Shown piece after piece: positions 1 to 64,000 of a DNA stretch of 64,000 nt. This DNA is from Elusimicrobiota bacterium (GTDB lineage: Bacteria; Elusimicrobiota; Elusimicrobia; UBA1565; UBA9628). Below the pieces are notes generated by a model that saw nothing but the letters and a program-made list of their open reading frames with translations, made no database searches and was not told where the DNA came from. The stretch spans positions 1,656-65,655 of the forward strand of contig JANPGH010000001.1 of assembly GCA_031423795.1 (NCBI GenBank), read 5' to 3'. Made by a program: the position numbers and the translations under genes. Numbering within the stretch: the first letter of the stretch is position 1; every line of letters begins with the position of its first letter.

Positions 1-78
1 CGGTCAACGTCGCCTATGCGGAATTATCCTAGTACGTCTGCGTAGTATGCCCGGTAAGGATTTTTCCCGTTCCAAAGC

Positions 79-84
79 TATAAT
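79..84 (+). promoter_or_regulatory. -10 box TATAAT 6 nt upstream of ATG 91 (predicted leaderless mRNA)
   Basis: TATAAT at 79-84, then spacer GGTGGC, then ATG at 91. There is no room for a Shine-Dalgarno site. Confidence 0.5.
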
Positions 85-90
85 GGTGGC

Positions 91-741
91 ATGGAAGCCG
101 TGGCGGACCTGAAAGCAGAGCAGCAGGCGACGTTGGCTTCACTACGCCGTCCCTACGGCCTGCTCGCGCGGCTGCTCTTCTCTGGGATGGACTTTGTCTA
201 TGGCCGGAAACGCTCGGTTTCGAAGTTTACCGTCCTGGAAGTGATCGCGCGCGTGCCATACCAGGCGTGGGAACATGTCGCCTACATTGCGATGACGCAC
301 ACCTACACTACGCCGGGCTTCGCGCGCCGCGTGTTCGAGTTCATCCGGGAGTCCCGGGCGCAGCAAGACAACGAGCAATGGCATCTGCTGATCCTGGAGG
401 AAATGCTCCAGAAGGACGGCGTCACGGAGAATTTTCTGCTTTACCGGCTGGCCCCGCAGTTCGTCGCTTTCGCCTACTATCACATCAGCTGGCTGCTCTA
501 TGTGATCGATCCGCGCCACAGCTATGCCCTCAATGCCGACTTTGAAGACCATGCGGAGCACGAATATATGGAGTTCGTGCGCGATATCCCTGCGCTCGAG
601 TCGATCCCGTTTAAAAGCGATTTTGAAGACGACTACGGGCACTTTGCCAGTCGCGCCGATCTATTCCGTCAAATCGGTCTCGACGAGCGTCACCATAAAC
701 TAGAAAGTTTGGCTCGCATCGAGATGCCCCGCTTCTCTTGA
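91..741 (+). CDS. Di-iron alternative oxidase, plastoquinol terminal oxidase (PTOX)-like
   Basis: 216 aa. Four-helix di-iron motifs are present: VLEVIARVPY, NEQWHLLILEE, FEDHAEHEY and LDERHH. This matches the E...ExxH...E...ExxH pattern of AOX/PTOX. Confidence 0.85.
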   Translation: MEAVADLKAEQQATLASLRRPYGLLARLLFSGMDFVYGRKRSVSKFTVLEVIARVPYQAWEHVAYIAMTHTYTTPGFARRVFEFIRESRAQQDNEQWHLLILEEMLQKDGVTENFLLYRLAPQFVAFAYYHISWLLYVIDPRHSYALNADFEDHAEHEYMEFVRDIPALESIPFKSDFEDDYGHFASRADLFRQIGLDERHHKLESLARIEMPRFS

Positions 742-965
742 GCGTAAGGAAGCGAGGCGGGCGGCTGATTCTTAGCGCGAAATAGTGCGCGCGAAGTGAA
801 CGACGATAATAACGAGAGGTAAGCCTTCCACAACCAATGCGCAGGCCAGCAAGCTGCGTGCGCGTTTTTCGTTCGTCATCAGAAACGCCAAGCCGGTGGC
901 GACGGCTGCGGCGTATCCGCGGCGATCAACACTAAGCGTTTAAGGGGCGATAGGGCGCTCATTAC

Positions 966-1718
966 TCAGTCGAAGAGATCATCCCAGATCGGTACGGCCG
1001 AGACAATGAACAGAAGTGCTGCCAGCGGGATGCAGGCGCGGTAACCCGCGTTTTTGAAACCGAGCGCTCCGACGATGCCGCCGAGAACGAAAAGGCCGAT
1101 CATCGAGGCGTGAATACGCAGCTTTTCACGGTTAGCGAGCACTTTGTCGGGTGTTTCGGGGTGGTTCCAATAAAAAAACTTACCCAGCTCGATACCCAAG
1201 TCGGTCGTATTGCCGGTCATATGCGTGGTACGAATTTCCGCATTCGATACCTTCGTGATGATGGCGTTCTGCAGCCCCATCATGTAGCAGAGCAGGACGA
1301 CCGTCGTGGGCACCGCCAGTCCGACGAACAGCTTCAGGTTCGCGCCGAGAAATCCGAAGGCCAGCATGAGCACCGCCTCCAGCATGAGGGGAAGCGCGTA
1401 AAGACTATAAAGTTCGCGGCGGCGTGCCCAGTTGATCAGCACGGCAGAAGTGGCCGCGCCGACAACGAACGAAATCCAGGCGGCGAGTCCAGGGAGGACG
1501 AGATCGAATCGTTTCAATGCCAGATTGTCCGACAGAGACGAGAGAATTCCCGTCATGTGCGAGGTGTACTGGGAGACCGCCAAATAGCCGCCAGCGTTGG
1601 CGGCCCCGGCGACGAAAGCCAGCGTCATCCCTAGATGCTTGTTGGCGTCGCGACTGCGTTCACTCCCAGACAGGAAACGAAGATAGCGAATCATCACCGC
1701 TGATTCTATTACTTCCAT
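966..1718 (-). CDS. YoaK/DUF1275-family inner membrane protein
   Basis: 250 aa and multi-TM. GGYLAVSQYTSHMTG and RTTHMTGNTTDLG resemble DUF1275 signature regions. A GGAG-type SD lies upstream. Confidence 0.7.
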   Translation of the reverse strand: MEVIESAVMIRYLRFLSGSERSRDANKHLGMTLAFVAGAANAGGYLAVSQYTSHMTGILSSLSDNLALKRFDLVLPGLAAWISFVVGAATSAVLINWARRRELYSLYALPLMLEAVLMLAFGFLGANLKLFVGLAVPTTVVLLCYMMGLQNAIITKVSNAEIRTTHMTGNTTDLGIELGKFFYWNHPETPDKVLANREKLRIHASMIGLFVLGGIVGALGFKNAGYRACIPLAALLFIVSAVPIWDDLFD

Positions 1719-1817
1719 CAGCGGCCTTTCTCCGGCTATACTTTGACGCGATGACAGATACTCGTGGCAAGCAGATTTTCCTGCGTGGCGTCCTGCTTTC
1801 TCCCGTGAGGAGATAAG

Positions 1818-2231
1818 ATGAGCGACGCGATTAAAAATCTGGAATCAGCTCAGCAGCGGGCAATGGCCATGCGTCCAAAAGTGGGCGGCTTCCCGTACCT
1901 TGCCGAAACACTTTGCCGCGCGGGAGTGACGCGTAATTTCTGGTCGCTTCCTTCCTGCCAAAGCCTGTACCTGACGACAAAGGGACCGGTCGTGATACAA
2001 GGAACGCCACTCGTCTCCGGGATCGTGGACGTGATGCCCTTCAAGCGCGACGCGCTCATCGCGGCGTTGCGCACCGACCAGGCAGGAAAAGGCACGTTTG
2101 CGGAGTTCCTAATGGCGGCATGGAAAGCCGGCGTCATCAGTTACGACGTAGATTTCGCGGCCCGGACGTGCACCTACCACGGTGTCGATGGAGCAAAGTA
2201 CGTTGAATCTTATCCTGCAGTCGAGGTCTAG
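1818..2231 (+). CDS. DUF1398-family protein
   Basis: 137 aa. SD GAGGAG lies 5 nt upstream of the ATG. The sequence style (GFPYLAETL...FAEFLMAAWKAGV..Y.VDF) recalls DUF1398. Confidence 0.6.
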   Translation: MSDAIKNLESAQQRAMAMRPKVGGFPYLAETLCRAGVTRNFWSLPSCQSLYLTTKGPVVIQGTPLVSGIVDVMPFKRDALIAALRTDQAGKGTFAEFLMAAWKAGVISYDVDFAARTCTYHGVDGAKYVESYPAVEV

Positions 2232-2244
2232 CCTCGGTGAGCCC

Positions 2245-2982
2245 TTATTTCCGCCATTTCGAACGACAGAGCGCGCTGTGCGCGCAGTAGGCAATCCGGT
2301 CCAGGGCGATTTTCGCAAAATCCCTGACCTCGCGGTCGGGATCATCCAGAGCTGTTCGCAGCGCGTCGATTGCGGTTTCAGCATTGGCCGCGTAGCGGAT
2401 ATTAGAGAGCTCTTGGGCGGCTTGAAGACGCTCATCTTTATTTGAAGATTCGAGAAGCTTGATGAGCTGGGGCACGACGACGGAGGGTTCGTCGCCGCCG
2501 GGATCGATTCCGGCCGTCTTATTGAGCTCGTCACGACGCAGTTGGCTGGCGGCGGCGGCCTGCCGTGAGAGATTTGCAGCCTCGGTGAGGGTTTCCTCTG
2601 GGACTTTCACGATGGTCGGGACCAGCGCACCCCGCGCGGCCTCTTCGAGCGATTCCCGAGGAGCGACGCTGTCGCGCAAAAGCTTGTCAAAGTTGCCCTG
2701 CGGCGCGACCACGGCGAACATTTTCTCGAGTTTGGGGCCGTCCTTGCTTGCGCGCTTCTTCGTCGCGATTTGGCGCGCGGTGTTTCCTTCGAGGGCGGCG
2801 GCCGGCACTCCTGGGGCGGATACCCACGGCGACTTCGAAGATCGCGAATTCTTAAACATCAATATGAGAAGTACCGCGGCGACGACGACGGGCAGCAAGA
2901 TGCCGGGGCCTTTCGGTGGGGCGGCTTTCGGCACCCCCGTGGGACGTGGGCAATACGGGCAAATGACCGCATCGACGGACAT
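2245..2982 (-). CDS. Membrane-anchored HEAT-repeat protein
   Basis: 245 aa with N-terminal CPYCP, one TM (ILLPVVVAAVLLILMF) and C-terminal HEAT/PBS-lyase-like repeats (DERLQAAQEL...DPDREVRDFAKIAL). Confidence 0.55.
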   Translation of the reverse strand: MSVDAVICPYCPRPTGVPKAAPPKGPGILLPVVVAAVLLILMFKNSRSSKSPWVSAPGVPAAALEGNTARQIATKKRASKDGPKLEKMFAVVAPQGNFDKLLRDSVAPRESLEEAARGALVPTIVKVPEETLTEAANLSRQAAAASQLRRDELNKTAGIDPGGDEPSVVVPQLIKLLESSNKDERLQAAQELSNIRYAANAETAIDALRTALDDPDREVRDFAKIALDRIAYCAHSALCRSKWRK

Positions 2983-3093
2983 GTAATAACCACAGCGAGG
3001 GCACTACACGGTGTCCACTGTCGCAGTGTAAAGCGCCCCACCGGCCTTGTCAATGGCGTTTTGGTCGCTGATCGCGGATACGGTTCTCTCACC

Positions 3094-3122
3094 TTGACAA
3101 AATAATCTGGTCCAATTATAAT
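3094..3122 (+). promoter_or_regulatory. Canonical sigma70-type promoter TTGACA-N17-TATAAT, 7 nt before ATG 3130 (leaderless)
   Basis: TTGACA at 3094-3099, a 17-nt spacer, TATAAT at 3117-3122 and ATG at 3130. Confidence 0.7.
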
Positions 3123-3137
3123 TAACCTAATGGTTAA
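3122..3137. promoter_or_regulatory. Candidate ArsR-family operator: palindrome TTAACC-TAAT-GGTTAA spanning the start codon
   Basis: Perfect 6-bp arms at 3122-3127 and 3132-3137. The palindrome overlaps the end of the -10 box and the ATG of the ArsR-family gene. Confidence 0.4.
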
Positions 3138-3459
3138 GTATAGTCAACACCAGCTCGATCTCTCCTTTGGGGCGCTCTCCCATCCGATTCGCCGTGGTAT
3201 TCTCGCGCGCCTGTCCACCGGTGAGGCCACGGTCGCCGAGCTCGCCAAGCCATTCAAAGTTTCCGCCCCCGCGATCAGCAAACACATGCGTATCTTGGAA
3301 GAGGCTGGACTTCTCTCCCGGCGCAAGGATGGACGCGAGCATCATTGTCGTTTGGAAGCGAAGAAAATGTTGGAAGTCGAACGCTGGATTGAATATCACC
3401 GAAAATTCTGGAGCGATAAATTCGACGCGCTGGAACGGTACTTAAAGGAGAATCCCTGA
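3130..3459 (+). CDS. ArsR/SmtB-family transcriptional regulator
   Basis: 109 aa. Winged-helix HTH: LSHPIRRGILARLSTGEATVAELAKPFKVSAPAISKHMRILEEAGLL. Confidence 0.9.
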   Translation: MVKYSQHQLDLSFGALSHPIRRGILARLSTGEATVAELAKPFKVSAPAISKHMRILEEAGLLSRRKDGREHHCRLEAKKMLEVERWIEYHRKFWSDKFDALERYLKENP

Positions 3460-3461
3460 CC

Positions 3462-4418
3462 ATGACCGCCGCCAAGCCAACCCCGAACGCATCTGATCGT
3501 GAAATCGTCATCAGCCGTCTGATCGACGCACCCGTGGCGCGCGTGTGGCGGGCATGGGCCGACAACGCGGAGATAGTCCAGTGGTGGGGGCCGCACGGCT
3601 TTTCCGATGAAACGTCTTCCCGGGAGTTCAAAGAAGGGGGCATCTGGAAGCACGTAATGATCAGCCCCGACGGCGCGCGCTACCTGAACACGGCGAAGTA
3701 CGTAGAAATCGTCCCGGAGAAGAAAATCGTCGTCAAGAACGGCGGCGGCAAGGAGTTCGACGAGAAGGGCGTGGGCTTCGTGTCGACAATCACTTTCAAG
3801 CCGGTCGGAAACAAGACCGAACTCACGATGCACCTGGAGTGCATCACGGCGGTCATGAAGAAGCGGGCGGTCGAGGAGTTTCACGCGGTCGAGGGCGGCC
3901 ATCAGACGCTTTCACGTCTGGCCGCGCTCGTTCAGGGGGAGTTCGTGATCTCGCATCTGGTGGATGCGCCGCGAGATCGGGTTTGGAGGGCCTGGACCGA
4001 GCCAAGCGAGCTCGGCAAGTGGTTTGGGCCCAAGGACTTCGAGACCATCTATTCTAAACTCGATTTTCGCCCGGGCGGGCGCTATCACTACGGCATTAAG
4101 GGCCACGGCATGGAGATATGGGGCTTATGGGCGTTACGCGAGATCGAGAAGCCCTCGAAGATGCAATTCATCCAGTCGTTTTCGAACAAGGAAGGTGGCC
4201 CGGGCGTCCACCCAATGGCGCCGAATTGGCCCAAGAAGATCTTATCGACGATCTTCCTTCAGGATTTCAGTTCGAAGACCTTGATTACCATCTACTGGGC
4301 ACCCTATGAAGCAACGGCGGTGGAACGCCGCACGTTCGACGAAGGTATGGCGAGCATGAACCAAGGGTGGAGTGGTACCTGGGAGCGGTTAGACGAATAT
4401 CTCCGGAAAGCACCGTAA
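3462..4418 (+). CDS. Tandem SRPBCC/AHSA1 (activator of Hsp90 ATPase-like) domain protein
   Basis: 318 aa. Two repeats each carry the motif (R/H)L(I/V)DAP..RVWRAW(A/T). Pairing with an ArsR-family gene is common. Confidence 0.8.
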   Translation: MTAAKPTPNASDREIVISRLIDAPVARVWRAWADNAEIVQWWGPHGFSDETSSREFKEGGIWKHVMISPDGARYLNTAKYVEIVPEKKIVVKNGGGKEFDEKGVGFVSTITFKPVGNKTELTMHLECITAVMKKRAVEEFHAVEGGHQTLSRLAALVQGEFVISHLVDAPRDRVWRAWTEPSELGKWFGPKDFETIYSKLDFRPGGRYHYGIKGHGMEIWGLWALREIEKPSKMQFIQSFSNKEGGPGVHPMAPNWPKKILSTIFLQDFSSKTLITIYWAPYEATAVERRTFDEGMASMNQGWSGTWERLDEYLRKAP

Positions 4419-4429
4419 AGGGGAAATAC

Positions 4430-4705
4430 ATGGGTTTACTCACAATAATGAACGAGAAGGTGGGGGAGCATCGTCCGAAGATCGAGATGGTTGCTGTGTT
4501 GATGCGCATCGTTAGTTTCTCTTTGGTCAGTTGGCTGGGACCCAAAAGCCCGTTCCTGTTCGTCTGGGCGTTCAATACCGCCGACGCGTTGATGTTGTCT
4601 TGGTGTGCGATCATCCGCAAAGACCGGGCATATACCGTGCTTAACGTTTTCTGGATCGCCGTGGGAGTCGTCGGAATGGCACGGGCGGTCGGGTTCGCGA
4701 AGTAA
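4430..4705 (+). CDS. Small 3-TM membrane protein, unknown function
   Basis: 91 aa from the internal ATG. SD AAGGGG lies 7-12 nt upstream. Three hydrophobic segments are present. Confidence 0.5.
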   Translation: MGLLTIMNEKVGEHRPKIEMVAVLMRIVSFSLVSWLGPKSPFLFVWAFNTADALMLSWCAIIRKDRAYTVLNVFWIAVGVVGMARAVGFAK

Positions 4706-4735
4706 CCCGTCGGCGGGGTGTGCGGGTTGCCCACG

Positions 4736-4744
4736 TGATACAAT
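4736..4744 (+). promoter_or_regulatory. Extended -10 TGaTACAAT 7 nt upstream of GTG 4752
   Basis: TGATACAAT at 4736-4744, spacer TTCGTCA, then GTG at 4752 in frame with the PhyH-like ORF. Confidence 0.5.
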
Positions 4745-4751
4745 TTCGTCA

Positions 4752-5615
4752 GTGACTATTTCGAAAGTCCGTTTCAAAAAATCCGATGTAAAACGATTAT
4801 CCCCGAAAACCCTGCGCGCGGTCCGCTCAGGAATGAAACGCGACGGCGCGGTCGTTTTTGAGAACCTGTTTCCGCTCCCGCTTTTGAATCAGTTGCGCCA
4901 GCACGTGACTGCGCGCTTGCGATCCGGCCAGCTGCGCAAGAACGGGATGGTGCGGGATATCGCGGGTCGTTACGCGGCGCTGGTGCCGTTTGAAGGGCCG
5001 TTTTTGAAGCCCGCGTTCTACGCTAACCCGATGCTGCGCGAGATATTAGACGGCTTGCTGGGAGCCGACTGCCGCATTGGAAGCCTGGAAGTCGTCGTGG
5101 CGGTTCCCGGGGCCAACGACCAGCACCAGCACATCGACGGACCGATACGTTTCGACCAGTCCATACGTGGGTCCACACATAGGTACGCGGGCGATCTTGC
5201 GGATTTGCCGCCATACGCGGTGACCCTTTGCGTTCCGCTCTGTGACGTCGACGAAGAAAATGGTCCGACGGCCATATGGCCCGGCTCCCACCGGACCGCG
5301 CTGCGGCCCAGGCCTCCCAGTCTCTCCGAAGTCAACCGCGAATTCCCGGTCGAACATATGGTCGGAAACTTCGGCCGCTCCTTTCTTTTTGATTTCCGAG
5401 TTTTCCACGGCGGTTGCCCCAACCATTCGCGCGAAGAGCGGCCCATTTTGATGTTCGTGTTCACCCGCAGCTGGTACCGGGACCCGAACCTGGCCGATGT
5501 CACGCCGAGCCTCGTCCTCTCTCCTCGCGATTATAAGCGCGTTCCCCAGAGGCTGCGACACCTCTTCATGCTCGCCCCGGCGGCACGTCGCCCGATGTGG
5601 GGGAAGAAACCATGA
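4752..5615 (+). CDS. Phytanoyl-CoA dioxygenase (PhyH)-family Fe(II)/2-oxoglutarate oxygenase
   Basis: About 287 aa. HQHIDGP provides the HxD facial triad and a distal His is present (FHGGCPN). The ATG at 4605 was rejected because it overlaps the upstream gene and lacks the promoter-to-start geometry. Confidence 0.7.
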   Translation: MTISKVRFKKSDVKRLSPKTLRAVRSGMKRDGAVVFENLFPLPLLNQLRQHVTARLRSGQLRKNGMVRDIAGRYAALVPFEGPFLKPAFYANPMLREILDGLLGADCRIGSLEVVVAVPGANDQHQHIDGPIRFDQSIRGSTHRYAGDLADLPPYAVTLCVPLCDVDEENGPTAIWPGSHRTALRPRPPSLSEVNREFPVEHMVGNFGRSFLFDFRVFHGGCPNHSREERPILMFVFTRSWYRDPNLADVTPSLVLSPRDYKRVPQRLRHLFMLAPAARRPMWGKKP

Positions 5616-6142
5616 TTTTGATCCAGGAACTCGTCACCTGTTGGTCGAAGACCGCTCGCTCCGCAAAGAAGGCGACAGCCAGGAATGCGACCCCGAAAAC
5701 CTTTGTCGTCCCCCAGTCGTTGACGCAGATGAGCGCTAAATACGCGGTCTGCTTGCAGGCGGTGCGTTTCTGCGAAGAGAACTCCTTTGAAGCGCGGGAG
5801 GCGAAACCAAAAATCGAGGCATTGACTACCGGCGGGCTCCACCAGTCGGATTGCCTGACCTTGCGCTTGGCCGATACGAATAAAATCGAGATATCCTTCG
5901 TTTGGACGGTCGATTGCGGGGCGCCGCCGCGAAAGAGACGCGTGCTGGGCGCCATAGATTTAGGACAGTGGGCGTGCTTTACGTTCAACGGCCGCGACGG
6001 GATGGCCTCGCTCACCCGGCACGGCGAATGGGCGTATCACCAGACCGTACTCAACGTCGCTTTCGTGGAGAAGGCGCCGTCGGATCTATTCACAGCCTCC
6101 CGCCCAGTTTTCGCGAAGAAAGACCTCGCGGATTTGTGGTGA
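5612..6142 (+). CDS. Hypothetical protein, translationally coupled to the PhyH-like gene
   Basis: 176 aa. ATGA overlap (ATG 5612 / TGA 5613-5615). No recognisable domain. Confidence 0.5.
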   Translation: MILIQELVTCWSKTARSAKKATARNATPKTFVVPQSLTQMSAKYAVCLQAVRFCEENSFEAREAKPKIEALTTGGLHQSDCLTLRLADTNKIEISFVWTVDCGAPPRKRRVLGAIDLGQWACFTFNGRDGMASLTRHGEWAYHQTVLNVAFVEKAPSDLFTASRPVFAKKDLADLW

Positions 6143-6149
6143 GACGCCG

Positions 6150-6815
6150 TTAAGGCGCCGAGCCGGCGTAAAGATCGGCGGGACTAGGGAGGAGGACGAT
6201 GTCTCTCCCCTGCTTCACCGCGACCTCGCGGCTGTTGTCAGCCTCGGCTTGCGCTCTCATTTCGACATACCGAAGGGTCAACAGACTGAACCGTTTGTTT
6301 AACGGGCCGTCTAAGACCTTTTTTTGGTCCACAAGCTGGTTGTTTTGGGAGTTGGCGGACGCGTGCTCGGCGTCGGTCCTAGTTTTGAAATTTATCGCAA
6401 TCGCCGCGCTCGCTACTTTTTGCAAATGCTCGGCGTTCAAGGCCAATTGACGCAGGGCGCCGATATATTCTTTGGCTTCCGCCATATCCAGGACGGCCTT
6501 GCCCAGCTTTGTCTTCGCGGCATAATTGCGGTACGGACATCGAGAATCAGTGGCGTCGATCGGGATAAATACATTTTTCGAAAAACAAATACTTAGCAGG
6601 TATGTCGGTGCCTTCGCGGCCTTGTCCGAGGCATCGATGGGTCTGCTAGCATAATCCGCGATTTCGTCGATCGTAGGGTCGAATTTTAAATTAGCGGTGG
6701 GGTTCGCAGAGCGAGCCTCCTTTTTGTGTGCCGCAGGAGCTCTAGTTGGGTTTTTGGGCGCGGCGTGAAGCGGAAGGGAGATCGCTATCATGATGACCGG
6801 GATCAGGGGGGCCAT
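6150..6815 (-). CDS. Secreted hypothetical protein
   Basis: 221 aa from ATG 6815. Signal peptide MAPLIPVIMIAISLPLHA. A TATACT -10 box (6822-6827, minus strand) lies 6 nt upstream. Confidence 0.55.
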   Translation of the reverse strand: MAPLIPVIMIAISLPLHAAPKNPTRAPAAHKKEARSANPTANLKFDPTIDEIADYASRPIDASDKAAKAPTYLLSICFSKNVFIPIDATDSRCPYRNYAAKTKLGKAVLDMAEAKEYIGALRQLALNAEHLQKVASAAIAINFKTRTDAEHASANSQNNQLVDQKKVLDGPLNKRFSLLTLRYVEMRAQAEADNSREVAVKQGRDIVLLPSPADLYAGSAP

Positions 6816-6910
6816 GCGGGAAGTATAAAGTCCGTCTGGAAAAGCGTCAATAGCCATGCGATTAATTTTAACGACTATTTTGGCCCCCCCCAATAAGGGG
6901 GCCTTAATCC

Positions 6911-7354
6911 TCAAAATAAGTAGCACCTGATTGTTGAGTCATTTGGTACGTTTTTATCGTTTGGATCTGGACGGACAATATAAACGGACCAAAAGCGCGC
7001 ACCTGGCGCAGGGGCTTCCGGTTCTACTTTGATGCCGGTCAACTGACGCTTATCAAGAAAGGACGTTCTCGCGGTGGTATAGATCCAAGCCCCCTTGAGC
7101 GGCGGCGGAACGGTTACTGAATCAGGAGAGTTCAGATCACTGAGATTGGTCCGGAATAAAAAAGTCATTTTGATCGGACCTTGCAGCACCCTCTTCTCGA
7201 GTATCCCATCACTATTCTTCTCACTATTCTTAGTGAGCATCTCATTTACGTCCAAAGTGATAGTGCAAACTTCTTTCGGTGGCTCCGCAAGCGCGGGTCG
7301 ACCGAGAATAGACGCAGTGAACACCAGTAGCAGCGCGGGGTATATTTTGTCCAT
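6911..7354 (-). CDS. Secreted hypothetical protein (lower-GC gene)
   Basis: 147 aa. Signal peptide MDKIYPALLLVFTASILGRPALA. A TACAAT -10 box (7361-7366, minus strand) lies 6 nt upstream. Confidence 0.55.
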   Translation of the reverse strand: MDKIYPALLLVFTASILGRPALAEPPKEVCTITLDVNEMLTKNSEKNSDGILEKRVLQGPIKMTFLFRTNLSDLNSPDSVTVPPPLKGAWIYTTARTSFLDKRQLTGIKVEPEAPAPGARFWSVYIVRPDPNDKNVPNDSTIRCYLF

Positions 7355-7425
7355 ACGCTGATTGTAACTCCACGCCGAAGGGGACGGCGAGGGCCCTAAG
7401 TCCTAGGCGACCAGGGCCAAAGGTA

Positions 7426-8520
7426 TCAGTCCAGCCAGTCCCGGTCCTTGAGCTTCTTGGGTAGGTATTTGTTCGTCAGGTACTGGAAATCCTTGTTGGC
7501 CAGCGCGTCAAGCTCGTACTTGAGGCCGGAGGAAAGCATGCGCTTGATCTCAACCTGCCACTCCTTCTTCTGGAACCAAGGATAATTCAGCAATTCCTTG
7601 GCGCGGCCGATGTCCTTGTCGTTGAGTTTGATGCCGACGTTGCGCGGCAAGTCGTACTGTTCGGGGTCCGCGGAGGACAGGCCGACGAATTTCGCCTCAG
7701 GGATGGCCATGCGCTGGCTTTCGAAGGCGAGGTTGATCGAGCCCTGCTTGACGACCGAGTAGATGTAATAGCCCCAAGGGTCGTTGTCGACCAGTACGTA
7801 GACGGGCAGCTTCTTTTCCTCATGAAGGCGTCGCGCCAGGCGGCGTACGCCGCGCGGAGGCTGGCCGTTTCCGGTCAGCAGTATGCAGTTGTACTTTTTC
7901 CAGAACTTGTCTTCGGCCAGGCGGTTCCACTGCGTCCCTTTCTCGATGAGCAGGATGAAATCGGCGGTGCACTTCTTGATCTGTAGGTATTCCTCTTCCA
8001 CGATCGAAGGCACCGAGTATCCGCCCTTACCCAGCTTCGAGCAGTCCACTTTGTCGCCGTCGTCCTCGAAGATCACGGGCCCGATCACGGTGCCGGCGTT
8101 CTCCGCGCGGACGTGGAACTCCTCGCGCAGCGCGGCCAGGCCGACCTCCAAGTCCTCAATGACCGGGTCAGACTCTGACTGGTCGTCGAAGGTGTTCTCA
8201 TGGCTGTCGCCCATCGTGTGCTTCGTGCGGTAGTAAATTTCGCGCAGGCTGGTGGTCAGGTCGGCCTTTTGCAGCTCGGCCAGCGCGTCGGCGACCAACA
8301 TGGTCTGCATGAACTTCTTGGCCATCGACACATTGAAAAATGTCCGGAGCTGCTTGTTCGACCCCATCTCGATGAAGCCCTTCTTCTCGTTGAACTTAAC
8401 GTTCGAGAGCGAGCGCACGGGAATGGAGATCGAGGGATCTTTCTTCTTTTGCGCGGCGGCGATGACCATATCGGCCAGGCCGATCAGCTTCTTCTCAACA
8501 GCTGGGTTTCGTTTGGGCAT
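7426..8520 (-). CDS. top6A: DNA topoisomerase VI subunit A (Spo11-like)
   Basis: 364 aa. Catalytic-Tyr region SLREIYYRTKH. Toprim motifs LLIEKG and VLVDNDPWGYYI. Confidence 0.9.
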   Translation of the reverse strand: MPKRNPAVEKKLIGLADMVIAAAQKKKDPSISIPVRSLSNVKFNEKKGFIEMGSNKQLRTFFNVSMAKKFMQTMLVADALAELQKADLTTSLREIYYRTKHTMGDSHENTFDDQSESDPVIEDLEVGLAALREEFHVRAENAGTVIGPVIFEDDGDKVDCSKLGKGGYSVPSIVEEEYLQIKKCTADFILLIEKGTQWNRLAEDKFWKKYNCILLTGNGQPPRGVRRLARRLHEEKKLPVYVLVDNDPWGYYIYSVVKQGSINLAFESQRMAIPEAKFVGLSSADPEQYDLPRNVGIKLNDKDIGRAKELLNYPWFQKKEWQVEIKRMLSSGLKYELDALANKDFQYLTNKYLPKKLKDRDWLD

Positions 8521-8523
8521 GGG

Positions 8524-10485
8524 CTATTTTCGCTTCTTTTTGGCTTTCGCCGGCGCTTTCTTTGCAGCCTTGGCTTTCTTCACCGCTTTTGCGGGAGATT
8601 TTGGCGGCATTGCTTTAGCGGCTGGCACCGGAGGAGCGGCTTCGACGGCCGGGGGGGCCTGAAGTGGAAGTACTCCCTCGATGCCCTCGGCGGTCACGAT
8701 AATGGAGTCTGGCAGGCCGTGCGGGCCAGCTTTCTTGTCGAGTAATTCGTCGGTTTTCTGGCCGCCGGTGAGTTTCTTGGCAATCTCGAGAAGCTGGTCG
8801 CGCAGCTTATCCTCGGCGATTTTGCCGCCCTTGAGGCGCTTGCAGGCCCCGACCACTTCCTCAATATAGAGCTCGAAGATGTTCCGGCGCTTGTTCTCGG
8901 ACAGGGCGCGCTCACGGCGCTTGATGAACACGCCCAGACGTCGGCCGGCCTCGCGCAGGCCCAGGGTGATTTCCTTGCGGATCTCGTCGTAATCGGCGAT
9001 GGCTTCCTTGGACTCGCTGGTGAACGGGACCCAGACTGAGGCCATATGGATGAAAATCGCCATCGGGCCATGCGGCGGCGCGCCGCGAGACTGCGTAACG
9101 CCGTAATTTTTCCAGGTTGTTTCGAGAACGGCCTTGAAGGTTGCGCAGGCCGACTGTTGATACAAGAGGGGGACGCGGTTGGCGTAGCGGATTACGCGCG
9201 CCATCTCGTCGTCGCCTTCGTCGTGGCTTTCGCCTTCGGCTAGAGGGGTTTTGGGGGCGGCGGTGGCCGCGGCGGCGAGCGCTTCCGGGCTGCGTCCGTA
9301 AGCCAATCCGACTTCGATCACGAACGGATTGCCGCGGTACACGGCCGGCGGACGGGTGACGGCGGTGTAAAACTCGCCCTTGATCTGCTTGTATAGTCCC
9401 GCCAGTATCGCCTTCTCGCCGATCGGTGATAGGCAATTCGTTGGCGGGGCCATCAGTTTCGTTTCTTGAATGGTTTTGTAGAGGGCTTCGGCCTCGTTGC
9501 CCATCACGTCGCGCGGACGCATGTGGGGTTTAAGTTCCGCGGCCTTGCAAATCTCCTCGGCGGTTTCCGTAGACACGCGCGAGAAGTCGCCGGACAAGAA
9601 GCCGGACAGCCAATGGCTTTTGGTGTCCTGCAGCATTTTGAGAAGCATGCCCAGCTCAATGCCGTAGGGGTGAGGCTTAATCTCTTTCGGCGGTTCGGGC
9701 AGCTCGTGCAGCGCGCGCGCGAATACCTTGACCTCGCCGTCGGGGGCGTGGTAGGTGAATTGCGCGTGCGGATTGGAGATCGAGGTCAGCTCCATGTATT
9801 CGTCGACCGAGGCGCGACCCTTCTGGTATTTACCTTCGAGCTCGATGGTCACCTGGGTGCCGCGATGACGCTCCCACTCGATCTGCTTCTTCTCGAGGAT
9901 GATCGGCTCGTTCTTTTTGGTGTCGATCTGGACTTCGAAATAATGGGCGGGGGACTTCTCGCCGGTGCGCGAGATGATCTTGACCGGCTTGCCGGTAGTC
10001 AGCTGGCCGTACATGCCGGCGGCCGAAATGCCGATGCCCTGCTGTCCGCGGCTCATGCGCAGCCGGTGGAACTTCGAGCCGTACAGGAGTTTGGCGAACA
10101 CGCGCGGGATCTGGTCGCGCACGATACCGGGCCCATGGTCGATCACAGTCACGCGAAAGCGCGTCGCTTGCGAGACGGCCGGGACCGGAGCGTCGCCGAT
10201 GCCGGCGGCCTCGAGCTTGACGACGATATCGGGAAGGTGGCCGGCTTCCTCGGAGGCGTCAAGCGCGTTGTCGACGGCTTCCTTGACGGCGGTGAGTAAC
10301 GCCTTGCGTGGATTGTCAAAACCGAGCAGGTGGCGGTTCTTGGTAAAGAACTCGGAGACGGAGATCTCCCGCTGCTGTTTGCCCATCTCATCTGCGGATT
10401 TCCCCACCGCAGGCGTTTTGGCTTTCGGTTCCTTGTCTTTCATGGCGCGAGGGGCCATCTTAGCAAACGACCGGCGATTTCGCAC
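8524..10485 (-). CDS. top6B: DNA topoisomerase VI subunit B (GHKL ATPase) with a Lys/Ala/Pro-rich basic C-terminal tail
   Basis: GHKL boxes EAVDNALDA, DHGPGI and GQQGIGISAA. The stop lies 3 nt before the top6A start. The start is uncertain (GTG 10485, ATG 10458 or ATG 10443). Confidence 0.9.
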   Translation of the reverse strand: MRNRRSFAKMAPRAMKDKEPKAKTPAVGKSADEMGKQQREISVSEFFTKNRHLLGFDNPRKALLTAVKEAVDNALDASEEAGHLPDIVVKLEAAGIGDAPVPAVSQATRFRVTVIDHGPGIVRDQIPRVFAKLLYGSKFHRLRMSRGQQGIGISAAGMYGQLTTGKPVKIISRTGEKSPAHYFEVQIDTKKNEPIILEKKQIEWERHRGTQVTIELEGKYQKGRASVDEYMELTSISNPHAQFTYHAPDGEVKVFARALHELPEPPKEIKPHPYGIELGMLLKMLQDTKSHWLSGFLSGDFSRVSTETAEEICKAAELKPHMRPRDVMGNEAEALYKTIQETKLMAPPTNCLSPIGEKAILAGLYKQIKGEFYTAVTRPPAVYRGNPFVIEVGLAYGRSPEALAAAATAAPKTPLAEGESHDEGDDEMARVIRYANRVPLLYQQSACATFKAVLETTWKNYGVTQSRGAPPHGPMAIFIHMASVWVPFTSESKEAIADYDEIRKEITLGLREAGRRLGVFIKRRERALSENKRRNIFELYIEEVVGACKRLKGGKIAEDKLRDQLLEIAKKLTGGQKTDELLDKKAGPHGLPDSIIVTAEGIEGVLPLQAPPAVEAAPPVPAAKAMPPKSPAKAVKKAKAAKKAPAKAKKKRK

Positions 10486-10497
10486 ATCGGCCGATGG

Positions 10498-12192
10498 TCA
10501 TTGCCCGAATATCCGGATTTTGGTGCGCGGGTCGATTGCCGCCTGCGAGACGTCGGCGTGGGGATCCACGTCGAGGATCTGCGCGGAAATGGATCCGCGC
10601 AGGCGCGAAGGACCGGCGACGATGACTTGCTGGAGAGAACGGACATGGATTGTCGAGGTCAGGTCGAGGACGACGATTGGTCCCGCGGAGAAGATCTCGC
10701 CGGAGTTGGAGTAGCCAGGCCCGAGAACCACGATGGTGAGCGGATTGTCGTTGATATAACGGCGTCCATCGCCGTCGAGAGGTTTGCCGTTGAGTACGAC
10801 GAACCGGACGTCCGAGACGCGTGGCAACCGGCGTTGGGAGAGGAGCTCGGCCAATCGCGCGCCGATGAGCGGCCGGTTCCGGGATATTTGGCTGAGCGGG
10901 AAACCGCGCGTCATGTTGCCCAAGAAAATAAGCGGAGGGGATTTCACGTCGATCCCGTAAAAAGTCATGCCGGAGGCGCCCGGATTCACGATCGACGGCG
11001 CAGCGAAGAATCGAAGGGTGTGGCCTTGGGTCGTGAATACGTCCCCGGAAGAGCTCGCGCGCGACGTCACGACGCGTCCGGTGATATAGACGAAGCCCTG
11101 CTTGTCGCGATGTGGCGTGTAGATGAAGGAAGCGGGGCCGGATTTTTCTGACGGCGCGACATCGAGACGTTGCTCTTTGCCGAGCGGCAACTCGCGGCGG
11201 GTGTTCGGCACGCGAAAATCTATTTTTTGGCCGGCGAATTGAACGCGAAGCAACGTCGATCCTAGCGCCGCAGGGATCGAAACCATCTGGATCTGCCCGC
11301 TGAGCGTCTGGGCGAACGCGCCGAGGCTGGAGACGTTCCAGAATTCGTCGTTATACAATCCGCTCCAATGCTTCGCGAATAATCCGGCCACGGGTTTGGC
11401 CGTCGCCGAATGGCGGGGCGGCGTGAGGCTCCCGGCGAGGGACTCCATTCCAGAAAACCAACTGGGCACGTCGCCTGCGTATTGCGGGGCAGGGGCCACG
11501 GGAAGAGGCGTGACATCATATTTGTAACGGCCTCTGGTACGAGATGGTCGGACCACTTCAACGATCGTCGAATCCCGAGGGCCGTTATTTGTCGCAGTAA
11601 GCGCTGCAGCGATCTCGCCGGCTTTAGATACCTGAGCCGCTTGAACCGCAGCGTGCAAGGATGCGAATGTGTTCGAGACCCGCTCCCCGTAGATTAGGTA
11701 AGGCGCGAGACCTTCGAGTTCCGCCCGCAATTGCGCAGAGCTGATCCGGCCTTGTTCAAAATCCTGCCTTAGCTGCAGGTTGCGGTCTTGGACGGCCTCC
11801 TCGACTCGATATCGTGCGCTCGCAAAAGCTTCTTGAAAGACGCTCTCGATATCTTTCAAGATGAATCGGCCGCCGGGCGAATTTCTTACGGATTGAGCGA
11901 GGTCGATTTTCGTCGCAAAATCATCGGGCAAATGGGCGGCTACGACGCCTAAAGCCGAGAGGAAGCCGGGCGAGATCGCGGAGAGGTCGACGTCCGCAAA
12001 CTTGGATAAATGGCCGAGCTGGGACTTCTGGGAGACCAATGGTGCGACTGCGGCGAGGGCCGTGAACATTTCCGGACTCATCGCGCGGGTTTCGACCCAC
12101 GAAGTTCGCCTCTGACCGGGGATGGGAGCCGCATCGGCGCGGCAGGCGAGCGCGAAGAAAAGACCCACGAAGGCCGTCGAGAAAAAACGCAT
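10498..12192 (-). CDS. Secreted hypothetical protein
   Basis: 564 aa from ATG 12192. Signal peptide MRFFSTAFVGLFFALACRADA. A TATACT -10 box (12199-12204, minus strand) lies 6 nt upstream. The gene ends 12 nt before top6B. Confidence 0.6.
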   Translation of the reverse strand: MRFFSTAFVGLFFALACRADAAPIPGQRRTSWVETRAMSPEMFTALAAVAPLVSQKSQLGHLSKFADVDLSAISPGFLSALGVVAAHLPDDFATKIDLAQSVRNSPGGRFILKDIESVFQEAFASARYRVEEAVQDRNLQLRQDFEQGRISSAQLRAELEGLAPYLIYGERVSNTFASLHAAVQAAQVSKAGEIAAALTATNNGPRDSTIVEVVRPSRTRGRYKYDVTPLPVAPAPQYAGDVPSWFSGMESLAGSLTPPRHSATAKPVAGLFAKHWSGLYNDEFWNVSSLGAFAQTLSGQIQMVSIPAALGSTLLRVQFAGQKIDFRVPNTRRELPLGKEQRLDVAPSEKSGPASFIYTPHRDKQGFVYITGRVVTSRASSSGDVFTTQGHTLRFFAAPSIVNPGASGMTFYGIDVKSPPLIFLGNMTRGFPLSQISRNRPLIGARLAELLSQRRLPRVSDVRFVVLNGKPLDGDGRRYINDNPLTIVVLGPGYSNSGEIFSAGPIVVLDLTSTIHVRSLQQVIVAGPSRLRGSISAQILDVDPHADVSQAAIDPRTKIRIFGQ

Positions 12193-12272
12193 CGAAGGAG
12201 TATAGACGCCTTTCAAGCGGAGGCGATAGGGTCGTCAGGCCTGTTTTGCGCAGGCCGGAGGACCTAGGGCGG

Positions 12273-13115
12273 TTAGCTTAGATCGAGGCCGAAGTCGAGG
12301 GCGGGGGCGCTGTGGGTGAGGCGGCCGACGGAAATCCGGTCGGGATCCAATCGAACAATCGCGCGGAGATTATTCAGGGTGATGCCGCCAGAAACTTCGA
12401 TCTTGACGCGGGGGGCTTGGCGGCGAAGCCGCGGAATCTCGCGGCTCAGGCGGGCTGGGGACATATTGTCAAGAAGGATCACGTCTGGCTTGAGTGAAAG
12501 CGCACGTGTGGTTTGGACGGATGTGTCGCATTCAATGATAAGCGGTACTCGGGGAAAGCGGCGGCGCAACTCGTCGACGCCCGCGGCGAGCCGGCCGCCC
12601 ATGTAGTGGTTGTCTTTGACCATCACCGCGTCGTAAAGGCCCATTCGATGATTCATTCCTCCGCCGCAGCTGACCGCGTATTTCTCCAGGGTTCGCCAAC
12701 CTGGCAGCGTCTTGCGTGTGTCGAGGATGCGCGCGCGCGTTCCGCGCGCGGCGTCAACGTACTTTCGCGTCAGCGTGGCGACTCCCGAGAGGTGCTGAAT
12801 GAAATTGAGCGCGGTGCGTTCAGCGGTCAGCAGTCCGCGACCACCCGCGATGGTCATGACCGTTTGACCCGGCCGGACTTTGGCGCCGTCCCGCGTGAGA
12901 ACGCGTACTCGGGCTGCTGGCGCGCAGGCTTTAAACGCAGCGGCGGCGATGTCGAGCCCGCAAACGACGCCCGCCTCGCGGCTGACGACTCGCGCACGGA
13001 AGCGGGCGGATTGCGGGACGAAGAGCCGCGTCGTTAAATCACCGTGCGTACCGAGGTCCTCGCGCAAGGCGGCGCTCAGCAAAGGCTTCCACGCGGCGCA
13101 GGGGAGCTTCTTCAC
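12273..13115 (-). CDS. nadC: Nicotinate-nucleotide pyrophosphorylase (quinolinate phosphoribosyltransferase)
   Basis: 280 aa. Motifs LREDLGTHGDLTT, TRKTLPGWR, CGGGMNHRMGLYDAVMVKDNH. Confidence 0.9.
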   Translation of the reverse strand: MKKLPCAAWKPLLSAALREDLGTHGDLTTRLFVPQSARFRARVVSREAGVVCGLDIAAAAFKACAPAARVRVLTRDGAKVRPGQTVMTIAGGRGLLTAERTALNFIQHLSGVATLTRKYVDAARGTRARILDTRKTLPGWRTLEKYAVSCGGGMNHRMGLYDAVMVKDNHYMGGRLAAGVDELRRRFPRVPLIIECDTSVQTTRALSLKPDVILLDNMSPARLSREIPRLRRQAPRVKIEVSGGITLNNLRAIVRLDPDRISVGRLTHSAPALDFGLDLS

Positions 13116-13121
13116 TCGTTG

Positions 13122-13165
13122 ATTCTACCGCTTCCGGACTGTGGGCTCAATGCACGTGATAGAAT
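13122..13165. promoter_or_regulatory. Back-to-back divergent -10 boxes for nadC (minus) and the 2OG-Fe oxygenase gene (plus)
   Basis: Minus strand: TAGAAT (13122-13127) 6 nt before GTG 13115. Plus strand: TGaTAGAAT (13157-13165) 5 nt before GTG 13171. Confidence 0.5.
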
Positions 13166-13170
13166 GAAGC

Positions 13171-13884
13171 GTGTTCGAAACTGAATTAGAGCGTCTGGTG
13201 AAACGCGACGGTTTCACATTCGCGCGTGGCAACCAAGTTCGGGAAAGGCTGGAGCGTGACGGACCGTTAATAGATGGGGATGCATTTCGCGCCTCTTGGA
13301 GTGACCTCGGCTCCGATGAATATATGGCGGACGGCGGGCGCTACCGGCGGCGGCGGCACGCGGTTTTTGCCGCCGGAGCGGGGGACGCTTTCGCGCGGCG
13401 AGCGCCCCGACAACCGCATTACCAAAGCCGGGAATACAATCCTCTTAACGGAGGGCTTGAGCGCTGGTTTTCTCCCATCGCTGAAGCAGTCTCAGAAGGA
13501 CCGACGATGCTCGCGGTACTCAGTTTCGGTCTGTCATTTTTCGCACGGCTGCGCCCGGGTGCTTCCTGGAAAATCGAAGTCCACCAATTCCGGATCGAGG
13601 CCAAGGCTGGGCAACCCGGGCGGCCGACCCCGGAAGGGGCGCACCGCGACGGTGTCGACGGCGTGATCGTGCTGATGGTGCGGCGCGAGAACGTCGCCAG
13701 CGGGACGACGATGGTCTGCGATTTATCAGGATGTCCAAAGGGCGAATTCACGCTGACCGACCCATTTGATTGCGCAATCGTCGACGATGCGCGCGTGATG
13801 CACGGCGTTACTCCCGTCGTTCCTCTCGATCCGACGCGGCCCGCATACCGGGATGTGTTAGTCGCGACGTATCTTAAGACGTGA
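13171..13884 (+). CDS. 2OG-Fe dioxygenase family protein (2OG-Fe_Oxy_2-like)
   Basis: 237 aa with a GTG start. SDEYMADGGRYRRRRH and PEGAHRDGVD are typical of this family. Confidence 0.65.
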   Translation: MFETELERLVKRDGFTFARGNQVRERLERDGPLIDGDAFRASWSDLGSDEYMADGGRYRRRRHAVFAAGAGDAFARRAPRQPHYQSREYNPLNGGLERWFSPIAEAVSEGPTMLAVLSFGLSFFARLRPGASWKIEVHQFRIEAKAGQPGRPTPEGAHRDGVDGVIVLMVRRENVASGTTMVCDLSGCPKGEFTLTDPFDCAIVDDARVMHGVTPVVPLDPTRPAYRDVLVATYLKT

Positions 13885-13893
13885 GGCGATGAC

Positions 13894-14424
13894 TCACTTC
13901 CACTTGATCGTACAGCCGATCGCGTGCGTCTCGGGAACGTGCACGGGCCGTCCGGCGATCAAGTCATCGAGCGCGTCGCGCAAGTAAAGCTTTTCTGGGA
14001 CTTTGCGCGTCTTGTAGTTTGAATCGTCGTCGATAGCTCCGGTATAGGCCAGGCGCAGGTTGGCGTCAAAGACGAAAATGTGCGGGGTACGCGTTGCGGC
14101 GTACGCGCGCGCGGTCTTCTGGTCAGCGTCGTGGAGGTACGGGAAGGGGAACTTCTTTTCCGCGGCGCGCTTCTTCATTTCCACGAAGGAATCCTCGGGG
14201 TAGGCGACGGAGTCGTTGGAGTTAATCGCAACCAACGCCACACCCCGCGCATTGTAATCCGAGGCGACCTTGATCAGGCGGTCTTCGTTGAGCACCACGT
14301 ATGGGCAGTGGTTGCAGGAGAAGACGACGATCGTCGCGTGGTTGCCCTTGACCGCCTGTAGCGAATGGGTTTTGCCGTCGGTTCCGGGAAGAACGAATTC
14401 AGGCGCTTGTTCGCCGGCGTTCAT
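13894..14424 (-). CDS. Thioredoxin-fold redoxin (AhpC/TSA-like thiol-disulfide oxidoreductase)
   Basis: 176 aa. APEFVLPGTDGKTHSL and FSCNHCPYV are present. A 4-nt overlap links it to lysC. Confidence 0.8.
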   Translation of the reverse strand: MNAGEQAPEFVLPGTDGKTHSLQAVKGNHATIVVFSCNHCPYVVLNEDRLIKVASDYNARGVALVAINSNDSVAYPEDSFVEMKKRAAEKKFPFPYLHDADQKTARAYAATRTPHIFVFDANLRLAYTGAIDDDSNYKTRKVPEKLYLRDALDDLIAGRPVHVPETHAIGCTIKWK

Positions 14425-15752
14425 GATGGCTCCTTATGAAAAAAGTGTTGATGCAGGGCCCGAACGGCTTTTTCGACGTCGGCATCGTCGACGACAAACG
14501 CGACGTTATTTTTCGACGCGCCTTGGGAAATCATCCGAACGTTGACATTGGCGGATCCGACCGCGGCGAACACTTCCCCGGCCACGCCGGGCATGGAGAG
14601 GATTCCGTCGCCGACGGCGCAGATCACCGCCAGATCGCGCTCGACGCTCATTTCGAAATCGGTGGAGAGCTCGGCGGTTAGGCGCGCGACTCCCTTCTCG
14701 CTGGCGGTGGTGGCGGAGACGGAGACCTCGGAGGTCGCGAGCATGTCCACATCCACTTCGTGTCGGGCGAATGCGTCGAAAATGCGGGCCAGAAAACCCG
14801 GTCCTGAGGTCATGCGTGGGCTCGACGCTGAAACGATCAATTGATGGCGCTTAAACGCGATCGATTTCAGTGTGGCTCCCTCAGTGCGTGGAGGATGGGC
14901 GACGACGAGCGTGCCGGGATGCTCGGGCTTGAAGGTATTGAGAACCCGCACGGGAATATTTTTGGCCATTGCCGGTACAAGTGTGTGAGGATGTAGGACC
15001 TTGCCGCCATAATAGGCTAACTCGCATGCTTCTGCGAAGCTGAGCGAGCCGAGGGGTAAAGCGGTGGGAACGATGCGCGGATCGGCGGTCATGATGCCGT
15101 CAGTGTCCGACCAGATCTGGATTTCCTCGGCGCCGAGTGCTGCGCCGAGGATGGCCGCTGAGTAATCGGATCCGTTGCGGCCCAGCGTCGTGATTTCGCC
15201 AGCGCGCGTGCGCCCGATGAACCCAGTGACTACTGGTATAGTTTCGTTTATTAAAAAGTGCGCCCGAAGCGCGTCGTCGGCTTCGGGCAGCGGTGTTGCC
15301 GCACCGAAGCGGGCGTCGGTGATGAGCCCCGCTTCGAAGGCGTCGACCGCGCGTGCTACGATCCCGTTCTTGGTGAACGCGGCAGCTATCAGGCGCGCCG
15401 ACAGGCGCTCGCCGAAACTGGCCATGCGGTCGAGCGTGCGCGGCGTTAACTCTTGGATCAAGGAGATCCCCCGCGTCAGCGCCGCCAATTCCTCGAACAA
15501 AGGCTCAAGGGGGGCGCAATCGACACCGAGGTCGGCAGCCGCCGCTTGGTGCCGCTTAACGATCGCATCGAGTTTCGAGCGATCGCCGTGCAAAGACTCG
15601 CGCGCGAGGCCTAGTAAATCATCGGTGACGCCACGGAAGGCCGAGACCACAAGCAAAGGTCGGCGCGCGGCCCGACCGCGGACGATTTCCGCGACGCGGC
15701 GAATCTTTTCGGCGCCCGCGACGCTAGACCCGCCGAATTTCATGACAATCAT
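14421..15752 (-). CDS. lysC: Aspartate kinase
   Basis: 443 aa. The N-terminus has MKFGGSSV. ACT-type C-terminal regions are present. A GATAAT -10 box (15759-15764, minus strand) lies 6 nt upstream. Confidence 0.9.
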   Translation of the reverse strand: MIVMKFGGSSVAGAEKIRRVAEIVRGRAARRPLLVVSAFRGVTDDLLGLARESLHGDRSKLDAIVKRHQAAAADLGVDCAPLEPLFEELAALTRGISLIQELTPRTLDRMASFGERLSARLIAAAFTKNGIVARAVDAFEAGLITDARFGAATPLPEADDALRAHFLINETIPVVTGFIGRTRAGEITTLGRNGSDYSAAILGAALGAEEIQIWSDTDGIMTADPRIVPTALPLGSLSFAEACELAYYGGKVLHPHTLVPAMAKNIPVRVLNTFKPEHPGTLVVAHPPRTEGATLKSIAFKRHQLIVSASSPRMTSGPGFLARIFDAFARHEVDVDMLATSEVSVSATTASEKGVARLTAELSTDFEMSVERDLAVICAVGDGILSMPGVAGEVFAAVGSANVNVRMISQGASKNNVAFVVDDADVEKAVRALHQHFFHKEPS

Positions 15753-15782
15753 GGAAAAATTATCCGGAGGCGACGCCGATGC

Positions 15783-16049
15783 TTAGATCCCGAGCGTCGT
15801 GAGTTCGCGGCAAATTTCGACGATTGTGGCGGCGATGTTGGGGTGGGACGTCTCCAACTCTGCGGCGGAAGCTTCAAGGCCCTTGAGCGCTTCCGACATG
15901 AGCTTCGGCGAGCGCTCTTTGCGCCTCGCTTCCTTGGCGGCCGTGAGGGCATAACTGGCCGCTTTTTTGGCTTTGTCCGCGTGCGTCGGCTCGAGCAGGC
16001 CCAGTTCCTTTTTCAGTTGATCGATTTTCTGCTGTATTCTGTCGGCCAT
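15783..16049 (-). CDS. Small helical protein, DUF4404-like
   Basis: 88 aa. SD GGAG lies 6 nt upstream. The C-terminal HPNIAATIVEICRELTTLGI resembles DUF4404. Confidence 0.45.
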   Translation of the reverse strand: MADRIQQKIDQLKKELGLLEPTHADKAKKAASYALTAAKEARRKERSPKLMSEALKGLEASAAELETSHPNIAATIVEICRELTTLGI

Positions 16050-16094
16050 GGATTACTCCGTATAGGGAGAATAGCTTTAATAACTAGGATGTGG

Positions 16095-16589
16095 CTAGAG
16101 ACTGATTGTTTCGCTTGTTTTTTGCAGAGCCCGATAGAGGGTTCGAATCTCTGCGGGCTCCAATCGCGGCGCATCCACGTTCTTCCATAAGGGTTTGCCG
16201 TCTTTTCCGTAAATAATGGCGGAACGAGGGGACTTGTTCTCATCGCCAAAAATAACGTCCAGGTATTTCAGGACGTTTTCCTGCTCATCGAAATAGTAGC
16301 TGAAATCGTGGCTCCAGGTTTCATGGCCGACGTGGATGAGGCATGCGGTGAGCTTCTGCGATTCGGCATCGAAATAAAACTTAAACCCAGGAGGAACGCC
16401 CTCGGTCGCATCATTGTAGTCATACGCGACATCGAGGTGGGGAAGATCTTTATTTTTGACTTGAATCCGTTTTTGAATTTTTTCGACTTTGTCGTTTATT
16501 TCTGCGACCGTGGCGCCTAACGCGGGAATTCGCGCAGCGAGAAAAAGCAACCCGCACAATAGGATGATAAGAGAGTTAGTTTGTTTCAT
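16095..16589 (-). CDS. Secreted hypothetical protein (low-GC gene)
   Basis: 164 aa from the internal ATG. Signal peptide MKQTNSLIILLCGLLFLAARIPALGA. The longer ORF to 16703 would overlap uvrB. Confidence 0.5.
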   Translation of the reverse strand: MKQTNSLIILLCGLLFLAARIPALGATVAEINDKVEKIQKRIQVKNKDLPHLDVAYDYNDATEGVPPGFKFYFDAESQKLTACLIHVGHETWSHDFSYYFDEQENVLKYLDVIFGDENKSPRSAIIYGKDGKPLWKNVDAPRLEPAEIRTLYRALQKTSETISL

Positions 16590-16599
16590 GGCGGTTTTT

Positions 16600-18624
16600 T
16601 CACCTCGATACTGAACGGCGTTTTCGCGGAGAAGATTTCGCGCGTGAGGCGGACATCGACTTGAGCTCGAACAGCTGGTCGCGCAGCAACACCGCGGCCT
16701 CAAAATCGAGCGCGTCGGCTGCCGCCTTCATCCGACCTTCGACCTCGGCGACGATGCCGGGCAAATCCTTGGCCGACATCGGCTTCTCCGCATCGCGCAG
16801 CAGCATCAGCCCTTCACGCTTGGCCGTGGAATGGAACTCTTCGAGATCCTCGACCGCCTTGATGATGGTCTTCGGGGTGATTTTGTGGGCGACGTTGTAA
16901 GCGACCTGCTTCTGGCGGCGCCGGTCCATTTCATCCAAAGCGCGCTTCATCGAGCCGGTCACGGTGTCGGCATATAAGATCACCTGGCCGCCGACGTTGC
17001 GCGCCGCGCGTCCCGAGATCTGGATCAGCGTCGTTTCCGATCGAAGAAATCCCTCGTGGTCGGCACCGAGAATGGCCACCAGTGATACCTCGGGAAGGTC
17101 GAGGCCCTCACGCAGTAAGTTAATGCCGACCAACACGTCGAAGACGCCAGCGCGCAAATCCTGCAGGATCTGTATGCGTTCCAAGCTGTCGATGTCGGAA
17201 TGCAGGTAGCGGGCACGCACGTCCTTGGTCAGAAGCCAGGACGTCAAGTCCTCGGCCGTGCGCTTGGTGAGAGTCGTGACCAGCACACGTTCCTTCTTTT
17301 TCGCGCGATCGCGTATTCGAACCAATAAATCGTCGAGTTGTCCTTCGCTTGGCTTGATAATGGTCTCTGGGTCGATGAGACCGGTCGGACGCACGACCAT
17401 TTCGACGATTTCACCCTGCGTCTTTTTTAGTTCGTAGGGTCCCGGTGTGGCCGACACGAATACTGTCTGTCCGGCCAGCGCCTCAAATTCGGAGAATTTG
17501 AGTGGCCGGTTGTCGAGCGCAGAGGGCAAACGCCACCCGAAGTCGACCAAGGTCTGCTTGCGCGCGCGGTCGCCCTGGTACATGCCGCCGATCTGAGGGA
17601 CCCCGACGTGGCTTTCGTCGACGACGAGCAGGTAATCCTTCGGAAAAAAATCGATCAGGCAATTCGGGCGGTCGCCGGGAGCGCGGCCCGAAAGGGGGCG
17701 CGAGTAGTTCTCGATACCGTGGCAGAATCCGATTTCGCGCAGCATTTCCAAATCATAATGGGTCCGCTGTTCGATGCGCTGCGCCTCGAGCAATTTGCCC
17801 TGGGATGAGAAATAGGCGATTCGCTCCTTCAGCTCATCCTCGATGACGGTGATCGCGCGTTCGCGCTCGGGTCCGCCCGTCACGAAGTGCTTGGCGGGAT
17901 ACACCCATTCCCGCTGCAGGTCCTTAATTTTCTTTCCCGTCAACGGATCGAATTCGATCAGGGATTTCACGACCCCGTCTTCCAGGGTCGCGCGCAACGC
18001 GACCTCCATGTAAGCGGGGAAGACGTCCACCACACCGCCCTTCATGCGGAATTTTCCCCGCACGAATTCCATCTCATTGCGCTCGTAATGGATTGCGACA
18101 AGGCGCTCGGCAAACTCATCCCGGGTGACCTTCCAACCGACCTCAAGCGGGATCGCCCTTTTTTCATATTGGTCGGGAGAGCCGATGTTGTAGATACACG
18201 ATACCGACGCCACCACGATTACGTCTCGCCGCGACATCAGCGAACTCGTTGCCTTGAGTCGCAGGCGGTCAATCCGGTCGTTAATCGAGGAGTCTTTTTC
18301 GATAAACGTGTCCGTGGACGGCACATAGGCTTCGGGCTGGTAGTAGTCGTAGTAGGAGATGAAAAATTCCACGGCGTTGTCCGGGAAAAAGGCCTTGAAC
18401 TCGGCGTAAAGCTGAGCGGCGAGAACCTTGTTGGGGGACATCACAAGTGTTGGCCGATCGAGATTCTTGATCACGTTGGCGATCGCGAATGTCTTTCCGG
18501 ACCCGGTCACTCCCAACAGGGTTTGTGCCGGCGCGCCTTCCCGAATTCGGGAAATGAGCGATGCGATCGCCTCAGGCTGGTCGCCGGCGGGCTTAAAAGA
18601 TGAACGCAGGCGAAACAGGCTCAT
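16600..18624 (-). CDS. uvrB: Excinuclease ABC subunit B
   Basis: 674 aa. Walker A GVTGSGKT, helicase motifs and a C-terminal UVR domain (FEAAVLLRDQL). Confidence 0.95.
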   Translation of the reverse strand: MSLFRLRSSFKPAGDQPEAIASLISRIREGAPAQTLLGVTGSGKTFAIANVIKNLDRPTLVMSPNKVLAAQLYAEFKAFFPDNAVEFFISYYDYYQPEAYVPSTDTFIEKDSSINDRIDRLRLKATSSLMSRRDVIVVASVSCIYNIGSPDQYEKRAIPLEVGWKVTRDEFAERLVAIHYERNEMEFVRGKFRMKGGVVDVFPAYMEVALRATLEDGVVKSLIEFDPLTGKKIKDLQREWVYPAKHFVTGGPERERAITVIEDELKERIAYFSSQGKLLEAQRIEQRTHYDLEMLREIGFCHGIENYSRPLSGRAPGDRPNCLIDFFPKDYLLVVDESHVGVPQIGGMYQGDRARKQTLVDFGWRLPSALDNRPLKFSEFEALAGQTVFVSATPGPYELKKTQGEIVEMVVRPTGLIDPETIIKPSEGQLDDLLVRIRDRAKKKERVLVTTLTKRTAEDLTSWLLTKDVRARYLHSDIDSLERIQILQDLRAGVFDVLVGINLLREGLDLPEVSLVAILGADHEGFLRSETTLIQISGRAARNVGGQVILYADTVTGSMKRALDEMDRRRQKQVAYNVAHKITPKTIIKAVEDLEEFHSTAKREGLMLLRDAEKPMSAKDLPGIVAEVEGRMKAAADALDFEAAVLLRDQLFELKSMSASRAKSSPRKRRSVSR

Positions 18625-19040
18625 TAGCGCGCGGTCGCGGGAAGGGGACCCCGGATCTTCATCAGCGTGCGGTCGCCGTCCAGCGCGTTGATCTCGATCT
18701 TAAATTTGGCGCCTTGATCGACCACAGTCACGGTATTGATGTCGACGTGCGCCGCCAGTCGTCCCTTAAACGACTCGCTTTGCGGGGCGATCGTAAGCAA
18801 AGTCGCGAGATCGTTCGCGTAATGGCCGCGAGAGGATTTGTACTTCACTTGAAGGTCATAGAGAGCGAGCATGTCAGACATTGCGTCGTAGCGTCGCCGA
18901 ACTAGGCTCTCCTGGGTCCGGGCGTGCCGCCACGTGGCGATGGCTGCTACTGCGCTGCCGATCCAGAGGATGCATAGGACGGAAATTAAGATTTTTGACG
19001 AAAAAAATCTTTGCTTCCATTGCGGCGGCGACTGCGTCAT
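18624..19040 (-). CDS. Membrane-anchored hypothetical protein
   Basis: 138 aa with one N-terminal TM. It overlaps the uvrB start by 1 nt. Confidence 0.5.
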   Translation of the reverse strand: MTQSPPQWKQRFFSSKILISVLCILWIGSAVAAIATWRHARTQESLVRRRYDAMSDMLALYDLQVKYKSSRGHYANDLATLLTIAPQSESFKGRLAAHVDINTVTVVDQGAKFKIEINALDGDRTLMKIRGPLPATAR

Positions 19041-19046
19041 GGGTTC

Positions 19047-19075
19047 ATTATGGAACTGAAGGCCCGTGCTGTCAA
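19047..19075 (-). promoter_or_regulatory. Canonical promoter TTGACA-N17-CATAAT, 6 nt before ATG 19040 (leaderless)
   Basis: Read on the minus strand: TTGACA (19075-19070), a 17-nt spacer, CATAAT (19052-19047), GAACCC, then ATG. Confidence 0.65.
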
Positions 19076-19106
19076 GTTATCGCCATGGAACGCGCTGACA
19101 CGAAGG

Positions 19107-20717
19107 TTAAAAGGCTTGCCCGGCCAATATCGAGAGCGACCATCGCGAGCTGGTATGATTATCATTGAGCGCATATGCCAGGTCGATGCGAACTGGGGTG
19201 TTGTCGCTGGAGCGCGAGGCCGCCATGCGCAAACCAATGCCCACGCTGCTTTTCAGGTCGTTGACGTTGAGCGGCGCCGAGACGGGCCAAACGTTGCCGG
19301 CATCGAAGAAGGCGACAGTGCCGACGTCGATCAGGCGCCAAAGATTGTCCCACACGAAAACGCGATCTTCAAAGTTCACGAGAAAGCGGCGATCGCCGGT
19401 GAATGTGTTTAAGCCATAGCCGCGCAAGCCGCTGGCCTCTCCTAAGGAAAGCAGCGAAGTGGAGTCCATACGCCACCCCATATCGCAGGAGGTGTGAAAG
19501 GCCAGGGTTTGATAACGCAGCCCGCGGATATAATAGGTTGCTTCGCCGGAAACGATCCGATTGGAGTTGGCCCCGTTCACATACTTTGAACGGTATCCGC
19601 CGTTGAATAACAGCAATTGATCCGGCCATGTCAGTCCTTTGCGCACGAGCAGCTTGGGGAGCCATTGCGATTCGGTCGTGTCAAAATTCCGTATGAAAGG
19701 CGCCCAGCCAATGCTCGGCTTCACGGAGAGGCCCAGGTTGAAGTCCTCGTCGCGAGTGAATTTTTGAATACGGCGAGCCGTCAGGAAGTCCAACTCCTCC
19801 CACTCGCCCCCGAGTTGGAAAACGGCATAGTGTTCCCGGTTCGGCATTGGTACCAGAGGCTGCCCCGGAATGCTCGTGTATTGCGCATCATGTCCGGTCA
19901 CCCCGAAGAGGATGCGACGAGTGTGTTCCGTCGAAGTCGCGAAGGCGACGCCAAAATTTGCCCCTACTTCCGCGACCTTCCTGCTGACCAGGCCGGTCGT
20001 ATTTGTCGAGTCGGTCGACCCGATTTCGTTTTTGACGTAACTGGCGTTTCCTCCCGCGGACCAACGAACGATCGAAGCGAAAAAAGGGCGGTTCAATGAA
20101 AGAGAATAGTTCTGGACGCCGGGGGCCGTGAGGCCGTTCGCCGAAAAAATCAAATGCCTTGTGTGGAAGAACTGCGGATCTTGGTAACCAAATGATTTGG
20201 AATCCGAATTTCCATTACGTTCGCCCACAACGGAGGCCAGCTTCCCTTGGCCCAAAAAATTTTGGTCGGTGATCCCAGCTTTCATGGTTGTGGCGCTGCC
20301 GGCGCGTTTGTAATCCGCGACGACGGCGAGGCTCCAGGAATCGTAGGTGCGGATGATGATGTCGACGGTACCGCGCGCGTTGATCGTCGCATAGGCCCGG
20401 GCGCGGCGGATAAACGAAAGCGCGCGCAGATTGCGCTCCGTCTCGGCGACCAAGGACGGATCATACCGGTCGCCCACGGCAAACAGCAGTTCCCGGGAAA
20501 TGATCATTTCCCACGTGCGTATGTGGATGCGGTTGGCCATACGGTAGAGAAGCTTGTTTTCGGGAGGAGCGTCCGTTTGAAAGACGTTATTGCTTTCGAT
20601 TTTGATCGACGCGATGATTCGTCCCGTCGGGCCCATTAGCGCGCTGCGGGGTTTAGCCGCGACGGGGACGCTGAACAATAAAAAAAGAAAGATCAGCGAT
20701 CGCTGGAGCACAGCCAT
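19107..20717 (-). CDS. Omp85/BamA-family outer-membrane beta-barrel (surface antigen D15)
   Basis: 536 aa from ATG 20717. Signal peptide MAVLQRSLIFLFLLFSVPVAA. C-terminal barrel motifs are GLRGYG..F.GDRRFLVNFEDR and a terminal ...AGQAF. SD AAGGA lies upstream. Confidence 0.75.
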   Translation of the reverse strand: MAVLQRSLIFLFLLFSVPVAAKPRSALMGPTGRIIASIKIESNNVFQTDAPPENKLLYRMANRIHIRTWEMIISRELLFAVGDRYDPSLVAETERNLRALSFIRRARAYATINARGTVDIIIRTYDSWSLAVVADYKRAGSATTMKAGITDQNFLGQGKLASVVGERNGNSDSKSFGYQDPQFFHTRHLIFSANGLTAPGVQNYSLSLNRPFFASIVRWSAGGNASYVKNEIGSTDSTNTTGLVSRKVAEVGANFGVAFATSTEHTRRILFGVTGHDAQYTSIPGQPLVPMPNREHYAVFQLGGEWEELDFLTARRIQKFTRDEDFNLGLSVKPSIGWAPFIRNFDTTESQWLPKLLVRKGLTWPDQLLLFNGGYRSKYVNGANSNRIVSGEATYYIRGLRYQTLAFHTSCDMGWRMDSTSLLSLGEASGLRGYGLNTFTGDRRFLVNFEDRVFVWDNLWRLIDVGTVAFFDAGNVWPVSAPLNVNDLKSSVGIGLRMAASRSSDNTPVRIDLAYALNDNHTSSRWSLSILAGQAF

Positions 20718-20742
20718 GAATCCTTGAAGAAGTGCCGACGCA

Positions 20743-21051
20743 TCAGGGTGCTCCTTTTTTGGGCGCAGGAGCGCTTCCGCCAAAGAAGGCCTCTCCTTTT
20801 GCGCGTATCCCCTCGTCGGGACCAGGTTTGCGGGAGACTGGTTTTTTCTTGCGCCGCTTAGCCGGGATCTTTTTTGGGGGCGATTTTTTCGCCTTTGTTT
20901 TCGGCGGCAACGATGGACCCGTCGAAGTCTTGGGCGGGGCGACGGCTGGGTCGGCGACGGGTAGGGACTGGGCGTTTGCCGCCGCAATTGTGAAGGTCAA
21001 AAGCGCCACGCGCGTGATGAGGCCGTACCGGTCAATTAAAGGTGTTTTCAT
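20743..21051 (-). CDS. Secreted Lys/Pro-rich basic protein
   Basis: 102 aa. A signal peptide ends in AANAQ. It is followed by PPKTKAKKSPPKKIPAKRRKKKPVSRKPGP. Confidence 0.5.
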   Translation of the reverse strand: MKTPLIDRYGLITRVALLTFTIAAANAQSLPVADPAVAPPKTSTGPSLPPKTKAKKSPPKKIPAKRRKKKPVSRKPGPDEGIRAKGEAFFGGSAPAPKKGAP

Positions 21052-21150
21052 ATATAGGACTTAGGACCTATTCTGAGAGGTGTCCTTTCATTGGGTCACG
21101 AGGACCCGTTGGCCCACCCCTCAAGTCAATCTCCATGTTACCATGAAAAT

Positions 21151-21483
21151 ATGACGAGCATGGAACTGTACGTCAAGTTTATGTTCACGCTGGCCATCGG
21201 CCTGGTGGGCCTGAGCCTGGTATTATTCACGCTGCTTGAGACGGTATTGGCCTACTGGGACCCGGTGGTCGACGCGCGTCACTGGTGGCGCCGGGTCACG
21301 CAGCACCGTTCGGGAGTCGCCTCGATCCGCGCGGAAGATATTCTCTCCGAAATTGAAGGCCGGCAACGCGGTCTTACGGTTCGGCTGACCGAAAGCCCGA
21401 TCGATCAACGCCGCGAAGTCCTTCGCGATGTGCGCGAGGCCGAGAGTCGCCTCGCTTCCCCCGCACCTTTCGAACCGCTATAA
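21151..21483 (+). CDS. Small membrane protein, unknown function
   Basis: 110 aa with one TM. An extended -10 TGtTACCAT (21136-21144) lies 6 nt before ATG 21151. Confidence 0.45.
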   Translation: MTSMELYVKFMFTLAIGLVGLSLVLFTLLETVLAYWDPVVDARHWWRRVTQHRSGVASIRAEDILSEIEGRQRGLTVRLTESPIDQRREVLRDVREAESRLASPAPFEPL

Positions 21484-21492
21484 TCGCCCCGC

Positions 21493-23121
21493 GTGCGAAC
21501 CGCGTGGATAGCCGGTCCTCTCCTGCTTTGTTTGGCGTTGTCGTCTTTTTTCGGGATCGGGTTAATCAGGTCGGCTTCGCCGACATATGATGAGCCGGTT
21601 CATTTGGCCGCAGGCTACACCGACTTGGTCCAGGGGCGCTACCGGCTCAACGCGATGGACCATCCGCCGTTGGGGGAGATGTGGGCGGCCCTGCCACTGT
21701 TGGGTATGTCGCTCGACCGCTTTGCCGCCCATCCTGCCTGGATTGACGCCGCGGTGTACCATTATGGGGACCTTTTCCTCTATCATAACCGAATTTCATC
21801 CGACGTCCTTTTAGCCGCGTCAAGGTCGTGGTCGCTGCTCACGTGGACCTTGCTCGTGGCGTGGTTCCTGATGGTCTGGTCGGCGCGGCTCGAAGGTCCG
21901 CCCGGAGCCTGGGGCGCGGCGGTAGCACTCGGGTGTTGCGTGCCCTGGTTTTCGAACGCGGCATTGATCACGACCGACGCGCCTTCGGCGGCTTTATTTT
22001 TTGCCGCGTGCGCCTTGTTCGCGATTCCAGGAAGGTCTCGGCGTACCTATATGCTCGGAGGGACGATCGTCGGGGCGGCGTTGGCGGCGAAGTTCAACAT
22101 GATCTTGCTGCCTCCGCTAATCGTATTTTCGCTCATCGTCGATCCGCGCGCGGAGGACGCGCGGCGCAATCGATGGCCGCGCATCGCGCTGGCCGTCGCG
22201 GTCGCCGTCGTCGCGCTCGCGGCGGCCTATCGTTTCGCTTATTTCGACTTGTATTTCCGCGGGCTGTCCGCGACGTTGTCGCGGCTGGCACAAGGCCGCG
22301 GCGCATATTTGCTCGGAAACCATTCGACGACCGGGTGGCTTTGGTATTATCCGGCGGCGGTGCTGGTGAAAACGCCGTTGGCGCTTCTCTTGCTGTCGGG
22401 CTGGGGATTGTGGAAGGCGGTCCGTCAGCCGCGCGGCGAAGCGGCCTGGCTGCTGATTCCGCCGTTGGGGTATGCCGCCGTCGCCTTGTTTTCGAAAACG
22501 CAGATCGGCTACCGCCATGTGCTTCCGATTTATCCGTTTATTTGCCTGTGGGCGGGTTTGGGCGTGGCCGACTTGTGGCGGCGCGCAAACCCCGGACGGG
22601 CGCTGGCATGCGCCATGGGCGTTTGGGCGGCGGTTTCCGTCGCAATGAACCACCCGCAGCATTTGTCCTACTTCAATGAAATCGCCCGCGGCCGGAGCGA
22701 ACAGTGGCTGTCCGATTCGAATTTGGACTGGGGACAAGATCTCCCCACCTTGGCGCGAGAGCTCGCGGCTCGGGGAAATCCTCCCTTCGTGCTTTGCTAC
22801 TTTGGAAGCGGTGATCCGGCCGCATACGGGTTGCGCTATGTTCCCTTGGGGATCTTGGCGACCGTGACAAGGAGCGGAAACGCGGTTCTCGAGAGAGGCG
22901 CACCGGTGCTGTTTGCCGTGTCCGAGACCAACTTGGTCGGAACCTATATGCGGGACCCGGCCGTGTTCGATTGGCTTAGGAGCCGAACGCCGGCGGCGAT
23001 TCCGGGCGGTTCCATCTGGCTTTATGACCTGACGCAGGACCGAGAAGGCCGTGCCCGCTTGGCGGCGATGTTGGCCTCCCTCGGCCGGCTCGGCGACGCG
23101 GACGTGGTCGGGAGATTCTAA
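21493..23121 (+). CDS. GT39/ArnT-like (GT-C fold) membrane glycosyltransferase
   Basis: 542 aa and multi-TM. The N-terminal YDEPVHLAAGY...MDHPPLGEMW is typical of PMT_2/GT39 proteins. GTG start 8 nt after TATAAT (21479-21484). Confidence 0.7.
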   Translation: MRTAWIAGPLLLCLALSSFFGIGLIRSASPTYDEPVHLAAGYTDLVQGRYRLNAMDHPPLGEMWAALPLLGMSLDRFAAHPAWIDAAVYHYGDLFLYHNRISSDVLLAASRSWSLLTWTLLVAWFLMVWSARLEGPPGAWGAAVALGCCVPWFSNAALITTDAPSAALFFAACALFAIPGRSRRTYMLGGTIVGAALAAKFNMILLPPLIVFSLIVDPRAEDARRNRWPRIALAVAVAVVALAAAYRFAYFDLYFRGLSATLSRLAQGRGAYLLGNHSTTGWLWYYPAAVLVKTPLALLLLSGWGLWKAVRQPRGEAAWLLIPPLGYAAVALFSKTQIGYRHVLPIYPFICLWAGLGVADLWRRANPGRALACAMGVWAAVSVAMNHPQHLSYFNEIARGRSEQWLSDSNLDWGQDLPTLARELAARGNPPFVLCYFGSGDPAAYGLRYVPLGILATVTRSGNAVLERGAPVLFAVSETNLVGTYMRDPAVFDWLRSRTPAAIPGGSIWLYDLTQDREGRARLAAMLASLGRLGDADVVGRF

Positions 23122-23125
23122 GCGC

Positions 23126-26100
23126 ATGTCCTTGGGCGACAGGGCGCGTCGTTGGCGCGCGCAGCGACGCCGGACGATTCTTTTCGAGTCTTTTGCCTCC
23201 TCGGTGGGTTTAGCCACTTGCTGGTTCGTCGCGGTGGCGTTGCTCGACCGCTGGGCAGCGCTTGCCAAGCCCGCGCGAATCGGGGCATTTGCAGCGGGTA
23301 TAATCGGATGCGGCTGGCTGTTGGTCGTTCGACTGTGGCGTCCGTGGCGAGCGCTGACTTGGGACGATATTTTCAATGCCTCGTCAGCACGGTGGCCAGA
23401 GTCTCGGCCGTATTTTTCTTCTGCGTGGGCGCTGCGCGCTAAGCCGTCCATCACCGGAACGTCCGAGGCGTTAAGGCAAGAGCATCTGGCCCGCGCCGAC
23501 CGCGTGGCCGCCGAACAGACCGAAAAGATCTTGTTCAAGTGGTCGCCATCATCCGGCGTGCGGCGCTTGGCAATCGTCGCGGTCACGTTGTTGGCGGCGC
23601 AGTCGATATTCGGAGACAGGTCCTCTTGGTCGCGCGCGGTCGCCCCCTGGCGAGATGCGGCATTGGACGAGTACGTGGCGGTGGAACCTGGAGATGCGCG
23701 GATCGATTGGGGCGCGGGGGCGACGGTGTTCGCCCGCTTAAAGGCGGGAGCACGGGAGCACGGATTGACACCGGGGAGCTTGGTTTTGGAATCGCGCACG
23801 CGCGACGAGCGATGGCAGCCGCTCGGATGGACTCGCTTCGATCGGGAATCGGCGGAGCGGCGGTTCGATTCAGTATCGGCCGACATCGATTATCGAATGC
23901 GATGGCGGGATTTGGTCGGCCGGTCCTACCGCTTGGAACCCGTGCCGCCGCCGCGGTGGGCGAAGGCGACGGCCGTCGTCAAAGACGTGAGGGGCGAGCG
24001 TCGATTCGAACTGGGAAAAGAGGCAATTATTAATGCCCGAAAGGGCGATTGGATAGCGATCGAAGCGCAATCCGATCAACGCTTGGCCTCCGCCACGCTT
24101 CGAATTCCTGAACATACCGCGGGTATAACGATGAATCGCGAGGTCGGGCAGTGGCGCGGCGGCTTTCTTGCCCAATCGGAAGGTGTCCTTTCGTTCGAAT
24201 TGGTCGGTGTCGACGGCCGCCGCGACCCGTCGCCGCCGACTTACACATTGTCCATCACCATCGATGCGCCGCCGACGGCCGAACTTCTTTCTCCGCAAGT
24301 GGCGCTGGTCGCCTCACTGCAGGAGGTAATCCCGGTGACGTACGCGTTGCGCGACGATTCCGCGGTGAGCCGCGCGGCGCTGATTTTCACGGTCGATGCA
24401 AAAGCGGAGGTAGCACTCCCGTTGCCGGTCCCGGCTGCGGCTCGCACCGACGTGGTCGCGGATTTCTCTTGGGCATTGACGACTCAATCCCCGGGCTCGC
24501 ACGTCGAATTTTGGATTGAGGTTTGGGACGACGCCGTGCCGGCACAGCGGGGCGTTTCCGAAAAAGGGACGATCGAGATCGTCAACGCCGCCGCCGACCA
24601 CGCGGCGGCCCTCTCGGCACGAGAAGCAGCCGATGCCAACGTGGAGAAGGCCGCCGCGGCGGCTGAAGCGGCCCGAGATGCCGCTCGCCGTGGCGATCTC
24701 GCGGCGTCGCGCAAGCTTACCGAAGAATTGCGCGCCCAGTGGAAGCAGGCGAGTGCCGCTCTAAAGGAGTGGGGGGATCGATCCTCGGCCGATTCGCGCG
24801 GCGATCCCGGAATCGCGCAAGAGGCTCAGCGCTCCGCTGAAGAATTTGAACAAGCGGGGCAGGACGGCCTTCCCGCCGCCGAGAACGCGTTAGCGAAAGC
24901 TGATTCCGCCGCGGCCGCGCGTGAGCAGGACGCGCTCGCCCAGCAAGCGCGCGGGGTCCAGAAGTCCATGCGGGAGGGCGCGGGCGTTCAAGCGCTGCAG
25001 GATCACTCCCGGGCGATGAGCCAGGCCGGCCAAACGAGCGAAGGCTTGGCCGCACAGGCGGAGGCCCTGGCCGCGCGCGGCCGCGAGGGGACGGTCACGG
25101 GGGCGGAGCTCGAAAAACTCGAAGCCGCGCTTTCCGAGATCGAGGGTCAGCTCGAGTCGCTGCGCCGCGCCGTCAAGGCGATGCCGGAAATTTCTGCCGA
25201 GGAAGCCGAAGGAGGGACGCGCGAGCTTCCTTTGGAAGACGCCCGGCAATCCGCCGCAGAGCTTCGCCACGCGCTGCAATCCGGAGATGTGAAGGCCGCC
25301 GCCAGCGCCGCGCGCAAACTCGCCGAACGTTTAAAGACGCTGGCCAAAACCCTGGACTCGGTGGGTCAGCGCGCCGCCCAGCAGCACGGACGCCATTCGT
25401 CCGAGGCCGCCTCTCGCGTGCGTCGCGCGTGGCAGGACGCTGTCGACGCGCAGACGACAGCCGTCGAAGCGGCGCGCAAAATCGAAGAGGACCGATTGGC
25501 GGAGTTGCTGGCGCGGCAACGCGAGATGTTGAAAACCGAAGCCGCCGGATTCTCGGCTGCAGCCGCGGCCGCGGGTGTCCAGTCTTCGGAATTTTCGTCC
25601 CCGTTCGCGGAGATCGCCAGGAGTCTGGCTGTCGGCGACGCGGCCGGTGCGGCCAATGTCATGCGTGGGGTTTCTGCGGCGCTGAAGCGCGACGCCGCGA
25701 CGGCCAAGGGACTTTCTCCCGCTGCGCGCGCCTTGGCCGCGGATCTGCAAGCACGTGCCGCGCGCCTCGAGAGCGGACCCTCCGCTCCTGGCGCGGATTC
25801 CGCGCGCTCCGCCGCCGCGGCTGGGGACCAACGAGCGGCCCTGGCGAAGACGCAATCTTTGCGCGCGGAAGTGTCTGGCGCGGCTAAGGACGGATATTTA
25901 TCTGGGCGGGTGGCCTCTCTAGTGGACCAAGCGATCGCCGAACAGGGAGCGGGCGAGGCGGCGCTGACTAGGGGAGATTCCGGAGAGGGATTGAAACGCG
26001 CCGAAGCGGCTCTCGCGATTCTGCAGTCCGGCGACTCGACGTCGTCCGGCGCCGAAAGTGCTGCGGGCGGCGCGCAAAAGTCGATGGGCGCCGGATCTTC

Positions 26101-26302
26101 CCCCGGCGGGACGATGACGATGCGCGCTGGCGGCTCGCGAGGCCGGTCCGGCCTGCGCTTCGAACACGTACGCCTGCCTTCGGCCAACGATTACCAGCCG
26201 CCGCGCGAATTACGCGAAGAACTGCAGAAGTCCTTACATGAATCGCGACCAGCCGCATTTGATCCAGCTATAAAAGAGTACTTCAAACGGCTTTCTCGGT
26301 GA
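23126..26302 (+). CDS. Large Ala-rich membrane-anchored protein, DUF4175-like
   Basis: About 1058 aa. Two N-terminal TMs, a beta-rich middle region and a long Ala/Glu/Arg coiled-coil C-half ending in IKEYFKRLSR. Confidence 0.55.
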   Translation: MSLGDRARRWRAQRRRTILFESFASSVGLATCWFVAVALLDRWAALAKPARIGAFAAGIIGCGWLLVVRLWRPWRALTWDDIFNASSARWPESRPYFSSAWALRAKPSITGTSEALRQEHLARADRVAAEQTEKILFKWSPSSGVRRLAIVAVTLLAAQSIFGDRSSWSRAVAPWRDAALDEYVAVEPGDARIDWGAGATVFARLKAGAREHGLTPGSLVLESRTRDERWQPLGWTRFDRESAERRFDSVSADIDYRMRWRDLVGRSYRLEPVPPPRWAKATAVVKDVRGERRFELGKEAIINARKGDWIAIEAQSDQRLASATLRIPEHTAGITMNREVGQWRGGFLAQSEGVLSFELVGVDGRRDPSPPTYTLSITIDAPPTAELLSPQVALVASLQEVIPVTYALRDDSAVSRAALIFTVDAKAEVALPLPVPAAARTDVVADFSWALTTQSPGSHVEFWIEVWDDAVPAQRGVSEKGTIEIVNAAADHAAALSAREAADANVEKAAAAAEAARDAARRGDLAASRKLTEELRAQWKQASAALKEWGDRSSADSRGDPGIAQEAQRSAEEFEQAGQDGLPAAENALAKADSAAAAREQDALAQQARGVQKSMREGAGVQALQDHSRAMSQAGQTSEGLAAQAEALAARGREGTVTGAELEKLEAALSEIEGQLESLRRAVKAMPEISAEEAEGGTRELPLEDARQSAAELRHALQSGDVKAAASAARKLAERLKTLAKTLDSVGQRAAQQHGRHSSEAASRVRRAWQDAVDAQTTAVEAARKIEEDRLAELLARQREMLKTEAAGFSAAAAAAGVQSSEFSSPFAEIARSLAVGDAAGAANVMRGVSAALKRDAATAKGLSPAARALAADLQARAARLESGPSAPGADSARSAAAAGDQRAALAKTQSLRAEVSGAAKDGYLSGRVASLVDQAIAEQGAGEAALTRGDSGEGLKRAEAALAILQSGDSTSSGAESAAGGAQKSMGAGSSPGGTMTMRAGGSRGRSGLRFEHVRLPSANDYQPPRELREELQKSLHESRPAAFDPAIKEYFKRLSR

Positions 26303-26306
26303 GAAC

Positions 26307-26329
26307 GGCGCCAGATGATTTTATCACCG
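26307..26329. repeat. Inverted repeat, copy at the transposase 3' side
   Basis: GGCGCCAGATGATTTTATCACCG. 21 of 23 positions match the reverse complement of 27924-27946. Confidence 0.75.
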
Positions 26330-26560
26330 TCGGGACCGCGGCGGATTGACCGCCGCTTAGCCTCGCTCCGCGGCTGATATAGACGAGCCCGTCAAGTTCC
26401 TGCGTTCACGCTCACGACGTTAAGTCCTTGCTGGTCCGTCCCTGGGAAGCCCCGGACCCGGAAGCGAAGCTGTTCTCGACGGTCGATCAAACTGATATTC
26501 GCGGGTTGCTCCGGCCGAGGGCCGGTGCCGAGCCGCATGATTTCGATTCGTCGGGAGCTG

Positions 26561-26602
26561 CCTCGATCTAAAATCGTGCATGGCGCCCAAAGGGCGCTGC
26601 AC
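26561..26602 (-). terminator. GC-rich hairpin plus U-tract about 75 nt downstream of the transposase stop
   Basis: On the minus strand: GUGCA-GCGCCC-UUU-GGGCGC-(CA)-UGCAC, followed by GAUUUUAG. It could instead be part of an IS-encoded RNA. Confidence 0.35.
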
Positions 26603-26675
26603 AGAGCCGCTTGCGAGGGTTCTCCTTACCGTTGCTCCGCTTCCAGGACCGCGACTTCCCAAGGTCACGACTTTC

Positions 26676-27785
26676 TCACCCTCGAACCTCCTGACTAAGC
26701 CGTCCGATATGCCACACGAAGCCCGCCAACTCGCGCGCGGCTGCGACCACCGCTTTCTGTCGCGGCTTTCCGCGTCCCGCCATCTTCCGGAATTTCCGAC
26801 ATAACCGCACCTGCGCCCGCTTTCCCGTCGCTACCGCTTCTTGCGATCCACCCTCACGACGCTTGAGCAACGTCGGTCCCGTCTTTTCTGATTGACCGTA
26901 CGCCCACGCCGACTCGACCAACACTCGCCGCAGATGCGCATTGCCAACCTTCGTGATTCGTCCGCGCTGTACGCTTTGGCCCGAACTGTATTCACGGCTG
27001 ACCAGGCCCGTATAGCCCATAAATGCACTCGCCGATTGGAAGCGACGGAAATCTCGAACCTCAACAGCCATAGTCACCGCGTTCAAAGTGTCCACGCCTT
27101 TCAGACATCTCAGATTGGCCACTATTGTCTTCCAAACGTCTTTCCGGGACAATACCAACACTTCTTGATCTAATTCTTCCAGACGCGCCTCGGCTTCCTC
27201 CAACCCTCTTATGTACGACCCGAAGGTTCTCGACTGAGATTCTAAATCGAAACGCAACGCTCGTAGCCATTTCCGGTGCGTCACGCCCCAGGCCTTCGTC
27301 TGACGCCAGCTCAGGCCGTGCCTCAGAAGGAATTTCGACATCCGATGCCGCGCGCGTAGCCGCTCGCCCAGTACGTCCTCGCGCGCCCGCACCAGGTCAC
27401 GATCTGCCTCATCTTCGCGTGTCGGCACGTTTACTGCCGTCAGCTGGCCGGAACGATAGAATTGGGCGAGCTTCTCGGCGTCGCGCCGATCCGTTTTTAC
27501 CTTGTCTCCAGGCCGTCGTGGGATTAAGCCGGGCGCTATTACCGTGCAGTCCTGTCCCTGTGCCGTTAGGTCACGGTGGACTTGATAGCCGCACGGTCCG
27601 GCTTCGTAAACGAACGTCAGCGATCCCCTCGAACTTTGGCGCTCCACGAATTTCTTGAGCGCTGCCGGATTGTTTTCAATTTTTACCACAGTGACTACGT
27701 TATCCGTATCGGGCGGTAGAATTGCCGCGACGATGGAATCCTTGTGGACATCTAGACCTATGACCGTCTTGGTATAATCGAACAT
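26676..27785 (-). CDS. IS110-family transposase/recombinase (DEDD RuvC-like N-domain plus Tnp_20 C-domain)
   Basis: 369 aa from ATG 27785. Motifs VIGLDVHKDS, LKGVDTLNAVTMAVEV and YSSGQSVQRGRITKVGNAHLRRVL. SD GGAGG lies upstream. Confidence 0.9.
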   Translation of the reverse strand: MFDYTKTVIGLDVHKDSIVAAILPPDTDNVVTVVKIENNPAALKKFVERQSSRGSLTFVYEAGPCGYQVHRDLTAQGQDCTVIAPGLIPRRPGDKVKTDRRDAEKLAQFYRSGQLTAVNVPTREDEADRDLVRAREDVLGERLRARHRMSKFLLRHGLSWRQTKAWGVTHRKWLRALRFDLESQSRTFGSYIRGLEEAEARLEELDQEVLVLSRKDVWKTIVANLRCLKGVDTLNAVTMAVEVRDFRRFQSASAFMGYTGLVSREYSSGQSVQRGRITKVGNAHLRRVLVESAWAYGQSEKTGPTLLKRREGGSQEAVATGKRAQVRLCRKFRKMAGRGKPRQKAVVAAARELAGFVWHIGRLSQEVRG

Positions 27786-27923
27786 AGAGTCAGTAGCCTC
27801 CGTTTGTTGGATAGGCTCCCGGGCAACTGGGAGCAACCCACGATATAACGCAGGCTACTGGCTCGTCTATTTAATCTAAAGGCGGAATCACGGATTTGAC
27901 GCCGTCGTCGCTCGAAATCCCTC

Positions 27924-27946
27924 CGGCGATAAAATCATCCGGCGCC
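27924..27946. repeat. Inverted repeat, copy at the transposase 5' side
   Basis: CGGCGATAAAATCATCCGGCGCC, the partner of 26307-26329. Confidence 0.75.
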
Positions 27947-27989
27947 TACTCGCCCCGCGAACGGTGGAACGGCGAGGAAACCAGATAGT

Positions 27990-28105
27990 GAGCTCGATAT
28001 ATCGCCTGGAGGGGCGTCGTCGGTCGCGCCTGGTGCTGCGGTGGCGCGACCGATGCCGAGCGCGGCTCAAAGCCGCGCGTCCCCGACAGGCGATGTATCG
28101 AGCTC
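27990..28105 (+). other. 116-nt three-way-junction palindromic element (structured RNA or REP-like DNA)
   Basis: The outer stem pairs 27990-28008 with 28087-28105 (19 bp including one G-U). Next come a GA/GA internal loop and GGGG/CCCC pairing. Inner hairpin 1 is 28021-28030 with 28043-28052. Inner hairpin 2 is 28060-28067 with 28071-28078. Confidence 0.5.
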
Positions 28106-28146
28106 ACGGGCTGTTATCGATCTTGGCTCCGCGACCCCGGAACGCT

Positions 28147-28152
28147 TATAAT
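28147..28152 (+). promoter_or_regulatory. -10 box TATAAT 6 nt upstream of ATG 28159
   Basis: TATAAT, then CTTCAG, then ATG. Confidence 0.5.
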
Positions 28153-28158
28153 CTTCAG

Positions 28159-28803
28159 ATGTCCTTCCAAGGCGAGATCGAAACGAAATGTGCCGTTTGC
28201 AAAGAATCATTTGAGGCTCCCGTATGGAGTTTCGTCTCAGGCGCGGACGAGGCGCAGCGCAACCAAATCAAGGCGGGCGAATGCAATTTGCTGTTGTGTC
28301 CACATTGCGGAGCGGCGTTCATGCCGGACGCGTCGTGGATCTATTTCGAACCCGAAGCCGAAATCCTGGCGTTCGTCTTTCCGGAATCGTGGCACGCGGA
28401 AGAAGCGAAGTGGCGCGAGAAAATGAAGACGGATTTCGCCGCAATGCGCGAGGCGCTCGGCGACCGCCTCCCGTTGACCCAGGAGCCGCTGGTGTTTTTC
28501 GGCCAAGAAGGATTGGGCGAACTCCTTCAGCACGTGGATTGGAAAATCGACGAGCGCGACGTGATGGAATTTCACGCCAAGGAGCTCGGTTTGTCGGTGT
28601 ATCGCGCCAGTCCCGCCTGGGCGCGGGCGCATAACGCGCCCACGGAATTCCCCTACGTCGGAAAGCCGACGCGCGAATCGCTGATCGCAGGGATGGAAGC
28701 TCTCTTGGCGACTAACGACCGGCTTACGACGTGGGGTGATTTCTTGGCCGCGTTTCGCAATGACGCATCCGCAGCGCTGCCGCCCCCGGCACTTAAAAGG
28801 TGA
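28159..28803 (+). CDS. CpXC-domain zinc-ribbon protein
   Basis: 214 aa. KCAVCKESF...LLLCPHCGAAF matches the CxxC...CPxCG pattern. Confidence 0.65.
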   Translation: MSFQGEIETKCAVCKESFEAPVWSFVSGADEAQRNQIKAGECNLLLCPHCGAAFMPDASWIYFEPEAEILAFVFPESWHAEEAKWREKMKTDFAAMREALGDRLPLTQEPLVFFGQEGLGELLQHVDWKIDERDVMEFHAKELGLSVYRASPAWARAHNAPTEFPYVGKPTRESLIAGMEALLATNDRLTTWGDFLAAFRNDASAALPPPALKR

Positions 28804-29930
28804 GCAAGGAGCCGACGGTCGCCGTTCCGGCCGCGGCGTCGAGGCTTCTCAAGCTCGTGGCCGCGGAAGCTCGCCGCCTCGGTTTTGAATTGTACGCGGT
28901 GGGCGGGCCGGTTCGCGACTGGATCCTGCGGCGACCCACATTCGATCTCGACGTCGCCGTCGTCGGCGATCCGGACCCGATCGCGGCGCTGTGCGCCAAA
29001 CTGCTGAAGGGAACCTCCGAGCCGTTCGGCCGTTTCGGGACGCGGCGCGTGATCGGACGGGGGAAATTTCGGATCGATGTGGCCACGACGCGAGTCGAAA
29101 AGTACGCCGGGCCCGCGGCGCTGCCCGAGGTGACCGCCACCGGGGTGCCGATCGAGAAGGATCTTTTCCGCCGGGATTTCACCATCAATGCGATGGCCGT
29201 GCGCCTCGACGACAGATCAAACCTGCTCGTGGATCCGTACGGCGGCCGGCGCGACCTCAAAGCCCGAACACTTCGCGTCCTGCATCCCGCCAGTTTCCGC
29301 GACGACCCGACACGTGTGTTCCGCGCCGCGCGCTTCGCCGCGCGATTGCGTTGCGCGCCGGCAGACGGGATGGGAGGAGAAGCGCGCGATGTGTTGAAGA
29401 TGGGAGAGGCGGCCAAGCTTTCCCGGCATCGGCTTATGCATGAGCTGCTGAGTTTGCTCAACGAAAAAAATCCGGCCAACGCGTTCGGACTATTGGAGGC
29501 GTGGGGATACCTTCCGCTGCTGCATCCCGAATTGCCCTGGCGTGAGCGCCTTCCCGCCGGTGTCGAGCCGCGTTTGGCGGCGATGGCCTTGGCGCTGGGT
29601 CCGCAAAAAGGTCGCGAATTCGTCGACTCGTTTCCTTTCGAGCATCGCCTGCGCGCCGAACTGCATGAAATTTTAACGTTGGCGGCGTCCGACAAGGCGC
29701 CGCGCGTCAAGCCGTCTGCCTTTATTGCGACGGCGGTCCGCCGCGCTCAACCCAAGCTCGCGGCCGCTGCGCTGAAGCCGTGCTTTTTGCGCGGACAAGA
29801 CCTAATCGCCCGCGGCCTGAAGCCGGGGCCCGAGTTCCACCAAATTCTCGACGAGGCCGCGCTTCTGCAACGGCATGGCCGGGTGCGCTCTCGGTGGGAA
29901 GCGCTCGCTTGGTTGAAAAAGCGCGGTTAG
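28800..29930 (+). CDS. cca: CCA-adding enzyme / poly(A) polymerase-family tRNA nucleotidyltransferase
   Basis: 376 aa. Motifs YAVGGPVRDWIL, DLDVAV, RRDFTINAMA and DPTRVFRAARFAARL. The GTG start overlaps the upstream stop. Confidence 0.8.
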   Translation: MSKEPTVAVPAAASRLLKLVAAEARRLGFELYAVGGPVRDWILRRPTFDLDVAVVGDPDPIAALCAKLLKGTSEPFGRFGTRRVIGRGKFRIDVATTRVEKYAGPAALPEVTATGVPIEKDLFRRDFTINAMAVRLDDRSNLLVDPYGGRRDLKARTLRVLHPASFRDDPTRVFRAARFAARLRCAPADGMGGEARDVLKMGEAAKLSRHRLMHELLSLLNEKNPANAFGLLEAWGYLPLLHPELPWRERLPAGVEPRLAAMALALGPQKGREFVDSFPFEHRLRAELHEILTLAASDKAPRVKPSAFIATAVRRAQPKLAAAALKPCFLRGQDLIARGLKPGPEFHQILDEAALLQRHGRVRSRWEALAWLKKRG

Positions 29931-31117
29931 ACCGGCGTCTCTGGATCGGGGCCGCCGCCGTCTTGGCCTTGGCGGCCGCGATTTTCATTCCCGTTGGGCG
30001 CACGCAGTGGGATTTGAAAGTGTACCTGGAATGCGCGCGCGTGCTCGCGTCGGGGACAGATCCGTACACGACCCAGCCGATCGTCGGCGGCGACCCTTAC
30101 CAGTGTCTGTACCCGCCTCTCGCGACCGATCTCTATCGTCCATTCGCGGCGTTATCGCGGGCCTTCGGGGGCCATGCCGGCGAAAGGCTTTGGGCCGCGC
30201 TGAAGGCCATTTCACTGGTTTTCATTTTGTTCCTATGGCGGCGCTGGGTCATGAAGCCCGGTCCCGATCTGTGGCGAATATTATTCGTCATCGTTGGTTT
30301 CGGTAATCCGTTTTGGATGGATTTCCTGTCCGGAAACGCGGGTTCCTTCGAGCATGCGGCGCTGTGGGGCGGACTGACTGCGTTCATTTGCGGACGCGAC
30401 GCCCTCTTTGCCGCGCTGATCGCCGTCTCAGCTCAGCCAAAATTGCTGCCGCTCGCGTTCCTCGCGCTGGCTTTCGCGTCCCCGCGTCCCAAATGGAAGA
30501 TATTTTTCGGCGGCGTGGCGTTGAGCCTCGCGTTGTTCGCACTCAATGAGCTCGTCCATCCCGGCCTGTTGCGCGGATTTTTCGAACAGCTCACCGATCC
30601 GAAGCAGGCCTGGCGCTACGAGCGTGGCCCCAACAATTGCGCTGCCGTCGGGTTTTTCCAGCACGTGCTGGAAACGATATGTGGCCATCGCCCTTGGGCG
30701 GCTACCGGCGCGATGCGAATGTATATTCCCTGGGTGATAAGCATCGTGGGCGCCACCGGATTTTCTATTTACCGCATCATCAAAGGAGATGGCGACGCCG
30801 TCGATAAGCGACGTCGGATCCTGTTTGTCTTCATTGCTGCTTACGCATTGCTGGTCCCGCGCCTCAAGGACTATTCGTTCCTGCTATTGATTCCGCCGAC
30901 GCTGGCCGCGCTCGAGTCCGACGCTCCTCTCGCTTTGCGCGTAGCCATCGTCCTGTTTGCAGTCATGAACTCGACCAAAACCTTCGCCCTCAAAATGGGT
31001 CTCGGTCCCTGGTCTCTGTTGTTTGGCTACTACAAGCTTTACGCCGTCTTCCTCGTTTGGATAGCCCTTCTCCTCAATACCCCGAAGAAATCCGTCGCCC
31101 CAGAGGAATCAGTATGA
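29909..31117 (+). CDS. DUF2029/GT87-like multi-TM glycosyltransferase-type membrane protein
   Basis: About 402 aa. The start is uncertain; TTG 29909 was chosen because the longer ORF overlaps cca. It has about 10 or more TMs and the motif DPY....YPPL. Confidence 0.55.
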   Translation: MVEKARLDRRLWIGAAAVLALAAAIFIPVGRTQWDLKVYLECARVLASGTDPYTTQPIVGGDPYQCLYPPLATDLYRPFAALSRAFGGHAGERLWAALKAISLVFILFLWRRWVMKPGPDLWRILFVIVGFGNPFWMDFLSGNAGSFEHAALWGGLTAFICGRDALFAALIAVSAQPKLLPLAFLALAFASPRPKWKIFFGGVALSLALFALNELVHPGLLRGFFEQLTDPKQAWRYERGPNNCAAVGFFQHVLETICGHRPWAATGAMRMYIPWVISIVGATGFSIYRIIKGDGDAVDKRRRILFVFIAAYALLVPRLKDYSFLLLIPPTLAALESDAPLALRVAIVLFAVMNSTKTFALKMGLGPWSLLFGYYKLYAVFLVWIALLLNTPKKSVAPEESV

Positions 31118-31208
31118 ACAAGTTCGCCGCACTTCGAGTGATTTCTTGTGCCACTCCAGTCGTCGCCAAATCCGTTCCGCCCGAAATTTATATCGACAGC
31201 GGACTAAA

Positions 31209-31233
31209 CTTAGTTAGTTGCTCCTGAAAAAGT
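31209..31233. repeat. Terminal inverted repeat (left)
   Basis: CTTAGTTAGTTGCTCCTGAAAAAGT. Confidence 0.8.
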
Positions 31234-31325
31234 GACCAAAAAACCAACCAACAACGCGCACCTATAGTTGCCGGGGAGACACACCTCACCCCTTCTCCCG
31301 CCGTCGGGCGACACGCCCCCGGCCA

Positions 31326-32645
31326 CTACGGACTACGGCCGTATCGGTACAGGTTCGCCGCGATCACGACCCAGCCGACCCATATCCCTGTCCCCACGTC
31401 GCCACGGAACATGCTGCGCTTGAGCCCGAACTTGCGGTTGAGAAAGCTGAGCGAGCCTTCGATCCCGGCCCGGAACGCCATGAGAGCCTTGAACCACGCG
31501 CGCCCCTGTTTTGCCCGAATGTCCGGCGGAGCGTTGCCGCGCCAGGCCATCCCAATGCGTCGAACGCCGCCAGCCTTGAGCAGTTTGTGGTTGTCGCTCG
31601 ATGAGAACCCCATGTCCGCGGCAAATACCTTGAGCGCCCTCGGGAACTGGCGCTTATGTTTCTCAACGATGCCCGGGAGAAGCGTCACATCGCCAGGATT
31701 GCCGTTATGAACGCCGTACTGAGTGAAGTAGCCGCTCTCGTCCTGAGTGATCTGCCCGACGCGGCCGAACTCAACGGGATTGGCGAGTTTGCCTTTGACG
31801 ATCGACCGGGCCCCAGGGTCGGCGAGGCTTACGACTTTGTCTGCGGGTTTGCCGCCGGCAAGGCGCTCCTCGGTCTGTCCCGCCACCCTGTCGGTGAGGC
31901 CCAACGTCGTTTCCAAATGGCCGCGCACCTTCGGATCTTTGACCCTTCGCAGGACGCGCTTGACTTTGATGCCCGTCTTGCGCACGATGCGCAGGATCTT
32001 GCGGTTGAGACGCTTGACCCGCTCTCGGGATTTCGCGTCCGGCTTACGCAGCGACTGAGCGATGGAGAAGATCATCTTCTTGGCTTTCGTCATCGTTCGG
32101 CCTAGCCGCAGCCCAATGCCCGGGACTTTGATCAGCTTCTGGCGCAGGCGACGCAGGCCGTCAAACAGCAGGCCAGCGTCGGTCGGATAATGAATGTCCG
32201 AGGCGATCACCGTCGTGTCAGTGCGAATCTTGCGCCCGCGCACCAGCTTGCGCTGGCGAAGGTTGTCGATGACGAGACAATTGACCTCGGCGATGGTTTC
32301 ATCGCCGAATTTGTGGGTGAGCTTGATCAGCGTCGAGGCGTCGGGGACGCGTTGCTGGTAGCCGATGCCGCAGAATCGGCGCCAGGCGATCGAGTCGGAG
32401 ACTTCTTCAACAAGGGTTTCGTAGCCGAGCTTGTAACGAAACTTGAGGTACATCAGTCGCAGGTACGTCGAGATCGGAACGCCGGGGCGGCCTTGCGTCT
32501 GGTTGAATCTCCGCAGGAACGGCTCCATGAGCCGTTCGTCTTGGAGCAGGATGTCCACGCGAGCCAGTTCCTCCGGAAGCTTGCGTAATTCTGCGGGAAG
32601 AATGCTGTCCCAGAGGTCCGGCGTTTCGGGTTTCAGTAGGAGCAT
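31326..32645 (-). CDS. DDE transposase with InsH-type N-terminal domain (IS5/IS1182-like)
   Basis: 439 aa. Motifs TYLRLMYLKFRY, TDTTVIASDIHYPTDAGLL, FAADMGFSS and RAGIEGSLSFLNRKFGLKR. SD GGAG lies upstream. Confidence 0.85.
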   Translation of the reverse strand: MLLLKPETPDLWDSILPAELRKLPEELARVDILLQDERLMEPFLRRFNQTQGRPGVPISTYLRLMYLKFRYKLGYETLVEEVSDSIAWRRFCGIGYQQRVPDASTLIKLTHKFGDETIAEVNCLVIDNLRQRKLVRGRKIRTDTTVIASDIHYPTDAGLLFDGLRRLRQKLIKVPGIGLRLGRTMTKAKKMIFSIAQSLRKPDAKSRERVKRLNRKILRIVRKTGIKVKRVLRRVKDPKVRGHLETTLGLTDRVAGQTEERLAGGKPADKVVSLADPGARSIVKGKLANPVEFGRVGQITQDESGYFTQYGVHNGNPGDVTLLPGIVEKHKRQFPRALKVFAADMGFSSSDNHKLLKAGGVRRIGMAWRGNAPPDIRAKQGRAWFKALMAFRAGIEGSLSFLNRKFGLKRSMFRGDVGTGIWVGWVVIAANLYRYGRSP

Positions 32646-32760
32646 GGGGTTCTCCGTTCGACGATGGGATATTCTACGACGCGGAGATGGGGCGCGTCTA
32701 ATCGAATCTCAACGGAGAAATCAGCTACTCTCGTCGAGAAATAGGTCGCAAGTCAGGGCG

Positions 32761-32785
32761 ACTTTTTCAGGAGCAACTAGTTAAG
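32761..32785. repeat. Terminal inverted repeat (right)
   Basis: ACTTTTTCAGGAGCAACTAGTTAAG. Confidence 0.8.
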
Positions 32786-32794
32786 CGCGAGCTT

Positions 32795-33790
32795 ATGACC
32801 CTAGTAATTGTATTGGGCATGCTCGGCGTTTTGTCGCTAGTCTGTTCCGCGAATGATGCCTATATCGGTTTTAGCGGCGGCGCCGCGAAATTAATGGACG
32901 ACCATCCGAGCATATCGATGACCGACGAGCATGTTCGGGTTGATATTTTTAAAGATTCCTATACGGTTCGTGCGAGCTTTAATTTTTCAAACGACGGAAA
33001 AGAGACGCGCGTCTCGGTGGGCTTCCCAGTCCGGGGGAGCAAGCCCCAGGCTATTTTAAAGTTTAATACATGGGTTGACGGCAAGAAAGTAACGACTGAA
33101 AACAGCCCCCTCGATCCGAAGCCGGACGACGAAGGCAATTATAGTTATTGGAAAATAAAATCAGTCGTATTCCCGGCGAAAATAAATATTTCCTCCATCG
33201 TGGAGTTTTCCGCCCCGCTTGGTGATTCGTCCATAGGGCATCATTTTGTCGATTATGTCTATGGAACGGGGAAGTCCTGGCGTGGCTCGATAGCACGAGC
33301 AGTCTTCGATTTCCGTTTCAACGAAGAAAACCGGATTGATCGCGCGAGCTATGGCATATACAACTCTACTTATGTTTTTTCGATCGCGCATCGAGCTAAG
33401 GGGCAGATCGTCTATGAGGTGAAAGACCTTGAGCCGACATCCGAATGGGACTCGATACACTTCAGTTTCTGTCCATCCGAGCCTGATTGGAATCAGGAAA
33501 GGCGACGCTGCCACGAATGGCTAGATCGGGCCGAAAGGTATCGTGAGGATTTGGGAGATTTGCGTGAACTTTCCCTTGGAGATTTAAGAATACTGCGGAA
33601 CATGGTTTTCGCCCGAAGGGGAAAAGTGTTTAAGGACCCAGAACTGCAGAAGCTATTCGAGGCGACAAGTTGGTATAAACCTAACGAAGCCAACGACCCC
33701 GAAAATATTTCTGTCGATGAAAAGAATCTGGTCGAACGGTTGTCAAAACAAGAGGCGCTTATTCGTTCGGCGGCGCCCTATCAGGAATGA
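32795..33790 (+). CDS. Secreted protein with a C-terminal YARHG domain (low-GC gene)
   Basis: 331 aa with a signal peptide. The C-terminal LRILRNMVFARRGKVFKD..LQKLFEATSWYKP matches the YARHG pattern. The N-terminal part resembles DUF4424. Confidence 0.6.
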   Translation: MTLVIVLGMLGVLSLVCSANDAYIGFSGGAAKLMDDHPSISMTDEHVRVDIFKDSYTVRASFNFSNDGKETRVSVGFPVRGSKPQAILKFNTWVDGKKVTTENSPLDPKPDDEGNYSYWKIKSVVFPAKINISSIVEFSAPLGDSSIGHHFVDYVYGTGKSWRGSIARAVFDFRFNEENRIDRASYGIYNSTYVFSIAHRAKGQIVYEVKDLEPTSEWDSIHFSFCPSEPDWNQERRRCHEWLDRAERYREDLGDLRELSLGDLRILRNMVFARRGKVFKDPELQKLFEATSWYKPNEANDPENISVDEKNLVERLSKQEALIRSAAPYQE

Positions 33791-33842
33791 AGCGCGACCC
33801 CCCGTATCGGCTGCGAATCACGGTTGCCTGTATGATATTCTG

Positions 33843-33872
33843 TTGGAATTTCCGCTGTTAAAACGGTAGAAT
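33843..33872 (+). promoter_or_regulatory. Promoter TTGGAA-N18-TAGAAT, 10 nt before the trpS ATG
   Basis: TTGGAA at 33843-33848 and TAGAAT at 33867-33872. No SD lies before ATG 33883. Confidence 0.5.
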
Positions 33873-33882
33873 CCCCGTCGTA

Positions 33883-34956
33883 ATGAAGCGTCAAGACGTC
33901 GTGTTCTCGGGCATGCGTCCGACCGGACGTCTTCATATCGGCAATTATTGGGGCGCGCTGAAGAATTGGGTGGCATTACAGGACCAATTCAGCTGTTTTT
34001 ACAGCATTGTCGATTGGCATATGCTCACCACCGGCTACGGTGACACCTCGTCGCTGAAGGAGAATGTCCATGAAATGGCGCTGGACTGGCTTGCGGCCGG
34101 TCTTGACCCGGCGAAATGCGTCATTTTCCGCCAGTCCGACGTTCCCGAGCATGCCGAATTGGCCTTGATGTTATCCATGGTCACGCCGCTATCCGCCGTC
34201 GAGAACAATCCGACGTGGAAAGAGCAATTGCAGGAACTGGCCAAGACCAAAGCGGGCCTCGCCGCCGAAGGCGGCTCGACGAAGTATGAGGAAAACAAGG
34301 CCGGCGCGAACTATGAGCTGCGCACCTACGGTTTCCTCGGCTATCCGGTGTTGCAGGCGGCGGATATCCTGCTTTACCACGGCACGAAGGTCCCCGTCGG
34401 CCATGACCAGCTGCCGCACTTGGAGCTGTCGCGCGAGATCGCGCGCAAGTTTAATCACGCGTTCGGCGCGGTCTTCGCCGAGCCTCAGCCGATGCTGACG
34501 CCGACGCCGAAGGTGCCCGGCATCGATGGGCGTAAGATGTCGAAGTCTTACGCGAATTCGATCGAGATTTACGAGACGGCGGCCTCCTTAGAAACGAAAA
34601 TCAAGAACATGTACACCGATCCGACGCGCAAGAAGGCGACGGATCCGGGCCATCCGGAGCCATCGCCGGAAAATCCGCCGGGCTGCTCGGTATACGCGAT
34701 GCACAAACTTTACGCTGACGAGGCGTTCGTGAAAAGGCGCGGTGAGGAATGCCGCGCGGGTGCCATCGGGTGCATGCCGTGCAAGAAGGATTTGATCGCC
34801 GAGATGTCGGGGCCGTTCGATGAATTTCGACGCCGCCGCGATGAGTACGCCGCTGCGGGCGGCGTTGATAAGATTTTGGCCGACGGGGCGCGCAAGGCGC
34901 GCGCCGTCGCGTCGCAGACCATGGACGAAGTCCGCCGCGCGATGAGGTTGAGATGA
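33883..34956 (+). CDS. trpS: Tryptophan--tRNA ligase
   Basis: 357 aa. The class I HIGH-type motif is present (GRLHIGNYWG), as is KMSKS. Confidence 0.95.
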   Translation: MKRQDVVFSGMRPTGRLHIGNYWGALKNWVALQDQFSCFYSIVDWHMLTTGYGDTSSLKENVHEMALDWLAAGLDPAKCVIFRQSDVPEHAELALMLSMVTPLSAVENNPTWKEQLQELAKTKAGLAAEGGSTKYEENKAGANYELRTYGFLGYPVLQAADILLYHGTKVPVGHDQLPHLELSREIARKFNHAFGAVFAEPQPMLTPTPKVPGIDGRKMSKSYANSIEIYETAASLETKIKNMYTDPTRKKATDPGHPEPSPENPPGCSVYAMHKLYADEAFVKRRGEECRAGAIGCMPCKKDLIAEMSGPFDEFRRRRDEYAAAGGVDKILADGARKARAVASQTMDEVRRAMRLR

Positions 34957-35735
34957 CGACGACCGAAAAGACCTATCAGGTGACGCTCGAGCTATTCGAG
35001 GGTCCGCTGGACCTTCTGCTGTTTCTGGTGAAAAAGGACGACCTTGACATCCACAACATCCCGATCGCCCACATCACCAGGGAGTACCTCTCGTACCTCG
35101 ACTTGATGAAGGAGTTCAATCTCGACGTCGCCGGCGAGTTCCTGGTGATGGCCGCAACCCTGATGGCCTACAAGTCGCGTGCGCTTCTTCCCAGCCAGGA
35201 GACCCTGGAAGACGAGGGGCCCGACCCGACGGCGGAGCTGGCGCAGAAGCTCTTGGAGTATCAGAAGTTCAAGGAAGCCACCAAATATCTGTCGACGAAG
35301 TCCGCGGAAATGGATGACGTATTCTTCCGTGGGGCGCCGCACTTCGAAGAGGCCGAGAAGTCTCCAAACCTATCCCTGTTTGAGCTGATGGACCACATTC
35401 GCGTGATTTTGGAGAACGCGGAAGACGATTCGCGCGAGGTTGCCGGCGAGGAATTCCCGATTGAGGAAAAGATTGAGAAAATCCTTTTCCTCTTGTCGGA
35501 GAAATCGGTGATCGCGTGGGAAGAATTGTTCGCGGATGAACGTAAGCGACGCGGCATTATCGCCTGCTTCCTGGCGATGTTGGAGCTGGCTAAGCTGCAG
35601 AAGATTTTCATCCGACAAGACGCCAACTTCGGAAAGATCCGCATTTTTAAGAAGGAGGCCACCGCCGATGAAGAACAACGTGTCCCTGAAGCCGGAAACC
35701 CTGGAAATCACGGAGAGCCCAATGTCCAATCCTGA
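34953..35735 (+). CDS. scpA: Segregation and condensation protein A
   Basis: 260 aa. Motif LELFEGPLDLLLFLVKKDDLDIHNIPIA. ATGA overlap with trpS. Confidence 0.9.
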   Translation: MTTTEKTYQVTLELFEGPLDLLLFLVKKDDLDIHNIPIAHITREYLSYLDLMKEFNLDVAGEFLVMAATLMAYKSRALLPSQETLEDEGPDPTAELAQKLLEYQKFKEATKYLSTKSAEMDDVFFRGAPHFEEAEKSPNLSLFELMDHIRVILENAEDDSREVAGEEFPIEEKIEKILFLLSEKSVIAWEELFADERKRRGIIACFLAMLELAKLQKIFIRQDANFGKIRIFKKEATADEEQRVPEAGNPGNHGEPNVQS

Positions 35736-36516
35736 GGCCGAAGCCGTCCGAGCCGAACTCGGAATCGACACGCCCGATGTCGTCGGTCCCGCCGCCGATT
35801 TAGTCGCGCAGGCTCCTGCCGCGACGCCTAATAATGACCCGGTTCTGTTACGCAGGACGTTAGAGGGACTGCTCTTCATCACCGACCGACCGCTCTCGGC
35901 GGCCGAACTGGGTAAGCTCGTCAATGTGCGCGACCAAGACCGTATCGTCGCGGTCGTCGAGGACATGCGCCGGGAGCTTGAGGAGCGCTGCGTCGGGTAT
36001 CGCCTGATCGCCGTAGCGGAGGGTTGGCAGATGGCCACTAGGTCCGAGCTCGCGCCTTATGTCCGGAAATTGTTCGCCGATCGCGCGACCATGCGCCTGT
36101 CGACCGCGGCTCAAGAAACATTATCGATCATCGCCTACCGCCAACCGCTGACGCGCGCCGAGATCGAGACGATTCGCGGTGTCGAAGTAATCGCAGCGCT
36201 CGAGACGCTGCTTGAGAAACGGTTGACGAAGGTGGTCGGCCGCAAGGAGACCGTCGGTCGGCCCTTGATGTACGGAACGACGTCCGAGTTCCTGCGTCAT
36301 TTCGGCCTGCGCACGCTGGAAGACTTGCCACCGCTGGACAGTTTCATCGTCTCGCAGCCCATCGCGGCGACTGAAGGTGGGACGATGATCGTGGACGCTC
36401 CGATTGTTGAGGAGACAATCGCGATCGAAGCGGCCGCAGAATCAGCGCTCTCAGAAGCGCAGACGGCGCCGGACGAGAGCAAGGGGGAGCCCGGCGATTC
36501 CCACTGGCCGAAGTGA
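35722..36516 (+). CDS. scpB: Segregation and condensation protein B
   Basis: Motifs LEGLLFITDRPLS, ETLSIIAYRQPLTRAEIE.IRGV and GRPLMYGTT.EFL. The start is ATG 35722 or ATG 35668; both overlap scpA. Confidence 0.85.
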   Translation: MSNPEAEAVRAELGIDTPDVVGPAADLVAQAPAATPNNDPVLLRRTLEGLLFITDRPLSAAELGKLVNVRDQDRIVAVVEDMRRELEERCVGYRLIAVAEGWQMATRSELAPYVRKLFADRATMRLSTAAQETLSIIAYRQPLTRAEIETIRGVEVIAALETLLEKRLTKVVGRKETVGRPLMYGTTSEFLRHFGLRTLEDLPPLDSFIVSQPIAATEGGTMIVDAPIVEETIAIEAAAESALSEAQTAPDESKGEPGDSHWPK

Positions 36517-37952
36517 AAATACTTTTCATCGCCAGCGAGGCGGTCCCGTTCTGTAAGACGGGAGGGCTTGCGGACGTGGTGGGCACGCTCGCGCAGCGCC
36601 TCGGAGTCGCCGGCCATGACGTGTGTCTGTTCCTGCCGAAGTATAGCGCGGTTCGCGCCACGCCCCTCGACGAGGGTCAGGCGCGTCCGGTCCGCGTGCC
36701 GTTCGCAGACGGCAGCGTCGAGGTGGGTCTGCGATTCTTGCATCGCCGTTCGGTGTCCAATTACTTCGTCGATTACCCGCGGTTTTTCGACCGTGAGGGG
36801 TTGTACGGCGTCTCTGGTCATGACCACGAGGACAACGACCGTCGTTTCGCGCTGTTCTGCCTCGCCGCACTTCAGGGAGCCAAGGCGATCGGTTTTAGGC
36901 CGGACATCATCCATGCCCATGACTGGCAGACCGGCCTGGTGTGCGCGCATCTCAAGCGCCGGTATGCCCGCGACCCGTTTTTTTCCGGGACGCGCTCCAT
37001 CTTCACCGTCCACAATTTAGCCTACCAAGGCAATTTTCCGCGCGCGGCGCTGGAAATCGCCGGTTTCGGCCCCGAGGATTGGACATCCGACGGACTGGAG
37101 TACTACGGCAAAGTCAGCTACCTTAAAGCCGGCCTTGCTTATGCGGATCGGATCACTACCGTGAGCCCTACCTATGCTTCGGAAATCCAAGGGGCGCAGC
37201 ATGGATTTGGTTTCGAGGGTCTTTTGCAGCGGCGCCAGAAAGTCCTCAGCGGCGTGCTCAATGGGTTGGACACTGATTTATGGGATCCGACGCGTGACTC
37301 TTCCCTCACGCGCCGATACGGCGCCCCCGATGCCGCCGCCGGCAAAGCGGCGTGCAAAGAAGCTTTGCAAAAAGAGTGCGGTCTTGAAGTCCGGCCCGAC
37401 CGAGCATTGATTGGCGTCGTTTCGCGCTTAGACTATCAGAAGGGGCTCGACCTTGCCGTGTCCGCCGTCGAACCTCGATTGGATCGCGCCCAGTTTGTGG
37501 TCGTGGGCACCGGTGATCCTGCGCTGACCGAGCAATTCGCGGCGTTCGAGCGCCGTCATCCGGGCCGGGTGTACTTTCATCGACAATTCGACGAGTCGTT
37601 CGCCCATCGCGTATACGCGGCGACGGACATTTTCTTAATGCCATCTAGGTTCGAGCCCTGTGGGCTCGGTCAAATGATCGCGATGCGCTACGGGGCGGTT
37701 CCCGTTGCAACAAACACCGGCGGCCTTGCCGACACGGTGTTCGAACAGCCCTCCGGGGAAATGCGCGCAAACGGCTTTCTCTGTCGGCCGAACGATGCCG
37801 TCGACCTTGCTGCGGCATTGGACCGCGCGCTTGAGGCACGCCGCTCGGGGAATTGGGACGCGCGCGTCCAGGCGGCACTGGCCGGTAATTATTCCTGGGA
37901 TCGCTCGGTCGAAAAGTATCTGGACGTTTATAAAGAAGTGCTGCGCCAATGA
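36513..37952 (+). CDS. glgA: Glycogen (starch) synthase
   Basis: 479 aa. Motifs MKILFIASEAVPFCKTGGLADVVG and PSRFEPCGL. GTGA overlap with scpB. Confidence 0.9.
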   Translation: MKILFIASEAVPFCKTGGLADVVGTLAQRLGVAGHDVCLFLPKYSAVRATPLDEGQARPVRVPFADGSVEVGLRFLHRRSVSNYFVDYPRFFDREGLYGVSGHDHEDNDRRFALFCLAALQGAKAIGFRPDIIHAHDWQTGLVCAHLKRRYARDPFFSGTRSIFTVHNLAYQGNFPRAALEIAGFGPEDWTSDGLEYYGKVSYLKAGLAYADRITTVSPTYASEIQGAQHGFGFEGLLQRRQKVLSGVLNGLDTDLWDPTRDSSLTRRYGAPDAAAGKAACKEALQKECGLEVRPDRALIGVVSRLDYQKGLDLAVSAVEPRLDRAQFVVVGTGDPALTEQFAAFERRHPGRVYFHRQFDESFAHRVYAATDIFLMPSRFEPCGLGQMIAMRYGAVPVATNTGGLADTVFEQPSGEMRANGFLCRPNDAVDLAAALDRALEARRSGNWDARVQAALAGNYSWDRSVEKYLDVYKEVLRQ

Positions 37953-39499
37953 ATAGGATCGAAATATTGCTGGCAGCACCGGTGCTGGCGCTCGCTTTGC
38001 TCGCCGCCGGAACCGCCCCGCAGCGTGTCGGCGTCCGGTCGGTATTGGCTGCTGTCGACGCGGAGTCTTTCGCCGCACTCGCCGCGCTGCGCCCGGAGAC
38101 CGCCGGTGATTTGTGGGATCGTCTCAAGGCGATGGGCGTTTCGGCAGCCATTTTGCGTGAGGAGTCGCTGGCCGACTTGGCGGCGCGCGGCGAAGTGCTG
38201 AATTTCACGCGCGCGGAAGTTGAGAGATGGCGGGCGGCAGGGTTGATCTCTCAGTCATCGAGCTTGAGAGGCGGCACGCTGTGGTCTAAAGATGCGAAGT
38301 CGCTCGTTCGTGCGATGGAGGCATTTGCGGCCGCGGGCATTGACGCGACGACCACGACGATCTCAGGCGCTCGCGGCCTGGACGTTCCGCCCGGAATTGA
38401 GCTCGGCCGCATACCCGCAGGGTTCGATCCAGCCGCGGTTGCAGCGCTTTCTTCGGCCGGGCTCATCCCGGTTGCCGCCTCGACCGATTCCGTGGCCTCG
38501 TTGGCGGGACAGCGCCTGTGGGTGCGTACTTTAGGCGTCGGCGCGCGTCCCGGAGAGATTTTGCGCGCAGCGATGAGCCGACCGATGCGCCTGATCGTAT
38601 TCCATCCGCGCCTGGACGCGGGCCTTGACGCCAATCTTGAACACTTGCGCGGGGCGCTACGAACCTTGCGCGACGTCGACCAGCCGTCGACCCTTCCCGA
38701 CGAGCCGCCACCATTGGCGGAGGGAAAATTTGAAAGCGGAGCGCGCTTGTTGCTGGTGTGGTTTCTGGGGGCGGCGGGGCCGCTTCTCGCAGTGCGCGCG
38801 GCCCTGCACGTTGCGCGTTCGTTACGCAGGAAAGTGGAGGAATTGGCTCCGCTTTCGTCGCCGGTGCCGCAAGTCGTCGCTGGACTTGGCGCCGCGTGGG
38901 CCACGGCTGCGTTTGTCGCGCTGGCCGTCGTCGGAGCGGCGCCGATCGGTTGGCGCGACGGCGGCGCGCGCGGGTGGATGATTTGGACATGGTGCGCGCC
39001 GGTCGTCGTCGGCGCGATCGCCATTTTTTCGGCGGCCGGCCCGAAATGGTCCGAAAGCTGGTCGACGCCCGTGCGCCGTCGGGATCTCGCAGCACTCGCG
39101 GTGCTTGCGGGCGCCGCGACGTTGCTTCTTGGGCCGCGCGCCGCCGTGCGCATCTCTGCGTTTTGGGAATCCTTCGATCAAATTTCCGCGGCGGGAGCCT
39201 TCTGGTGGTGGCCGTGGCATTGGCGCGCGGCGTTGGTTGGCGTGCCAAGTCTGGCACTTGCGTTGGCATTCGTCGAAAAGTGCGATGCGGTCGAAGGCCC
39301 GCACTCAATAGGCGTCGATCCGCGCAGCTGGCTTGCGCTCGGATTGCTCGGTCCGGCAGGCCTCGTGGCGGTCGTCGGCGGAGGCGGTTCGACGCTTACT
39401 GATGCGCTGGCCCACGGAGGGTGGGCGTGGTTGATTGGGATGGCGGTCGCGGGGCTCCTGGTGTTGGCGCGCAACCTCGCTGATCGCTGGATATCGTAG
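37949..39499 (+). CDS. Membrane protein with a soluble N-domain and a multi-TM C-half (possibly DUF5693-like)
   Basis: 516 aa. ATGA overlap with glgA. The family call is tentative. Confidence 0.5.
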   Translation: MNRIEILLAAPVLALALLAAGTAPQRVGVRSVLAAVDAESFAALAALRPETAGDLWDRLKAMGVSAAILREESLADLAARGEVLNFTRAEVERWRAAGLISQSSSLRGGTLWSKDAKSLVRAMEAFAAAGIDATTTTISGARGLDVPPGIELGRIPAGFDPAAVAALSSAGLIPVAASTDSVASLAGQRLWVRTLGVGARPGEILRAAMSRPMRLIVFHPRLDAGLDANLEHLRGALRTLRDVDQPSTLPDEPPPLAEGKFESGARLLLVWFLGAAGPLLAVRAALHVARSLRRKVEELAPLSSPVPQVVAGLGAAWATAAFVALAVVGAAPIGWRDGGARGWMIWTWCAPVVVGAIAIFSAAGPKWSESWSTPVRRRDLAALAVLAGAATLLLGPRAAVRISAFWESFDQISAAGAFWWWPWHWRAALVGVPSLALALAFVEKCDAVEGPHSIGVDPRSWLALGLLGPAGLVAVVGGGGSTLTDALAHGGWAWLIGMAVAGLLVLARNLADRWIS

Positions 39500-39510
39500 A
39501 CTCCCCTTCG

Positions 39511-40251
39511 ATGAGCGCAAAATCGCGAGCCGTTTGGATCTTTGCCGTCGCCGCTCTGGCGGCGTTGACGGTGCAAAGCCTTTTGATCGTGGAAGGCCAG
39601 TGTCGCCGTCTTGAGTCGGCGCTCAGCGATGATTTTCGCGTGGTCTTCTTCCTGCATGGACCGATCGAGGACGCCAAGCGCCTGGTGATCGAGGAAAAAA
39701 TTCGCGCGGACCCCGAAGCGGCGGAGGTCCGTTACGTCTCACCGGAGGAGGCCCTGGCGTCGCTAAAGCGGGAGGATCCCGACCTCGTGGATTCGATCGC
39801 GTTCGTCGGAAACAACCCGCTGCCCGGCGCCTTCGAGATCCGCCCCTCCGCGAAGGTTTTGACGCGCTTGGCGGCATGGATTGGGTCCTTACAGGCGGTC
39901 GGATCCTGGTCAGACGTGCGTTGGAAGCCCGCGCAGCTGCAAGCCATCCTCCGCGCGCGGCTGTATGCGCACTGGCTGAGGCTCATTTTGAGCACGATAA
40001 TTTGCGGAGCGGCCGCGCTGACTTTGTGGGTGCTGTGGATTTCGCTCTACGGCCACGGCCGCGATCGGCGGCTGGTTTGGGCCGGTGCTCTGGGCGGAAT
40101 AGCGGGACTGGCGATAGCTGCACTCTTTGCCTGGCCGTTGCGGCGCGACCTCCTCTTGTGGGCCTGGCCGCCAATCTGGACGCAGTTCGTCGTCGTCGCC
40201 GCGTGCGCGGTCCTGGGTGGATGTTTGTCGATATGGCGCGCCGAGGCCTGA
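39511..40251 (+). CDS. FtsX-like cell-division permease-like protein
   Basis: 246 aa. The order is TM, then an FtsX-type extracellular domain (VRYVSPEEALASL...GNNPLPGAFEI), then C-terminal TMs. Confidence 0.6.
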   Translation: MSAKSRAVWIFAVAALAALTVQSLLIVEGQCRRLESALSDDFRVVFFLHGPIEDAKRLVIEEKIRADPEAAEVRYVSPEEALASLKREDPDLVDSIAFVGNNPLPGAFEIRPSAKVLTRLAAWIGSLQAVGSWSDVRWKPAQLQAILRARLYAHWLRLILSTIICGAAALTLWVLWISLYGHGRDRRLVWAGALGGIAGLAIAALFAWPLRRDLLLWAWPPIWTQFVVVAACAVLGGCLSIWRAEA

Positions 40252-41363
40252 TCCTCCTGGTCGCTGCCGGTTTGGCGGTCTCACCTGCGGCCGCGCAAAA
40301 ACGCCAGAAGGAAGAGCTTTCGCGCATCCAGAGCGAGCTGCGCAAAACCCTATCGGAGTTGGAAACGCTGCGCACGTCCGAATCGGCCCTGGGCAAAGAC
40401 GTCAGTCGCCTTGAGGATCTTGACGCCTCCTCCCGCCTGCGCGTCGAAAAACTACAGGCCGTTATCCGTCGCGCCGAGACGCGCAAATCTGAGCTCAAGA
40501 GTCGCCTTGACGCGGCGAGCCGCGTCCATGAATATTGGATGGCGTCGCTGTCGGTCGAGGTCGCGCGCCACTGCGCCGCCGCGTCGGGCCGGGCCGATTT
40601 CTATGGCACCCCCGAGATTTGGGCCGACGAACTGCGCCGCGCCGCGATCCTCGAAAAAAGTCGGCACTTGCGCGGACTGAAGGGTTTCCAGAAAAAGACG
40701 GAGAAGGCGGAGGCGGTTGAACGTCGGCGCGCCGAGGACCTGGCGACCAGCCGGCGCCGCGTCGAAGGCGAACGCGAAAACCGCCGCAAGGAGTACGAGG
40801 CTAAAAAGACCCAGCTCGAGCATGCTCAGACCCAGGTGGCCGAAGCCGCGCGCCGGGCCAAGGAGCTCGAGGAAAACGCGAAAGCCCTCACCTCATTGCT
40901 CGAAAAACTCAGCAAGGCCGCACGCGTCCGTAAGCCCGCCGGCGTCAAGGCGACGCTCGATATGCCGCCGCATTCCCTACCGTGGCCGGCGGCAGGACGG
41001 GTGCTGACCGGATTTGGTCGCGAAAAAGACAGAGAACTCGGGACTTGGACGGTTCACCAGGGAATGACGATGGCGACCGACGCAGGTGCCGCGGTGAAGG
41101 CGGTTGCCGCGGGGCGGGTAATTTTCTCCGGACCTTTCCGCTCATACGGCAAGGTACTGATCGTCGATCACGGCAGCGGATTTTTCAGCGTGTATGGAAG
41201 CCTGGGCGACGTTGGAAAAGAAAAAGGATCGGAGGTTCGTGCCGGCGAGCGGTTGGCCGCGGCGGGTGCCGGACCCAACGGTTCCGGGGGACGGGTTTAT
41301 TTGGAAATCCGACGCGGGACCGAGGCGTTAGACCCGGCGGAGTGGCTGGAGAAAGGCAAATGA
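40233..41363 (+). CDS. EnvC-like murein hydrolase activator (coiled coil plus M23 peptidase domain)
   Basis: 376 aa from ATG 40233. It has a signal peptide and a long coiled coil. The C-terminal part reads GRVIFSGPFRSYGKVLIVDHGSGFFSVYG. Confidence 0.8.
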   Translation: MARRGLILLVAAGLAVSPAAAQKRQKEELSRIQSELRKTLSELETLRTSESALGKDVSRLEDLDASSRLRVEKLQAVIRRAETRKSELKSRLDAASRVHEYWMASLSVEVARHCAAASGRADFYGTPEIWADELRRAAILEKSRHLRGLKGFQKKTEKAEAVERRRAEDLATSRRRVEGERENRRKEYEAKKTQLEHAQTQVAEAARRAKELEENAKALTSLLEKLSKAARVRKPAGVKATLDMPPHSLPWPAAGRVLTGFGREKDRELGTWTVHQGMTMATDAGAAVKAVAAGRVIFSGPFRSYGKVLIVDHGSGFFSVYGSLGDVGKEKGSEVRAGERLAAAGAGPNGSGGRVYLEIRRGTEALDPAEWLEKGK

Positions 41364-42697
41364 AATCAAACATGAAGACATCGCTGTTCCTTTTACTTTC
41401 CTTCGGCCTGATGGCTGTGGCGGCCCCTGCGCATGCGGCCGCCAAGTCCGCGACGGACAACACTTATGAGCAAATGAAGTTGCTCGTGGACGTGCTCGGC
41501 TACATCCAAGACAATTACGTCGACGACACGCAGACGCAGAAACTCGTTTACGGGGCGGCGGAAGGGATGGTGCGAACTCTCGATCCGTTTTCCCAGTTCC
41601 TCGAGCCCGAGATGAACCGCGAGATGAAAACCGAAACCGAAGGGCAGTTCGGCGGGGTCGGCCTGCGGTTGAACTTGAAAGAGGAATGGCTGACCGTGAT
41701 GACGCCGATGCCGGGATCTCCGGCTTATCGTCTCGGCATCCTGCCCAACGACCGGATAGCTGAAATCGAGGGGACTCCGACCAAGGATATGGACATGGAA
41801 GACGCGCTCAAAAAAATGCGCGGCGCTCCCGGCACCAAGGTCAAGATCAAGGTGTACCGTTCCACCGGCGAAGCTCGGGACGCGGTGTGGAAGCCGAAGG
41901 ATTTCGAGATCACTCGCGAGCTGGTCAAGATCGAGTCGGTCGTCGCCAAGAAGCTGGAAGGCGGTGTGGGCTACGCGCGCATCATCGAATTCAGCGCGAA
42001 GACCTCCGACGATGTGAACGAGGCGCTGCGGGCGTTGGCCAAGGACGGCATGACAAGCCTGATCCTCGATTTGCGCAACAATCCCGGTGGACTGCTGTCC
42101 GCGGCGGTCGAAGTTTCCTCATTATTTCTGGGCGAAGGTAAGCTCATCGTTTACACGCAGGGCCGCAAGCCGGAAAGCCGACAGGATTTTACTTCAGGAT
42201 TGAAAGCTCCGTACGCGAATCTGCCTCTGGTCATCTTGATCAACGGGGGGTCGGCGTCGGCCTCCGAAATCGTATCCGGGGCGATGCAGGATCACAAACG
42301 GGCTGTCGTCGTCGGCCAACGCAGCTACGGCAAGGCGAGCGTCCAGTCTCTAATTCCGCTGCCGGATGGTTCCGGCCTGCGGCTGACGGTCGCAAGGTAC
42401 TACACGCCACTGGGCCGCTCAATTCATCGCGACGAGAAGAACAAGACCGGAGGAATTCCGCCTGATATCGCGGTCACGATGTCTTCCGACGACGAAGCCA
42501 AGCTTTACGAGCAGTGGGAAATGATCTACGCCAAGGACCGCAAGCCTCAGTCCGCGGTCAAGCCTGAGGACGCCGTACGCGACGAGCAGCTCGACCGCGC
42601 GGTGGAATTACTCAAGGCGCGCGACGTCTTGGGAGCGCTTAAGACTAGCGTCGAGATATCCTCGCCTGCGGCTGCCGGAGCCCACCCCCCGAAATGA
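41360..42697 (+). CDS. S41 carboxy-terminal processing protease
   Basis: 445 aa. ATGA overlap with the upstream gene. A PDZ region is present, with motifs LILDLRNNPGGLL and LINGGSASASEI. Confidence 0.9.
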   Translation: MKSNMKTSLFLLLSFGLMAVAAPAHAAAKSATDNTYEQMKLLVDVLGYIQDNYVDDTQTQKLVYGAAEGMVRTLDPFSQFLEPEMNREMKTETEGQFGGVGLRLNLKEEWLTVMTPMPGSPAYRLGILPNDRIAEIEGTPTKDMDMEDALKKMRGAPGTKVKIKVYRSTGEARDAVWKPKDFEITRELVKIESVVAKKLEGGVGYARIIEFSAKTSDDVNEALRALAKDGMTSLILDLRNNPGGLLSAAVEVSSLFLGEGKLIVYTQGRKPESRQDFTSGLKAPYANLPLVILINGGSASASEIVSGAMQDHKRAVVVGQRSYGKASVQSLIPLPDGSGLRLTVARYYTPLGRSIHRDEKNKTGGIPPDIAVTMSSDDEAKLYEQWEMIYAKDRKPQSAVKPEDAVRDEQLDRAVELLKARDVLGALKTSVEISSPAAAGAHPPK

Positions 42698-43689
42698 GGG
42701 TACTCGGCATCGAGACCTCCTGCGACGACACGTCGGCGGCGGTGGTCGAAAACGGCCGCTTGCTGTCGAACGTGGTTTCGTCGCAAACCAAAATTCATCG
42801 TCCGTTCCGCGGAGTCGTGCCGGAGCTAGCGTCGCGTGCCCACTTGACCAACCTGCTTCCGGTTTTGGAAAAAGCGCTGGCCGACGCCGGTCGAGGCCGC
42901 GTGGACGCCGTCGCGTTTACCCGCGGCCCAGGGCTGATGGGGCCGCTTTTGGTCGGCAAGGTCGCCGGAGAGACGCTCGCGCGGCTTTACGGATGTCCGG
43001 CGGTCGGGATCAACCATCTCGAGGGCCACATATTGGCGTCCGAACTCGAGCACCGGTTGCGCTTGCCGTTGATCGCCTTGATCGTGTCGGGCGGACACAC
43101 CGATTTGGTTCACGCCACCGCGGTCGGGCGCTACCGAGTTCTCGGACGGACCTTGGACGACGCAGCAGGCGAGGCCTACGATAAAGTTGCGCGCCTTTTC
43201 GGCCTCGGTTACCCGGGAGGACCCGAAATCGACAAGTTGGCGGCAAACGGGAACCCGAAAGCCGTCGCCTTCCCGCGCTCGGCTCCGGGGACCGGCTGGG
43301 ATTTCTCGTTTTCCGGGCTTAAAACCGCAGTTCTTTATCACTTGCGCGACAATCCTAGACCAATGACTGGGAAACGCCGCGCCGATTTGTGCGCGTCTTT
43401 TCAAGAAGCGGTGGCGGAGACTTTAGTAAACCGAACGTTGGCGGCCGCCCAGAAATTTTCCGTCAAGGATATCGTAATCGGGGGCGGCGTCGCCGCGAAT
43501 TCGCGCTTACGCGCGCTATTAAAAACCCGCGGCGAAGCCGCGGGTTATGCCGTCAGACTGCCGTCACGGATTCTTTGCACCGATAATGCGGCGATGATCG
43601 CGCATGCCGGCTGGCGACGGATTTCTTCAGGACGTCCCATCAGTTCCGGCCGAGTCGATCCCAGCTTGGCGTTGCGCAGTTGGGCATGA
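42694..43689 (+). CDS. tsaD: tRNA N6-adenosine threonylcarbamoyltransferase
   Basis: 331 aa. Motifs MRVLGIETSCDDTS, INHLEGH and SGGHT. Confidence 0.95.
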   Translation: MRVLGIETSCDDTSAAVVENGRLLSNVVSSQTKIHRPFRGVVPELASRAHLTNLLPVLEKALADAGRGRVDAVAFTRGPGLMGPLLVGKVAGETLARLYGCPAVGINHLEGHILASELEHRLRLPLIALIVSGGHTDLVHATAVGRYRVLGRTLDDAAGEAYDKVARLFGLGYPGGPEIDKLAANGNPKAVAFPRSAPGTGWDFSFSGLKTAVLYHLRDNPRPMTGKRRADLCASFQEAVAETLVNRTLAAAQKFSVKDIVIGGGVAANSRLRALLKTRGEAAGYAVRLPSRILCTDNAAMIAHAGWRRISSGRPISSGRVDPSLALRSWA

Positions 43690-45278
43690 GGGCCGTGGCG
43701 GCCGTGTTCGCCTCGGTGTTCCTTCTTTATCTCGGATGCCTCTATCCGGCGATCGCGCCGCGTGATAGCGCGGACATGGCGACCGCCGCCATGACTTTAG
43801 GAGTCGCCCACCCGCCCGGCTATCCTTTATATAGCCTGCTCGGACACGCTTGGTTGAGTGTTTTCCCTTGGGCGAACGCGGCCTATCGCTTGAACGTCCT
43901 TTCCGCCGTGGCGGGGGCTGCGGCGGTAACAGTGCTTTTCGTCTTCCTGCGTCGCCGTGCCGGAACTTTGGCTGGTGTTACGGCGGCAGCACTTTGGGCA
44001 TTGTCGGCGCCGCTGTGGAAATTCTCGCTACTGGAAGAGAAGTACGCGCTCCACGCTTTGTTTGCCGTGTCGTTGCTGGCATTGGCGGAGGGGGATCGGA
44101 AAAACGTGTTTGCCCGGGCGCGGATTTCCGGATTGCTTTTGGGACTGGGGTTGGTGAATCACCAGAGTTTATTGTTTGCGATCCCGGGACTTGCCTGGTT
44201 GTGGCGTGAAGAGGCGAAGCGAACGGATGTGTCCACACCGCGGTTGTTTACCGCGGTGGTGCCACCATTATTTTCCGGATTAGCGATGTACGCGTTCCTC
44301 TGGGTGCGATTGGGCGCCCTCGCTCCGGCCATGGAGACGGTGCTGCGGCGGCAATATGGCGCAGGGACATTGTCTACGGCACTCGCCGGCGCGTTAACGC
44401 CCGAATCTGCCGGAACATTATTTATTTACGCCTTGCGCGAATCGGCCCGAGCGGTGAGCTGGCCGGCGGCAGCCGCCGGGGTGATCGGCGCGGCTTGGGT
44501 CTGGAGCCAACGCCGCGCGCGCGTAGTTGGTTGGATGCTCGTCGCCGCGGCGGGGCCCGTATTCGTTTTGCTCTCGCGTATCGATCCTGACCAATGGGTC
44601 GCCCGTTCCGTGCTCGAGCCCGCATTCTTAATTCCCACGCTCATCCTAGCTATCTTCGCGGGCGAGGCGGTGGGAGCTTTGCGCGCGCAAAAACCGCTTC
44701 AAGCGCTGGCTGTGGCCGTGCTATTGCCCGCGGCGAGCCTGGTTTTGAGAGCGCCCCTTCCTGAGCATCGCGATGATTTTTTGGCCTACGATTTCGTCCG
44801 CGATTTGCGCCGCGCGGTACCGCCCGGCGGGGCATTGCTGAGCGCAGGCGACACTTCGTCCTTTGGCTTGCACTGGCTGAACTTGATGGCGCCCGGAGAG
44901 CCGCGCGAGATCGCCGCCGCAAAATTAATCGACAGCCGAGATTGGATATCAAAGCATGTCGGCAACGCCGACATATTCGTCAACGGTATGGGACCGGCGG
45001 ATCTCAGAAAATTAGGGCTGCCATCGACGACCACGCCGCTTTGGCCGGAAGGACTGGTCCAGCGTGTGGGGGGGAGGATGACCGCGCCCGCGCCTTCAGT
45101 GTTGCGACGCCCGCGTTCGTGGACGCGCGACGAGAGTTACGCGCGTGACGCCAAATTATCATACGCGTTCGCCTCCTGGCTGAGCGCGCGGCTATTGGAA
45201 GCGCAAGGGATGCAGCCCACGTCCTCATTTGATCTTTTCGCCCTCGCCGCCGATCCCGAGGATTATCATTGGCGCTGA
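43686..45278 (+). CDS. DUF2723-family (TMEM260-like, GT-C fold) membrane protein
   Basis: About 530 aa. ATGA overlap with tsaD. RDSADMATAAMTLGVAHPPGYPLYSLLG is typical of DUF2723. Confidence 0.7.
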   Translation: MRAVAAVFASVFLLYLGCLYPAIAPRDSADMATAAMTLGVAHPPGYPLYSLLGHAWLSVFPWANAAYRLNVLSAVAGAAAVTVLFVFLRRRAGTLAGVTAAALWALSAPLWKFSLLEEKYALHALFAVSLLALAEGDRKNVFARARISGLLLGLGLVNHQSLLFAIPGLAWLWREEAKRTDVSTPRLFTAVVPPLFSGLAMYAFLWVRLGALAPAMETVLRRQYGAGTLSTALAGALTPESAGTLFIYALRESARAVSWPAAAAGVIGAAWVWSQRRARVVGWMLVAAAGPVFVLLSRIDPDQWVARSVLEPAFLIPTLILAIFAGEAVGALRAQKPLQALAVAVLLPAASLVLRAPLPEHRDDFLAYDFVRDLRRAVPPGGALLSAGDTSSFGLHWLNLMAPGEPREIAAAKLIDSRDWISKHVGNADIFVNGMGPADLRKLGLPSTTTPLWPEGLVQRVGGRMTAPAPSVLRRPRSWTRDESYARDAKLSYAFASWLSARLLEAQGMQPTSSFDLFALAADPEDYHWR

Positions 45279-45317
45279 AATTAATAATTCACATGCTTTG
45301 TCTATAATGGGCCGATC

Positions 45318-46676
45318 ATGAGCCTGCGCGCCCTGACGTCCATTCTCGTTCTTGCGGCGACGCCGGCTTGGGCAGTATTCGATGACGCCCCTTTCGGCGC
45401 GCGGGACGCCGCAATGGGGGGAGCGTTCGTAGCTGTTCACGACGACGTGGCCGCGCTCGCTTATAATCCCGCCGCCCTCGGCCATGCTCCCTCAATCGAA
45501 GCGGAAGCTTCCTATTTGCGCGATTTTCACTTTCCCGCCGGCAGTCTCGACCGTGACATCACTCGCGGCGCGGTCGCCATTCCGGTGCGCCAAGAGATTT
45601 TTAACGGCGCGTTCGGTTTCGACGTACGCTATGACCGCCGCTCGCAAATCGCCAAGGACCGCCAAATCGGTGTCTTTTACGGAACCCGGGGACTGCTTGA
45701 AACTGAGGGTGGAGGCCTCGATTTCGGCGGCGGGCTCAAGTGCCTGCAAAGCCGAATAGAATCTGGCGGGAGTACGAAGACGAAGCCCGCGTTGGACTTG
45801 GGAACTTTGTGGCGCGTTGGAGACAAAAGGTCGCTGGGCGCCTCATTGCTTAACTTTGGCGGTGCGAAATTTAGCGGGCCGGGATATTCCGACCGAGCTC
45901 CGCTGATCCTGAAAATTGGCGCGGCTGAATCGGTGCACGGCTCGCTTCTGGCCGTCGATGCCTCGATGCGCGAGGGTTCCTCGGGACTGAGCCGTTCGGT
46001 GACACTGGCCGCCGGCTTCGAGCGTTGGTGGTCGACCGCCCGCAATGGCTCCTACGCGATTCGCAGCGGCCTGTCGCTTGGCGATTTGTCGCGTACCTGG
46101 CATTGGGGATTAGGCTGGAAGCTGGGCGGCGGCCGCGCGGACTATGCGATGACCGTCCCGCTGTCTGGCAACAAGCAGTTCGGCCACGCGCTGACGATTT
46201 CGATTCGGTTCGGTCGGTCGGATCCGGAAGCGGAATATGAGCGGCTACTCGAAGGCGAGATGAACGATCGTCACCGACTGGGAGAATCCCTGGCGGCGAG
46301 CGCCTTGCGCCAGCAGGAACTATCCGAAGAAATCGGGCGTTTGCGCGATGAGATCGCCAAATTGCACCACGCTCTCTCCGAGAAGCGCGCGTCGGCAGAC
46401 GAGGCGCGGCGCAAAATATCGGAACTTGAAGCGCGCCATAAAAAAGCCGTCGCGTCTTTCGACAAGCTGCAGGCGGAGCACGCGCGCAACGCGGCGAAAA
46501 CAAAGTCGGAGTTATTCCATGAAGAATGGGCCGCCTATCAACGCGCCAAGCTCGACGGCGCGCCCGACGCCGCCCTTCTCCAGCGCCTTCAGCGCCTGAT
46601 GACCGAGTACATGGACGCCGGCGTCGACTTGGGCGACGCCAACCAGGAATTGCGCCGTCTCCAGCAAGAGCACTGA
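45318..46676 (+). CDS. PorV-like outer-membrane barrel fused to a C-terminal coiled-coil extension
   Basis: 452 aa with a signal peptide. The N-terminal motif GARDAAMGGAFVAVHDDVAALAYNPAAL parallels the PorV-like gene at 52917. The last ~150 aa are heptad-like and Glu/Arg/Leu-rich. TATAAT lies at 45303-45308. Confidence 0.55.
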   Translation: MSLRALTSILVLAATPAWAVFDDAPFGARDAAMGGAFVAVHDDVAALAYNPAALGHAPSIEAEASYLRDFHFPAGSLDRDITRGAVAIPVRQEIFNGAFGFDVRYDRRSQIAKDRQIGVFYGTRGLLETEGGGLDFGGGLKCLQSRIESGGSTKTKPALDLGTLWRVGDKRSLGASLLNFGGAKFSGPGYSDRAPLILKIGAAESVHGSLLAVDASMREGSSGLSRSVTLAAGFERWWSTARNGSYAIRSGLSLGDLSRTWHWGLGWKLGGGRADYAMTVPLSGNKQFGHALTISIRFGRSDPEAEYERLLEGEMNDRHRLGESLAASALRQQELSEEIGRLRDEIAKLHHALSEKRASADEARRKISELEARHKKAVASFDKLQAEHARNAAKTKSELFHEEWAAYQRAKLDGAPDAALLQRLQRLMTEYMDAGVDLGDANQELRRLQQEH

Positions 46677-46817
46677 TCCGATTACGGCACTTATCCGCAA
46701 ATATTTCTCGCGATCGACCCCCGGCACTTTTAAAAGTTTTCTGTGAATAACCGCGCGGAAAATCATAAATCTCCCCCCCATTGAGGAAATGATGTTTTCC
46801 TGTTACACTGAGAGAGC

Positions 46818-47021
46818 GTGGTTCATAAAATAAGCATTATTCGACGCGGACAGTTTCCCGACTCGAGCGCGGACAACCTTGCCTACTGGCTTTCGAGACC
46901 TGCAGGCGAGCGGATTGCCGCCGTTGAAGAACTGCGTCGCAACACTTATCGCCTCGTTCACGGGTGTGTGCTCCCACAAATGTTGAGGAGCGCGAAAGTA
47001 CTTAAGCGCGGCGATGAGTAA
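46818..47021 (+). CDS. Small hypothetical protein, first gene of a two-gene cassette
   Basis: 67 aa with a GTG start. An extended -10 TGtTACACT (46801-46809) ends 8 nt upstream. The gene overlaps the next gene by 8 nt. Confidence 0.4.
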   Translation: MVHKISIIRRGQFPDSSADNLAYWLSRPAGERIAAVEELRRNTYRLVHGCVLPQMLRSAKVLKRGDE

Positions 47022-47487
47022 CGCCCCCAAGGAGCAGCAGTCCGAATTCGAGCAGCTCATCGCCGCGTTCAATTCACGCGATGTCGAGTACGCGATCATC
47101 GGGGGCTACGCGGTCGCCCATCATGGCCATGTCCGCAACACTCAGGATCTCGATATATTTGTGCGCGCGACGGCGAAAAATGCGAAACGGATTGTCCTGG
47201 CCTTGCGCGACGTGGGGTTTCGCGAATCCGAAATAACCGAAGAAGCTTTTACGCATGACAACGGCGTTCGCCTCGGCGCCGTTCCCACCCAAATCGATGT
47301 CATCGCCTATTTGCCCGGCGTCGATCAGGACGGAGTGTGGTCAAGACGGGAAAACGGCAAATTTGGCGTGGAGACAGCCTATTTCATTTCCCGCGAGGAT
47401 CTTCTCGATAATAAGCGTTTCGTCGCTCGTCCTCAGGATCTGGCTGACGCGAAGACTCTCGAATCTATCAAATCAAAGAAGACGTGA
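47014..47487 (+). CDS. Nucleotidyltransferase-fold protein (minimal NTase-like)
   Basis: 157 aa. VEYAIIGGYAVAHHGHVRNTQDLDIFV resembles the G(G/S)...D.D NTase core. Confidence 0.55.
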   Translation: MSNAPKEQQSEFEQLIAAFNSRDVEYAIIGGYAVAHHGHVRNTQDLDIFVRATAKNAKRIVLALRDVGFRESEITEEAFTHDNGVRLGAVPTQIDVIAYLPGVDQDGVWSRRENGKFGVETAYFISREDLLDNKRFVARPQDLADAKTLESIKSKKT

Positions 47488-47550
47488 TCGGGACAGGCGC
47501 TTAACAATTCTGTTAACTTATTTCCAAGCGCCGGCTTTATAATAGACGCT

Positions 47551-49395
47551 GTGTCGGATCACTCCCCCGAGGACTTAAGCCGCGAGATCGACCGCCTGTG
47601 GGCGCGGGTTGGTTCCGCGATGCCCGAGGCGACAAGCGTCGCGGCGATCTCGGCGACCACGGCGACGAGCAGCGTCGTCGGTGCTGAGGTCGCGTGGGAG
47701 ACCGTGGGACTGCTCAAGCGTCAGATGCGCCAAAGCGAAAGCTCTTGGCGCCAAACCATGGACGCTCGCGACGAGGCGATGCGCGTGTTGCGCGCGCGGC
47801 TAGAATCCGCCGAGAACGAATTGTCCGGGCTTCGCGCCCACGCCGACAACGAGGACCAGCGTATTTTGGTCGACACACTCGATGCTCGCGAAAAAGTCGA
47901 AACCGCGCAGAAAGCCCTGAATTTGGCTCAGGCGCGGTATAACGATGAGCGCCGGATTCTCGAGGAGGCTATGCAAAGCCTCAGGGAGCGCCTGGCCGCC
48001 GAAAATTCCCGCTCACGCTCGACCGAAGCGCGTTGGCAGAGCCGGGAGCAGCAGTATGTGATCGATCTTCAAGAGCTCCAAAACATTGCCGCGCGGCGCG
48101 AGAAGGAGGCGGCGCAGGCCCAAAGTGCTGCACGCGCGCTGCAAAACAATCTCGCTGAGGCCAAGAATGCGCTCGAGAAGACGCTGGCTGAGCTTTTGCT
48201 TGAGCGCAAGGAACGCGAGCGCGCTCACGGCGAGCGCGAGGCCGCGCAGAAGAACGTCGCTGAGCTGCGCACGCATGTCGACGAACTTTCGAAGATTTGG
48301 GAAGAGGAGCGCGCGCAATGGAAAGAGCTCTGGGACCGTGAGCGCGCGTCCTGGGAGTCGCGGCGCGCGGAACTTGCCAAATGGGAAGAGGATCTGCGTC
48401 GCGAGCGCGAGGCGTGGCACGCGGAGCTTAAAGTCAAAGAAGCCGCGCACCTGGCCATTACCGACGATTTGTCCGGGAAAATCCGCGAGACCGCCCAAAA
48501 CGCTGAGAAAATGACGGAATTGATCGAGACTTTCGATCGCAAAACGACCGATGACACGCACCGCGCCGCCGAAAGTTTGGTCGCGATGGCCGCTAATGAG
48601 CGGTCGCGCCAGCGTAGAGTACGGCGCTGGGCGACCTTCGTTGTGACAGTGGTCATCGCTGGTGCTGCTTTCATACCGGTTCAGCGCGCCGCGCAAACTT
48701 GGCGTTACACCGCTGAGTCCGGCACGCCGGCGCCGGTACCCAATCCGTCGGCAATGGGCTTCGACGGAGATTTGTTATGGATCGCCGATTGGGGCGGCCG
48801 GCTCGTCGGGGTTGATCCGGCCGATCCGCGCCGCGTGCTGCGCCAAGCCAATCCCGCTCCCGCCGGTCCCTACCACCCGACCGCGATCGCTGCCGGCGGT
48901 GGCCTGCTGTGGACATTAGACGCGGCACAGCCCCGCCTGTTGCGTCATTCCGCGGGCAATCCCGAAAAAATATTATCGGTGCGGCCGTCGCCGGGTGCGG
49001 CTCCAACCGCGCTGGCCTATGACGGCGAAACCGTGTGGTCCTATGACGCGGTCGATCATGCGTTGACGCGACATGGCGGCGACGATGCGCCCGCGCAGAA
49101 ATTTGCCTTCCCCGACGACGCCGTCCCCAACGCGATGGCTTGGTCGAGGGGACGCCTGTGGGTCCACGACGCGAAGGGCCACCGAATATTAGTCTATTCA
49201 GTCGACGGCGCTCGCCTGTGCCGCGTCGATATGGCTCCTGCCCCGGAAGCCGGAGCGCTCGGCATGGTCGTCGCCGACGGCGCCTCCGCCCGCGAGCGCC
49301 GCGTGCGTTTCCTGCTCGGTCCGACCGGCGCGCGCCTGGCCGCAGAAGTCGTCCGCTACCGTATTCGCCGCTGGCTACCTTTTGCCCATTATTAA
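47551..49395 (+). CDS. Bitopic protein: N-terminal coiled coil, one TM, C-terminal beta-propeller-like repeats
   Basis: 614 aa with a GTG start 7 nt after TATAAT (47538-47543). TM WATFVVTVVIAGAAFIPV. The C-terminal part has repeated G..LW..D blades. Confidence 0.6.
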   Translation: MSDHSPEDLSREIDRLWARVGSAMPEATSVAAISATTATSSVVGAEVAWETVGLLKRQMRQSESSWRQTMDARDEAMRVLRARLESAENELSGLRAHADNEDQRILVDTLDAREKVETAQKALNLAQARYNDERRILEEAMQSLRERLAAENSRSRSTEARWQSREQQYVIDLQELQNIAARREKEAAQAQSAARALQNNLAEAKNALEKTLAELLLERKERERAHGEREAAQKNVAELRTHVDELSKIWEEERAQWKELWDRERASWESRRAELAKWEEDLRREREAWHAELKVKEAAHLAITDDLSGKIRETAQNAEKMTELIETFDRKTTDDTHRAAESLVAMAANERSRQRRVRRWATFVVTVVIAGAAFIPVQRAAQTWRYTAESGTPAPVPNPSAMGFDGDLLWIADWGGRLVGVDPADPRRVLRQANPAPAGPYHPTAIAAGGGLLWTLDAAQPRLLRHSAGNPEKILSVRPSPGAAPTALAYDGETVWSYDAVDHALTRHGGDDAPAQKFAFPDDAVPNAMAWSRGRLWVHDAKGHRILVYSVDGARLCRVDMAPAPEAGALGMVVADGASARERRVRFLLGPTGARLAAEVVRYRIRRWLPFAHY

Positions 49396-49461
49396 CATTC
49401 TCTTAATCCTCCTGAAACGTACGTAGTGTATAATCCGGTTCGCACAAAAAATGACAACAAC

Positions 49462-52400
49462 ATGTTTCGCCACCACCGCAGTCTGAAGTCCGCCTTCGTC
49501 CTCGTCGCTCTCGCGATGATTTCCTCCGTTTTTGCCACCGCAGGATCCGTACAAGTGGCGGTCAATACGGCTTTCATCGTCGATAGCAGCGGACTCGGGG
49601 CGACCTGCGCCGTTACTGCGGGTAGCGGTGGAACGGCCTATTATGATTGCTTGGCTCCCGACGTCGGCGCCAATGTCCCGACGCCGCAAAATCATTTCAT
49701 CGCCAACGATCCAGAAATTCAATTTGCTGATAATGGCCTCAGTCGCTGCAACCTCGCTGGGGCAGCAGCTAATCCAAATATCCCAGGCACAATCGGCCGC
49801 AATGTCTGCAACTCACAGCTTCTTCTCTGCGCGCAGGTCAGCGTCAACCAGGATGCTGCCCCAGCGTCTTTGGCGTTGGATAAAGTCTCTTTTGAAGTTT
49901 TTCGCTACATCGATGGGTCAAATCCCCTGGATCCTGCTTCCACCCCACCCTTGCGCACCATGTTTATCGATTCCGCCGGATCCGTGTCCGGCCCCGGTTT
50001 TCTTCCTTCCTCGGGGCACGCTTATTGCGTGATGTGGGATGGATCCCAGTCAATCCAGGGTTCGTTAGGAAAAATAAATGGTCAGTACGGCTTTCGCGTG
50101 GCGGTGGAAACCAACCAGCAAGGCGCCAGCGGTCAAATCGTCATTACCGCCGTCAGGGCCTATCCTTCCGGTGGCGTGACATACGACGGTTCGGGCGGCC
50201 CGCCCTACACGGCCGTCGCGCCGAAAGCCATTACGGTCAACGTCAACGACGTTCACGTCGTACGGTCGACCCCCACCATCGTCGGCCAGATCACGGGCGT
50301 TGCGGCGGAGCCCTACAACTTTACTTATCGCCTGTCGAAAGGCGCGACCATGTACCTCAATGTCAGCCAGTCGAATCCACCCTATTCATTGATCCGAACC
50401 GTCGTTCCCGCTCTGCAGAGGACCGGCGAGGGCGACCTCGGAACTCAGAACGCGGTTCCTATCGTCAACGGTGATTCCTGGGACGGTCGCGATTCAAACG
50501 GGAATTTCATGCCCGCTGGCAACTATTTGGCGTCATTCCAGTCTAACTCGATGACGCTGTACTCGAATACTCTTGTACAGGGAGACCTGTCGGCGCCGAC
50601 CACGGTTCAAATCGGCCTTGATCCTCTGCAAATCACCGATATACGAGTCCAACCGCTGCTGGGAGGAGCGACGTCGCTCGCCGTGCTCTCCTATATGTTG
50701 ACCGAGCCGGCGACGGTCTATATAGAAGTATATTCGCCGGGAACGCAGTTCTGCAATGACTCGAACAATATAGCGGCTTTAAACGACCTGCCTACCTCCG
50801 CTATTCCGGGAGTCAATTATTTGAGCGCCAGCTCCGGCGGATGTATTCCGGGCGGAGGAGCTGTGGCACCCGTTCAGCCGTTGCGCTCGATTGTCCAGCA
50901 GCAGACATTCCGCACTCCTATCCTTTCCTATTGGGATGGTCGGGATTCCTCCGGTAATTTGGTCGGTGACGGTGATTATGTGTTCGTGATTTACGCGACA
51001 CTCCCTTCACAGCGGGGAGCCATCTTCGACGGTAACGCCGCAGATCGCAGAATTTGGACCACACAAGGAAAAATAGGGTTTATTTCCGTTTTGCGCGGAC
51101 TTGTGGGGCTGACTCAGGTGACGCCCACGACCACGGTCATCGGTTCCAGTCCGGCAATCTCCGGGCTCAATCCCTTCTCGTTCCGCTATCAACTGTCGCG
51201 CGACGCGACCGTCTCCTTGAAGATTTTCGACGCGACCGGAAGCATTCTGATAAAAACGATCGTGGATCGAGAGACACGCCCCGGTTTCTTCAATAACGTC
51301 GAGCCATGGGTTGATGGAACCGGCAATGACGGCCGCGCTCTCTCCTCGGGCACTTATCTCGTTCAGCTGACTGCCTACGACCCGGCCTTCCCTGCGAGAA
51401 TCTCGACGACTACCGCCCTTTTCCCGATCAACATGTACCGCATCACCGACGTATCGATCGTTCCACTGCTCGCGGGCGCATCAGACCAGGTTGTGCTCAG
51501 CTATCAGCTGTCGCAGCCGATGTTCGTTGCCTGGAACGTGTATCCGCCGGGTTCGATCGTGGTCAACAGCACCGGTGCGTGGCCTCCGTGCGTCGGCCAG
51601 TCCCCGCCCAGTGCCTGCACAAGCGCATCCGTCGTCAATCCAAGCGGGATACCCGTCAGTCCCGTGGTCACCTTCCACGGAATGCGCCCCGGCCGCCTGC
51701 GCATCTCCGAATTCTGGGACGGTCGGGATACAAACGGACTGTTCGTCCCAGACGGAAATTACGTTTTCACCTTGGTCGCGCAGACCACGACGACGCCGCA
51801 GTACTACACGTCCGACCATATTTTTGGAACCATCACCGTCGCGCGTGGCTCAATCATCTTCCTGAACTTCAGCGTGACTCCCGACGTTCCCGTCCTTTTC
51901 AACTCGAGCAACACGATCACGCTGCATCCTTACACGATCAGCTACACGCTTTCGCGCCAATCCTCGGTCACCATTCAAATTTTGAACACGACCCTTCCCG
52001 CGGCCGTCGTGCGCACACTGGTATCGGGCTCGGTGCGCGAGGGATCGATCCTGCAAACCGATATTTGGGATGGCCGCGACGATAGGGGTAATTTCTTGCC
52101 CGCAGGCTTCTACCTGGTGCGGGCGGTGGCCTCCGACGTGGCGTCAGCGCTGACTTCAGGGACGACGGCGCAGGCAGCCATCTCCTACGATCCACTGCGC
52201 ATTTACGATCTTGCGGTGACGCCGATCACCTTTGGAGGTGGTGGCGCGATAATCGCGTATCAAGTCTCCGAGTCGATGAAGGTATCGATCAAAATCTACA
52301 AACCAGGGACCACCTTCGACTCGGCGGGAACGCCATCTCAACCCGACTCCGTATCCTTGGTTCGCCGCATCGTCGGAATTCGGCCGGGCCGCACGCTGAT

Positions 52401-52920
52401 CCAGGACGTATGGGACGGCCGCGACTTCCGAATGGCCCTGGTTCCGGACGGCGTTTATCGCTTCAAGATCGTCGGCTCGACCGATCCGACCGCCATCGAC
52501 AGCATTACCGGCAATATTTTAAATCCGGCGGTGTTGGCCACAGACCGCCCCATCGACGATATCCCCGTCGCAACCGACGGTGCGGCTGGGGATGCCGGCA
52601 CAAATTTTGATCACGATACTTTCGTCTATCCCAATCCAGTCACCGGGAATTCGGCGGTCGTCAAGATTTTCATGCCGTATACCGGCCGAGCGATTTTCAA
52701 TCTTTACACCATCGCCGGACAATTGGTTTACAGCCGAACTATGGAGGGCATGTCCGCCAATCACCTCTGTTCAGGAGACTGCAATTCGTTCACCTGGAAC
52801 AAGGTCAACGCCAGCGGACGCACCCTTGCTCGTGGTTTGTATTACGCCGTCATCCGTGTCGAGGAAACTCAAGGCAGCGGGACCGTTTATCAAACGGTTA
52901 AGAAGGTGTTGATCCCGTGA
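49462..52920 (+). CDS. Large surface protein: about 7 FlgD-Ig-like repeats plus a T9SS type A C-terminal sorting domain
   Basis: About 1152 aa from ATG 49462, with a signal peptide. The recurrent motif is WDGRD..G..(V/M)P.G.Y. The C-terminal VYPNPVTGNSAVVKI...LYTIAGQLV...GLYYAVIRV...KKVLIP fits the Por_Secre_tail pattern. Confidence 0.8.
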   Translation: MFRHHRSLKSAFVLVALAMISSVFATAGSVQVAVNTAFIVDSSGLGATCAVTAGSGGTAYYDCLAPDVGANVPTPQNHFIANDPEIQFADNGLSRCNLAGAAANPNIPGTIGRNVCNSQLLLCAQVSVNQDAAPASLALDKVSFEVFRYIDGSNPLDPASTPPLRTMFIDSAGSVSGPGFLPSSGHAYCVMWDGSQSIQGSLGKINGQYGFRVAVETNQQGASGQIVITAVRAYPSGGVTYDGSGGPPYTAVAPKAITVNVNDVHVVRSTPTIVGQITGVAAEPYNFTYRLSKGATMYLNVSQSNPPYSLIRTVVPALQRTGEGDLGTQNAVPIVNGDSWDGRDSNGNFMPAGNYLASFQSNSMTLYSNTLVQGDLSAPTTVQIGLDPLQITDIRVQPLLGGATSLAVLSYMLTEPATVYIEVYSPGTQFCNDSNNIAALNDLPTSAIPGVNYLSASSGGCIPGGGAVAPVQPLRSIVQQQTFRTPILSYWDGRDSSGNLVGDGDYVFVIYATLPSQRGAIFDGNAADRRIWTTQGKIGFISVLRGLVGLTQVTPTTTVIGSSPAISGLNPFSFRYQLSRDATVSLKIFDATGSILIKTIVDRETRPGFFNNVEPWVDGTGNDGRALSSGTYLVQLTAYDPAFPARISTTTALFPINMYRITDVSIVPLLAGASDQVVLSYQLSQPMFVAWNVYPPGSIVVNSTGAWPPCVGQSPPSACTSASVVNPSGIPVSPVVTFHGMRPGRLRISEFWDGRDTNGLFVPDGNYVFTLVAQTTTTPQYYTSDHIFGTITVARGSIIFLNFSVTPDVPVLFNSSNTITLHPYTISYTLSRQSSVTIQILNTTLPAAVVRTLVSGSVREGSILQTDIWDGRDDRGNFLPAGFYLVRAVASDVASALTSGTTAQAAISYDPLRIYDLAVTPITFGGGGAIIAYQVSESMKVSIKIYKPGTTFDSAGTPSQPDSVSLVRRIVGIRPGRTLIQDVWDGRDFRMALVPDGVYRFKIVGSTDPTAIDSITGNILNPAVLATDRPIDDIPVATDGAAGDAGTNFDHDTFVYPNPVTGNSAVVKIFMPYTGRAIFNLYTIAGQLVYSRTMEGMSANHLCSGDCNSFTWNKVNASGRTLARGLYYAVIRVEETQGSGTVYQTVKKVLIP

Positions 52921-53900
52921 GTAAATTGATCAGATTTTTCTTGGCGATCAACGTCCTCCTAGCGACCACTTCGTCCGCGGCCTGGGCGATTGATTCCGCA
53001 GCGGGCACCAGTGCTGCCCAATTTATGAAGATCGGCCAAGGATCTGCTCGCGCGATGGCTCTGGGAGGAGCTTACGTCGCATTGGCCGAAGGCTCGGACG
53101 CGATGTCCTGGAATCCGGCCGGTCTGGCCGCGACCCAGCAGCGGGAATTCGCCTTCTCATATCTGCGCCATCTTCAAACCCTCGATTCGCCATTATATCT
53201 GGGATACGCGCATCCGATGGGTCGCACGACCTGGGGCGGGAATTTCGGTTACATGTCCGACAGCTTGACGGGCACCGACGTCCGTGACACTTCTGGCTAT
53301 ATCCAGCAGGGTACGAACGTTACTGTTCGTGATTTTTACGGAGCGATCGGCTTGGCGAGGTCGTTCATGTATGAAAAACTCTTTTTGGGCGCGGCGATCC
53401 GGGAAGTTCATGAAGAGATCGCGGGCTCCAAACATGACACGTTTGCGGGGGACTTCGGCGTCATTTTCAAACCGACGAACATACTATCCCTGGGTTTCGC
53501 CCTCCAGAATTTCGGCGCCAGCGATGCCAATATCGCGCGAGTCCTGCGCGGCGGGGCGGCGCTGCGGCTCAACGATTTCGTGACATTCTCCGGTGAATTG
53601 AATAAAGCGACCGATGACGGCACGCACATCGCGCTCGGCGGCGAATTCCAGTTGCCGGAAGAATATCTAGACGTGGGACAAATCACCATGCGCATCGGAT
53701 ATAAGAGCGGCCAAGGCTACGGCCAGAGCTTTTCTGGCGTGCTTAAATCTCTGAAGTTGGACCAGAGCAGCGGATTGTCTTTTGGACTAGGCGTGTACAC
53801 GTCGCAGGCGTTCGGTTACGGAGTCGCGATCGATTACGCGTTCGTGCCATACGGGGCGCTGGGGACGGTCGACCAGATTTCATTCAAGTTGAAATTTTAA
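52917..53900 (+). CDS. PorV/PorQ-family outer-membrane beta-barrel
   Basis: 327 aa with a signal peptide. Motif GSARAMALGGAYVALAEGSDAMSWNPAGLA. GTGA overlap with the upstream cargo gene. Confidence 0.7.
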   Translation: MSKLIRFFLAINVLLATTSSAAWAIDSAAGTSAAQFMKIGQGSARAMALGGAYVALAEGSDAMSWNPAGLAATQQREFAFSYLRHLQTLDSPLYLGYAHPMGRTTWGGNFGYMSDSLTGTDVRDTSGYIQQGTNVTVRDFYGAIGLARSFMYEKLFLGAAIREVHEEIAGSKHDTFAGDFGVIFKPTNILSLGFALQNFGASDANIARVLRGGAALRLNDFVTFSGELNKATDDGTHIALGGEFQLPEEYLDVGQITMRIGYKSGQGYGQSFSGVLKSLKLDQSSGLSFGLGVYTSQAFGYGVAIDYAFVPYGALGTVDQISFKLKF

Positions 53901-53921
53901 TGGTTTATTAATGGCAATGTA

Positions 53922-53950
53922 TTGACACTGATATGGACGGCTGTTAAACT
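53922..53950 (+). promoter_or_regulatory. Promoter TTGACA-N17-TAAACT, 7 nt before the first pilin ATG (leaderless)
   Basis: TTGACA at 53922-53927, TAAACT at 53945-53950 and ATG at 53958. Confidence 0.6.
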
Positions 53951-53957
53951 GACGGCG

Positions 53958-54137
53958 ATGCGAAAGCGGTTTATACCTCGGACATTATTAGGGAAGAAGG
54001 GCCAGACGGTCGTGGAGTACCTTTTGACGACGCTGACGCTCGTGACATTGTTCGCGGGGATGTACGGATTCTTGCAGGGGCAGCTTAAGACCTTGTTTCG
54101 CATCGCCGGGATTAAAATTTTGACGCCGTATTACTAA
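53958..54137 (+). CDS. flp: Flp-type pilin 1
   Basis: 59 aa. The class III signal is KKG/QTVVEYLL, matching G/xxxxEY, and a hydrophobic helix follows. Confidence 0.7.
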   Translation: MRKRFIPRTLLGKKGQTVVEYLLTTLTLVTLFAGMYGFLQGQLKTLFRIAGIKILTPYY

Positions 54138-54168
54138 CGTGAAATCGCAAGAAGGAGAGAGCGCGACC

Positions 54169-54381
54169 ATGAAATTGACTGAGTTCGGAGCGGTAATTCG
54201 ACGCCGGCTTACCAGCCGGCGTGGGCAGAACACCGTCGAATACTTGCTGATGTTGACTGTCGTCGTCGGTGTCGTTCTGGTGGCAGGAGTGGCGTTGAAG
54301 AAATTCATGCCGACTCTGTTTAACCAGATCCAGCAAATGATCTCGGGAGCCGCTGGACAGATGGGCTCGGGCGGCGGCTGA
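54169..54381 (+). CDS. flp: Flp-type pilin 2 (Gly-rich C-terminus)
   Basis: 70 aa. SD AAGGAGAG lies about 9 nt upstream. The signal is RRG/QNTVEYLLML. Confidence 0.75.
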   Translation: MKLTEFGAVIRRRLTSRRGQNTVEYLLMLTVVVGVVLVAGVALKKFMPTLFNQIQQMISGAAGQMGSGGG

Positions 54382-54390
54382 TCCGTCTTC

Positions 54391-54426
54391 CGCTCCGGTC
54401 CGCATGGACCGGGGCGGAGGCGGTTT
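54391..54426 (+). terminator. Hairpin (11 bp, GCAU loop) with a weak U-tract after the pilin genes; possible attenuator
   Basis: CGCUCCGGUCC-GCAU-GGACCGGGGCG at 54391-54416, followed by GAGGCGGUUUAA. Confidence 0.4.
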
Positions 54427-54444
54427 AAGCGTCACAAATGATTC

Positions 54445-54882
54445 GTGAGGAGTCGAATAAAATGTCGGTCTGGTCAAGTGGTCGTCGAAATGTTGCTGAT
54501 CCTTCCCGTATTCCTGGGAATGATCTTCATGATCATGGAAATCGGCTACGTGTCGTTTCGTTTGATCGTTCTCAACCATGCGACGTACGAAGTGGCGCGC
54601 GTTGGCGGGATGACGTGGTTTTCGCCAGTCGGAGGGCCGAGCAAGGTCGCAGGCGTAATGCAGAGGATTCTGCCCGAGGCAGTAGTGCAATGCCTTCCGG
54701 ACAAGACCATGCGCGATCCGCAGGCGGACCAGGACAATTTCGATTTGGTGTGTACGGGAACGGAAGACGTGGCGTTGATTTTTCCCATCAGCAGCGTCGT
54801 CCTCGCCAAACCGGCGCGCAGCGGCAAGCGCCGGCTGGTGGCGGTCGTAAGAATGCCGATTGAGCAGCCATTGAGGAAGTAA
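54445..54882 (+). CDS. TadE-like pseudopilin
   Basis: 145 aa with a GTG start. The signal is RSG/QVVVEMLLILPVFL, and HATYEVARVG is present. Confidence 0.65.
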   Translation: MRSRIKCRSGQVVVEMLLILPVFLGMIFMIMEIGYVSFRLIVLNHATYEVARVGGMTWFSPVGGPSKVAGVMQRILPEAVVQCLPDKTMRDPQADQDNFDLVCTGTEDVALIFPISSVVLAKPARSGKRRLVAVVRMPIEQPLRK

Positions 54883-54904
54883 ATAGCGGACCAGGACACA
54901 AACC

Positions 54905-55660
54905 ATGGAAAAGAAAGGCGTGCTGATTCCGACGGTGTTGGCGATAGTTGCGGCGGTGTTCTACATGATCGTGCTGATGAGCAAGGAGAAATCCCTCACC
55001 GCCGACTATGAGAAGACGACCGTGCTTATCGCCCGCGCCGATATCCCGGAGCGCACCGTGCTGCGCGAAGACATGGTCGACAAGCTGGAAATCCCGCGCA
55101 AGTTCATGCAACAGGACGATTTCGAGGTTAAGACCCAGTCCGACATGAAGCTGATCGTTAATTTGGTGACGCGCACCCGCATCCCTAAGGGCAATCAGGT
55201 CACGATGTCGTCCTTGGTGTCGATGTCGCCGGAGTCCGGCCTCAGCGTGAAGATCCCTCCCGGATACCGCGGCGCGATGCTACCAATCGAGCCAGAAATG
55301 AAAATCCTGGTTAAGCCGGGCGATCGCGTCGACGTGCTGGTGACTTTCGAGGCGATGATGAACGACGGCCGCAAGGAAAAAGTCACCGCGACGATCCTGC
55401 AGAACGTGCTGGTGATCGCGGTGGGCACCAATCTCGGCCAGGGCATGAACGCCAAGCAGTTTAAGAACGCCCAAGCCACCGAGGAGAAAACGGCGGCCTT
55501 CGCGGAGAAGGCGACCGTCAGCCTGGCCTTAAATCCGACCGAGGCGCAGTATCTGGCGCTCGCTCTCAAGCAGGGCGATCCGACCGTGATCATGCGCGGC
55601 CTCGGCGACATCGAGATGCATCCGCTCGAGATGGCCAGCTTCCGCAAGCTTTTCCGATGA
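54905..55660 (+). CDS. cpaB: Flp pilus assembly protein CpaB/RcpC (SAF domain)
   Basis: 251 aa. An N-terminal TM is followed by VLIARADIPERTVLREDMV. Confidence 0.8.
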   Translation: MEKKGVLIPTVLAIVAAVFYMIVLMSKEKSLTADYEKTTVLIARADIPERTVLREDMVDKLEIPRKFMQQDDFEVKTQSDMKLIVNLVTRTRIPKGNQVTMSSLVSMSPESGLSVKIPPGYRGAMLPIEPEMKILVKPGDRVDVLVTFEAMMNDGRKEKVTATILQNVLVIAVGTNLGQGMNAKQFKNAQATEEKTAAFAEKATVSLALNPTEAQYLALALKQGDPTVIMRGLGDIEMHPLEMASFRKLFR

Positions 55661-56406
55661 AGAAGACTTTTTGGACGGCGATGGCTCTTCTCGCGCTGAC
55701 CGCGCCACGGGCCTCCGCGCAGCCGGAGGACTCTTTAATCGCGATCTCAGCCGACATCGTCGAGATCTCGGGATCTTACGAGAGGGACCTCGGATTTGCG
55801 TGGACTCCGTTTCAAGCGGGGGTCAATTTCGCCGAAAAGGCCATCCCCGTGGGGAGCATCATCAGGATCGGGGACTTCGCCCGACAAACCCAACTGCAAA
55901 GCTCGCTGAAGTTGCTGGAGACGGAGGGCAAAGCGCAGTTGCTGTCCAATCCGAAGGTCATTGTGCAGGCGCAGTCTCAGGCTAACTTTGTGGTCGGAGG
56001 CGAACAGCCTTATCCGACCGCTAACGGCAACGGAACCGTGACGACCGATTTCAAGAAGTTCGGCGTGATCATGAATATCGTGCCGGTGATCAACCCCAAT
56101 AAGAAGGACACGATTCGCGCGGAATTACAGCTCGAGGTTTCCAACGTTGATTTTTCCAAGACGGTCCAAGTCGGCAACACGGCGGTGCCCTCAATCGTTA
56201 CGCGCCAGCTGCAGACCGCCGTGGAAGTCAAAAGCGGCGAGACGCTGGTGATCGGGGGACTTAAGTCCAGCACCAAGAACTCGTCGAAGACGAAAGTTCC
56301 CTTTATCGGCAGCATCCCGATCATTGGCCTGCTGTTTACCCAGACGCAGGTCACCGAAACCCAGGTCTCTTTGTTTCTGTTCATCACGATGGAAATCGTG
56401 AAGTAA
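55657..56406 (+). CDS. Minimal secretin (secretin core only, 249 aa)
   Basis: It has a signal peptide. Motifs are LLSNPKVIVQAQSQANFVVGGE, FGVIMNIVP and VPFIGSIPIIGLLF. ATGA overlap with cpaB. Confidence 0.8.
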   Translation: MKKTFWTAMALLALTAPRASAQPEDSLIAISADIVEISGSYERDLGFAWTPFQAGVNFAEKAIPVGSIIRIGDFARQTQLQSSLKLLETEGKAQLLSNPKVIVQAQSQANFVVGGEQPYPTANGNGTVTTDFKKFGVIMNIVPVINPNKKDTIRAELQLEVSNVDFSKTVQVGNTAVPSIVTRQLQTAVEVKSGETLVIGGLKSSTKNSSKTKVPFIGSIPIIGLLFTQTQVTETQVSLFLFITMEIVK

Positions 56407-56419
56407 GAGTCACCCAACC

Positions 56420-58747
56420 ATGGCCGATACGCAGGCGAGCTCCGAGGCGTTCGTCCAGACCTCCGTCAAGGAGCCTGGGCGAGTCGTCGTATTTACCGGC
56501 CCGAAAGAAGGCGTCGGTAAAAGCACGACATGCCTGAATCTTGCGCTCGCGTGGGCCGGCAGCCAAAACCGCAAAGTCGTGATCGTGCACATGGACCCAC
56601 TGTGCCGCAACGACATTAGTTTCGTGCTCGGGGGGAGCTCTCCGTCGCTAGCGAGCATGGCCAATTTGGTGGGGGAAAGCCCAACTGGAGGACTCGGCCG
56701 CTTGCTGAAAGGGCGCATTCCGATCTCGCAGTGGGGAGTGGGACTTCTGCCGCTGGCGGCGTCGCGCGCGGAATTTTCAAAACTCACGCCGAATTTGGTC
56801 GCGAAGATCCTGGGGTCCTTGGCCGAGAGTTACGACCTCTTCATCGACGTGGATCCCTATTTCCCGCTGCAGATTTTCTCGTTCGATCTGGCTGATCTCA
56901 TTTTTTGGGTGTGTCTGCCCCAGCGGGCCCATTTTGAGGCCACGTACTCTCTGTTTAACGATATCAAAGCCCTCCATTTCCCGCTCGAAAAATTTGAGAT
57001 CGTCATCAACCAGGCGAACCTCCCGGGCGCGTTGGCCCCGAAAGAGGTCGGTCGATTTTTCCACGCGATGCAGAAAACCGTGCTGGCCTACATGCCCTGG
57101 GACGACTACATTCCGGAGTATTGGAACACCCAGCGCATTCTCGTCGTCGAGCAGCTCCAAAGCGAGTGGGTGAAATCCCTGCGCACCTTGCTCGGCCGGG
57201 TCATGGAGATGAAACCTTCGGTCAAGCAGTGGGAAAGCAGCATGGGCGCCGACGAGTTCGTTTCCTCATCGGAGCTATTATGGAGGCCCACCGCGGCGGT
57301 GGCGGCCGCCAATGCAGCAGAGGCAACTAAGGCAATCAAGCCGACCGCAGTCGGGCCGGTACCCGATTTCTGGGATGAGTTGAAGGGCAAAATGCACAAA
57401 TTCGTCGTCTCGGCGATGGAGACCGAGCGCATCCGAATTTCTGAGGACCCGAAGCAAAACGAAGACAATCGGTCGAAGGTCAGCCAGATCATCGATAATC
57501 TCCTGCAGCGAGAGGAAAATCTGGCGCTTTCTCGTGCGCAACGCCAGCAGTTCGTCGTTGAATTGGTTGACGAGATTCTGGGTTTCGGGCCGCTTCAACA
57601 GTTGCTGCGCGACCCCACGATCAACGAAATCATGGTCAACGGCTACGATCGAATTTACATCGAGCAGAAAGGCCAACTGATTCTTCTTCCGACCCGCTTT
57701 CGCAACGATGAGCAAGTCGTGCAGGTCATCAAGCGCATCGTCGCCCCGGTGGGACGGCGCATCGACGAGTCGGTGCCGCTGGTCGACGCGCGGCTCAAAG
57801 ACGGGTCGCGCGTGAACGCGATCATTGCACCCCTAGCGATTTCGGGGCCCACGCTGACGATTCGTCGTTTCTCAGCCAAGCCGTTCACACACAAGCAGCT
57901 GGTTGCCTTCGGCTCCTGCACGCAAGGATTCATCGACTTCCTTAGCGCGACGGTGATCATCAAGAAGAATATTTTGATCTCCGGCGGCACTGGCACTGGT
58001 AAGACGACATTTTTAAATATGCTTTCGAATTTCATTCCCGAGGGCGAGCGCATCGTAACCGTGGAAGATACGGCCGAATTGCGGCTGCTCGCCGATCATT
58101 GGATTCGCCTGGAATCTCGCCCTCCGAATATCGAGGGCAAGGGGGAGATCACGATTCGCGACCTGATCAAGAACTGCTTGCGCATGCGCCCGGACCGGAT
58201 CATCGTCGGCGAGTGTCGCGGCGGCGAGGCGTTGGACATGCTTCAGGCGATGAACACGGGGCACGAAGGCTCGCTGGCGACCCTGCACGCAAATACTCCG
58301 TCGGACGCCATTTCTCGCTTGTCGGCGATGTGTTTGATGGGCGGTACCGATCTTCCGATGAGCGTTCTAGTCGACATGATCTCGAGCGCGGTCAACGTGT
58401 TCATCCAAATAACCCGCTTCCCGGACGGCAAGCGCCGCGTGACTTACATCACTGAGTGCGTGGGACGCGACGGCGCGAAAATCCTGACCCGCGATATTTT
58501 TCGCTTCATTCAGACGTGGATGGACGAAAAGGGAACGACTTACGGTTATTTCACCGCGTGCGACTATATCCCCAAGTTCATGGAGGAGATAAAGCTCAAG
58601 GGCATCACCATCCCAAAAGAGGCCTTCATCAGCGAGCGCACCAAGAAAAAGAATGGGCTTGCGAATGCGATCGACGACATGTTGAGGGCTGGTCTGCCGG
58701 TTCCCGACGACGCCGAGGCAGTTGCGTCGTCGAAAGGAGTGTTCTGA
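56420..58747 (+). CDS. Fusion of a TadZ/CpaE-like ParA/MinD ATPase and a TadA/CpaF secretion ATPase
   Basis: 775 aa. The N-terminal part has [16 protein letters not shown]. An Ala-rich linker follows. The C-terminal part has [24 protein letters not shown] and [13 protein letters not shown]. Confidence 0.85.
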
Positions 58748-60267
58748 TGCGCGCTCTGGCGCTTCTTGCCGTCTTGACTCTCGCCGCCGGGGCTCCCGTT
58801 TGCGCGCAGCAAGTCTTCACACGCGAACAAGGCCAGGCCCTATTCGACAAGAAGGACGGCGCTGAATTCAAGGTCCAGGTTTTCTACCACTACTTTAAGC
58901 GCGACCGCGATCCCAGCGTGCCAGCGCCGAAATGGGTCGCAGCGACGCTTGACGCGATGCTCAAGCGCGCCGTCTGGCAGGACCCCGATGAGGGTGTGCT
59001 CAACGAGGCCCAACTATGGCAGGCGCCGGTGTCCGTCCTATACGAGTTCTTCGAATTGGTACGCAAAAGCCTGCCGCCCGATCCATACGGGGGGCAACTA
59101 ATACCGCCGGGCAACCTCGTACGCGATTACGAGGACAACCGCGTACGTTTCCAGATGTCGCTCGATCGACTCGTCCGGTCGCGGTTGGGAAGTTCTCTTG
59201 GCGGACGCGGGCGCGCGGTGATTGCGCACTTCGACTTGATCAACAAGCAGCTCGACTCCGTAATGGACGGCCTAATCAACGGGGATACGCAGCGCTACAA
59301 GGACGGGGTCATCGCCATCGGAGCGTTGAGCAATGGGGCGTTCGACGTCCTGCAGGCAGCGCCCCGCGGCTACAATGACCCGTCGATAACAACCGACAAG
59401 AGCGCCAAGGACATAGCACTCTTCTTCCTTTGCTTTGGCATCATCGCGATGGCCATCGCGGGCTTTATGCTGGGGACGTTGAATGAGGAAAAAATCAGCA
59501 TTGGCATTGCCCGCTACCGCACGAAGGCCACGGAATGGGCGCACGAATATGAGCGCCAATTCATTGCGATCAAAATCCATTATTTGGTCGGCGTGCCAAT
59601 CGTCCTGGGAGCCTTGGCGGGCCTGCTGTCCTTTGACATTTTCGGCTTCCTGATTTTCACCGGTTTCGGTGTGTATGCGGGGCTGACTATTCCGGGCTGG
59701 CTTTTGCGCAACATCCGTTTCCGTCGCGGGCAGAAAGTCGAGGCCCAGCTCATGGACGCGATGATCTTGATGTCAAACGGGCTCAAATCGGGCATCGACT
59801 TGATTGGTTGCATTGAGATGGTGACCAAGGACTGCGCGCCGCCGATTTCAGAAGAGTTCGGTTTGTGCCTCAAGAATTACCATTTGGGCACGCCGCTTGA
59901 GCGCGCGCTTGAGGGCGTTGAGGAGCGTGTGCAGAGCCGGCTCTTGTCGTACATGATCAAGGCCGTCAATATCCAGCGCTCGGTCGGCGGCAACCTAACC
60001 AAGATCTTTGACCGCATCGTCGAAAACATCCGCGAGGAATCGAAGCTGACGGAGAAAACGGCGGCGATGACCGCCCAGCAGCGCATCCAGGCCATCGTCG
60101 TCGGAGTGATGCCGTGGATCATGCTGATCATCATGTTCGTCTTTCAACCGCAAACGATGCGCGATTTCTATTTCTCGCCCATCGGTTTTTTCACGCTCCT
60201 GTTCTGCACCGTTTGGATCTCAATTGGCATGAAAATCGTCAATAAGCTCGGGGATATTAGCGTCTGA
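58747..60267 (+). CDS. tadB: TadB-like platform protein with an N-terminal ~200-aa secreted domain
   Basis: 506 aa from ATG 58747 (TGATG overlap). The order is a signal peptide, a soluble domain, TMs, and then a GspF/T2SSF-like region (LMSNGLKSGIDL...LERALEG). Confidence 0.7.
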   Translation: MRALALLAVLTLAAGAPVCAQQVFTREQGQALFDKKDGAEFKVQVFYHYFKRDRDPSVPAPKWVAATLDAMLKRAVWQDPDEGVLNEAQLWQAPVSVLYEFFELVRKSLPPDPYGGQLIPPGNLVRDYEDNRVRFQMSLDRLVRSRLGSSLGGRGRAVIAHFDLINKQLDSVMDGLINGDTQRYKDGVIAIGALSNGAFDVLQAAPRGYNDPSITTDKSAKDIALFFLCFGIIAMAIAGFMLGTLNEEKISIGIARYRTKATEWAHEYERQFIAIKIHYLVGVPIVLGALAGLLSFDIFGFLIFTGFGVYAGLTIPGWLLRNIRFRRGQKVEAQLMDAMILMSNGLKSGIDLIGCIEMVTKDCAPPISEEFGLCLKNYHLGTPLERALEGVEERVQSRLLSYMIKAVNIQRSVGGNLTKIFDRIVENIREESKLTEKTAAMTAQQRIQAIVVGVMPWIMLIIMFVFQPQTMRDFYFSPIGFFTLLFCTVWISIGMKIVNKLGDISV

Positions 60268-60268
60268 T

Positions 60269-61177
60269 ATGGCACCTATCGAACCTGCCCTGCATTGGAT
60301 GTTGTTCGTCATCGGCTTCTTGGGGTCGGCGGCGGCGTATACCGCGGTCAGCCGCTTGGCTGCGCCGACCGACGAGGGTGACGCCACCGACCTGTCAAAG
60401 CTCGCGAAGAGCCAAGTGGGAATGTCGTCTGCATTCTCCAGCCTCAACCCCAACGGCGGGTTCCTCGACCGGGTGGACCTGTTCTTGCTTCGCACCCTCT
60501 CCCTTGACGTAAAACTCGAGGAAATGAACATGATGATGGGTCGGCCGACGAAGCCGACGCCTATCGAGATGCTGCACATGAAGGAGTTCTTCGCTGGTTT
60601 TTTCGCCCTCGTACCGTTTTTCGTCACCGGCGAGTGGATATTCCTTATTTTCGGCGTGCTCGGCTTCCTGCTCCCCGATGTGTTTTTCAACAGTCGCATC
60701 CGCCAGCGCCAGCAGGACATCATGCGCAACTTTCCGACGACGGTCGATTTGATGGCACTTACCATCGAGGCGGGACTCGATTACATGGCGGCGATCGAGC
60801 GCATCCTCAAAAACGTCCGCGCGGAGCAGCGCACCGAGCTCGAAAAGGAGCTCGAAAAGATGCTCAACGAGGTCCGTCTCGGCTACACGAGGCGAGACGC
60901 GCTGAAAAGGCTGGCGATGCGCACGGGGATCCCTGCGGTCCGCTCGTTTGTCGGCCTGATCATCCAATCCGATGAGCTGGGAACCAGCCTCGTCGAACTC
61001 CTGCGCAACTACGCCGCTGACATGCGCTTCCGGCGCTTGAATAAGGCCGAGAAGCTCGCTGCGCAGGCGTCGACCAAAATGCTGATCCCGCTGTTCTTGT
61101 TCATTTTCCCGACTGTGTTCATCATGATGCTGGCGCCGATGATGAAGAGCCTCATCCAAGGAGGCCTCGGATTCTGA
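60269..61177 (+). CDS. tadC: TadC-like platform protein
   Basis: 302 aa. T2SSF-like region: FPTTVDLMALTIEAGLDYMAAIERI...GTSLVELLRNYA. Confidence 0.75.
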   Translation: MAPIEPALHWMLFVIGFLGSAAAYTAVSRLAAPTDEGDATDLSKLAKSQVGMSSAFSSLNPNGGFLDRVDLFLLRTLSLDVKLEEMNMMMGRPTKPTPIEMLHMKEFFAGFFALVPFFVTGEWIFLIFGVLGFLLPDVFFNSRIRQRQQDIMRNFPTTVDLMALTIEAGLDYMAAIERILKNVRAEQRTELEKELEKMLNEVRLGYTRRDALKRLAMRTGIPAVRSFVGLIIQSDELGTSLVELLRNYAADMRFRRLNKAEKLAAQASTKMLIPLFLFIFPTVFIMMLAPMMKSLIQGGLGF

Positions 61178-62538
61178 TGATGTCCTCGCTTTTCGCCGTT
61201 ATGCTGGTGTCCGCAGCCTTGACTCCGGCCTCCGCCCAAAGCCAAGAGGCAGCCACCGCGAAGATCAAGGAGACCGAAGGGTTATTCCTGGACATGTCCA
61301 AGCTTAAGCTTGGCACCGTCACAACCGAGGACGACAAGAAAAAATACGTCTACACGATCCAGCTCGAGAAGGCGCGCCTGACGCGCAAGACGCTGAAAAT
61401 CGTCTACGAAAATGCGTACGAACTTTACCGTGCGGGGCAGTACGAGGAAGCCAACGAGCTCACGCGCCGCATTCTGTCGATCGATCCCGGCTATGAGGAC
61501 GCGTCGATTCTTAACCGTGCGACGTTAGATCTGAAGGGGTCCGCTGCGCCGCGAATGTCGGAACGCCGTTTGTTGGACGATCGGTTCGAAGAAGGCCTGG
61601 CCCTGTATCGTCAGGGGCGCCTCCCTGAGGCCGCCGAAAAGTGGGACGAAGTCGTCAAGTTGTCGCCGGGCAATTTAAAGGCGCGTTATTGGCTGAGGAA
61701 GGCGCGCGGAGAGATGGCCGAAGAGCACTTTCGCCGTGGACAAAAGGCGTATCGCCAGCATCGGCTGCGGGAAACCCTGGATCAATGGTATGCGGCCCTG
61801 GTCTTGAATCCTCGTTATCCAAAATTGACTCAGGCGATCGCCAAAGTCGAGGCCGAGGAGCGTGAGCAGGAAGCCAATGAGAAGTTGCAGTCGGCGCTCA
61901 ATCTTTACAGCCAGGGGTTGGTCCTTGAGTCGCTCAAAATGCTCGACCAGGTGCTTGAGGCTGGCCCCGGCAACGTGAAGGCTCAGAAACTTCAAGCCGA
62001 GATTCGCGCCGAAGTCGCCAACCAGCACGTGGCCGAAGGGCGAAGGTTGTATGAGTCTCGCCAATACGAAAAAGCGATTTCCGAATGGAAAGTTGCAGTC
62101 GATTACGGCTACGATCCGAAGGCGTCTTCCCAACTCGTCGCGCGGGCCAAGGAGCAGATGCGTCGCGAGGAAGCGGCGCGCAAACGCGCCTCCGAAATTG
62201 CCAAGGAGAAGGAAGAGGACGCCAAGAAGAGGCAAGAGGAAGAGGCTAAGCAGGCGGCTGTCGACGCCAAGAAGGCCGAGGAGGATAAAGCCAAGGCCGA
62301 GGCTGACGCGAAGGCCGCGGCGGCTTCGGGCCAAGCCCCGGCCAACCCTGGTGCCACGTCGGACACCGCCAAGCAACAGTCCAACCAGGCGTATGGCGAC
62401 GGCATGATATTCTTCCAGCAAGGTAACTACGATAAAGCCCGCGAGAAATTCCTCCAGGCCAAGCAGCTGGATCCCGGCAACGCCGACGCGGCCAGCGGTC
62501 TGGAACGCATCGAAAAACTTTACGGAGCTGGGCAGTGA
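61177..62538 (+). CDS. Secreted TPR-repeat protein with a Lys/Glu/Ala-rich insert (TadD-like role possible)
   Basis: 453 aa with a signal peptide and several TPR units. The charged insert is KEKEEDAKKRQEEEAKQAAVDAKKAEEDKAKAEADAKAAA. Confidence 0.7.
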   Translation: MMSSLFAVMLVSAALTPASAQSQEAATAKIKETEGLFLDMSKLKLGTVTTEDDKKKYVYTIQLEKARLTRKTLKIVYENAYELYRAGQYEEANELTRRILSIDPGYEDASILNRATLDLKGSAAPRMSERRLLDDRFEEGLALYRQGRLPEAAEKWDEVVKLSPGNLKARYWLRKARGEMAEEHFRRGQKAYRQHRLRETLDQWYAALVLNPRYPKLTQAIAKVEAEEREQEANEKLQSALNLYSQGLVLESLKMLDQVLEAGPGNVKAQKLQAEIRAEVANQHVAEGRRLYESRQYEKAISEWKVAVDYGYDPKASSQLVARAKEQMRREEAARKRASEIAKEKEEDAKKRQEEEAKQAAVDAKKAEEDKAKAEADAKAAAASGQAPANPGATSDTAKQQSNQAYGDGMIFFQQGNYDKAREKFLQAKQLDPGNADAASGLERIEKLYGAGQ

Positions 62539-63656
62539 AACTCTCGTACAAATGGTTTCTTTGGTTCACGGGCATCGGTATTTATGTGATGTTCTTGGGC
62601 GGGATTTTCTACTACAACCTCTTCAAGTGGACTTTCGACGAGAAGCTCAAGCAAGAGTCAATTGATATGGTGCGCCTCTACGCCCCAACATTGATCGAGG
62701 GGCTTTCGCGCAACCAAGGCGTGATCACGATGGGCGAGTTCGACACCGTGTCCCGATTTTCGAAGGACGATCGGATCGCGTCGCTTGTCTACCTTAATAA
62801 ATACGGCGAAGTCCGCTGGTTTAAGGACGCCTCGATGATCACCAAGACGTTCGAGGATTTCACCAAGCAGGTGACGCTGCCGACCGACGCCATCGAGCAG
62901 GCCTGGCTGTCGAAAACCCCGATCGTGCGCGCGGTGCCGAACATGCCCTTGTATGACATCGCAATTCCACTAGCGTTGCGCGGCGACGTGCTGGGCGTTC
63001 TCGACATGCAGGTGAGCCGCGAGGGCGTGGTCAAGGTCATCAACAAGGCGATGAACAAGTACGCCATCGGTGCGGTCGGCGTTTTGCTGCTGCTCGGCAT
63101 ACCGTTGTATTTTTTCCTGCATCATTTCGTCTTAAGCCCGATTTTAAATCTGCGCGACGCGGTCGAATCGATTTCCTTTAAGACTTTGGACCTAAGGTTC
63201 ACTCCACCCGGCGACGAAATCGGGGAACTCGCCGGCGTGCTGGGCATCTTCCTTTCCAAAGTAAAGGCCGAGATCGCCAATTCGATGGTGAAGGAAAAAC
63301 AGCGGGGCGCCGCCGAAGCACGTTGGTGGGAGTCGATCCTGCGCGCGGTCGTTTCTAAAAATCACCGCGCGATCGTGGTAGACGAGGACAACACCGTTCT
63401 CTACACGAGTTTCTCGATCACCGGAACCGGGACGAGCGACGGTAAAATGCACTTGCTCGACGTAATCGACAGCCAGCAACAGGAAGTGCTACGTTTGGTT
63501 AGCGTCGCCCTGGATAATCCCAATCAGGTAAAGGAAGCCGATACCATGTTCCGTGCCGAGCCCTGCCACGTCAAGGCCGTCCATCTGGTGGAAGATGGCG
63601 ATATCAAGCGCACGCTGATCCTCTTCGAACCGAAAGCCGTCGGCGCCCGCCGCTGA
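62535..63656 (+). CDS. Membrane sensor module (periplasmic domain, HAMP, PAS-like) without a recognisable output domain
   Basis: 373 aa with two TMs. The HAMP region is LSPILNLRDAVESISFKTLDLRFTPPGDEIGELAGVLGIF. No HisKA, HATPase, GGDEF or MCP signalling motifs were seen. GTGA overlap with the upstream gene. Confidence 0.65.
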   Translation: MKLSYKWFLWFTGIGIYVMFLGGIFYYNLFKWTFDEKLKQESIDMVRLYAPTLIEGLSRNQGVITMGEFDTVSRFSKDDRIASLVYLNKYGEVRWFKDASMITKTFEDFTKQVTLPTDAIEQAWLSKTPIVRAVPNMPLYDIAIPLALRGDVLGVLDMQVSREGVVKVINKAMNKYAIGAVGVLLLLGIPLYFFLHHFVLSPILNLRDAVESISFKTLDLRFTPPGDEIGELAGVLGIFLSKVKAEIANSMVKEKQRGAAEARWWESILRAVVSKNHRAIVVDEDNTVLYTSFSITGTGTSDGKMHLLDVIDSQQQEVLRLVSVALDNPNQVKEADTMFRAEPCHVKAVHLVEDGDIKRTLILFEPKAVGARR

Positions 63657-63660
63657 CGCC

Positions 63661-63999
63661 ATGACCGCACTTCTCACCGCCGCCGAGTGCTTCAAATGCC
63701 TTCACCCGCTGGTGTTGCGCGCGGGCCAATGCGCGGAGTGCGGACACCCGCCCATGAAGGTTCTCGACCATGCCGACGAGCTGCCGCTGCAGTTTCTCGT
63801 TTCCGTCGCGGACAGGATGGGTTTGAGTCAGCTGATCCGCGAAGCGAAACTTGGCAGCGTCCAAGTCGACTTTAATTTCAACGAACTGTCGCGCGGCAAA
63901 TTCGAGGCCCTCCTCACTCGGTTCGAACGCGCGCCCACCGCCTACAATGAGCTTGCATTGAAGATCGCGGAGCATCCGCTCGCGACGCCAAGTCCCAAT
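63661..63999 (+). CDS. Partial CDS (runs off the window): zinc-ribbon protein
   Basis: I translated this frame myself: MTALLTAAECFKCLHPLVLRAGQCAECGHPP... It has CxxC-N11-CxxC and no stop before position 64000. It is absent from the supplied ORF track. Confidence 0.45.
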   Translation, partial: MTALLTAAECFKCLHPLVLRAGQCAECGHPPMKVLDHADELPLQFLVSVADRMGLSQLIREAKLGSVQVDFNFNELSRGKFEALLTRFERAPTAYNELALKIAEHPLATPSPN

Positions 64000-64000
64000 G

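Follow-up and report, generated by a model that had tools for sequence, protein, structure and literature searches.

Tad systems have been detected earlier in Elusimicrobia with the TFF-SF MacSyFinder models (PMC6668835), and a Tad-like region has been noted in Endomicrobium, E. proavitum and E. minutum, with PilD found in each of the five Endomicrobium genomes of that study (PMC8809381). A fused ATPase, TadZA, composed of TadZ without the atypical receiver domain (ARD), a linker and TadA, has been described in Bdellovibrio bacteriovorus (2026 preprint, 10.64898/2026.07.08.737194; also PMC5430801). In this organism TadZA is needed for function, TadV is absent and PilD processes Flp1, and the preprint discusses whether the fusion might give this predator a selective advantage, with no wider distribution reported (10.64898/2026.07.08.737194). 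For a Tad-type secretin that is uniquely short and has no N0, Myxococcus KilC is a precedent (PMC8460266). The canonical secretin of Pseudomonas is bound at its VirB9-like N-domain by RcpC (PMC12307814) and at its C-terminal tail by the pilotin lipoprotein TadD (PMC10499894).

The locus described here, from a 64-kb stretch of Elusimicrobiota DNA (the window), is a Tad system and not a new class of machine, with most of its oddities being typical of the lineage or already described. Judged from its sequence, the locus would be a chromosomal operon for assembly of the Tad (type IVc, Flp) pilus of an Elusimicrobiota bacterium, in the phylum's standard form, a reading to which we assign a probability of roughly 0.8. 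The original prediction of a divergent, possibly undescribed subtype is overstated in that Tad is known in the phylum and both TadZA and the short KilC are published, whereas the extent to which the secretin is reduced, the periplasmic TadB domain and the conserved accessory genes are apparently undescribed. A synteny survey of relatives shows the gene order to be kept in the Elusimicrobia loci L001–L004 with ATPase identity down to 51%, and this conservation of order, together with that of the fusion, TadB and secretin, speaks for a functional system and against decay. These findings leave the general view of Tad pili as it was.

The gene content and layout match those anticipated in the original prediction, namely a co-directional operon with tight junctions encoding TadE, CpaB, a very short secretin, a TadZ/CpaE-TadA/CpaF fusion, a TadB with an added secreted domain, TadC and a TPR protein, and matches to Pfam, NCBIfam and PDB sequences identify these parts. 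All genes are on the plus strand and free of internal stops, with junctions of −4 to +63 nt over the operon and −4 to +13 nt from cpaB onwards, the values for tadB and the last gene being set by eye. A sigma-70-like promoter match (TTGACA, 17 nt, TAAACT, with TG; 53922–53950, plus strand) agreeing at 10 of 12 positions lies just 5' of flp1. The scan of 11 kb gave only 2 matches compared with 4.2 expected by chance, and the position by flp1 is suggestive but does not in itself amount to evidence of function.

The first gene, flp1 (53958–54137), encodes a 59-aa Flp-like prepilin (…GKKG/QTVVEYLL…) and is followed by flp2 (54169–54381), encoding one of 70 aa (…SRRG/QNTVEYLL…). For flp1, the ATG at 53958 is favored as start over the TTG at 53922; its counterpart in L001 is likewise 59 aa long. 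Both are putative Flp-type pilins by the G/xxxxEY motif, which can be read in each (GQTVVEY in flp1, GQNTVEY in flp2), whereas in Pfam flp2 remains just below threshold (Class_IIIsignal 23.3 bits, cutoff 23.7; Flp1_like E = 1.2e-4), flp1 has no relevant match and Flp_Fap matches neither prepilin. Homologues of flp1 occupy the same position in L001–L004, and flp2 is conserved in L001–L005. The only TadE/TadF-type minor pilin gene in the operon (54445–54882) encodes a TadE-like protein of 145 aa (Pfam TadE, E = 2.1e-9, 37.8 bits, cutoff 22.9). The adjacent cpaB/rcpC (54905–55660) encodes a 251-aa protein with a single N-terminal transmembrane helix at residues 3–29, identified by TIGR03177 (101.8 bits, cutoff 71) and by Pfam RcpC and SAF.

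The minimal secretin (55657–56406, 249 aa) consists of a signal peptide, ~60 residues and a secretin domain extending to the last residue, with the Pfam Secretin profile matched over all of its 169 positions by residues 86–249 (E = 4.1e-40). Among solved structures, the Tad secretin RcpA (PDB code 8odn, residues 206–370 of 426, E = 1.5e-27) comes closest. Neither an RcpA/CpaC-type N-domain nor a C-terminal tail is present, and the protein aligns only to the inner core of the 315–607-aa secretins from other TadZA loci. The length of 239–263 aa is kept in all of the best 120 homologue clusters, with many residues invariant. The secretin is missing exactly the RcpC and pilotin docking sites seen in recent structures, which means that membrane coupling and secretin assembly must use other contacts and lends it to use as a natural test of the amount of secretin that a working Tad conduit requires. 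We found no description of such a degree of reduction in the literature.

Directly following is the tadZA fusion (56420–58747, 775 aa), in which a ParA/MinD-like region (~20–285), a linker (~285–350) and a CpaF/TadA ATPase with Walker motif (~354–728) are arranged in one polypeptide as TadZ without an ARD, linker and TadA. Pfam places a CbiA/ParA-type P-loop at residues 23–171 and T2SSE at residues 388–666 (E = 1.2e-62), and residues 354–728 match the Caulobacter CpaF structures (PDB codes 9e24 and 8rjf) with E = 4.5e-113, CpaF being the nearest relative of solved structure. The N-domain has a ParA/MinD-type P-loop with PDB matches to MinD, FleN and TadZ (PDB code 3fkq), and it matches the products of separate tadZ genes in Firmicutes, Actinomycetota and Chloroflexota loci (E = 1e-14 to 1e-6), where tadZ is located directly upstream of cpaF. 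By these sequence matches the N-domain is identified as the TadZ equivalent with the receiver-like domain absent. Its P-loop, KEGVGKS, departs from the K/RGGxGxS/T consensus, and nucleotide binding by the TadZ part is therefore uncertain.

Full-length homologues of the fusion occur at 62–85% identity across Elusimicrobia, and the best 120 homologue clusters are full-length except for a few truncated ones and belong to Elusimicrobia wherever named. The fusion is a single open reading frame in 16 independent loci and is matched end to end by at least 27 clusters at 50% identity, the single-frame form being found in Elusimicrobiota, Bdellovibrionota, Omnitrophota and WOR-3. Its occurrence in four named lineages means that it is not tied to predation. 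In a neighbor-joining (NJ) tree of the CpaF domain, the MinD-fused ATPases, which include those of these four lineages, group with FHA-fused CpaFs of KilF-type architecture (Pfam) and apart from the loci with separate tadZ, with a moderate bootstrap of 64/100 and with sampling biased toward the query. The ATPase domain of the present locus groups with Bdellovibrionota TadZA inside this clade. Caulobacter cryo-ET work has yet to settle where CpaE belongs in the machine (PMC12637624), and a natural TadZ-CpaF fusion constitutes evidence of the Rosetta-stone type for a TadZ/CpaE that acts while directly and physically associated with the ATPase ring.

The platform is formed by two adjacent half-size proteins with one T2SSF domain each. 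The long tadB (58747–60267, 506 aa) is predicted to encode, in order, a signal peptide, a ~185-aa helical periplasmic domain, transmembrane helices, the cytoplasmic T2SSF domain (Pfam, residues 341–463) and C-terminal transmembrane helices. The AF2 model has a mean pLDDT of 82.5 with ~90 for the helical N-domain, and Foldseek matches it only to the cytoplasmic domain of EpsF/OutF/PilC (target-normalised TM-score ~0.7); the predicted topology is consistent with a periplasmic extension and T2SSF placed in the cytoplasm. Nearly all of the best 120 TadB homologue clusters are ~500 aa, with a few shorter, and are from Elusimicrobia wherever named, and an HMM of the N-domain matches only Elusimicrobia TadB among the loci fetched. 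L005 has an equally short secretin yet a normal 292-aa TadB, with no homologue of the N-domain in that locus. No description of the periplasmic N-domain was found in the literature and it is apparently undescribed. The neighboring tadC (60269–61177, 302 aa; Pfam T2SSF, E = 5.1e-18) is syntenic in L001–L005.

A prepilin peptidase is not in view, as had been stated originally. No credible match to the motif G.GD[VIALFMT]K occurs in any of the six reading frames across the 64 kb, and Pfam scans of the other large open reading frames of the window contain no Peptidase_A24; as a positive control, a slightly broader regular expression retrieves a TadV-like open reading frame in ~20 of 80 comparison loci. 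The suggestion that TadV might lie just downstream, beyond the window, was followed in L001, a syntenic locus in a 3.1-Mb Elusimicrobia contig, where the 10 kb downstream contain a small membrane protein and two-component genes and no TadV, which argues against such a placement. None is found within 10 kb of four or five related loci (L001–L005).

Downstream of tadC is a gene for a secreted TPR protein (61177–62538, 453 aa; Pfam TPR_2, TPR_11 and TPR_1) in which no lipobox can be read. The protein has a match (E = 3.9e-9) in the TPR region of the Amuc_1098 family secretin and is a possible TadD-like secretin partner. The next gene (62535–63656, 373 aa) encodes a membrane protein with transmembrane helices at residues 7–26 and 175–204, a ~148-aa periplasmic domain and a 120-aa C-terminal domain of no assigned family. 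In the earlier description this was a HAMP/PAS sensor, of which the HAMP-like segment is retained at a sub-threshold 17.3 bits (Pfam cutoff 25), whereas PAS has no Pfam support even on the isolated C-terminal segment and the isolated domains have no Pfam match. The TPR and HAMP-like proteins are conserved in L001 and L003–L005, with L002 ending before them. The last gene (63661–64000, running past the window end) is partial and had been called a zinc-ribbon protein; a CxxC-x12-CxxC motif can be read in it, but the gene is not a conserved part of the system, having no homologue in L001–L004 and being replaced at its position by a small multi-TM protein in L001 and L003. Related loci carry receiver-domain proteins downstream, which is only suggestive with respect to an interaction of the TadZ-linker region with a polarity hub (RomR).

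Upstream of the operon is a conserved block (45318–53900, plus strand) whose membership of the Tad system is uncertain. It encodes a PorV/PorQ-like protein (452 aa), a 157-aa nucleotidyltransferase-like open reading frame, a 614-aa protein without family assignment, a FlgD-Ig repeat protein of 1164 aa bearing a T9SS sorting tail and a second PorV/PorQ-like protein (327 aa). L001–L004 contain matches to the 1164-aa and 327-aa proteins, with their order kept. The 452-aa and 614-aa genes have putative counterparts in L001, judged by similar size and the same position, and the 157-aa frame has no counterpart there. A block with the T9SS-tailed giant protein and PorV-like proteins lies upstream in every syntenic locus. 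This proximity of a T9SS-tailed giant protein/PorV-like block to a Tad locus has apparently not been described, no account of it being found in the literature, and a functional coupling of the pilus to the block is a further, rather doubtful possibility.

In the proposed working of the system, the Flp-like prepilins and the TadE-like minor pilin would be cut after the conserved Gly of G/QxxVEY by an A24 prepilin peptidase encoded elsewhere, most likely PilD of the type IVa pilus. The processed pilins would be polymerised by the TadB-TadC platform with power from the CpaF-type hexameric ATPase, which would carry the positioning/scaffold protein TadZ, reduced to its ParA/MinD-like domain, covalently at its N terminus. 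The filament would pass through a CpaB/RcpC ring across the periplasm and exit via a secretin reduced to gate and barrel core. The secreted TPR protein is one candidate for inner-outer membrane coupling and secretin assembly, with the Elusimicrobia-specific periplasmic domain of TadB as another, and the HAMP-like protein and the two-component genes that follow in related genomes probably regulate the system. That Elusimicrobia rewired the envelope spanning of Tad, with the TadB domain and the TPR protein as an alternative alignment/assembly module, is a speculative extension that we regard as rather doubtful; a compensatory role of the TadB domain is weakened by L005, which has the short secretin without it.

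A contact-dependent Tad machine of the Kil/Bdellovibrio kind, serving interaction with or attack on other cells and not surface adhesion, is suggested by the grouping of MinD-fused with FHA-fused ATPases (NJ, 64/100), by the parallel between the short secretin and KilC and by the TadZA and missing TadV shared with Bdellovibrio. We consider this unlikely, as the bootstrap is moderate for an NJ tree with query-biased sampling, Pfam identifies no FHA-domain protein in the locus and lineages that are not known to be predatory have the fused architecture too. We know of no record of predation or of an epibiotic way of life in these Elusimicrobia. A DNA-uptake (competence) pilus is similarly improbable: the near-complete Endomicrobium Tad system was proposed to allow DNA uptake (PMC8809381) and Flp-pilus-dependent transformation is reported in Micrococcus (PMC4322843), but the Endomicrobium proposal is itself speculative (PMC8809381) and no comEA, comEC or dprA is in or adjoining the operon. 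Decay, with the 249-aa secretin as a truncation remnant and the fusion as a frameshift or assembly error, could draw on a secretin of about half the usual length and the lack of a nearby peptidase, but is effectively refuted by the conserved secretin length and invariant residues across independent assemblies, the recurrence of the fusion as an intact frame in independent loci and the tight, uninterrupted genes.

The canonical Tad/Cpa loci (Aggregatibacter tad, Caulobacter cpa and Pseudomonas rcp/tad) share with the Elusimicrobiota operon TadE, RcpC/CpaB, the RcpA-type domain of the secretin, a CpaF-type ATPase, paired half-size platform proteins TadB and TadC, a TPR protein alongside and, in the putative Flp-type pilins, the G/xxxxEY motif. 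Their TadZ/CpaE is made as its own protein and has a receiver-like N-domain (L016 is an example), whereas it is fused in Elusimicrobiota, and their secretin has the N-domain and C-terminal tail that the Elusimicrobiota secretin lacks. Canonical loci usually include TadV/CpaA, which is missing here together with TadF, TadG and RcpB. In the Kil system of Myxococcus xanthus the ATPase likewise has a fused N-terminal domain and TadG, RcpB and TadD are missing (PMC8460266, PMC12075869). The KilF domain is FHA in place of ParA/MinD, however, and Kil has many associated FHA proteins and two loci, with the prepilin peptidase KilA inside the cluster, whereas the Elusimicrobiota operon proteins have no FHA domain (Pfam) and no peptidase is encoded at the locus. 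In comparison with Bdellovibrio, the secretin of the present locus is shorter (249 aa compared with ~500 aa), TadB is longer (506 aa with the periplasmic domain compared with ~295 aa without), tadC is adjacent and not encoded elsewhere, and the P-loop is KEGVGKS in place of the canonical KGGVGKS; the Bdellovibrio TadZA has RomR as a known partner. Tad locus 1 of B. bacteriovorus (tadZA-tadB, rcpA, rcpC, flp) nevertheless has the same single-polypeptide TadZA without receiver domain, the tad loci of that organism likewise contain no TadV, and the order cpaB, secretin, tadZA, tadB is the same in Bdellovibrio (L020) and in Elusimicrobiota.

The eleven genes at positions 53958-64000 of the window all run in one direction, with -4 to +63 nt between neighbors, and constitute a genuine, well-conserved Tad operon of Elusimicrobiota, the ORFs, junctions and profile searches agreeing with the gene content and layout of the original prediction. 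The operon opens with two small Flp-like prepilins sharing the motif G/QxxVEY; flp2 falls a little short of the Pfam cutoffs for Class_IIIsignal and Flp1_like, and flp1 gave no match in the profile search. Profile searches identify the products that follow as a TadE-like minor pilin, CpaB/RcpC (TIGR03177, above cutoff), a 249-aa secretin, a 775-aa fusion (TadZA; 56420-58747, + strand) of an N-terminal ParA/MinD-type P-loop domain with a C-terminal T2SSE ATPase, the T2SSF proteins TadB (506 aa; 58747-60267, + strand) and TadC (302 aa), and a secreted TPR protein. Residues 354-728 of the fusion align with solved Caulobacter CpaF structures (E = 4.5e-113); PDB sequence searches with CpaB and TadB returned no match. 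The next gene, predicted to encode a HAMP/PAS sensor, specifies a two-TM protein in which a HAMP segment is visible at a sub-threshold score only, and the PAS domain is unsupported, the isolated domains giving nothing credible in Pfam even at lenient thresholds. Only the start of the last gene, encoding a CxxC...CxxC (zinc-ribbon) protein, lies within the window.

The named close homologues of the fusion all come from Elusimicrobiota metagenome-assembled genomes, and its best 120 homologue clusters are full-length except for a few truncated entries, with identities of 62-85%. Gene order is kept in four Elusimicrobia loci, L001 within a 3.1-Mb contig and L002-L004 from three GTDB species representatives, and runs from a giant FlgD-Ig protein and a PorV-like protein through flp1, flp2, tadE, cpaB and the short secretin to the fusion, the long tadB, tadC and the TPR and HAMP-like genes, L002 covering the order as far as tadC. 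ATPase identity among these loci falls as low as 51%. The operon retains both the TPR protein and the HAMP-like membrane protein in Elusimicrobia as well as in the more distant, unclassified L005, and no published description of them as such was found. L005 also carries six tandem flp-like genes (677-2096 of that locus). The zinc-ribbon gene, predicted to be part of the operon, was rejected as a member of the system because it has no counterpart in L001-L004 (L002 ends after tadC). In the related Elusimicrobia a small multi-TM protein is encoded after the operon, where the window has the CxxC protein. It is joined by a regulator of the OmpR type and a single-domain receiver (L001 17361-22328; L003 18561-20163), and L001 further encodes two kinases downstream, one a dCache-HAMP histidine kinase and the other a hybrid kinase. 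A 143-aa protein of L001 gave nothing credible in Pfam at lenient thresholds.

Immediately upstream of the operon, surface-protein genes form a block (45318-53900). Its products are a 452-aa and a 327-aa outer-membrane protein of the PorV/PorQ family, a 614-aa protein without family assignment and a 1164-aa protein of FlgD-Ig repeats that carries a T9SS type-A sorting tail. The last of these and the 327-aa protein have counterparts in the same order in L001-L004; for the 452-aa and 614-aa genes, L001 offers only genes of similar size in the corresponding positions. A Tad locus outside Bacteroidota here adjoins T9SS-style cargo and PorV pairs.

The predicted very short secretin is a constant feature, with lengths of 239-263 aa in all 120 of the best clusters and many invariant residues. 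About 60 residues separate the signal peptide from the Pfam secretin domain, which extends to the final residue, and this N-terminal region gave nothing credible in Pfam at lenient thresholds. Among solved structures RcpA, the Tad secretin of Pseudomonas, comes closest (residues 206-370 of 426). Against the 315-607-aa secretins found at other TadZA loci, the protein lines up with their inner part. Its AF2 model, built from a 36-sequence alignment, had a mean pLDDT of 55 and was left out of the fold search and the domain claims. In Pseudomonas a β-hairpin of RcpC binds the RcpA N-domain (residues 28-112), aligning the inner and outer membrane complexes (PMC12307814), and the pilotin TadD is bound by the last four RcpA residues (PMC10499894). 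[quoted passage not shown] No published description was found of a Tad secretin reduced to its core in this manner.

TadB carries, as predicted, an added domain: ahead of the first TM helix come a signal peptide and ~185 residues that form a helical domain. The hydropathy pattern places this domain in the periplasm, and the AF2 model (mean pLDDT 82.5 overall, ~90 for the N-domain) is compatible with that topology. A Foldseek search of the PDB with the TadB model gave no significant match for the N-domain, only weak PsbQ-like helical-bundle matches with E > 1, and Pfam gave nothing credible for the isolated domain at lenient thresholds. An HMM of the domain matches only Elusimicrobia TadB among all fetched loci, and no published description of the domain was found. 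TadB is ~500 aa long in nearly all of its best 120 clusters. The constancy of both lengths, each across the best 120 clusters, argues that the short secretin and long TadB are stable and under selection, rather than products of truncation or misassembly. It is tempting to suppose that the TadB N-domain took over from the N-domain lost by the secretin, yet L005 pairs an equally short secretin with a TadB of normal length (292 aa), which weakens this reading and indicates that the two changes are not strictly linked.

The predicted joining of TadZ and TadA is confirmed as one ORF. Its N-domain contains a 10-residue Walker A of the ParA/MinD type, finds MinD, FleN and, more weakly, TadZ (3fkq) in the PDB, and matches the product of a separate gene lying immediately upstream of cpaF in Firmicutes, Actinomycetota and Chloroflexota loci. 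In L016 that upstream gene follows the canonical TadZ plan, a receiver domain plus a ParA domain; the fused form leaves no space for a receiver domain and gives no signal of one. Fusions were counted by ORF inspection and not by tblastn span, and the 'full-length' tblastn matches in Firmicutes, Actinomycetota and Chloroflexota were rejected because the ORFs are adjacent, separate tadZ and cpaF. A single fused ORF occurs in the Elusimicrobia loci, two unclassified genomes (L005 and L009), Bdellovibrionota (L006, L008, L017, L023 and L020, the complete genome of Bdellovibrio sp. HCB288), a 'Deltaproteobacteria' genome (L007), Omnitrophota (L014 and L031) and WOR-3 (L011). At least 27 of the best 150 matches in a 50%-identity representative library match the query over its full length without interruption; these are 700-780 aa long, with one of 944 aa. 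Six proteins (P0361, P0362, P0363, P0092, P0093 and P0095) of ~1150-1600 aa, with 2-4 CpaF-like stretches each, are apparently tandem CpaF-CpaF fusions.

A neighbor-joining tree of the CpaF domain gathers every fused protein in one part, together with nine FHA-CpaF fusions, and sets this part apart from the separate-tadZ loci with a moderate bootstrap of 64/100 under sampling biased toward the query; the Elusimicrobia and Bdellovibrionota groups each have a bootstrap of 100. The FHA-CpaF proteins (L019, L025, L043, L045, L046, L055, L056, L065 and L070; N-terminal FHA confirmed by Pfam in 7/9) are the CpaF homologues nearest the TadZA group in this tree, have a KilF-type architecture and derive from loci titled Chromatiales, Thauera, Piscinibacter, Spirochaetaceae, Streptomycetaceae and others. 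The arrangement suggests a CpaF subclade prone to N-terminal domain fusions.

The predicted lack of a prepilin peptidase holds within the window, where a six-frame scan for the A24 active-site box found no credible match in 64 kb and Pfam scans turned up housekeeping genes and no peptidase among the other large ORFs. As a positive control, a slightly broader scan of the box recovered a TadV-like ORF in ~20 of 80 comparison loci. Elsewhere in the window, a DDE transposase (DUF772 and DDE_Tnp_1; 31326-32645, - strand) lies between housekeeping genes, and the genes for both subunits of topoisomerase VI, A and B, sit side by side (7426-10485, - strand) in this bacterial contig. Topoisomerase VI is mainly archaeal. 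No Bdellovibrio genome yielded a TadV in the study of Avidan et al. (PMC5430801), Flp1 of B. bacteriovorus is processed by PilD (July 2026 preprint, 10.64898/2026.07.08.737194), and PilD is present in 5/5 Endomicrobium genomes analyzed (Stephens et al., PMC8809381). From what is established for Tad systems, cleavage of the prepilins at G/QxxVEY would fall to an A24 peptidase whose gene lies elsewhere, probably PilD, the enzyme that acts in Bdellovibrio.

With the component identities and conserved architecture in place, established Tad knowledge would have TadB/TadC serve as the platform for pilin polymerization, with the CpaF part of TadZA supplying the power, and the filament pass through the CpaB ring and the secretin core. 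More speculatively, the TPR protein and/or the TadB N-domain could stand in for the missing secretin contacts, and the receiver function absent from TadZA could come from the receiver proteins whose genes lie downstream in related genomes. Possible roles of the filament include adhesion, DNA uptake and cell-cell contact.

A large Tad-like region has been reported in Endomicrobium, E. proavitum and E. minutum (PMC8809381). The B. bacteriovorus 'TadZA hybrid protein' resembles the Elusimicrobia fusion in lacking TadZ's atypical receiver domain, and its TadZ-linker part binds the polarity hub RomR (10.64898/2026.07.08.737194). In the Kil system, the secretin is uniquely short and without N0, and KilF is an FHA-ATPase fusion (Seef et al., PMC8460266). 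The Bdellovibrio and Kil reports give published precedent for three of the four 'atypical' points (fusion, absent peptidase and short secretin). Proposed as a divergent, possibly undescribed subtype of type IV filament machine, the locus is a lineage-specific variant of the known Tad system and represents no new kind of machine. It adds that the TadZA fusion is widespread beyond Bdellovibrio and that in Elusimicrobia the fusion comes together with a secretin pared to a minimum and an enlarged TadB.

Follow-up and report, generated by a model that had tools for sequence, protein, structure and literature searches.

A single-chain fusion of TadZ and TadA, in which a TadZ that lacks the ARD is followed by a linker and then by TadA, has been described and experimentally tested in Bdellovibrio bacteriovorus HD100 and is termed TadZA (Tesseur, Denise, Santin and Laloux; bioRxiv 10.64898/2026.07.08.737194). 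The same report showed that B. bacteriovorus TadZ together with the linker binds the polarity hub RomR, and it cites an earlier prediction of the fusion as its reference 13. For Caulobacter, an in-situ model combining cryo-ET density with AlphaFold3 places CpaE around the CpaF hexamer and in contact with it, with six CpaE dimers (12 copies) per hexamer and the REC domains bridging the dimers. We analyzed a gene of an Elusimicrobiota bacterium, tadZA, located in a 64-kb window (the whole stretch of DNA under analysis), which a preliminary description had read as one polypeptide joining the TadZ/CpaE and TadA/CpaF ATPases. The open reading frame begins with ATG and contains no internal stop in its translation, and every motif quoted in that description was present, confirming the one-polypeptide reading. 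The accompanying statement that the two are separate proteins in described Tad systems did not hold, given that B. bacteriovorus TadZA has this very layout, likewise without the ARD.

The likeness to the B. bacteriovorus protein, drawn by description, extends to each part of the TadZA arrangement: a single chain, an ARD-less TadZ, a flexible linker and TadA. Each gene immediately precedes tadB within a tad locus, and neither locus contains a prepilin peptidase. The two differ in phylum (Bdellovibrionota against Elusimicrobiota), in the position of tadC, which adjoins here but lies elsewhere in Bdellovibrio, and in the P-loop, which reads K-E-G-V-G-K-S here compared to the K/RGGXGXS/T consensus quoted for TadZ. 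The 64-kb window yielded no RomR-like gene. Searching databases for the same architecture returned many fused relatives; Omnitrophota, other Elusimicrobiota and further phyla often carry ParA+T2SSE fusions of 700-760 aa, so the implication that the architecture was undescribed could not be maintained. Such fusions are present, as database entries, in metagenome-assembled genomes of Omnitrophota, Endomicrobiia, 'Deltaproteobacteria' and Acidobacteriota. They have the two domains in the same order, and outside the family of the present protein no N-domain is closer to the one studied here than theirs, at an identity of just 23-30%. Most of them carry KGGVGK[TS] or KGGVGQT in place of the KEG sequence found here, and monophyly of the fusions received 13% support in a neighbor-joining (NJ) tree.

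Table 1. Positions of tadZA, its parts and the surrounding tad genes in the 64-kb window.
Feature	Positions	Strand	Description
flp1, Flp-type prepilin	53922..54137	+	G/QTVVEY motif; conserved in related loci
flp2, Flp-type prepilin	54139..54381	+	G/QNTVEY motif; conserved in related loci
TadE-like pseudopilin	54445..54882	+	G/QVVVEM motif; conserved in related loci
rcpC/cpaB	54905..55660	+	SAF and RcpC domains
Short secretin	55657..56406	+	249 aa; Secretin domain only
tadZA	56420..58747	+	Fused TadZ/CpaE-type and TadA/CpaF-type ATPases; 775 aa; stop included
TadZ/CpaE-type ParA/MinD-fold ATPase domain	56471..57244	+	Residues ~18-275; without ARD
Ala/Gly/Ser/Pro low-complexity linker	57245..57361	+	Residues ~276-314; variable
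LLW[KR]-terminated conserved short helix	57248..57283	+	Residues ~277-288
CpaF/TadA motor	57362..58744	+	Residue 315 onward
Motor subregions			Helical N-region, residues 315-385; NTD, 386-500; CTD, 501-700; variable C-tail
tadB-like platform protein	58747..60267	+	506 aa; signal peptide, ~250-aa periplasmic region, T2SSF
tadC-like platform protein	60269..61177	+	T2SSF
TPR protein	61177..62538	+	TadD-like position

The C-terminal half was readily assigned. It matched Pfam T2SSE over residues 388-666 (1.2e-62), the NCBIfam TadA family TIGR03819 (7.5e-94) and, at E 1.5e-113, the Caulobacter CpaF structures 8RJF and 9E24; the other PDB matches were FlaI/GspE-like proteins (1e-42) and VirB11 (1e-32), making CpaF the closest solved relative, ahead of PilB, GspE, PilT, VirB11 and FlaI. 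Residues ~355-728 of the fusion align end to end with C. crescentus CpaF (8RJF, 8RKD, 9E24). The alignment with the 501-aa Caulobacter protein (9E24) begins at residue 115 of the latter, and in the fusion the part upstream is occupied by the TadZ domain and linker. The CTD of the motor holds the Walker A motif GGTGTGKTT (residues 522-530), the Walker B/Asp box (residues 590-604) and the His box (residues 613-625), all read from the translation and all invariant in the family. The full CpaF domain proposed at the outset is thus present.

The motor gene is surrounded by the components expected of a tad/cpa locus: Flp pilins, RcpC, a secretin and TadB/TadC are all encoded nearby, in the order flp1-flp2-tadE-rcpC-secretin-tadZA-tadB-tadC-TPR. 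The tadB-like gene starts with an ATG that shares bases with the stop codon of tadZA (TGATG), and the Shine-Dalgarno sequence AAAGGAG lies ahead of it. The operon was colinear in 32 of 42 loci, the other 10 differing by one flanking gene. No prepilin peptidase, second ParA or polarity partner was found in the rest of the 64-kb window.

The N-terminal domain matched Pfam CbiA over residues 23-171 (1.9e-8, above the gathering score), so that CbiA and T2SSE map to one chain. Its AlphaFold (AF2) model (pLDDT 86.7, pTM 0.88) adopted the ParA/MinD/FlhG fold in Foldseek comparisons (TM 0.7-0.85), with the ParA-family protein 3EA0 from Chlorobium, FleN, FlhG and MinD as the best matches. The Pfam match and the fold together support the ParA/MinD type claimed for this domain, and the concern that it might prove not to be ParA/MinD-like was not borne out by the model. 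We found no Response_reg match and just 17 residues ahead of strand beta1, in agreement with the reported lack of the receiver-like N-terminal domain of TadZ. The ARD is typical of TadZ and is not universal, because B. bacteriovorus TadZA is also reported to lack it.

We further analyzed the nucleotide site of the N-domain. The P-loop KEGVGKST (residues 29-36 in the translation; G27-P-K-E-G-V-G-K34-S) is a deviant Walker A motif of the form xKEGVGKS that keeps the signature Lys. It had been called intact, which is correct for the two lysines (K29 near-invariant and K34 invariant in the family) but not for the Gly after the signature Lys, which is replaced by a Glu (E30) that is invariant in this protein's family and occupies the G12 position of MinD/Soj. 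In Soj and MinD, the G12V substitution blocks dimerisation; with Glu at the equivalent position, formation of the canonical sandwich dimer appears uncertain. The domain might consequently be viewed as a degenerate pseudo-ATPase, a structural spacer or scaffold without nucleotide-dependent switching, and the invariant Glu, the precedent of G12V, a His in place of the first Switch I Asp and the long branch of the family in the NJ tree are all in keeping with such a view. We consider it unlikely. The P-loop lysines are retained, and the family shows little or no variation at Switch I D59 and R63 or at Walker B D143/D145, a conservation that points to retained nucleotide binding. Mean identity across the family is 71% in the N-domain, nearly equal to that of the motor (78-82% in the CpaF core), compared to 27% in the linker, and purifying selection was seen on both halves of the fusion. 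Two paralogues (P0121 and P0123) consist of two tandem copies of the Glu-bearing domain, suggesting that pairing is still possible and still used, which argues against a monomer.

PDB sequence and profile searches with the N-domain did not single out TadZ, FleN (1e-14) and MinD (6e-13) both outscoring E. rectale TadZ 3FKQ, the only solved TadZ, which matched the N-domain profile weakly (8e-4). The identification therefore rests on the wider sequence neighborhood, the tree and gene context. N-domain HMM scores were 68.4 bits for a CpaE-type model and 38.7 bits for a MinD/FlhG-type model, and the CpaE-type model was preferred in 16 of 16 family members; the NJ tree, built by this fast distance method, separated the fusions and CpaE from MinD/FlhG with 100% bootstrap. 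In both analyses the references for CpaE and MinD were picked from matches to related fusions and are thus not fully independent. An exhaustive search with the N-domain returned, after other fusions, Response_reg+ParA proteins of ~400 aa as the next-best relatives, some of them named 'pilus assembly protein CpaE'. When N-domains from distant fusions were used for a word-indexed profile search, the ranking was CpaE > MinD > FlhG, in a search that missed all fusions, even members of the query. In the 64-kb window no other ParA-like ORF was detected, and the TadZ-type domain, as the only ParA-like gene, sits in the tadZ slot directly upstream of the tadA part.

These results are difficult to reconcile with a generic module of the MinD/FlhG/ParA type that was recruited without any tie to TadZ, such as a regulatory ATPase or one that patterns the nucleoid or membrane. 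Such an origin would explain why FleN, FlhG, MinD and the Chlorobium ParA-family protein, rather than the solved TadZ, are the top PDB matches in sequence and fold, and would account for the NCBIfam matches of the N-domain, which are weakly scoring MinD/ParA models. It would leave unexplained the 30-bit lead of the CpaE-type HMM, the bootstrap value of the CpaE-containing clade, the ARD+ATPase architecture of CpaE in the nearest non-fused relatives and the occupation of the tadZ slot in a tad operon otherwise without tadZ, and we regard it as very unlikely. Judged from sequence, the N-domain is assigned to the TadZ/CpaE type.

The preliminary description had raised the possibility of a frameshift or mis-join at the linker. 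We excluded this because the fused frame is conserved among relatives: the same fused ORF was recovered in more than 100 independent protein clusters and in at least 72 Elusimicrobiota species genomes, within a conserved tad operon. The locus sample comprised at least 80 Elusimicrobiota species-genome loci, a P-loop regular expression matched 74 of 80, and the counts refer to those 74. The fusion was carried by 72 of them (58 complete, 3 further complete ones set apart by their Walker sequence, and 11 open to the contig end). In the remaining two the reading frame is interrupted, in L010 by a 1-nt frameshift within the G-rich linker and in L037 by an N, and both breaks are technical. P0122 and P0124 were rejected as true split versions, the former having an in-frame TGG to TAG change at a conserved Trp on a 2-kb contig and the latter a truncation due to an IS110 insertion; with L010 and L037 also checked, no separate tadZ and tadA pair was seen within this family. 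That adjacent tadZ and tadA genes were merged here by a frameshift, mis-join or missed stop is hardly credible: the linker is a low-complexity, GC-rich and hence indel-prone region, the related complete genome L010 shows a frameshift within it and the 2-kb contig L001 has TAG where the conserved Trp codon is expected, but the junction frame is open in the clusters and loci counted above, linker length changes in multiples of three so that the frame is kept, the CpaF part in L010 and L001 lacks a separate start codon and is merely an extension of the frame upstream, and the window contains no separate tadZ.

The linker of this genuine fusion varies across the family, in which the span corresponding to residues 270-318, to which the 27% mean identity refers, is 44-58 residues long. 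The Ala-rich stretch quoted earlier was located at residues ~290-315, and residues 283-312 were predicted to be disordered in a full-length AlphaFold2 monomer, supporting a flexible connection between the two domains. That model (pTM 0.42) is of low confidence, showed no confident inter-domain packing and is uninformative about inter-domain contacts and the hexamer. In the alignment the LLW[KR] helix coincides with the amphipathic membrane-targeting helix (MTS) at the C-terminus of CpaE/MinD/FlhG, and we infer that it may be the membrane-targeting counterpart in the fusion.

Taken together, the protein is quite likely the motor subunit of the Elusimicrobiota Tad (Flp, type IVc) pilus machine, of the TadZA kind, with TadZ tethered to TadA/CpaF. 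A flexible stretch of ~40 residues links an ARD-less TadZ/CpaE to the N-terminal end of TadA/CpaF, the hexameric extension/retraction ATPase. The CpaF half would hexamerise below the TadB/TadC platform and power polymerisation and depolymerisation of the Flp pilins. A 1:1 ratio of TadZ to TadA, which the preliminary description had deduced from the fusion, would follow from the gene structure, and six TadZ domains would ring the motor because each protomer carries one. The tethered TadZ could supply in cis what free CpaE gives in trans, namely contact with the inner membrane or a landmark as well as motor recruitment or regulation, and the LLW[KR] helix may mediate the membrane or landmark contact. 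Compared to canonical TadZ/CpaE (A. actinomycetemcomitans TadZ, C. crescentus CpaE and E. rectale 3FKQ), the fusion has no ARD, a covalent 1:1 link and Glu at the G12-equivalent position, and its expected fixed ratio would differ from the 12 CpaE to 6 CpaF of the Caulobacter model. Given the invariant Glu and the absence of the ARD, the proposed bridge between CpaE dimers in Caulobacter, we speculate that the TadZ domain is probably a nucleotide-binding monomer or has an altered dimer interface, rather than forming the canonical ring of six dimers. A further and rather doubtful suggestion is that the 'KEG' TadZA family is a mechanistically distinct variant in which the Glu, the ARD loss and the 1:1 tether let TadZ act in cis within each protomer, as a nucleotide switch or membrane clutch of the CpaF hexamer, in place of a free dimeric localisation factor. 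If true, the structure of the TadZ-TadA interface could be approached through natural fusions of this kind, which already come as single chains.

Because this architecture is already on record, with functional analysis, and is abundant in databases, the present locus carries a known theme into another phylum rather than introducing a new one. Particular to this protein's family, as read from its sequences, is the invariant P-loop Glu (K-E-G-V-G-K) at the MinD/Soj G12 position. The natural fusion provides 'Rosetta-stone' evidence for direct physical contact between TadZ/CpaE and TadA/CpaF, a contact that has so far just been modelled in Caulobacter, and the fused proteins would lend themselves, as single chains, to structural study of the TadZ-TadA interface. 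The recurrence of the fusion in Elusimicrobiota, Omnitrophota, Bdellovibrio and other lineages indicates that some Tad machines can do without the ARD and without a 2:1 ratio of CpaE to CpaF.

The fused gene tadZA reads as one unbroken ORF of 775 codons with an ATG start and no internal stops, and its translation contained all the motifs quoted in the preliminary description where they had been placed. In Pfam, residues 23-171 matched a CbiA/ParA-type nucleotide-binding domain (1.9e-8, exceeding the gathering threshold) and residues 388-666 a T2SSE ATPase (1.2e-62), confirming a single-polypeptide fusion. Among NCBIfam models, that of the TadA family fitted the protein best (7.5e-94), and the N-terminus gave weak MinD/ParA matches. 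The C-half aligned end-to-end with the Caulobacter CpaF cryo-EM structures 8RJF, 8RKD and 9E24 (E ~1e-113).

A frameshift or mis-join at the linker, raised in the preliminary description as a possible source of the fusion, is effectively excluded by comparison with related sequences. The CbiA+T2SSE architecture recurred in over 100 of the 5.8 billion protein clusters that we searched; these are 740-880 aa long, match at 62-85% identity with full-length coverage, and come from independent NCBI, JGI, ENA and Logan assemblies labelled mostly Elusimicrobia/Elusimicrobiota. We also scanned one genome per GTDB species with the N-domain alignment as query and confirmed 238 loci, the best 80 of which were all from Elusimicrobiota MAGs. 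A P-loop regular expression matched 74 of these 80 loci, leaving six unmatched, and the fusion counts cover the 74: the N-domain and CpaF motifs lay within one complete ORF in 58, and in 11 the ORF was still open at the contig end. Loci L051, L054 and L055 were also complete ORFs (760-765 aa), with GGTGTGKTV as Walker A. The breaks at L010 (a 1-nt frameshift within the G-rich linker, with a CpaF part lacking its own start) and L037 (an ambiguous base interrupting the ORF) are technical.

Two apparent stand-alone matches were rejected. The 284-aa protein P0122 comes from the same gene on a 2-kb contig (L001), where a TAG at the conserved Trp codon led the gene caller to a false stand-alone ‘TadZ’; in P0124 (locus L002) an IS110 element truncates the gene. 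The affected Trp, nearly invariant, belongs to the LLW[KR] motif that leads into the linker; the W288 codon lies at 57281-57283 in the window and the TAG at 1455-1457 of L001.

We modelled residues 14-290 with AlphaFold2 (pLDDT 86.7, pTM 0.88), and the top PDB fold match was the Chlorobium ParA-family ATPase 3EA0 (TM 0.84-0.85), with FleN, FlhG, MinD and Soj among the further best matches. The family profile preferred FleN (1.4e-14) and MinD (5.7e-13) over the sole solved TadZ, 3FKQ of E. rectale (8e-4), and PDB comparison alone was therefore insufficient to establish TadZ identity. When 1.84 billion representatives were searched exhaustively with phmmer, distant CbiA+T2SSE fusions of ~700-745 aa ranked next after the close family (Elusimicrobiota fusions with a Glu in the P-loop). 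The next tier held many 380-430-aa Response_reg/ARD+ParA proteins, matched at residues ~130-350, which have the canonical CpaE/TadZ architecture and some of which are named ‘pilus assembly protein CpaE’. The window N-domain scored 68.4 bits against a CpaE-type ATPase-domain HMM versus 38.7 bits against a MinD/FlhG-type HMM, and each of the 16 family members examined preferred the CpaE HMM, by 24-57 bits. Neighbour joining of 64 domains placed the fusions and canonical CpaE in one clade apart from MinD/FlhG (100% bootstrap), and monophyly of the fusions had 13% support; the reference sets for both the HMM test and the tree were taken from matches to related fusions and are not an unbiased sample. 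No other ParA-like gene was found in the tad operon or anywhere in the 64-kb window. The phmmer neighbours, HMM scores and tree, together with the tadZ position in an operon with no other ParA-like gene, support assignment of the N-domain to the TadZ/CpaE type. The receiver-like domain usual at the TadZ N-terminus (ARD) is absent, as originally noted, since strand beta1 follows a stretch of just 17 residues with poor conservation.

The view that TadZ and TadA always occur as distinct proteins no longer holds, and the architecture cannot be called undescribed. An ‘atypical TadZA fusion ATPase’ of Bdellovibrio bacteriovorus was reported in a July 2026 preprint (10.64898/2026.07.08.737194), whose authors cite an earlier prediction of a TadZA fusion. 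The Bdellovibrio gene lies directly upstream of tadB in a tad locus without a prepilin peptidase; the TadZ+linker part of its product interacts with RomR, a polarity hub, and the fusion shows dynamic localisation. The window protein has the same architecture, likened by description rather than sequence, and is likely an Elusimicrobiota member of this TadZA class. A profile search with the distant fusions added at least 120 more ParA+T2SSE proteins (700-760 aa), each scoring at least 959 bits; the architecture is thus frequent in sequence databases. Named sources were Candidatus Omnitrophota (many), Elusimicrobiota including Endomicrobiia, one ‘Deltaproteobacteria’ MAG and one Acidobacteriota MAG, and pipelines label such fusions ‘TadA’, ‘CpaF’ or ‘MinD’. 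Our literature search found no paper on the fusion in Elusimicrobiota. Several T2SSE proteins with no detected ParA domain (P0092, P0093 and P0095, ~1150 aa; P0399-P0402, 815 aa) scored highly against the fusion queries and may represent CpaF in tandem or in some other extended form.

The operon is compact, with all genes on the same strand.

Features of the tad operon and other window genes
Feature	Position	Strand	Remarks
Protein with FlgD-Ig repeats (1164 aa, CHU_C/Por_Secre_tail-like C-terminus), then OMP-like protein (327 aa)	49426-53900	+	directly upstream of pilin genes
Flp prepilin 1	53922-54137	+	G/XXXXEY motif
Flp prepilin 2	54139-54381	+	G/XXXXEY motif
TadE-like pseudopilin	54445-54882	+	
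RcpC/CpaB	54905-55660	+	
Secretin, short (249 aa)	55657-56406	+	essentially Secretin domain, usual N-domains absent
tadZA	56420-58747	+	
TadB-like platform protein (506 aa)	58747-60267	+	T2SSF
TadC	60269-61177	+	
TPR protein	61177-62538	+	
HAMP-like protein	after TPR protein	same strand	
Topoisomerase VI subunits A and B	7426-10485	-	adjacent genes; Spo11/Toprim, GHKL transducer
IS110-family transposase	26676-27836	-	
DDE transposase	31326-32645	-	DUF772/DDE_Tnp_1

The start codon of the TadB-like gene (ATG) shares bases with the tadZA stop (TGATG), and AAAGGAG lies ahead of it. The TadB-like protein is unusually long, with a signal-peptide-like N-terminus and a conserved, apparently periplasmic region of ~250 aa ahead of T2SSF. 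The short secretin was kept in 78 of the best 80 loci. Among the 42 related loci with full flanks, the FlgD-Ig/CHU_C and OMP-like genes were colinear with the tad operon in every case, and the pair may be a conserved adhesin or surface module of the Tad system; the whole 12-gene block was colinear in 32, and the remaining ten each lacked a detectable match for one flanking gene only. Neither the surroundings of the operon nor the larger ORFs elsewhere in the window yielded a prepilin peptidase (Peptidase_A24), and TadV is likewise absent from the B. bacteriovorus tad loci. The remainder of the window carries ordinary chromosomal housekeeping genes. Topoisomerase VI, also encoded in this bacterial window, is of type IIB, a kind known chiefly in archaea.

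Across a 27-member alignment, the ParA-like domain averaged 71% identity to the window protein, the linker 27%, and the CpaF helical N-region, NTD and CTD 71%, 82% and 78%. The span of residues 270-318 varied between 44 and 58 residues and was Ala/Gly/Ser/Pro-rich. The contrast between domains and linker therefore indicates purifying selection on both halves and a freely evolving tether between them, ~40 residues long and predicted to be disordered.

Caulobacter CpaF is a hexamer that powers pilus extension and retraction, and family knowledge suggests that the CpaF half here would form a hexamer beneath the TadB/TadC platform, driving both movements of the Flp pilus. Cryo-ET and integrative modelling in Caulobacter depict the CpaF hexamer as surrounded by six CpaE dimers, with REC (receiver-like) domains bridging neighbouring dimers and an amphipathic helix bound to the inner membrane; in the piliated state, CpaE contacts the CpaF base. 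The fusion would hard-wire this proximity. A 1:1 TadZ:TadA stoichiometry would follow from the gene structure, giving six tethered TadZ domains per hexamer compared with twelve in Caulobacter, and here without REC domains. On the simplest interpretation, TadZ works in cis for the machine it belongs to, both in docking at the membrane or a landmark and in recruiting or regulating the motor; polar or partner recognition may be delegated to another protein, as to RomR in Bdellovibrio.

A short conserved helix at residues ~277-288, ending in LLW[KR] directly before the linker, aligns, within a weakly conserved region, with the C-terminal amphipathic membrane-targeting helix of CpaE, MinD and FlhG and may be its counterpart. 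All 113 P-loop motifs detected in the close family begin [KR]-E-G-x-G, and K-[ST] usually comes next. The corresponding sequence is KGGVGK[TS] or KGGVGQT in most other fusions and KGGxG in canonical CpaE. The Glu, directly following the signature lysine, aligns with G12 of MinD/Soj, a residue that reaches over the dimer interface to touch the gamma-phosphate; its G12V substitution gives an ATP-bound monomer unable to dimerise (PMC13537761). Little or no variation occurs at the signature Lys K29, the P-loop Lys K34, D59 and R63 of Switch I, or D143/D145 of Walker B. Judged from these residues, nucleotide binding is probably retained, and the Glu at the G12 position places the canonical sandwich dimer in doubt. 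Two paralogues outside the window, P0121 (822 aa, N-terminal TPRs) and P0123 (1014 aa, C-terminal Ser/Thr protein kinase), each carry two tandem copies of the Glu-bearing domain, the second having lost the P-loop Lys, and no CpaF motor; the tandem arrangement argues against a strict monomer. This family-specific P-loop substitution may merit biochemical attention.
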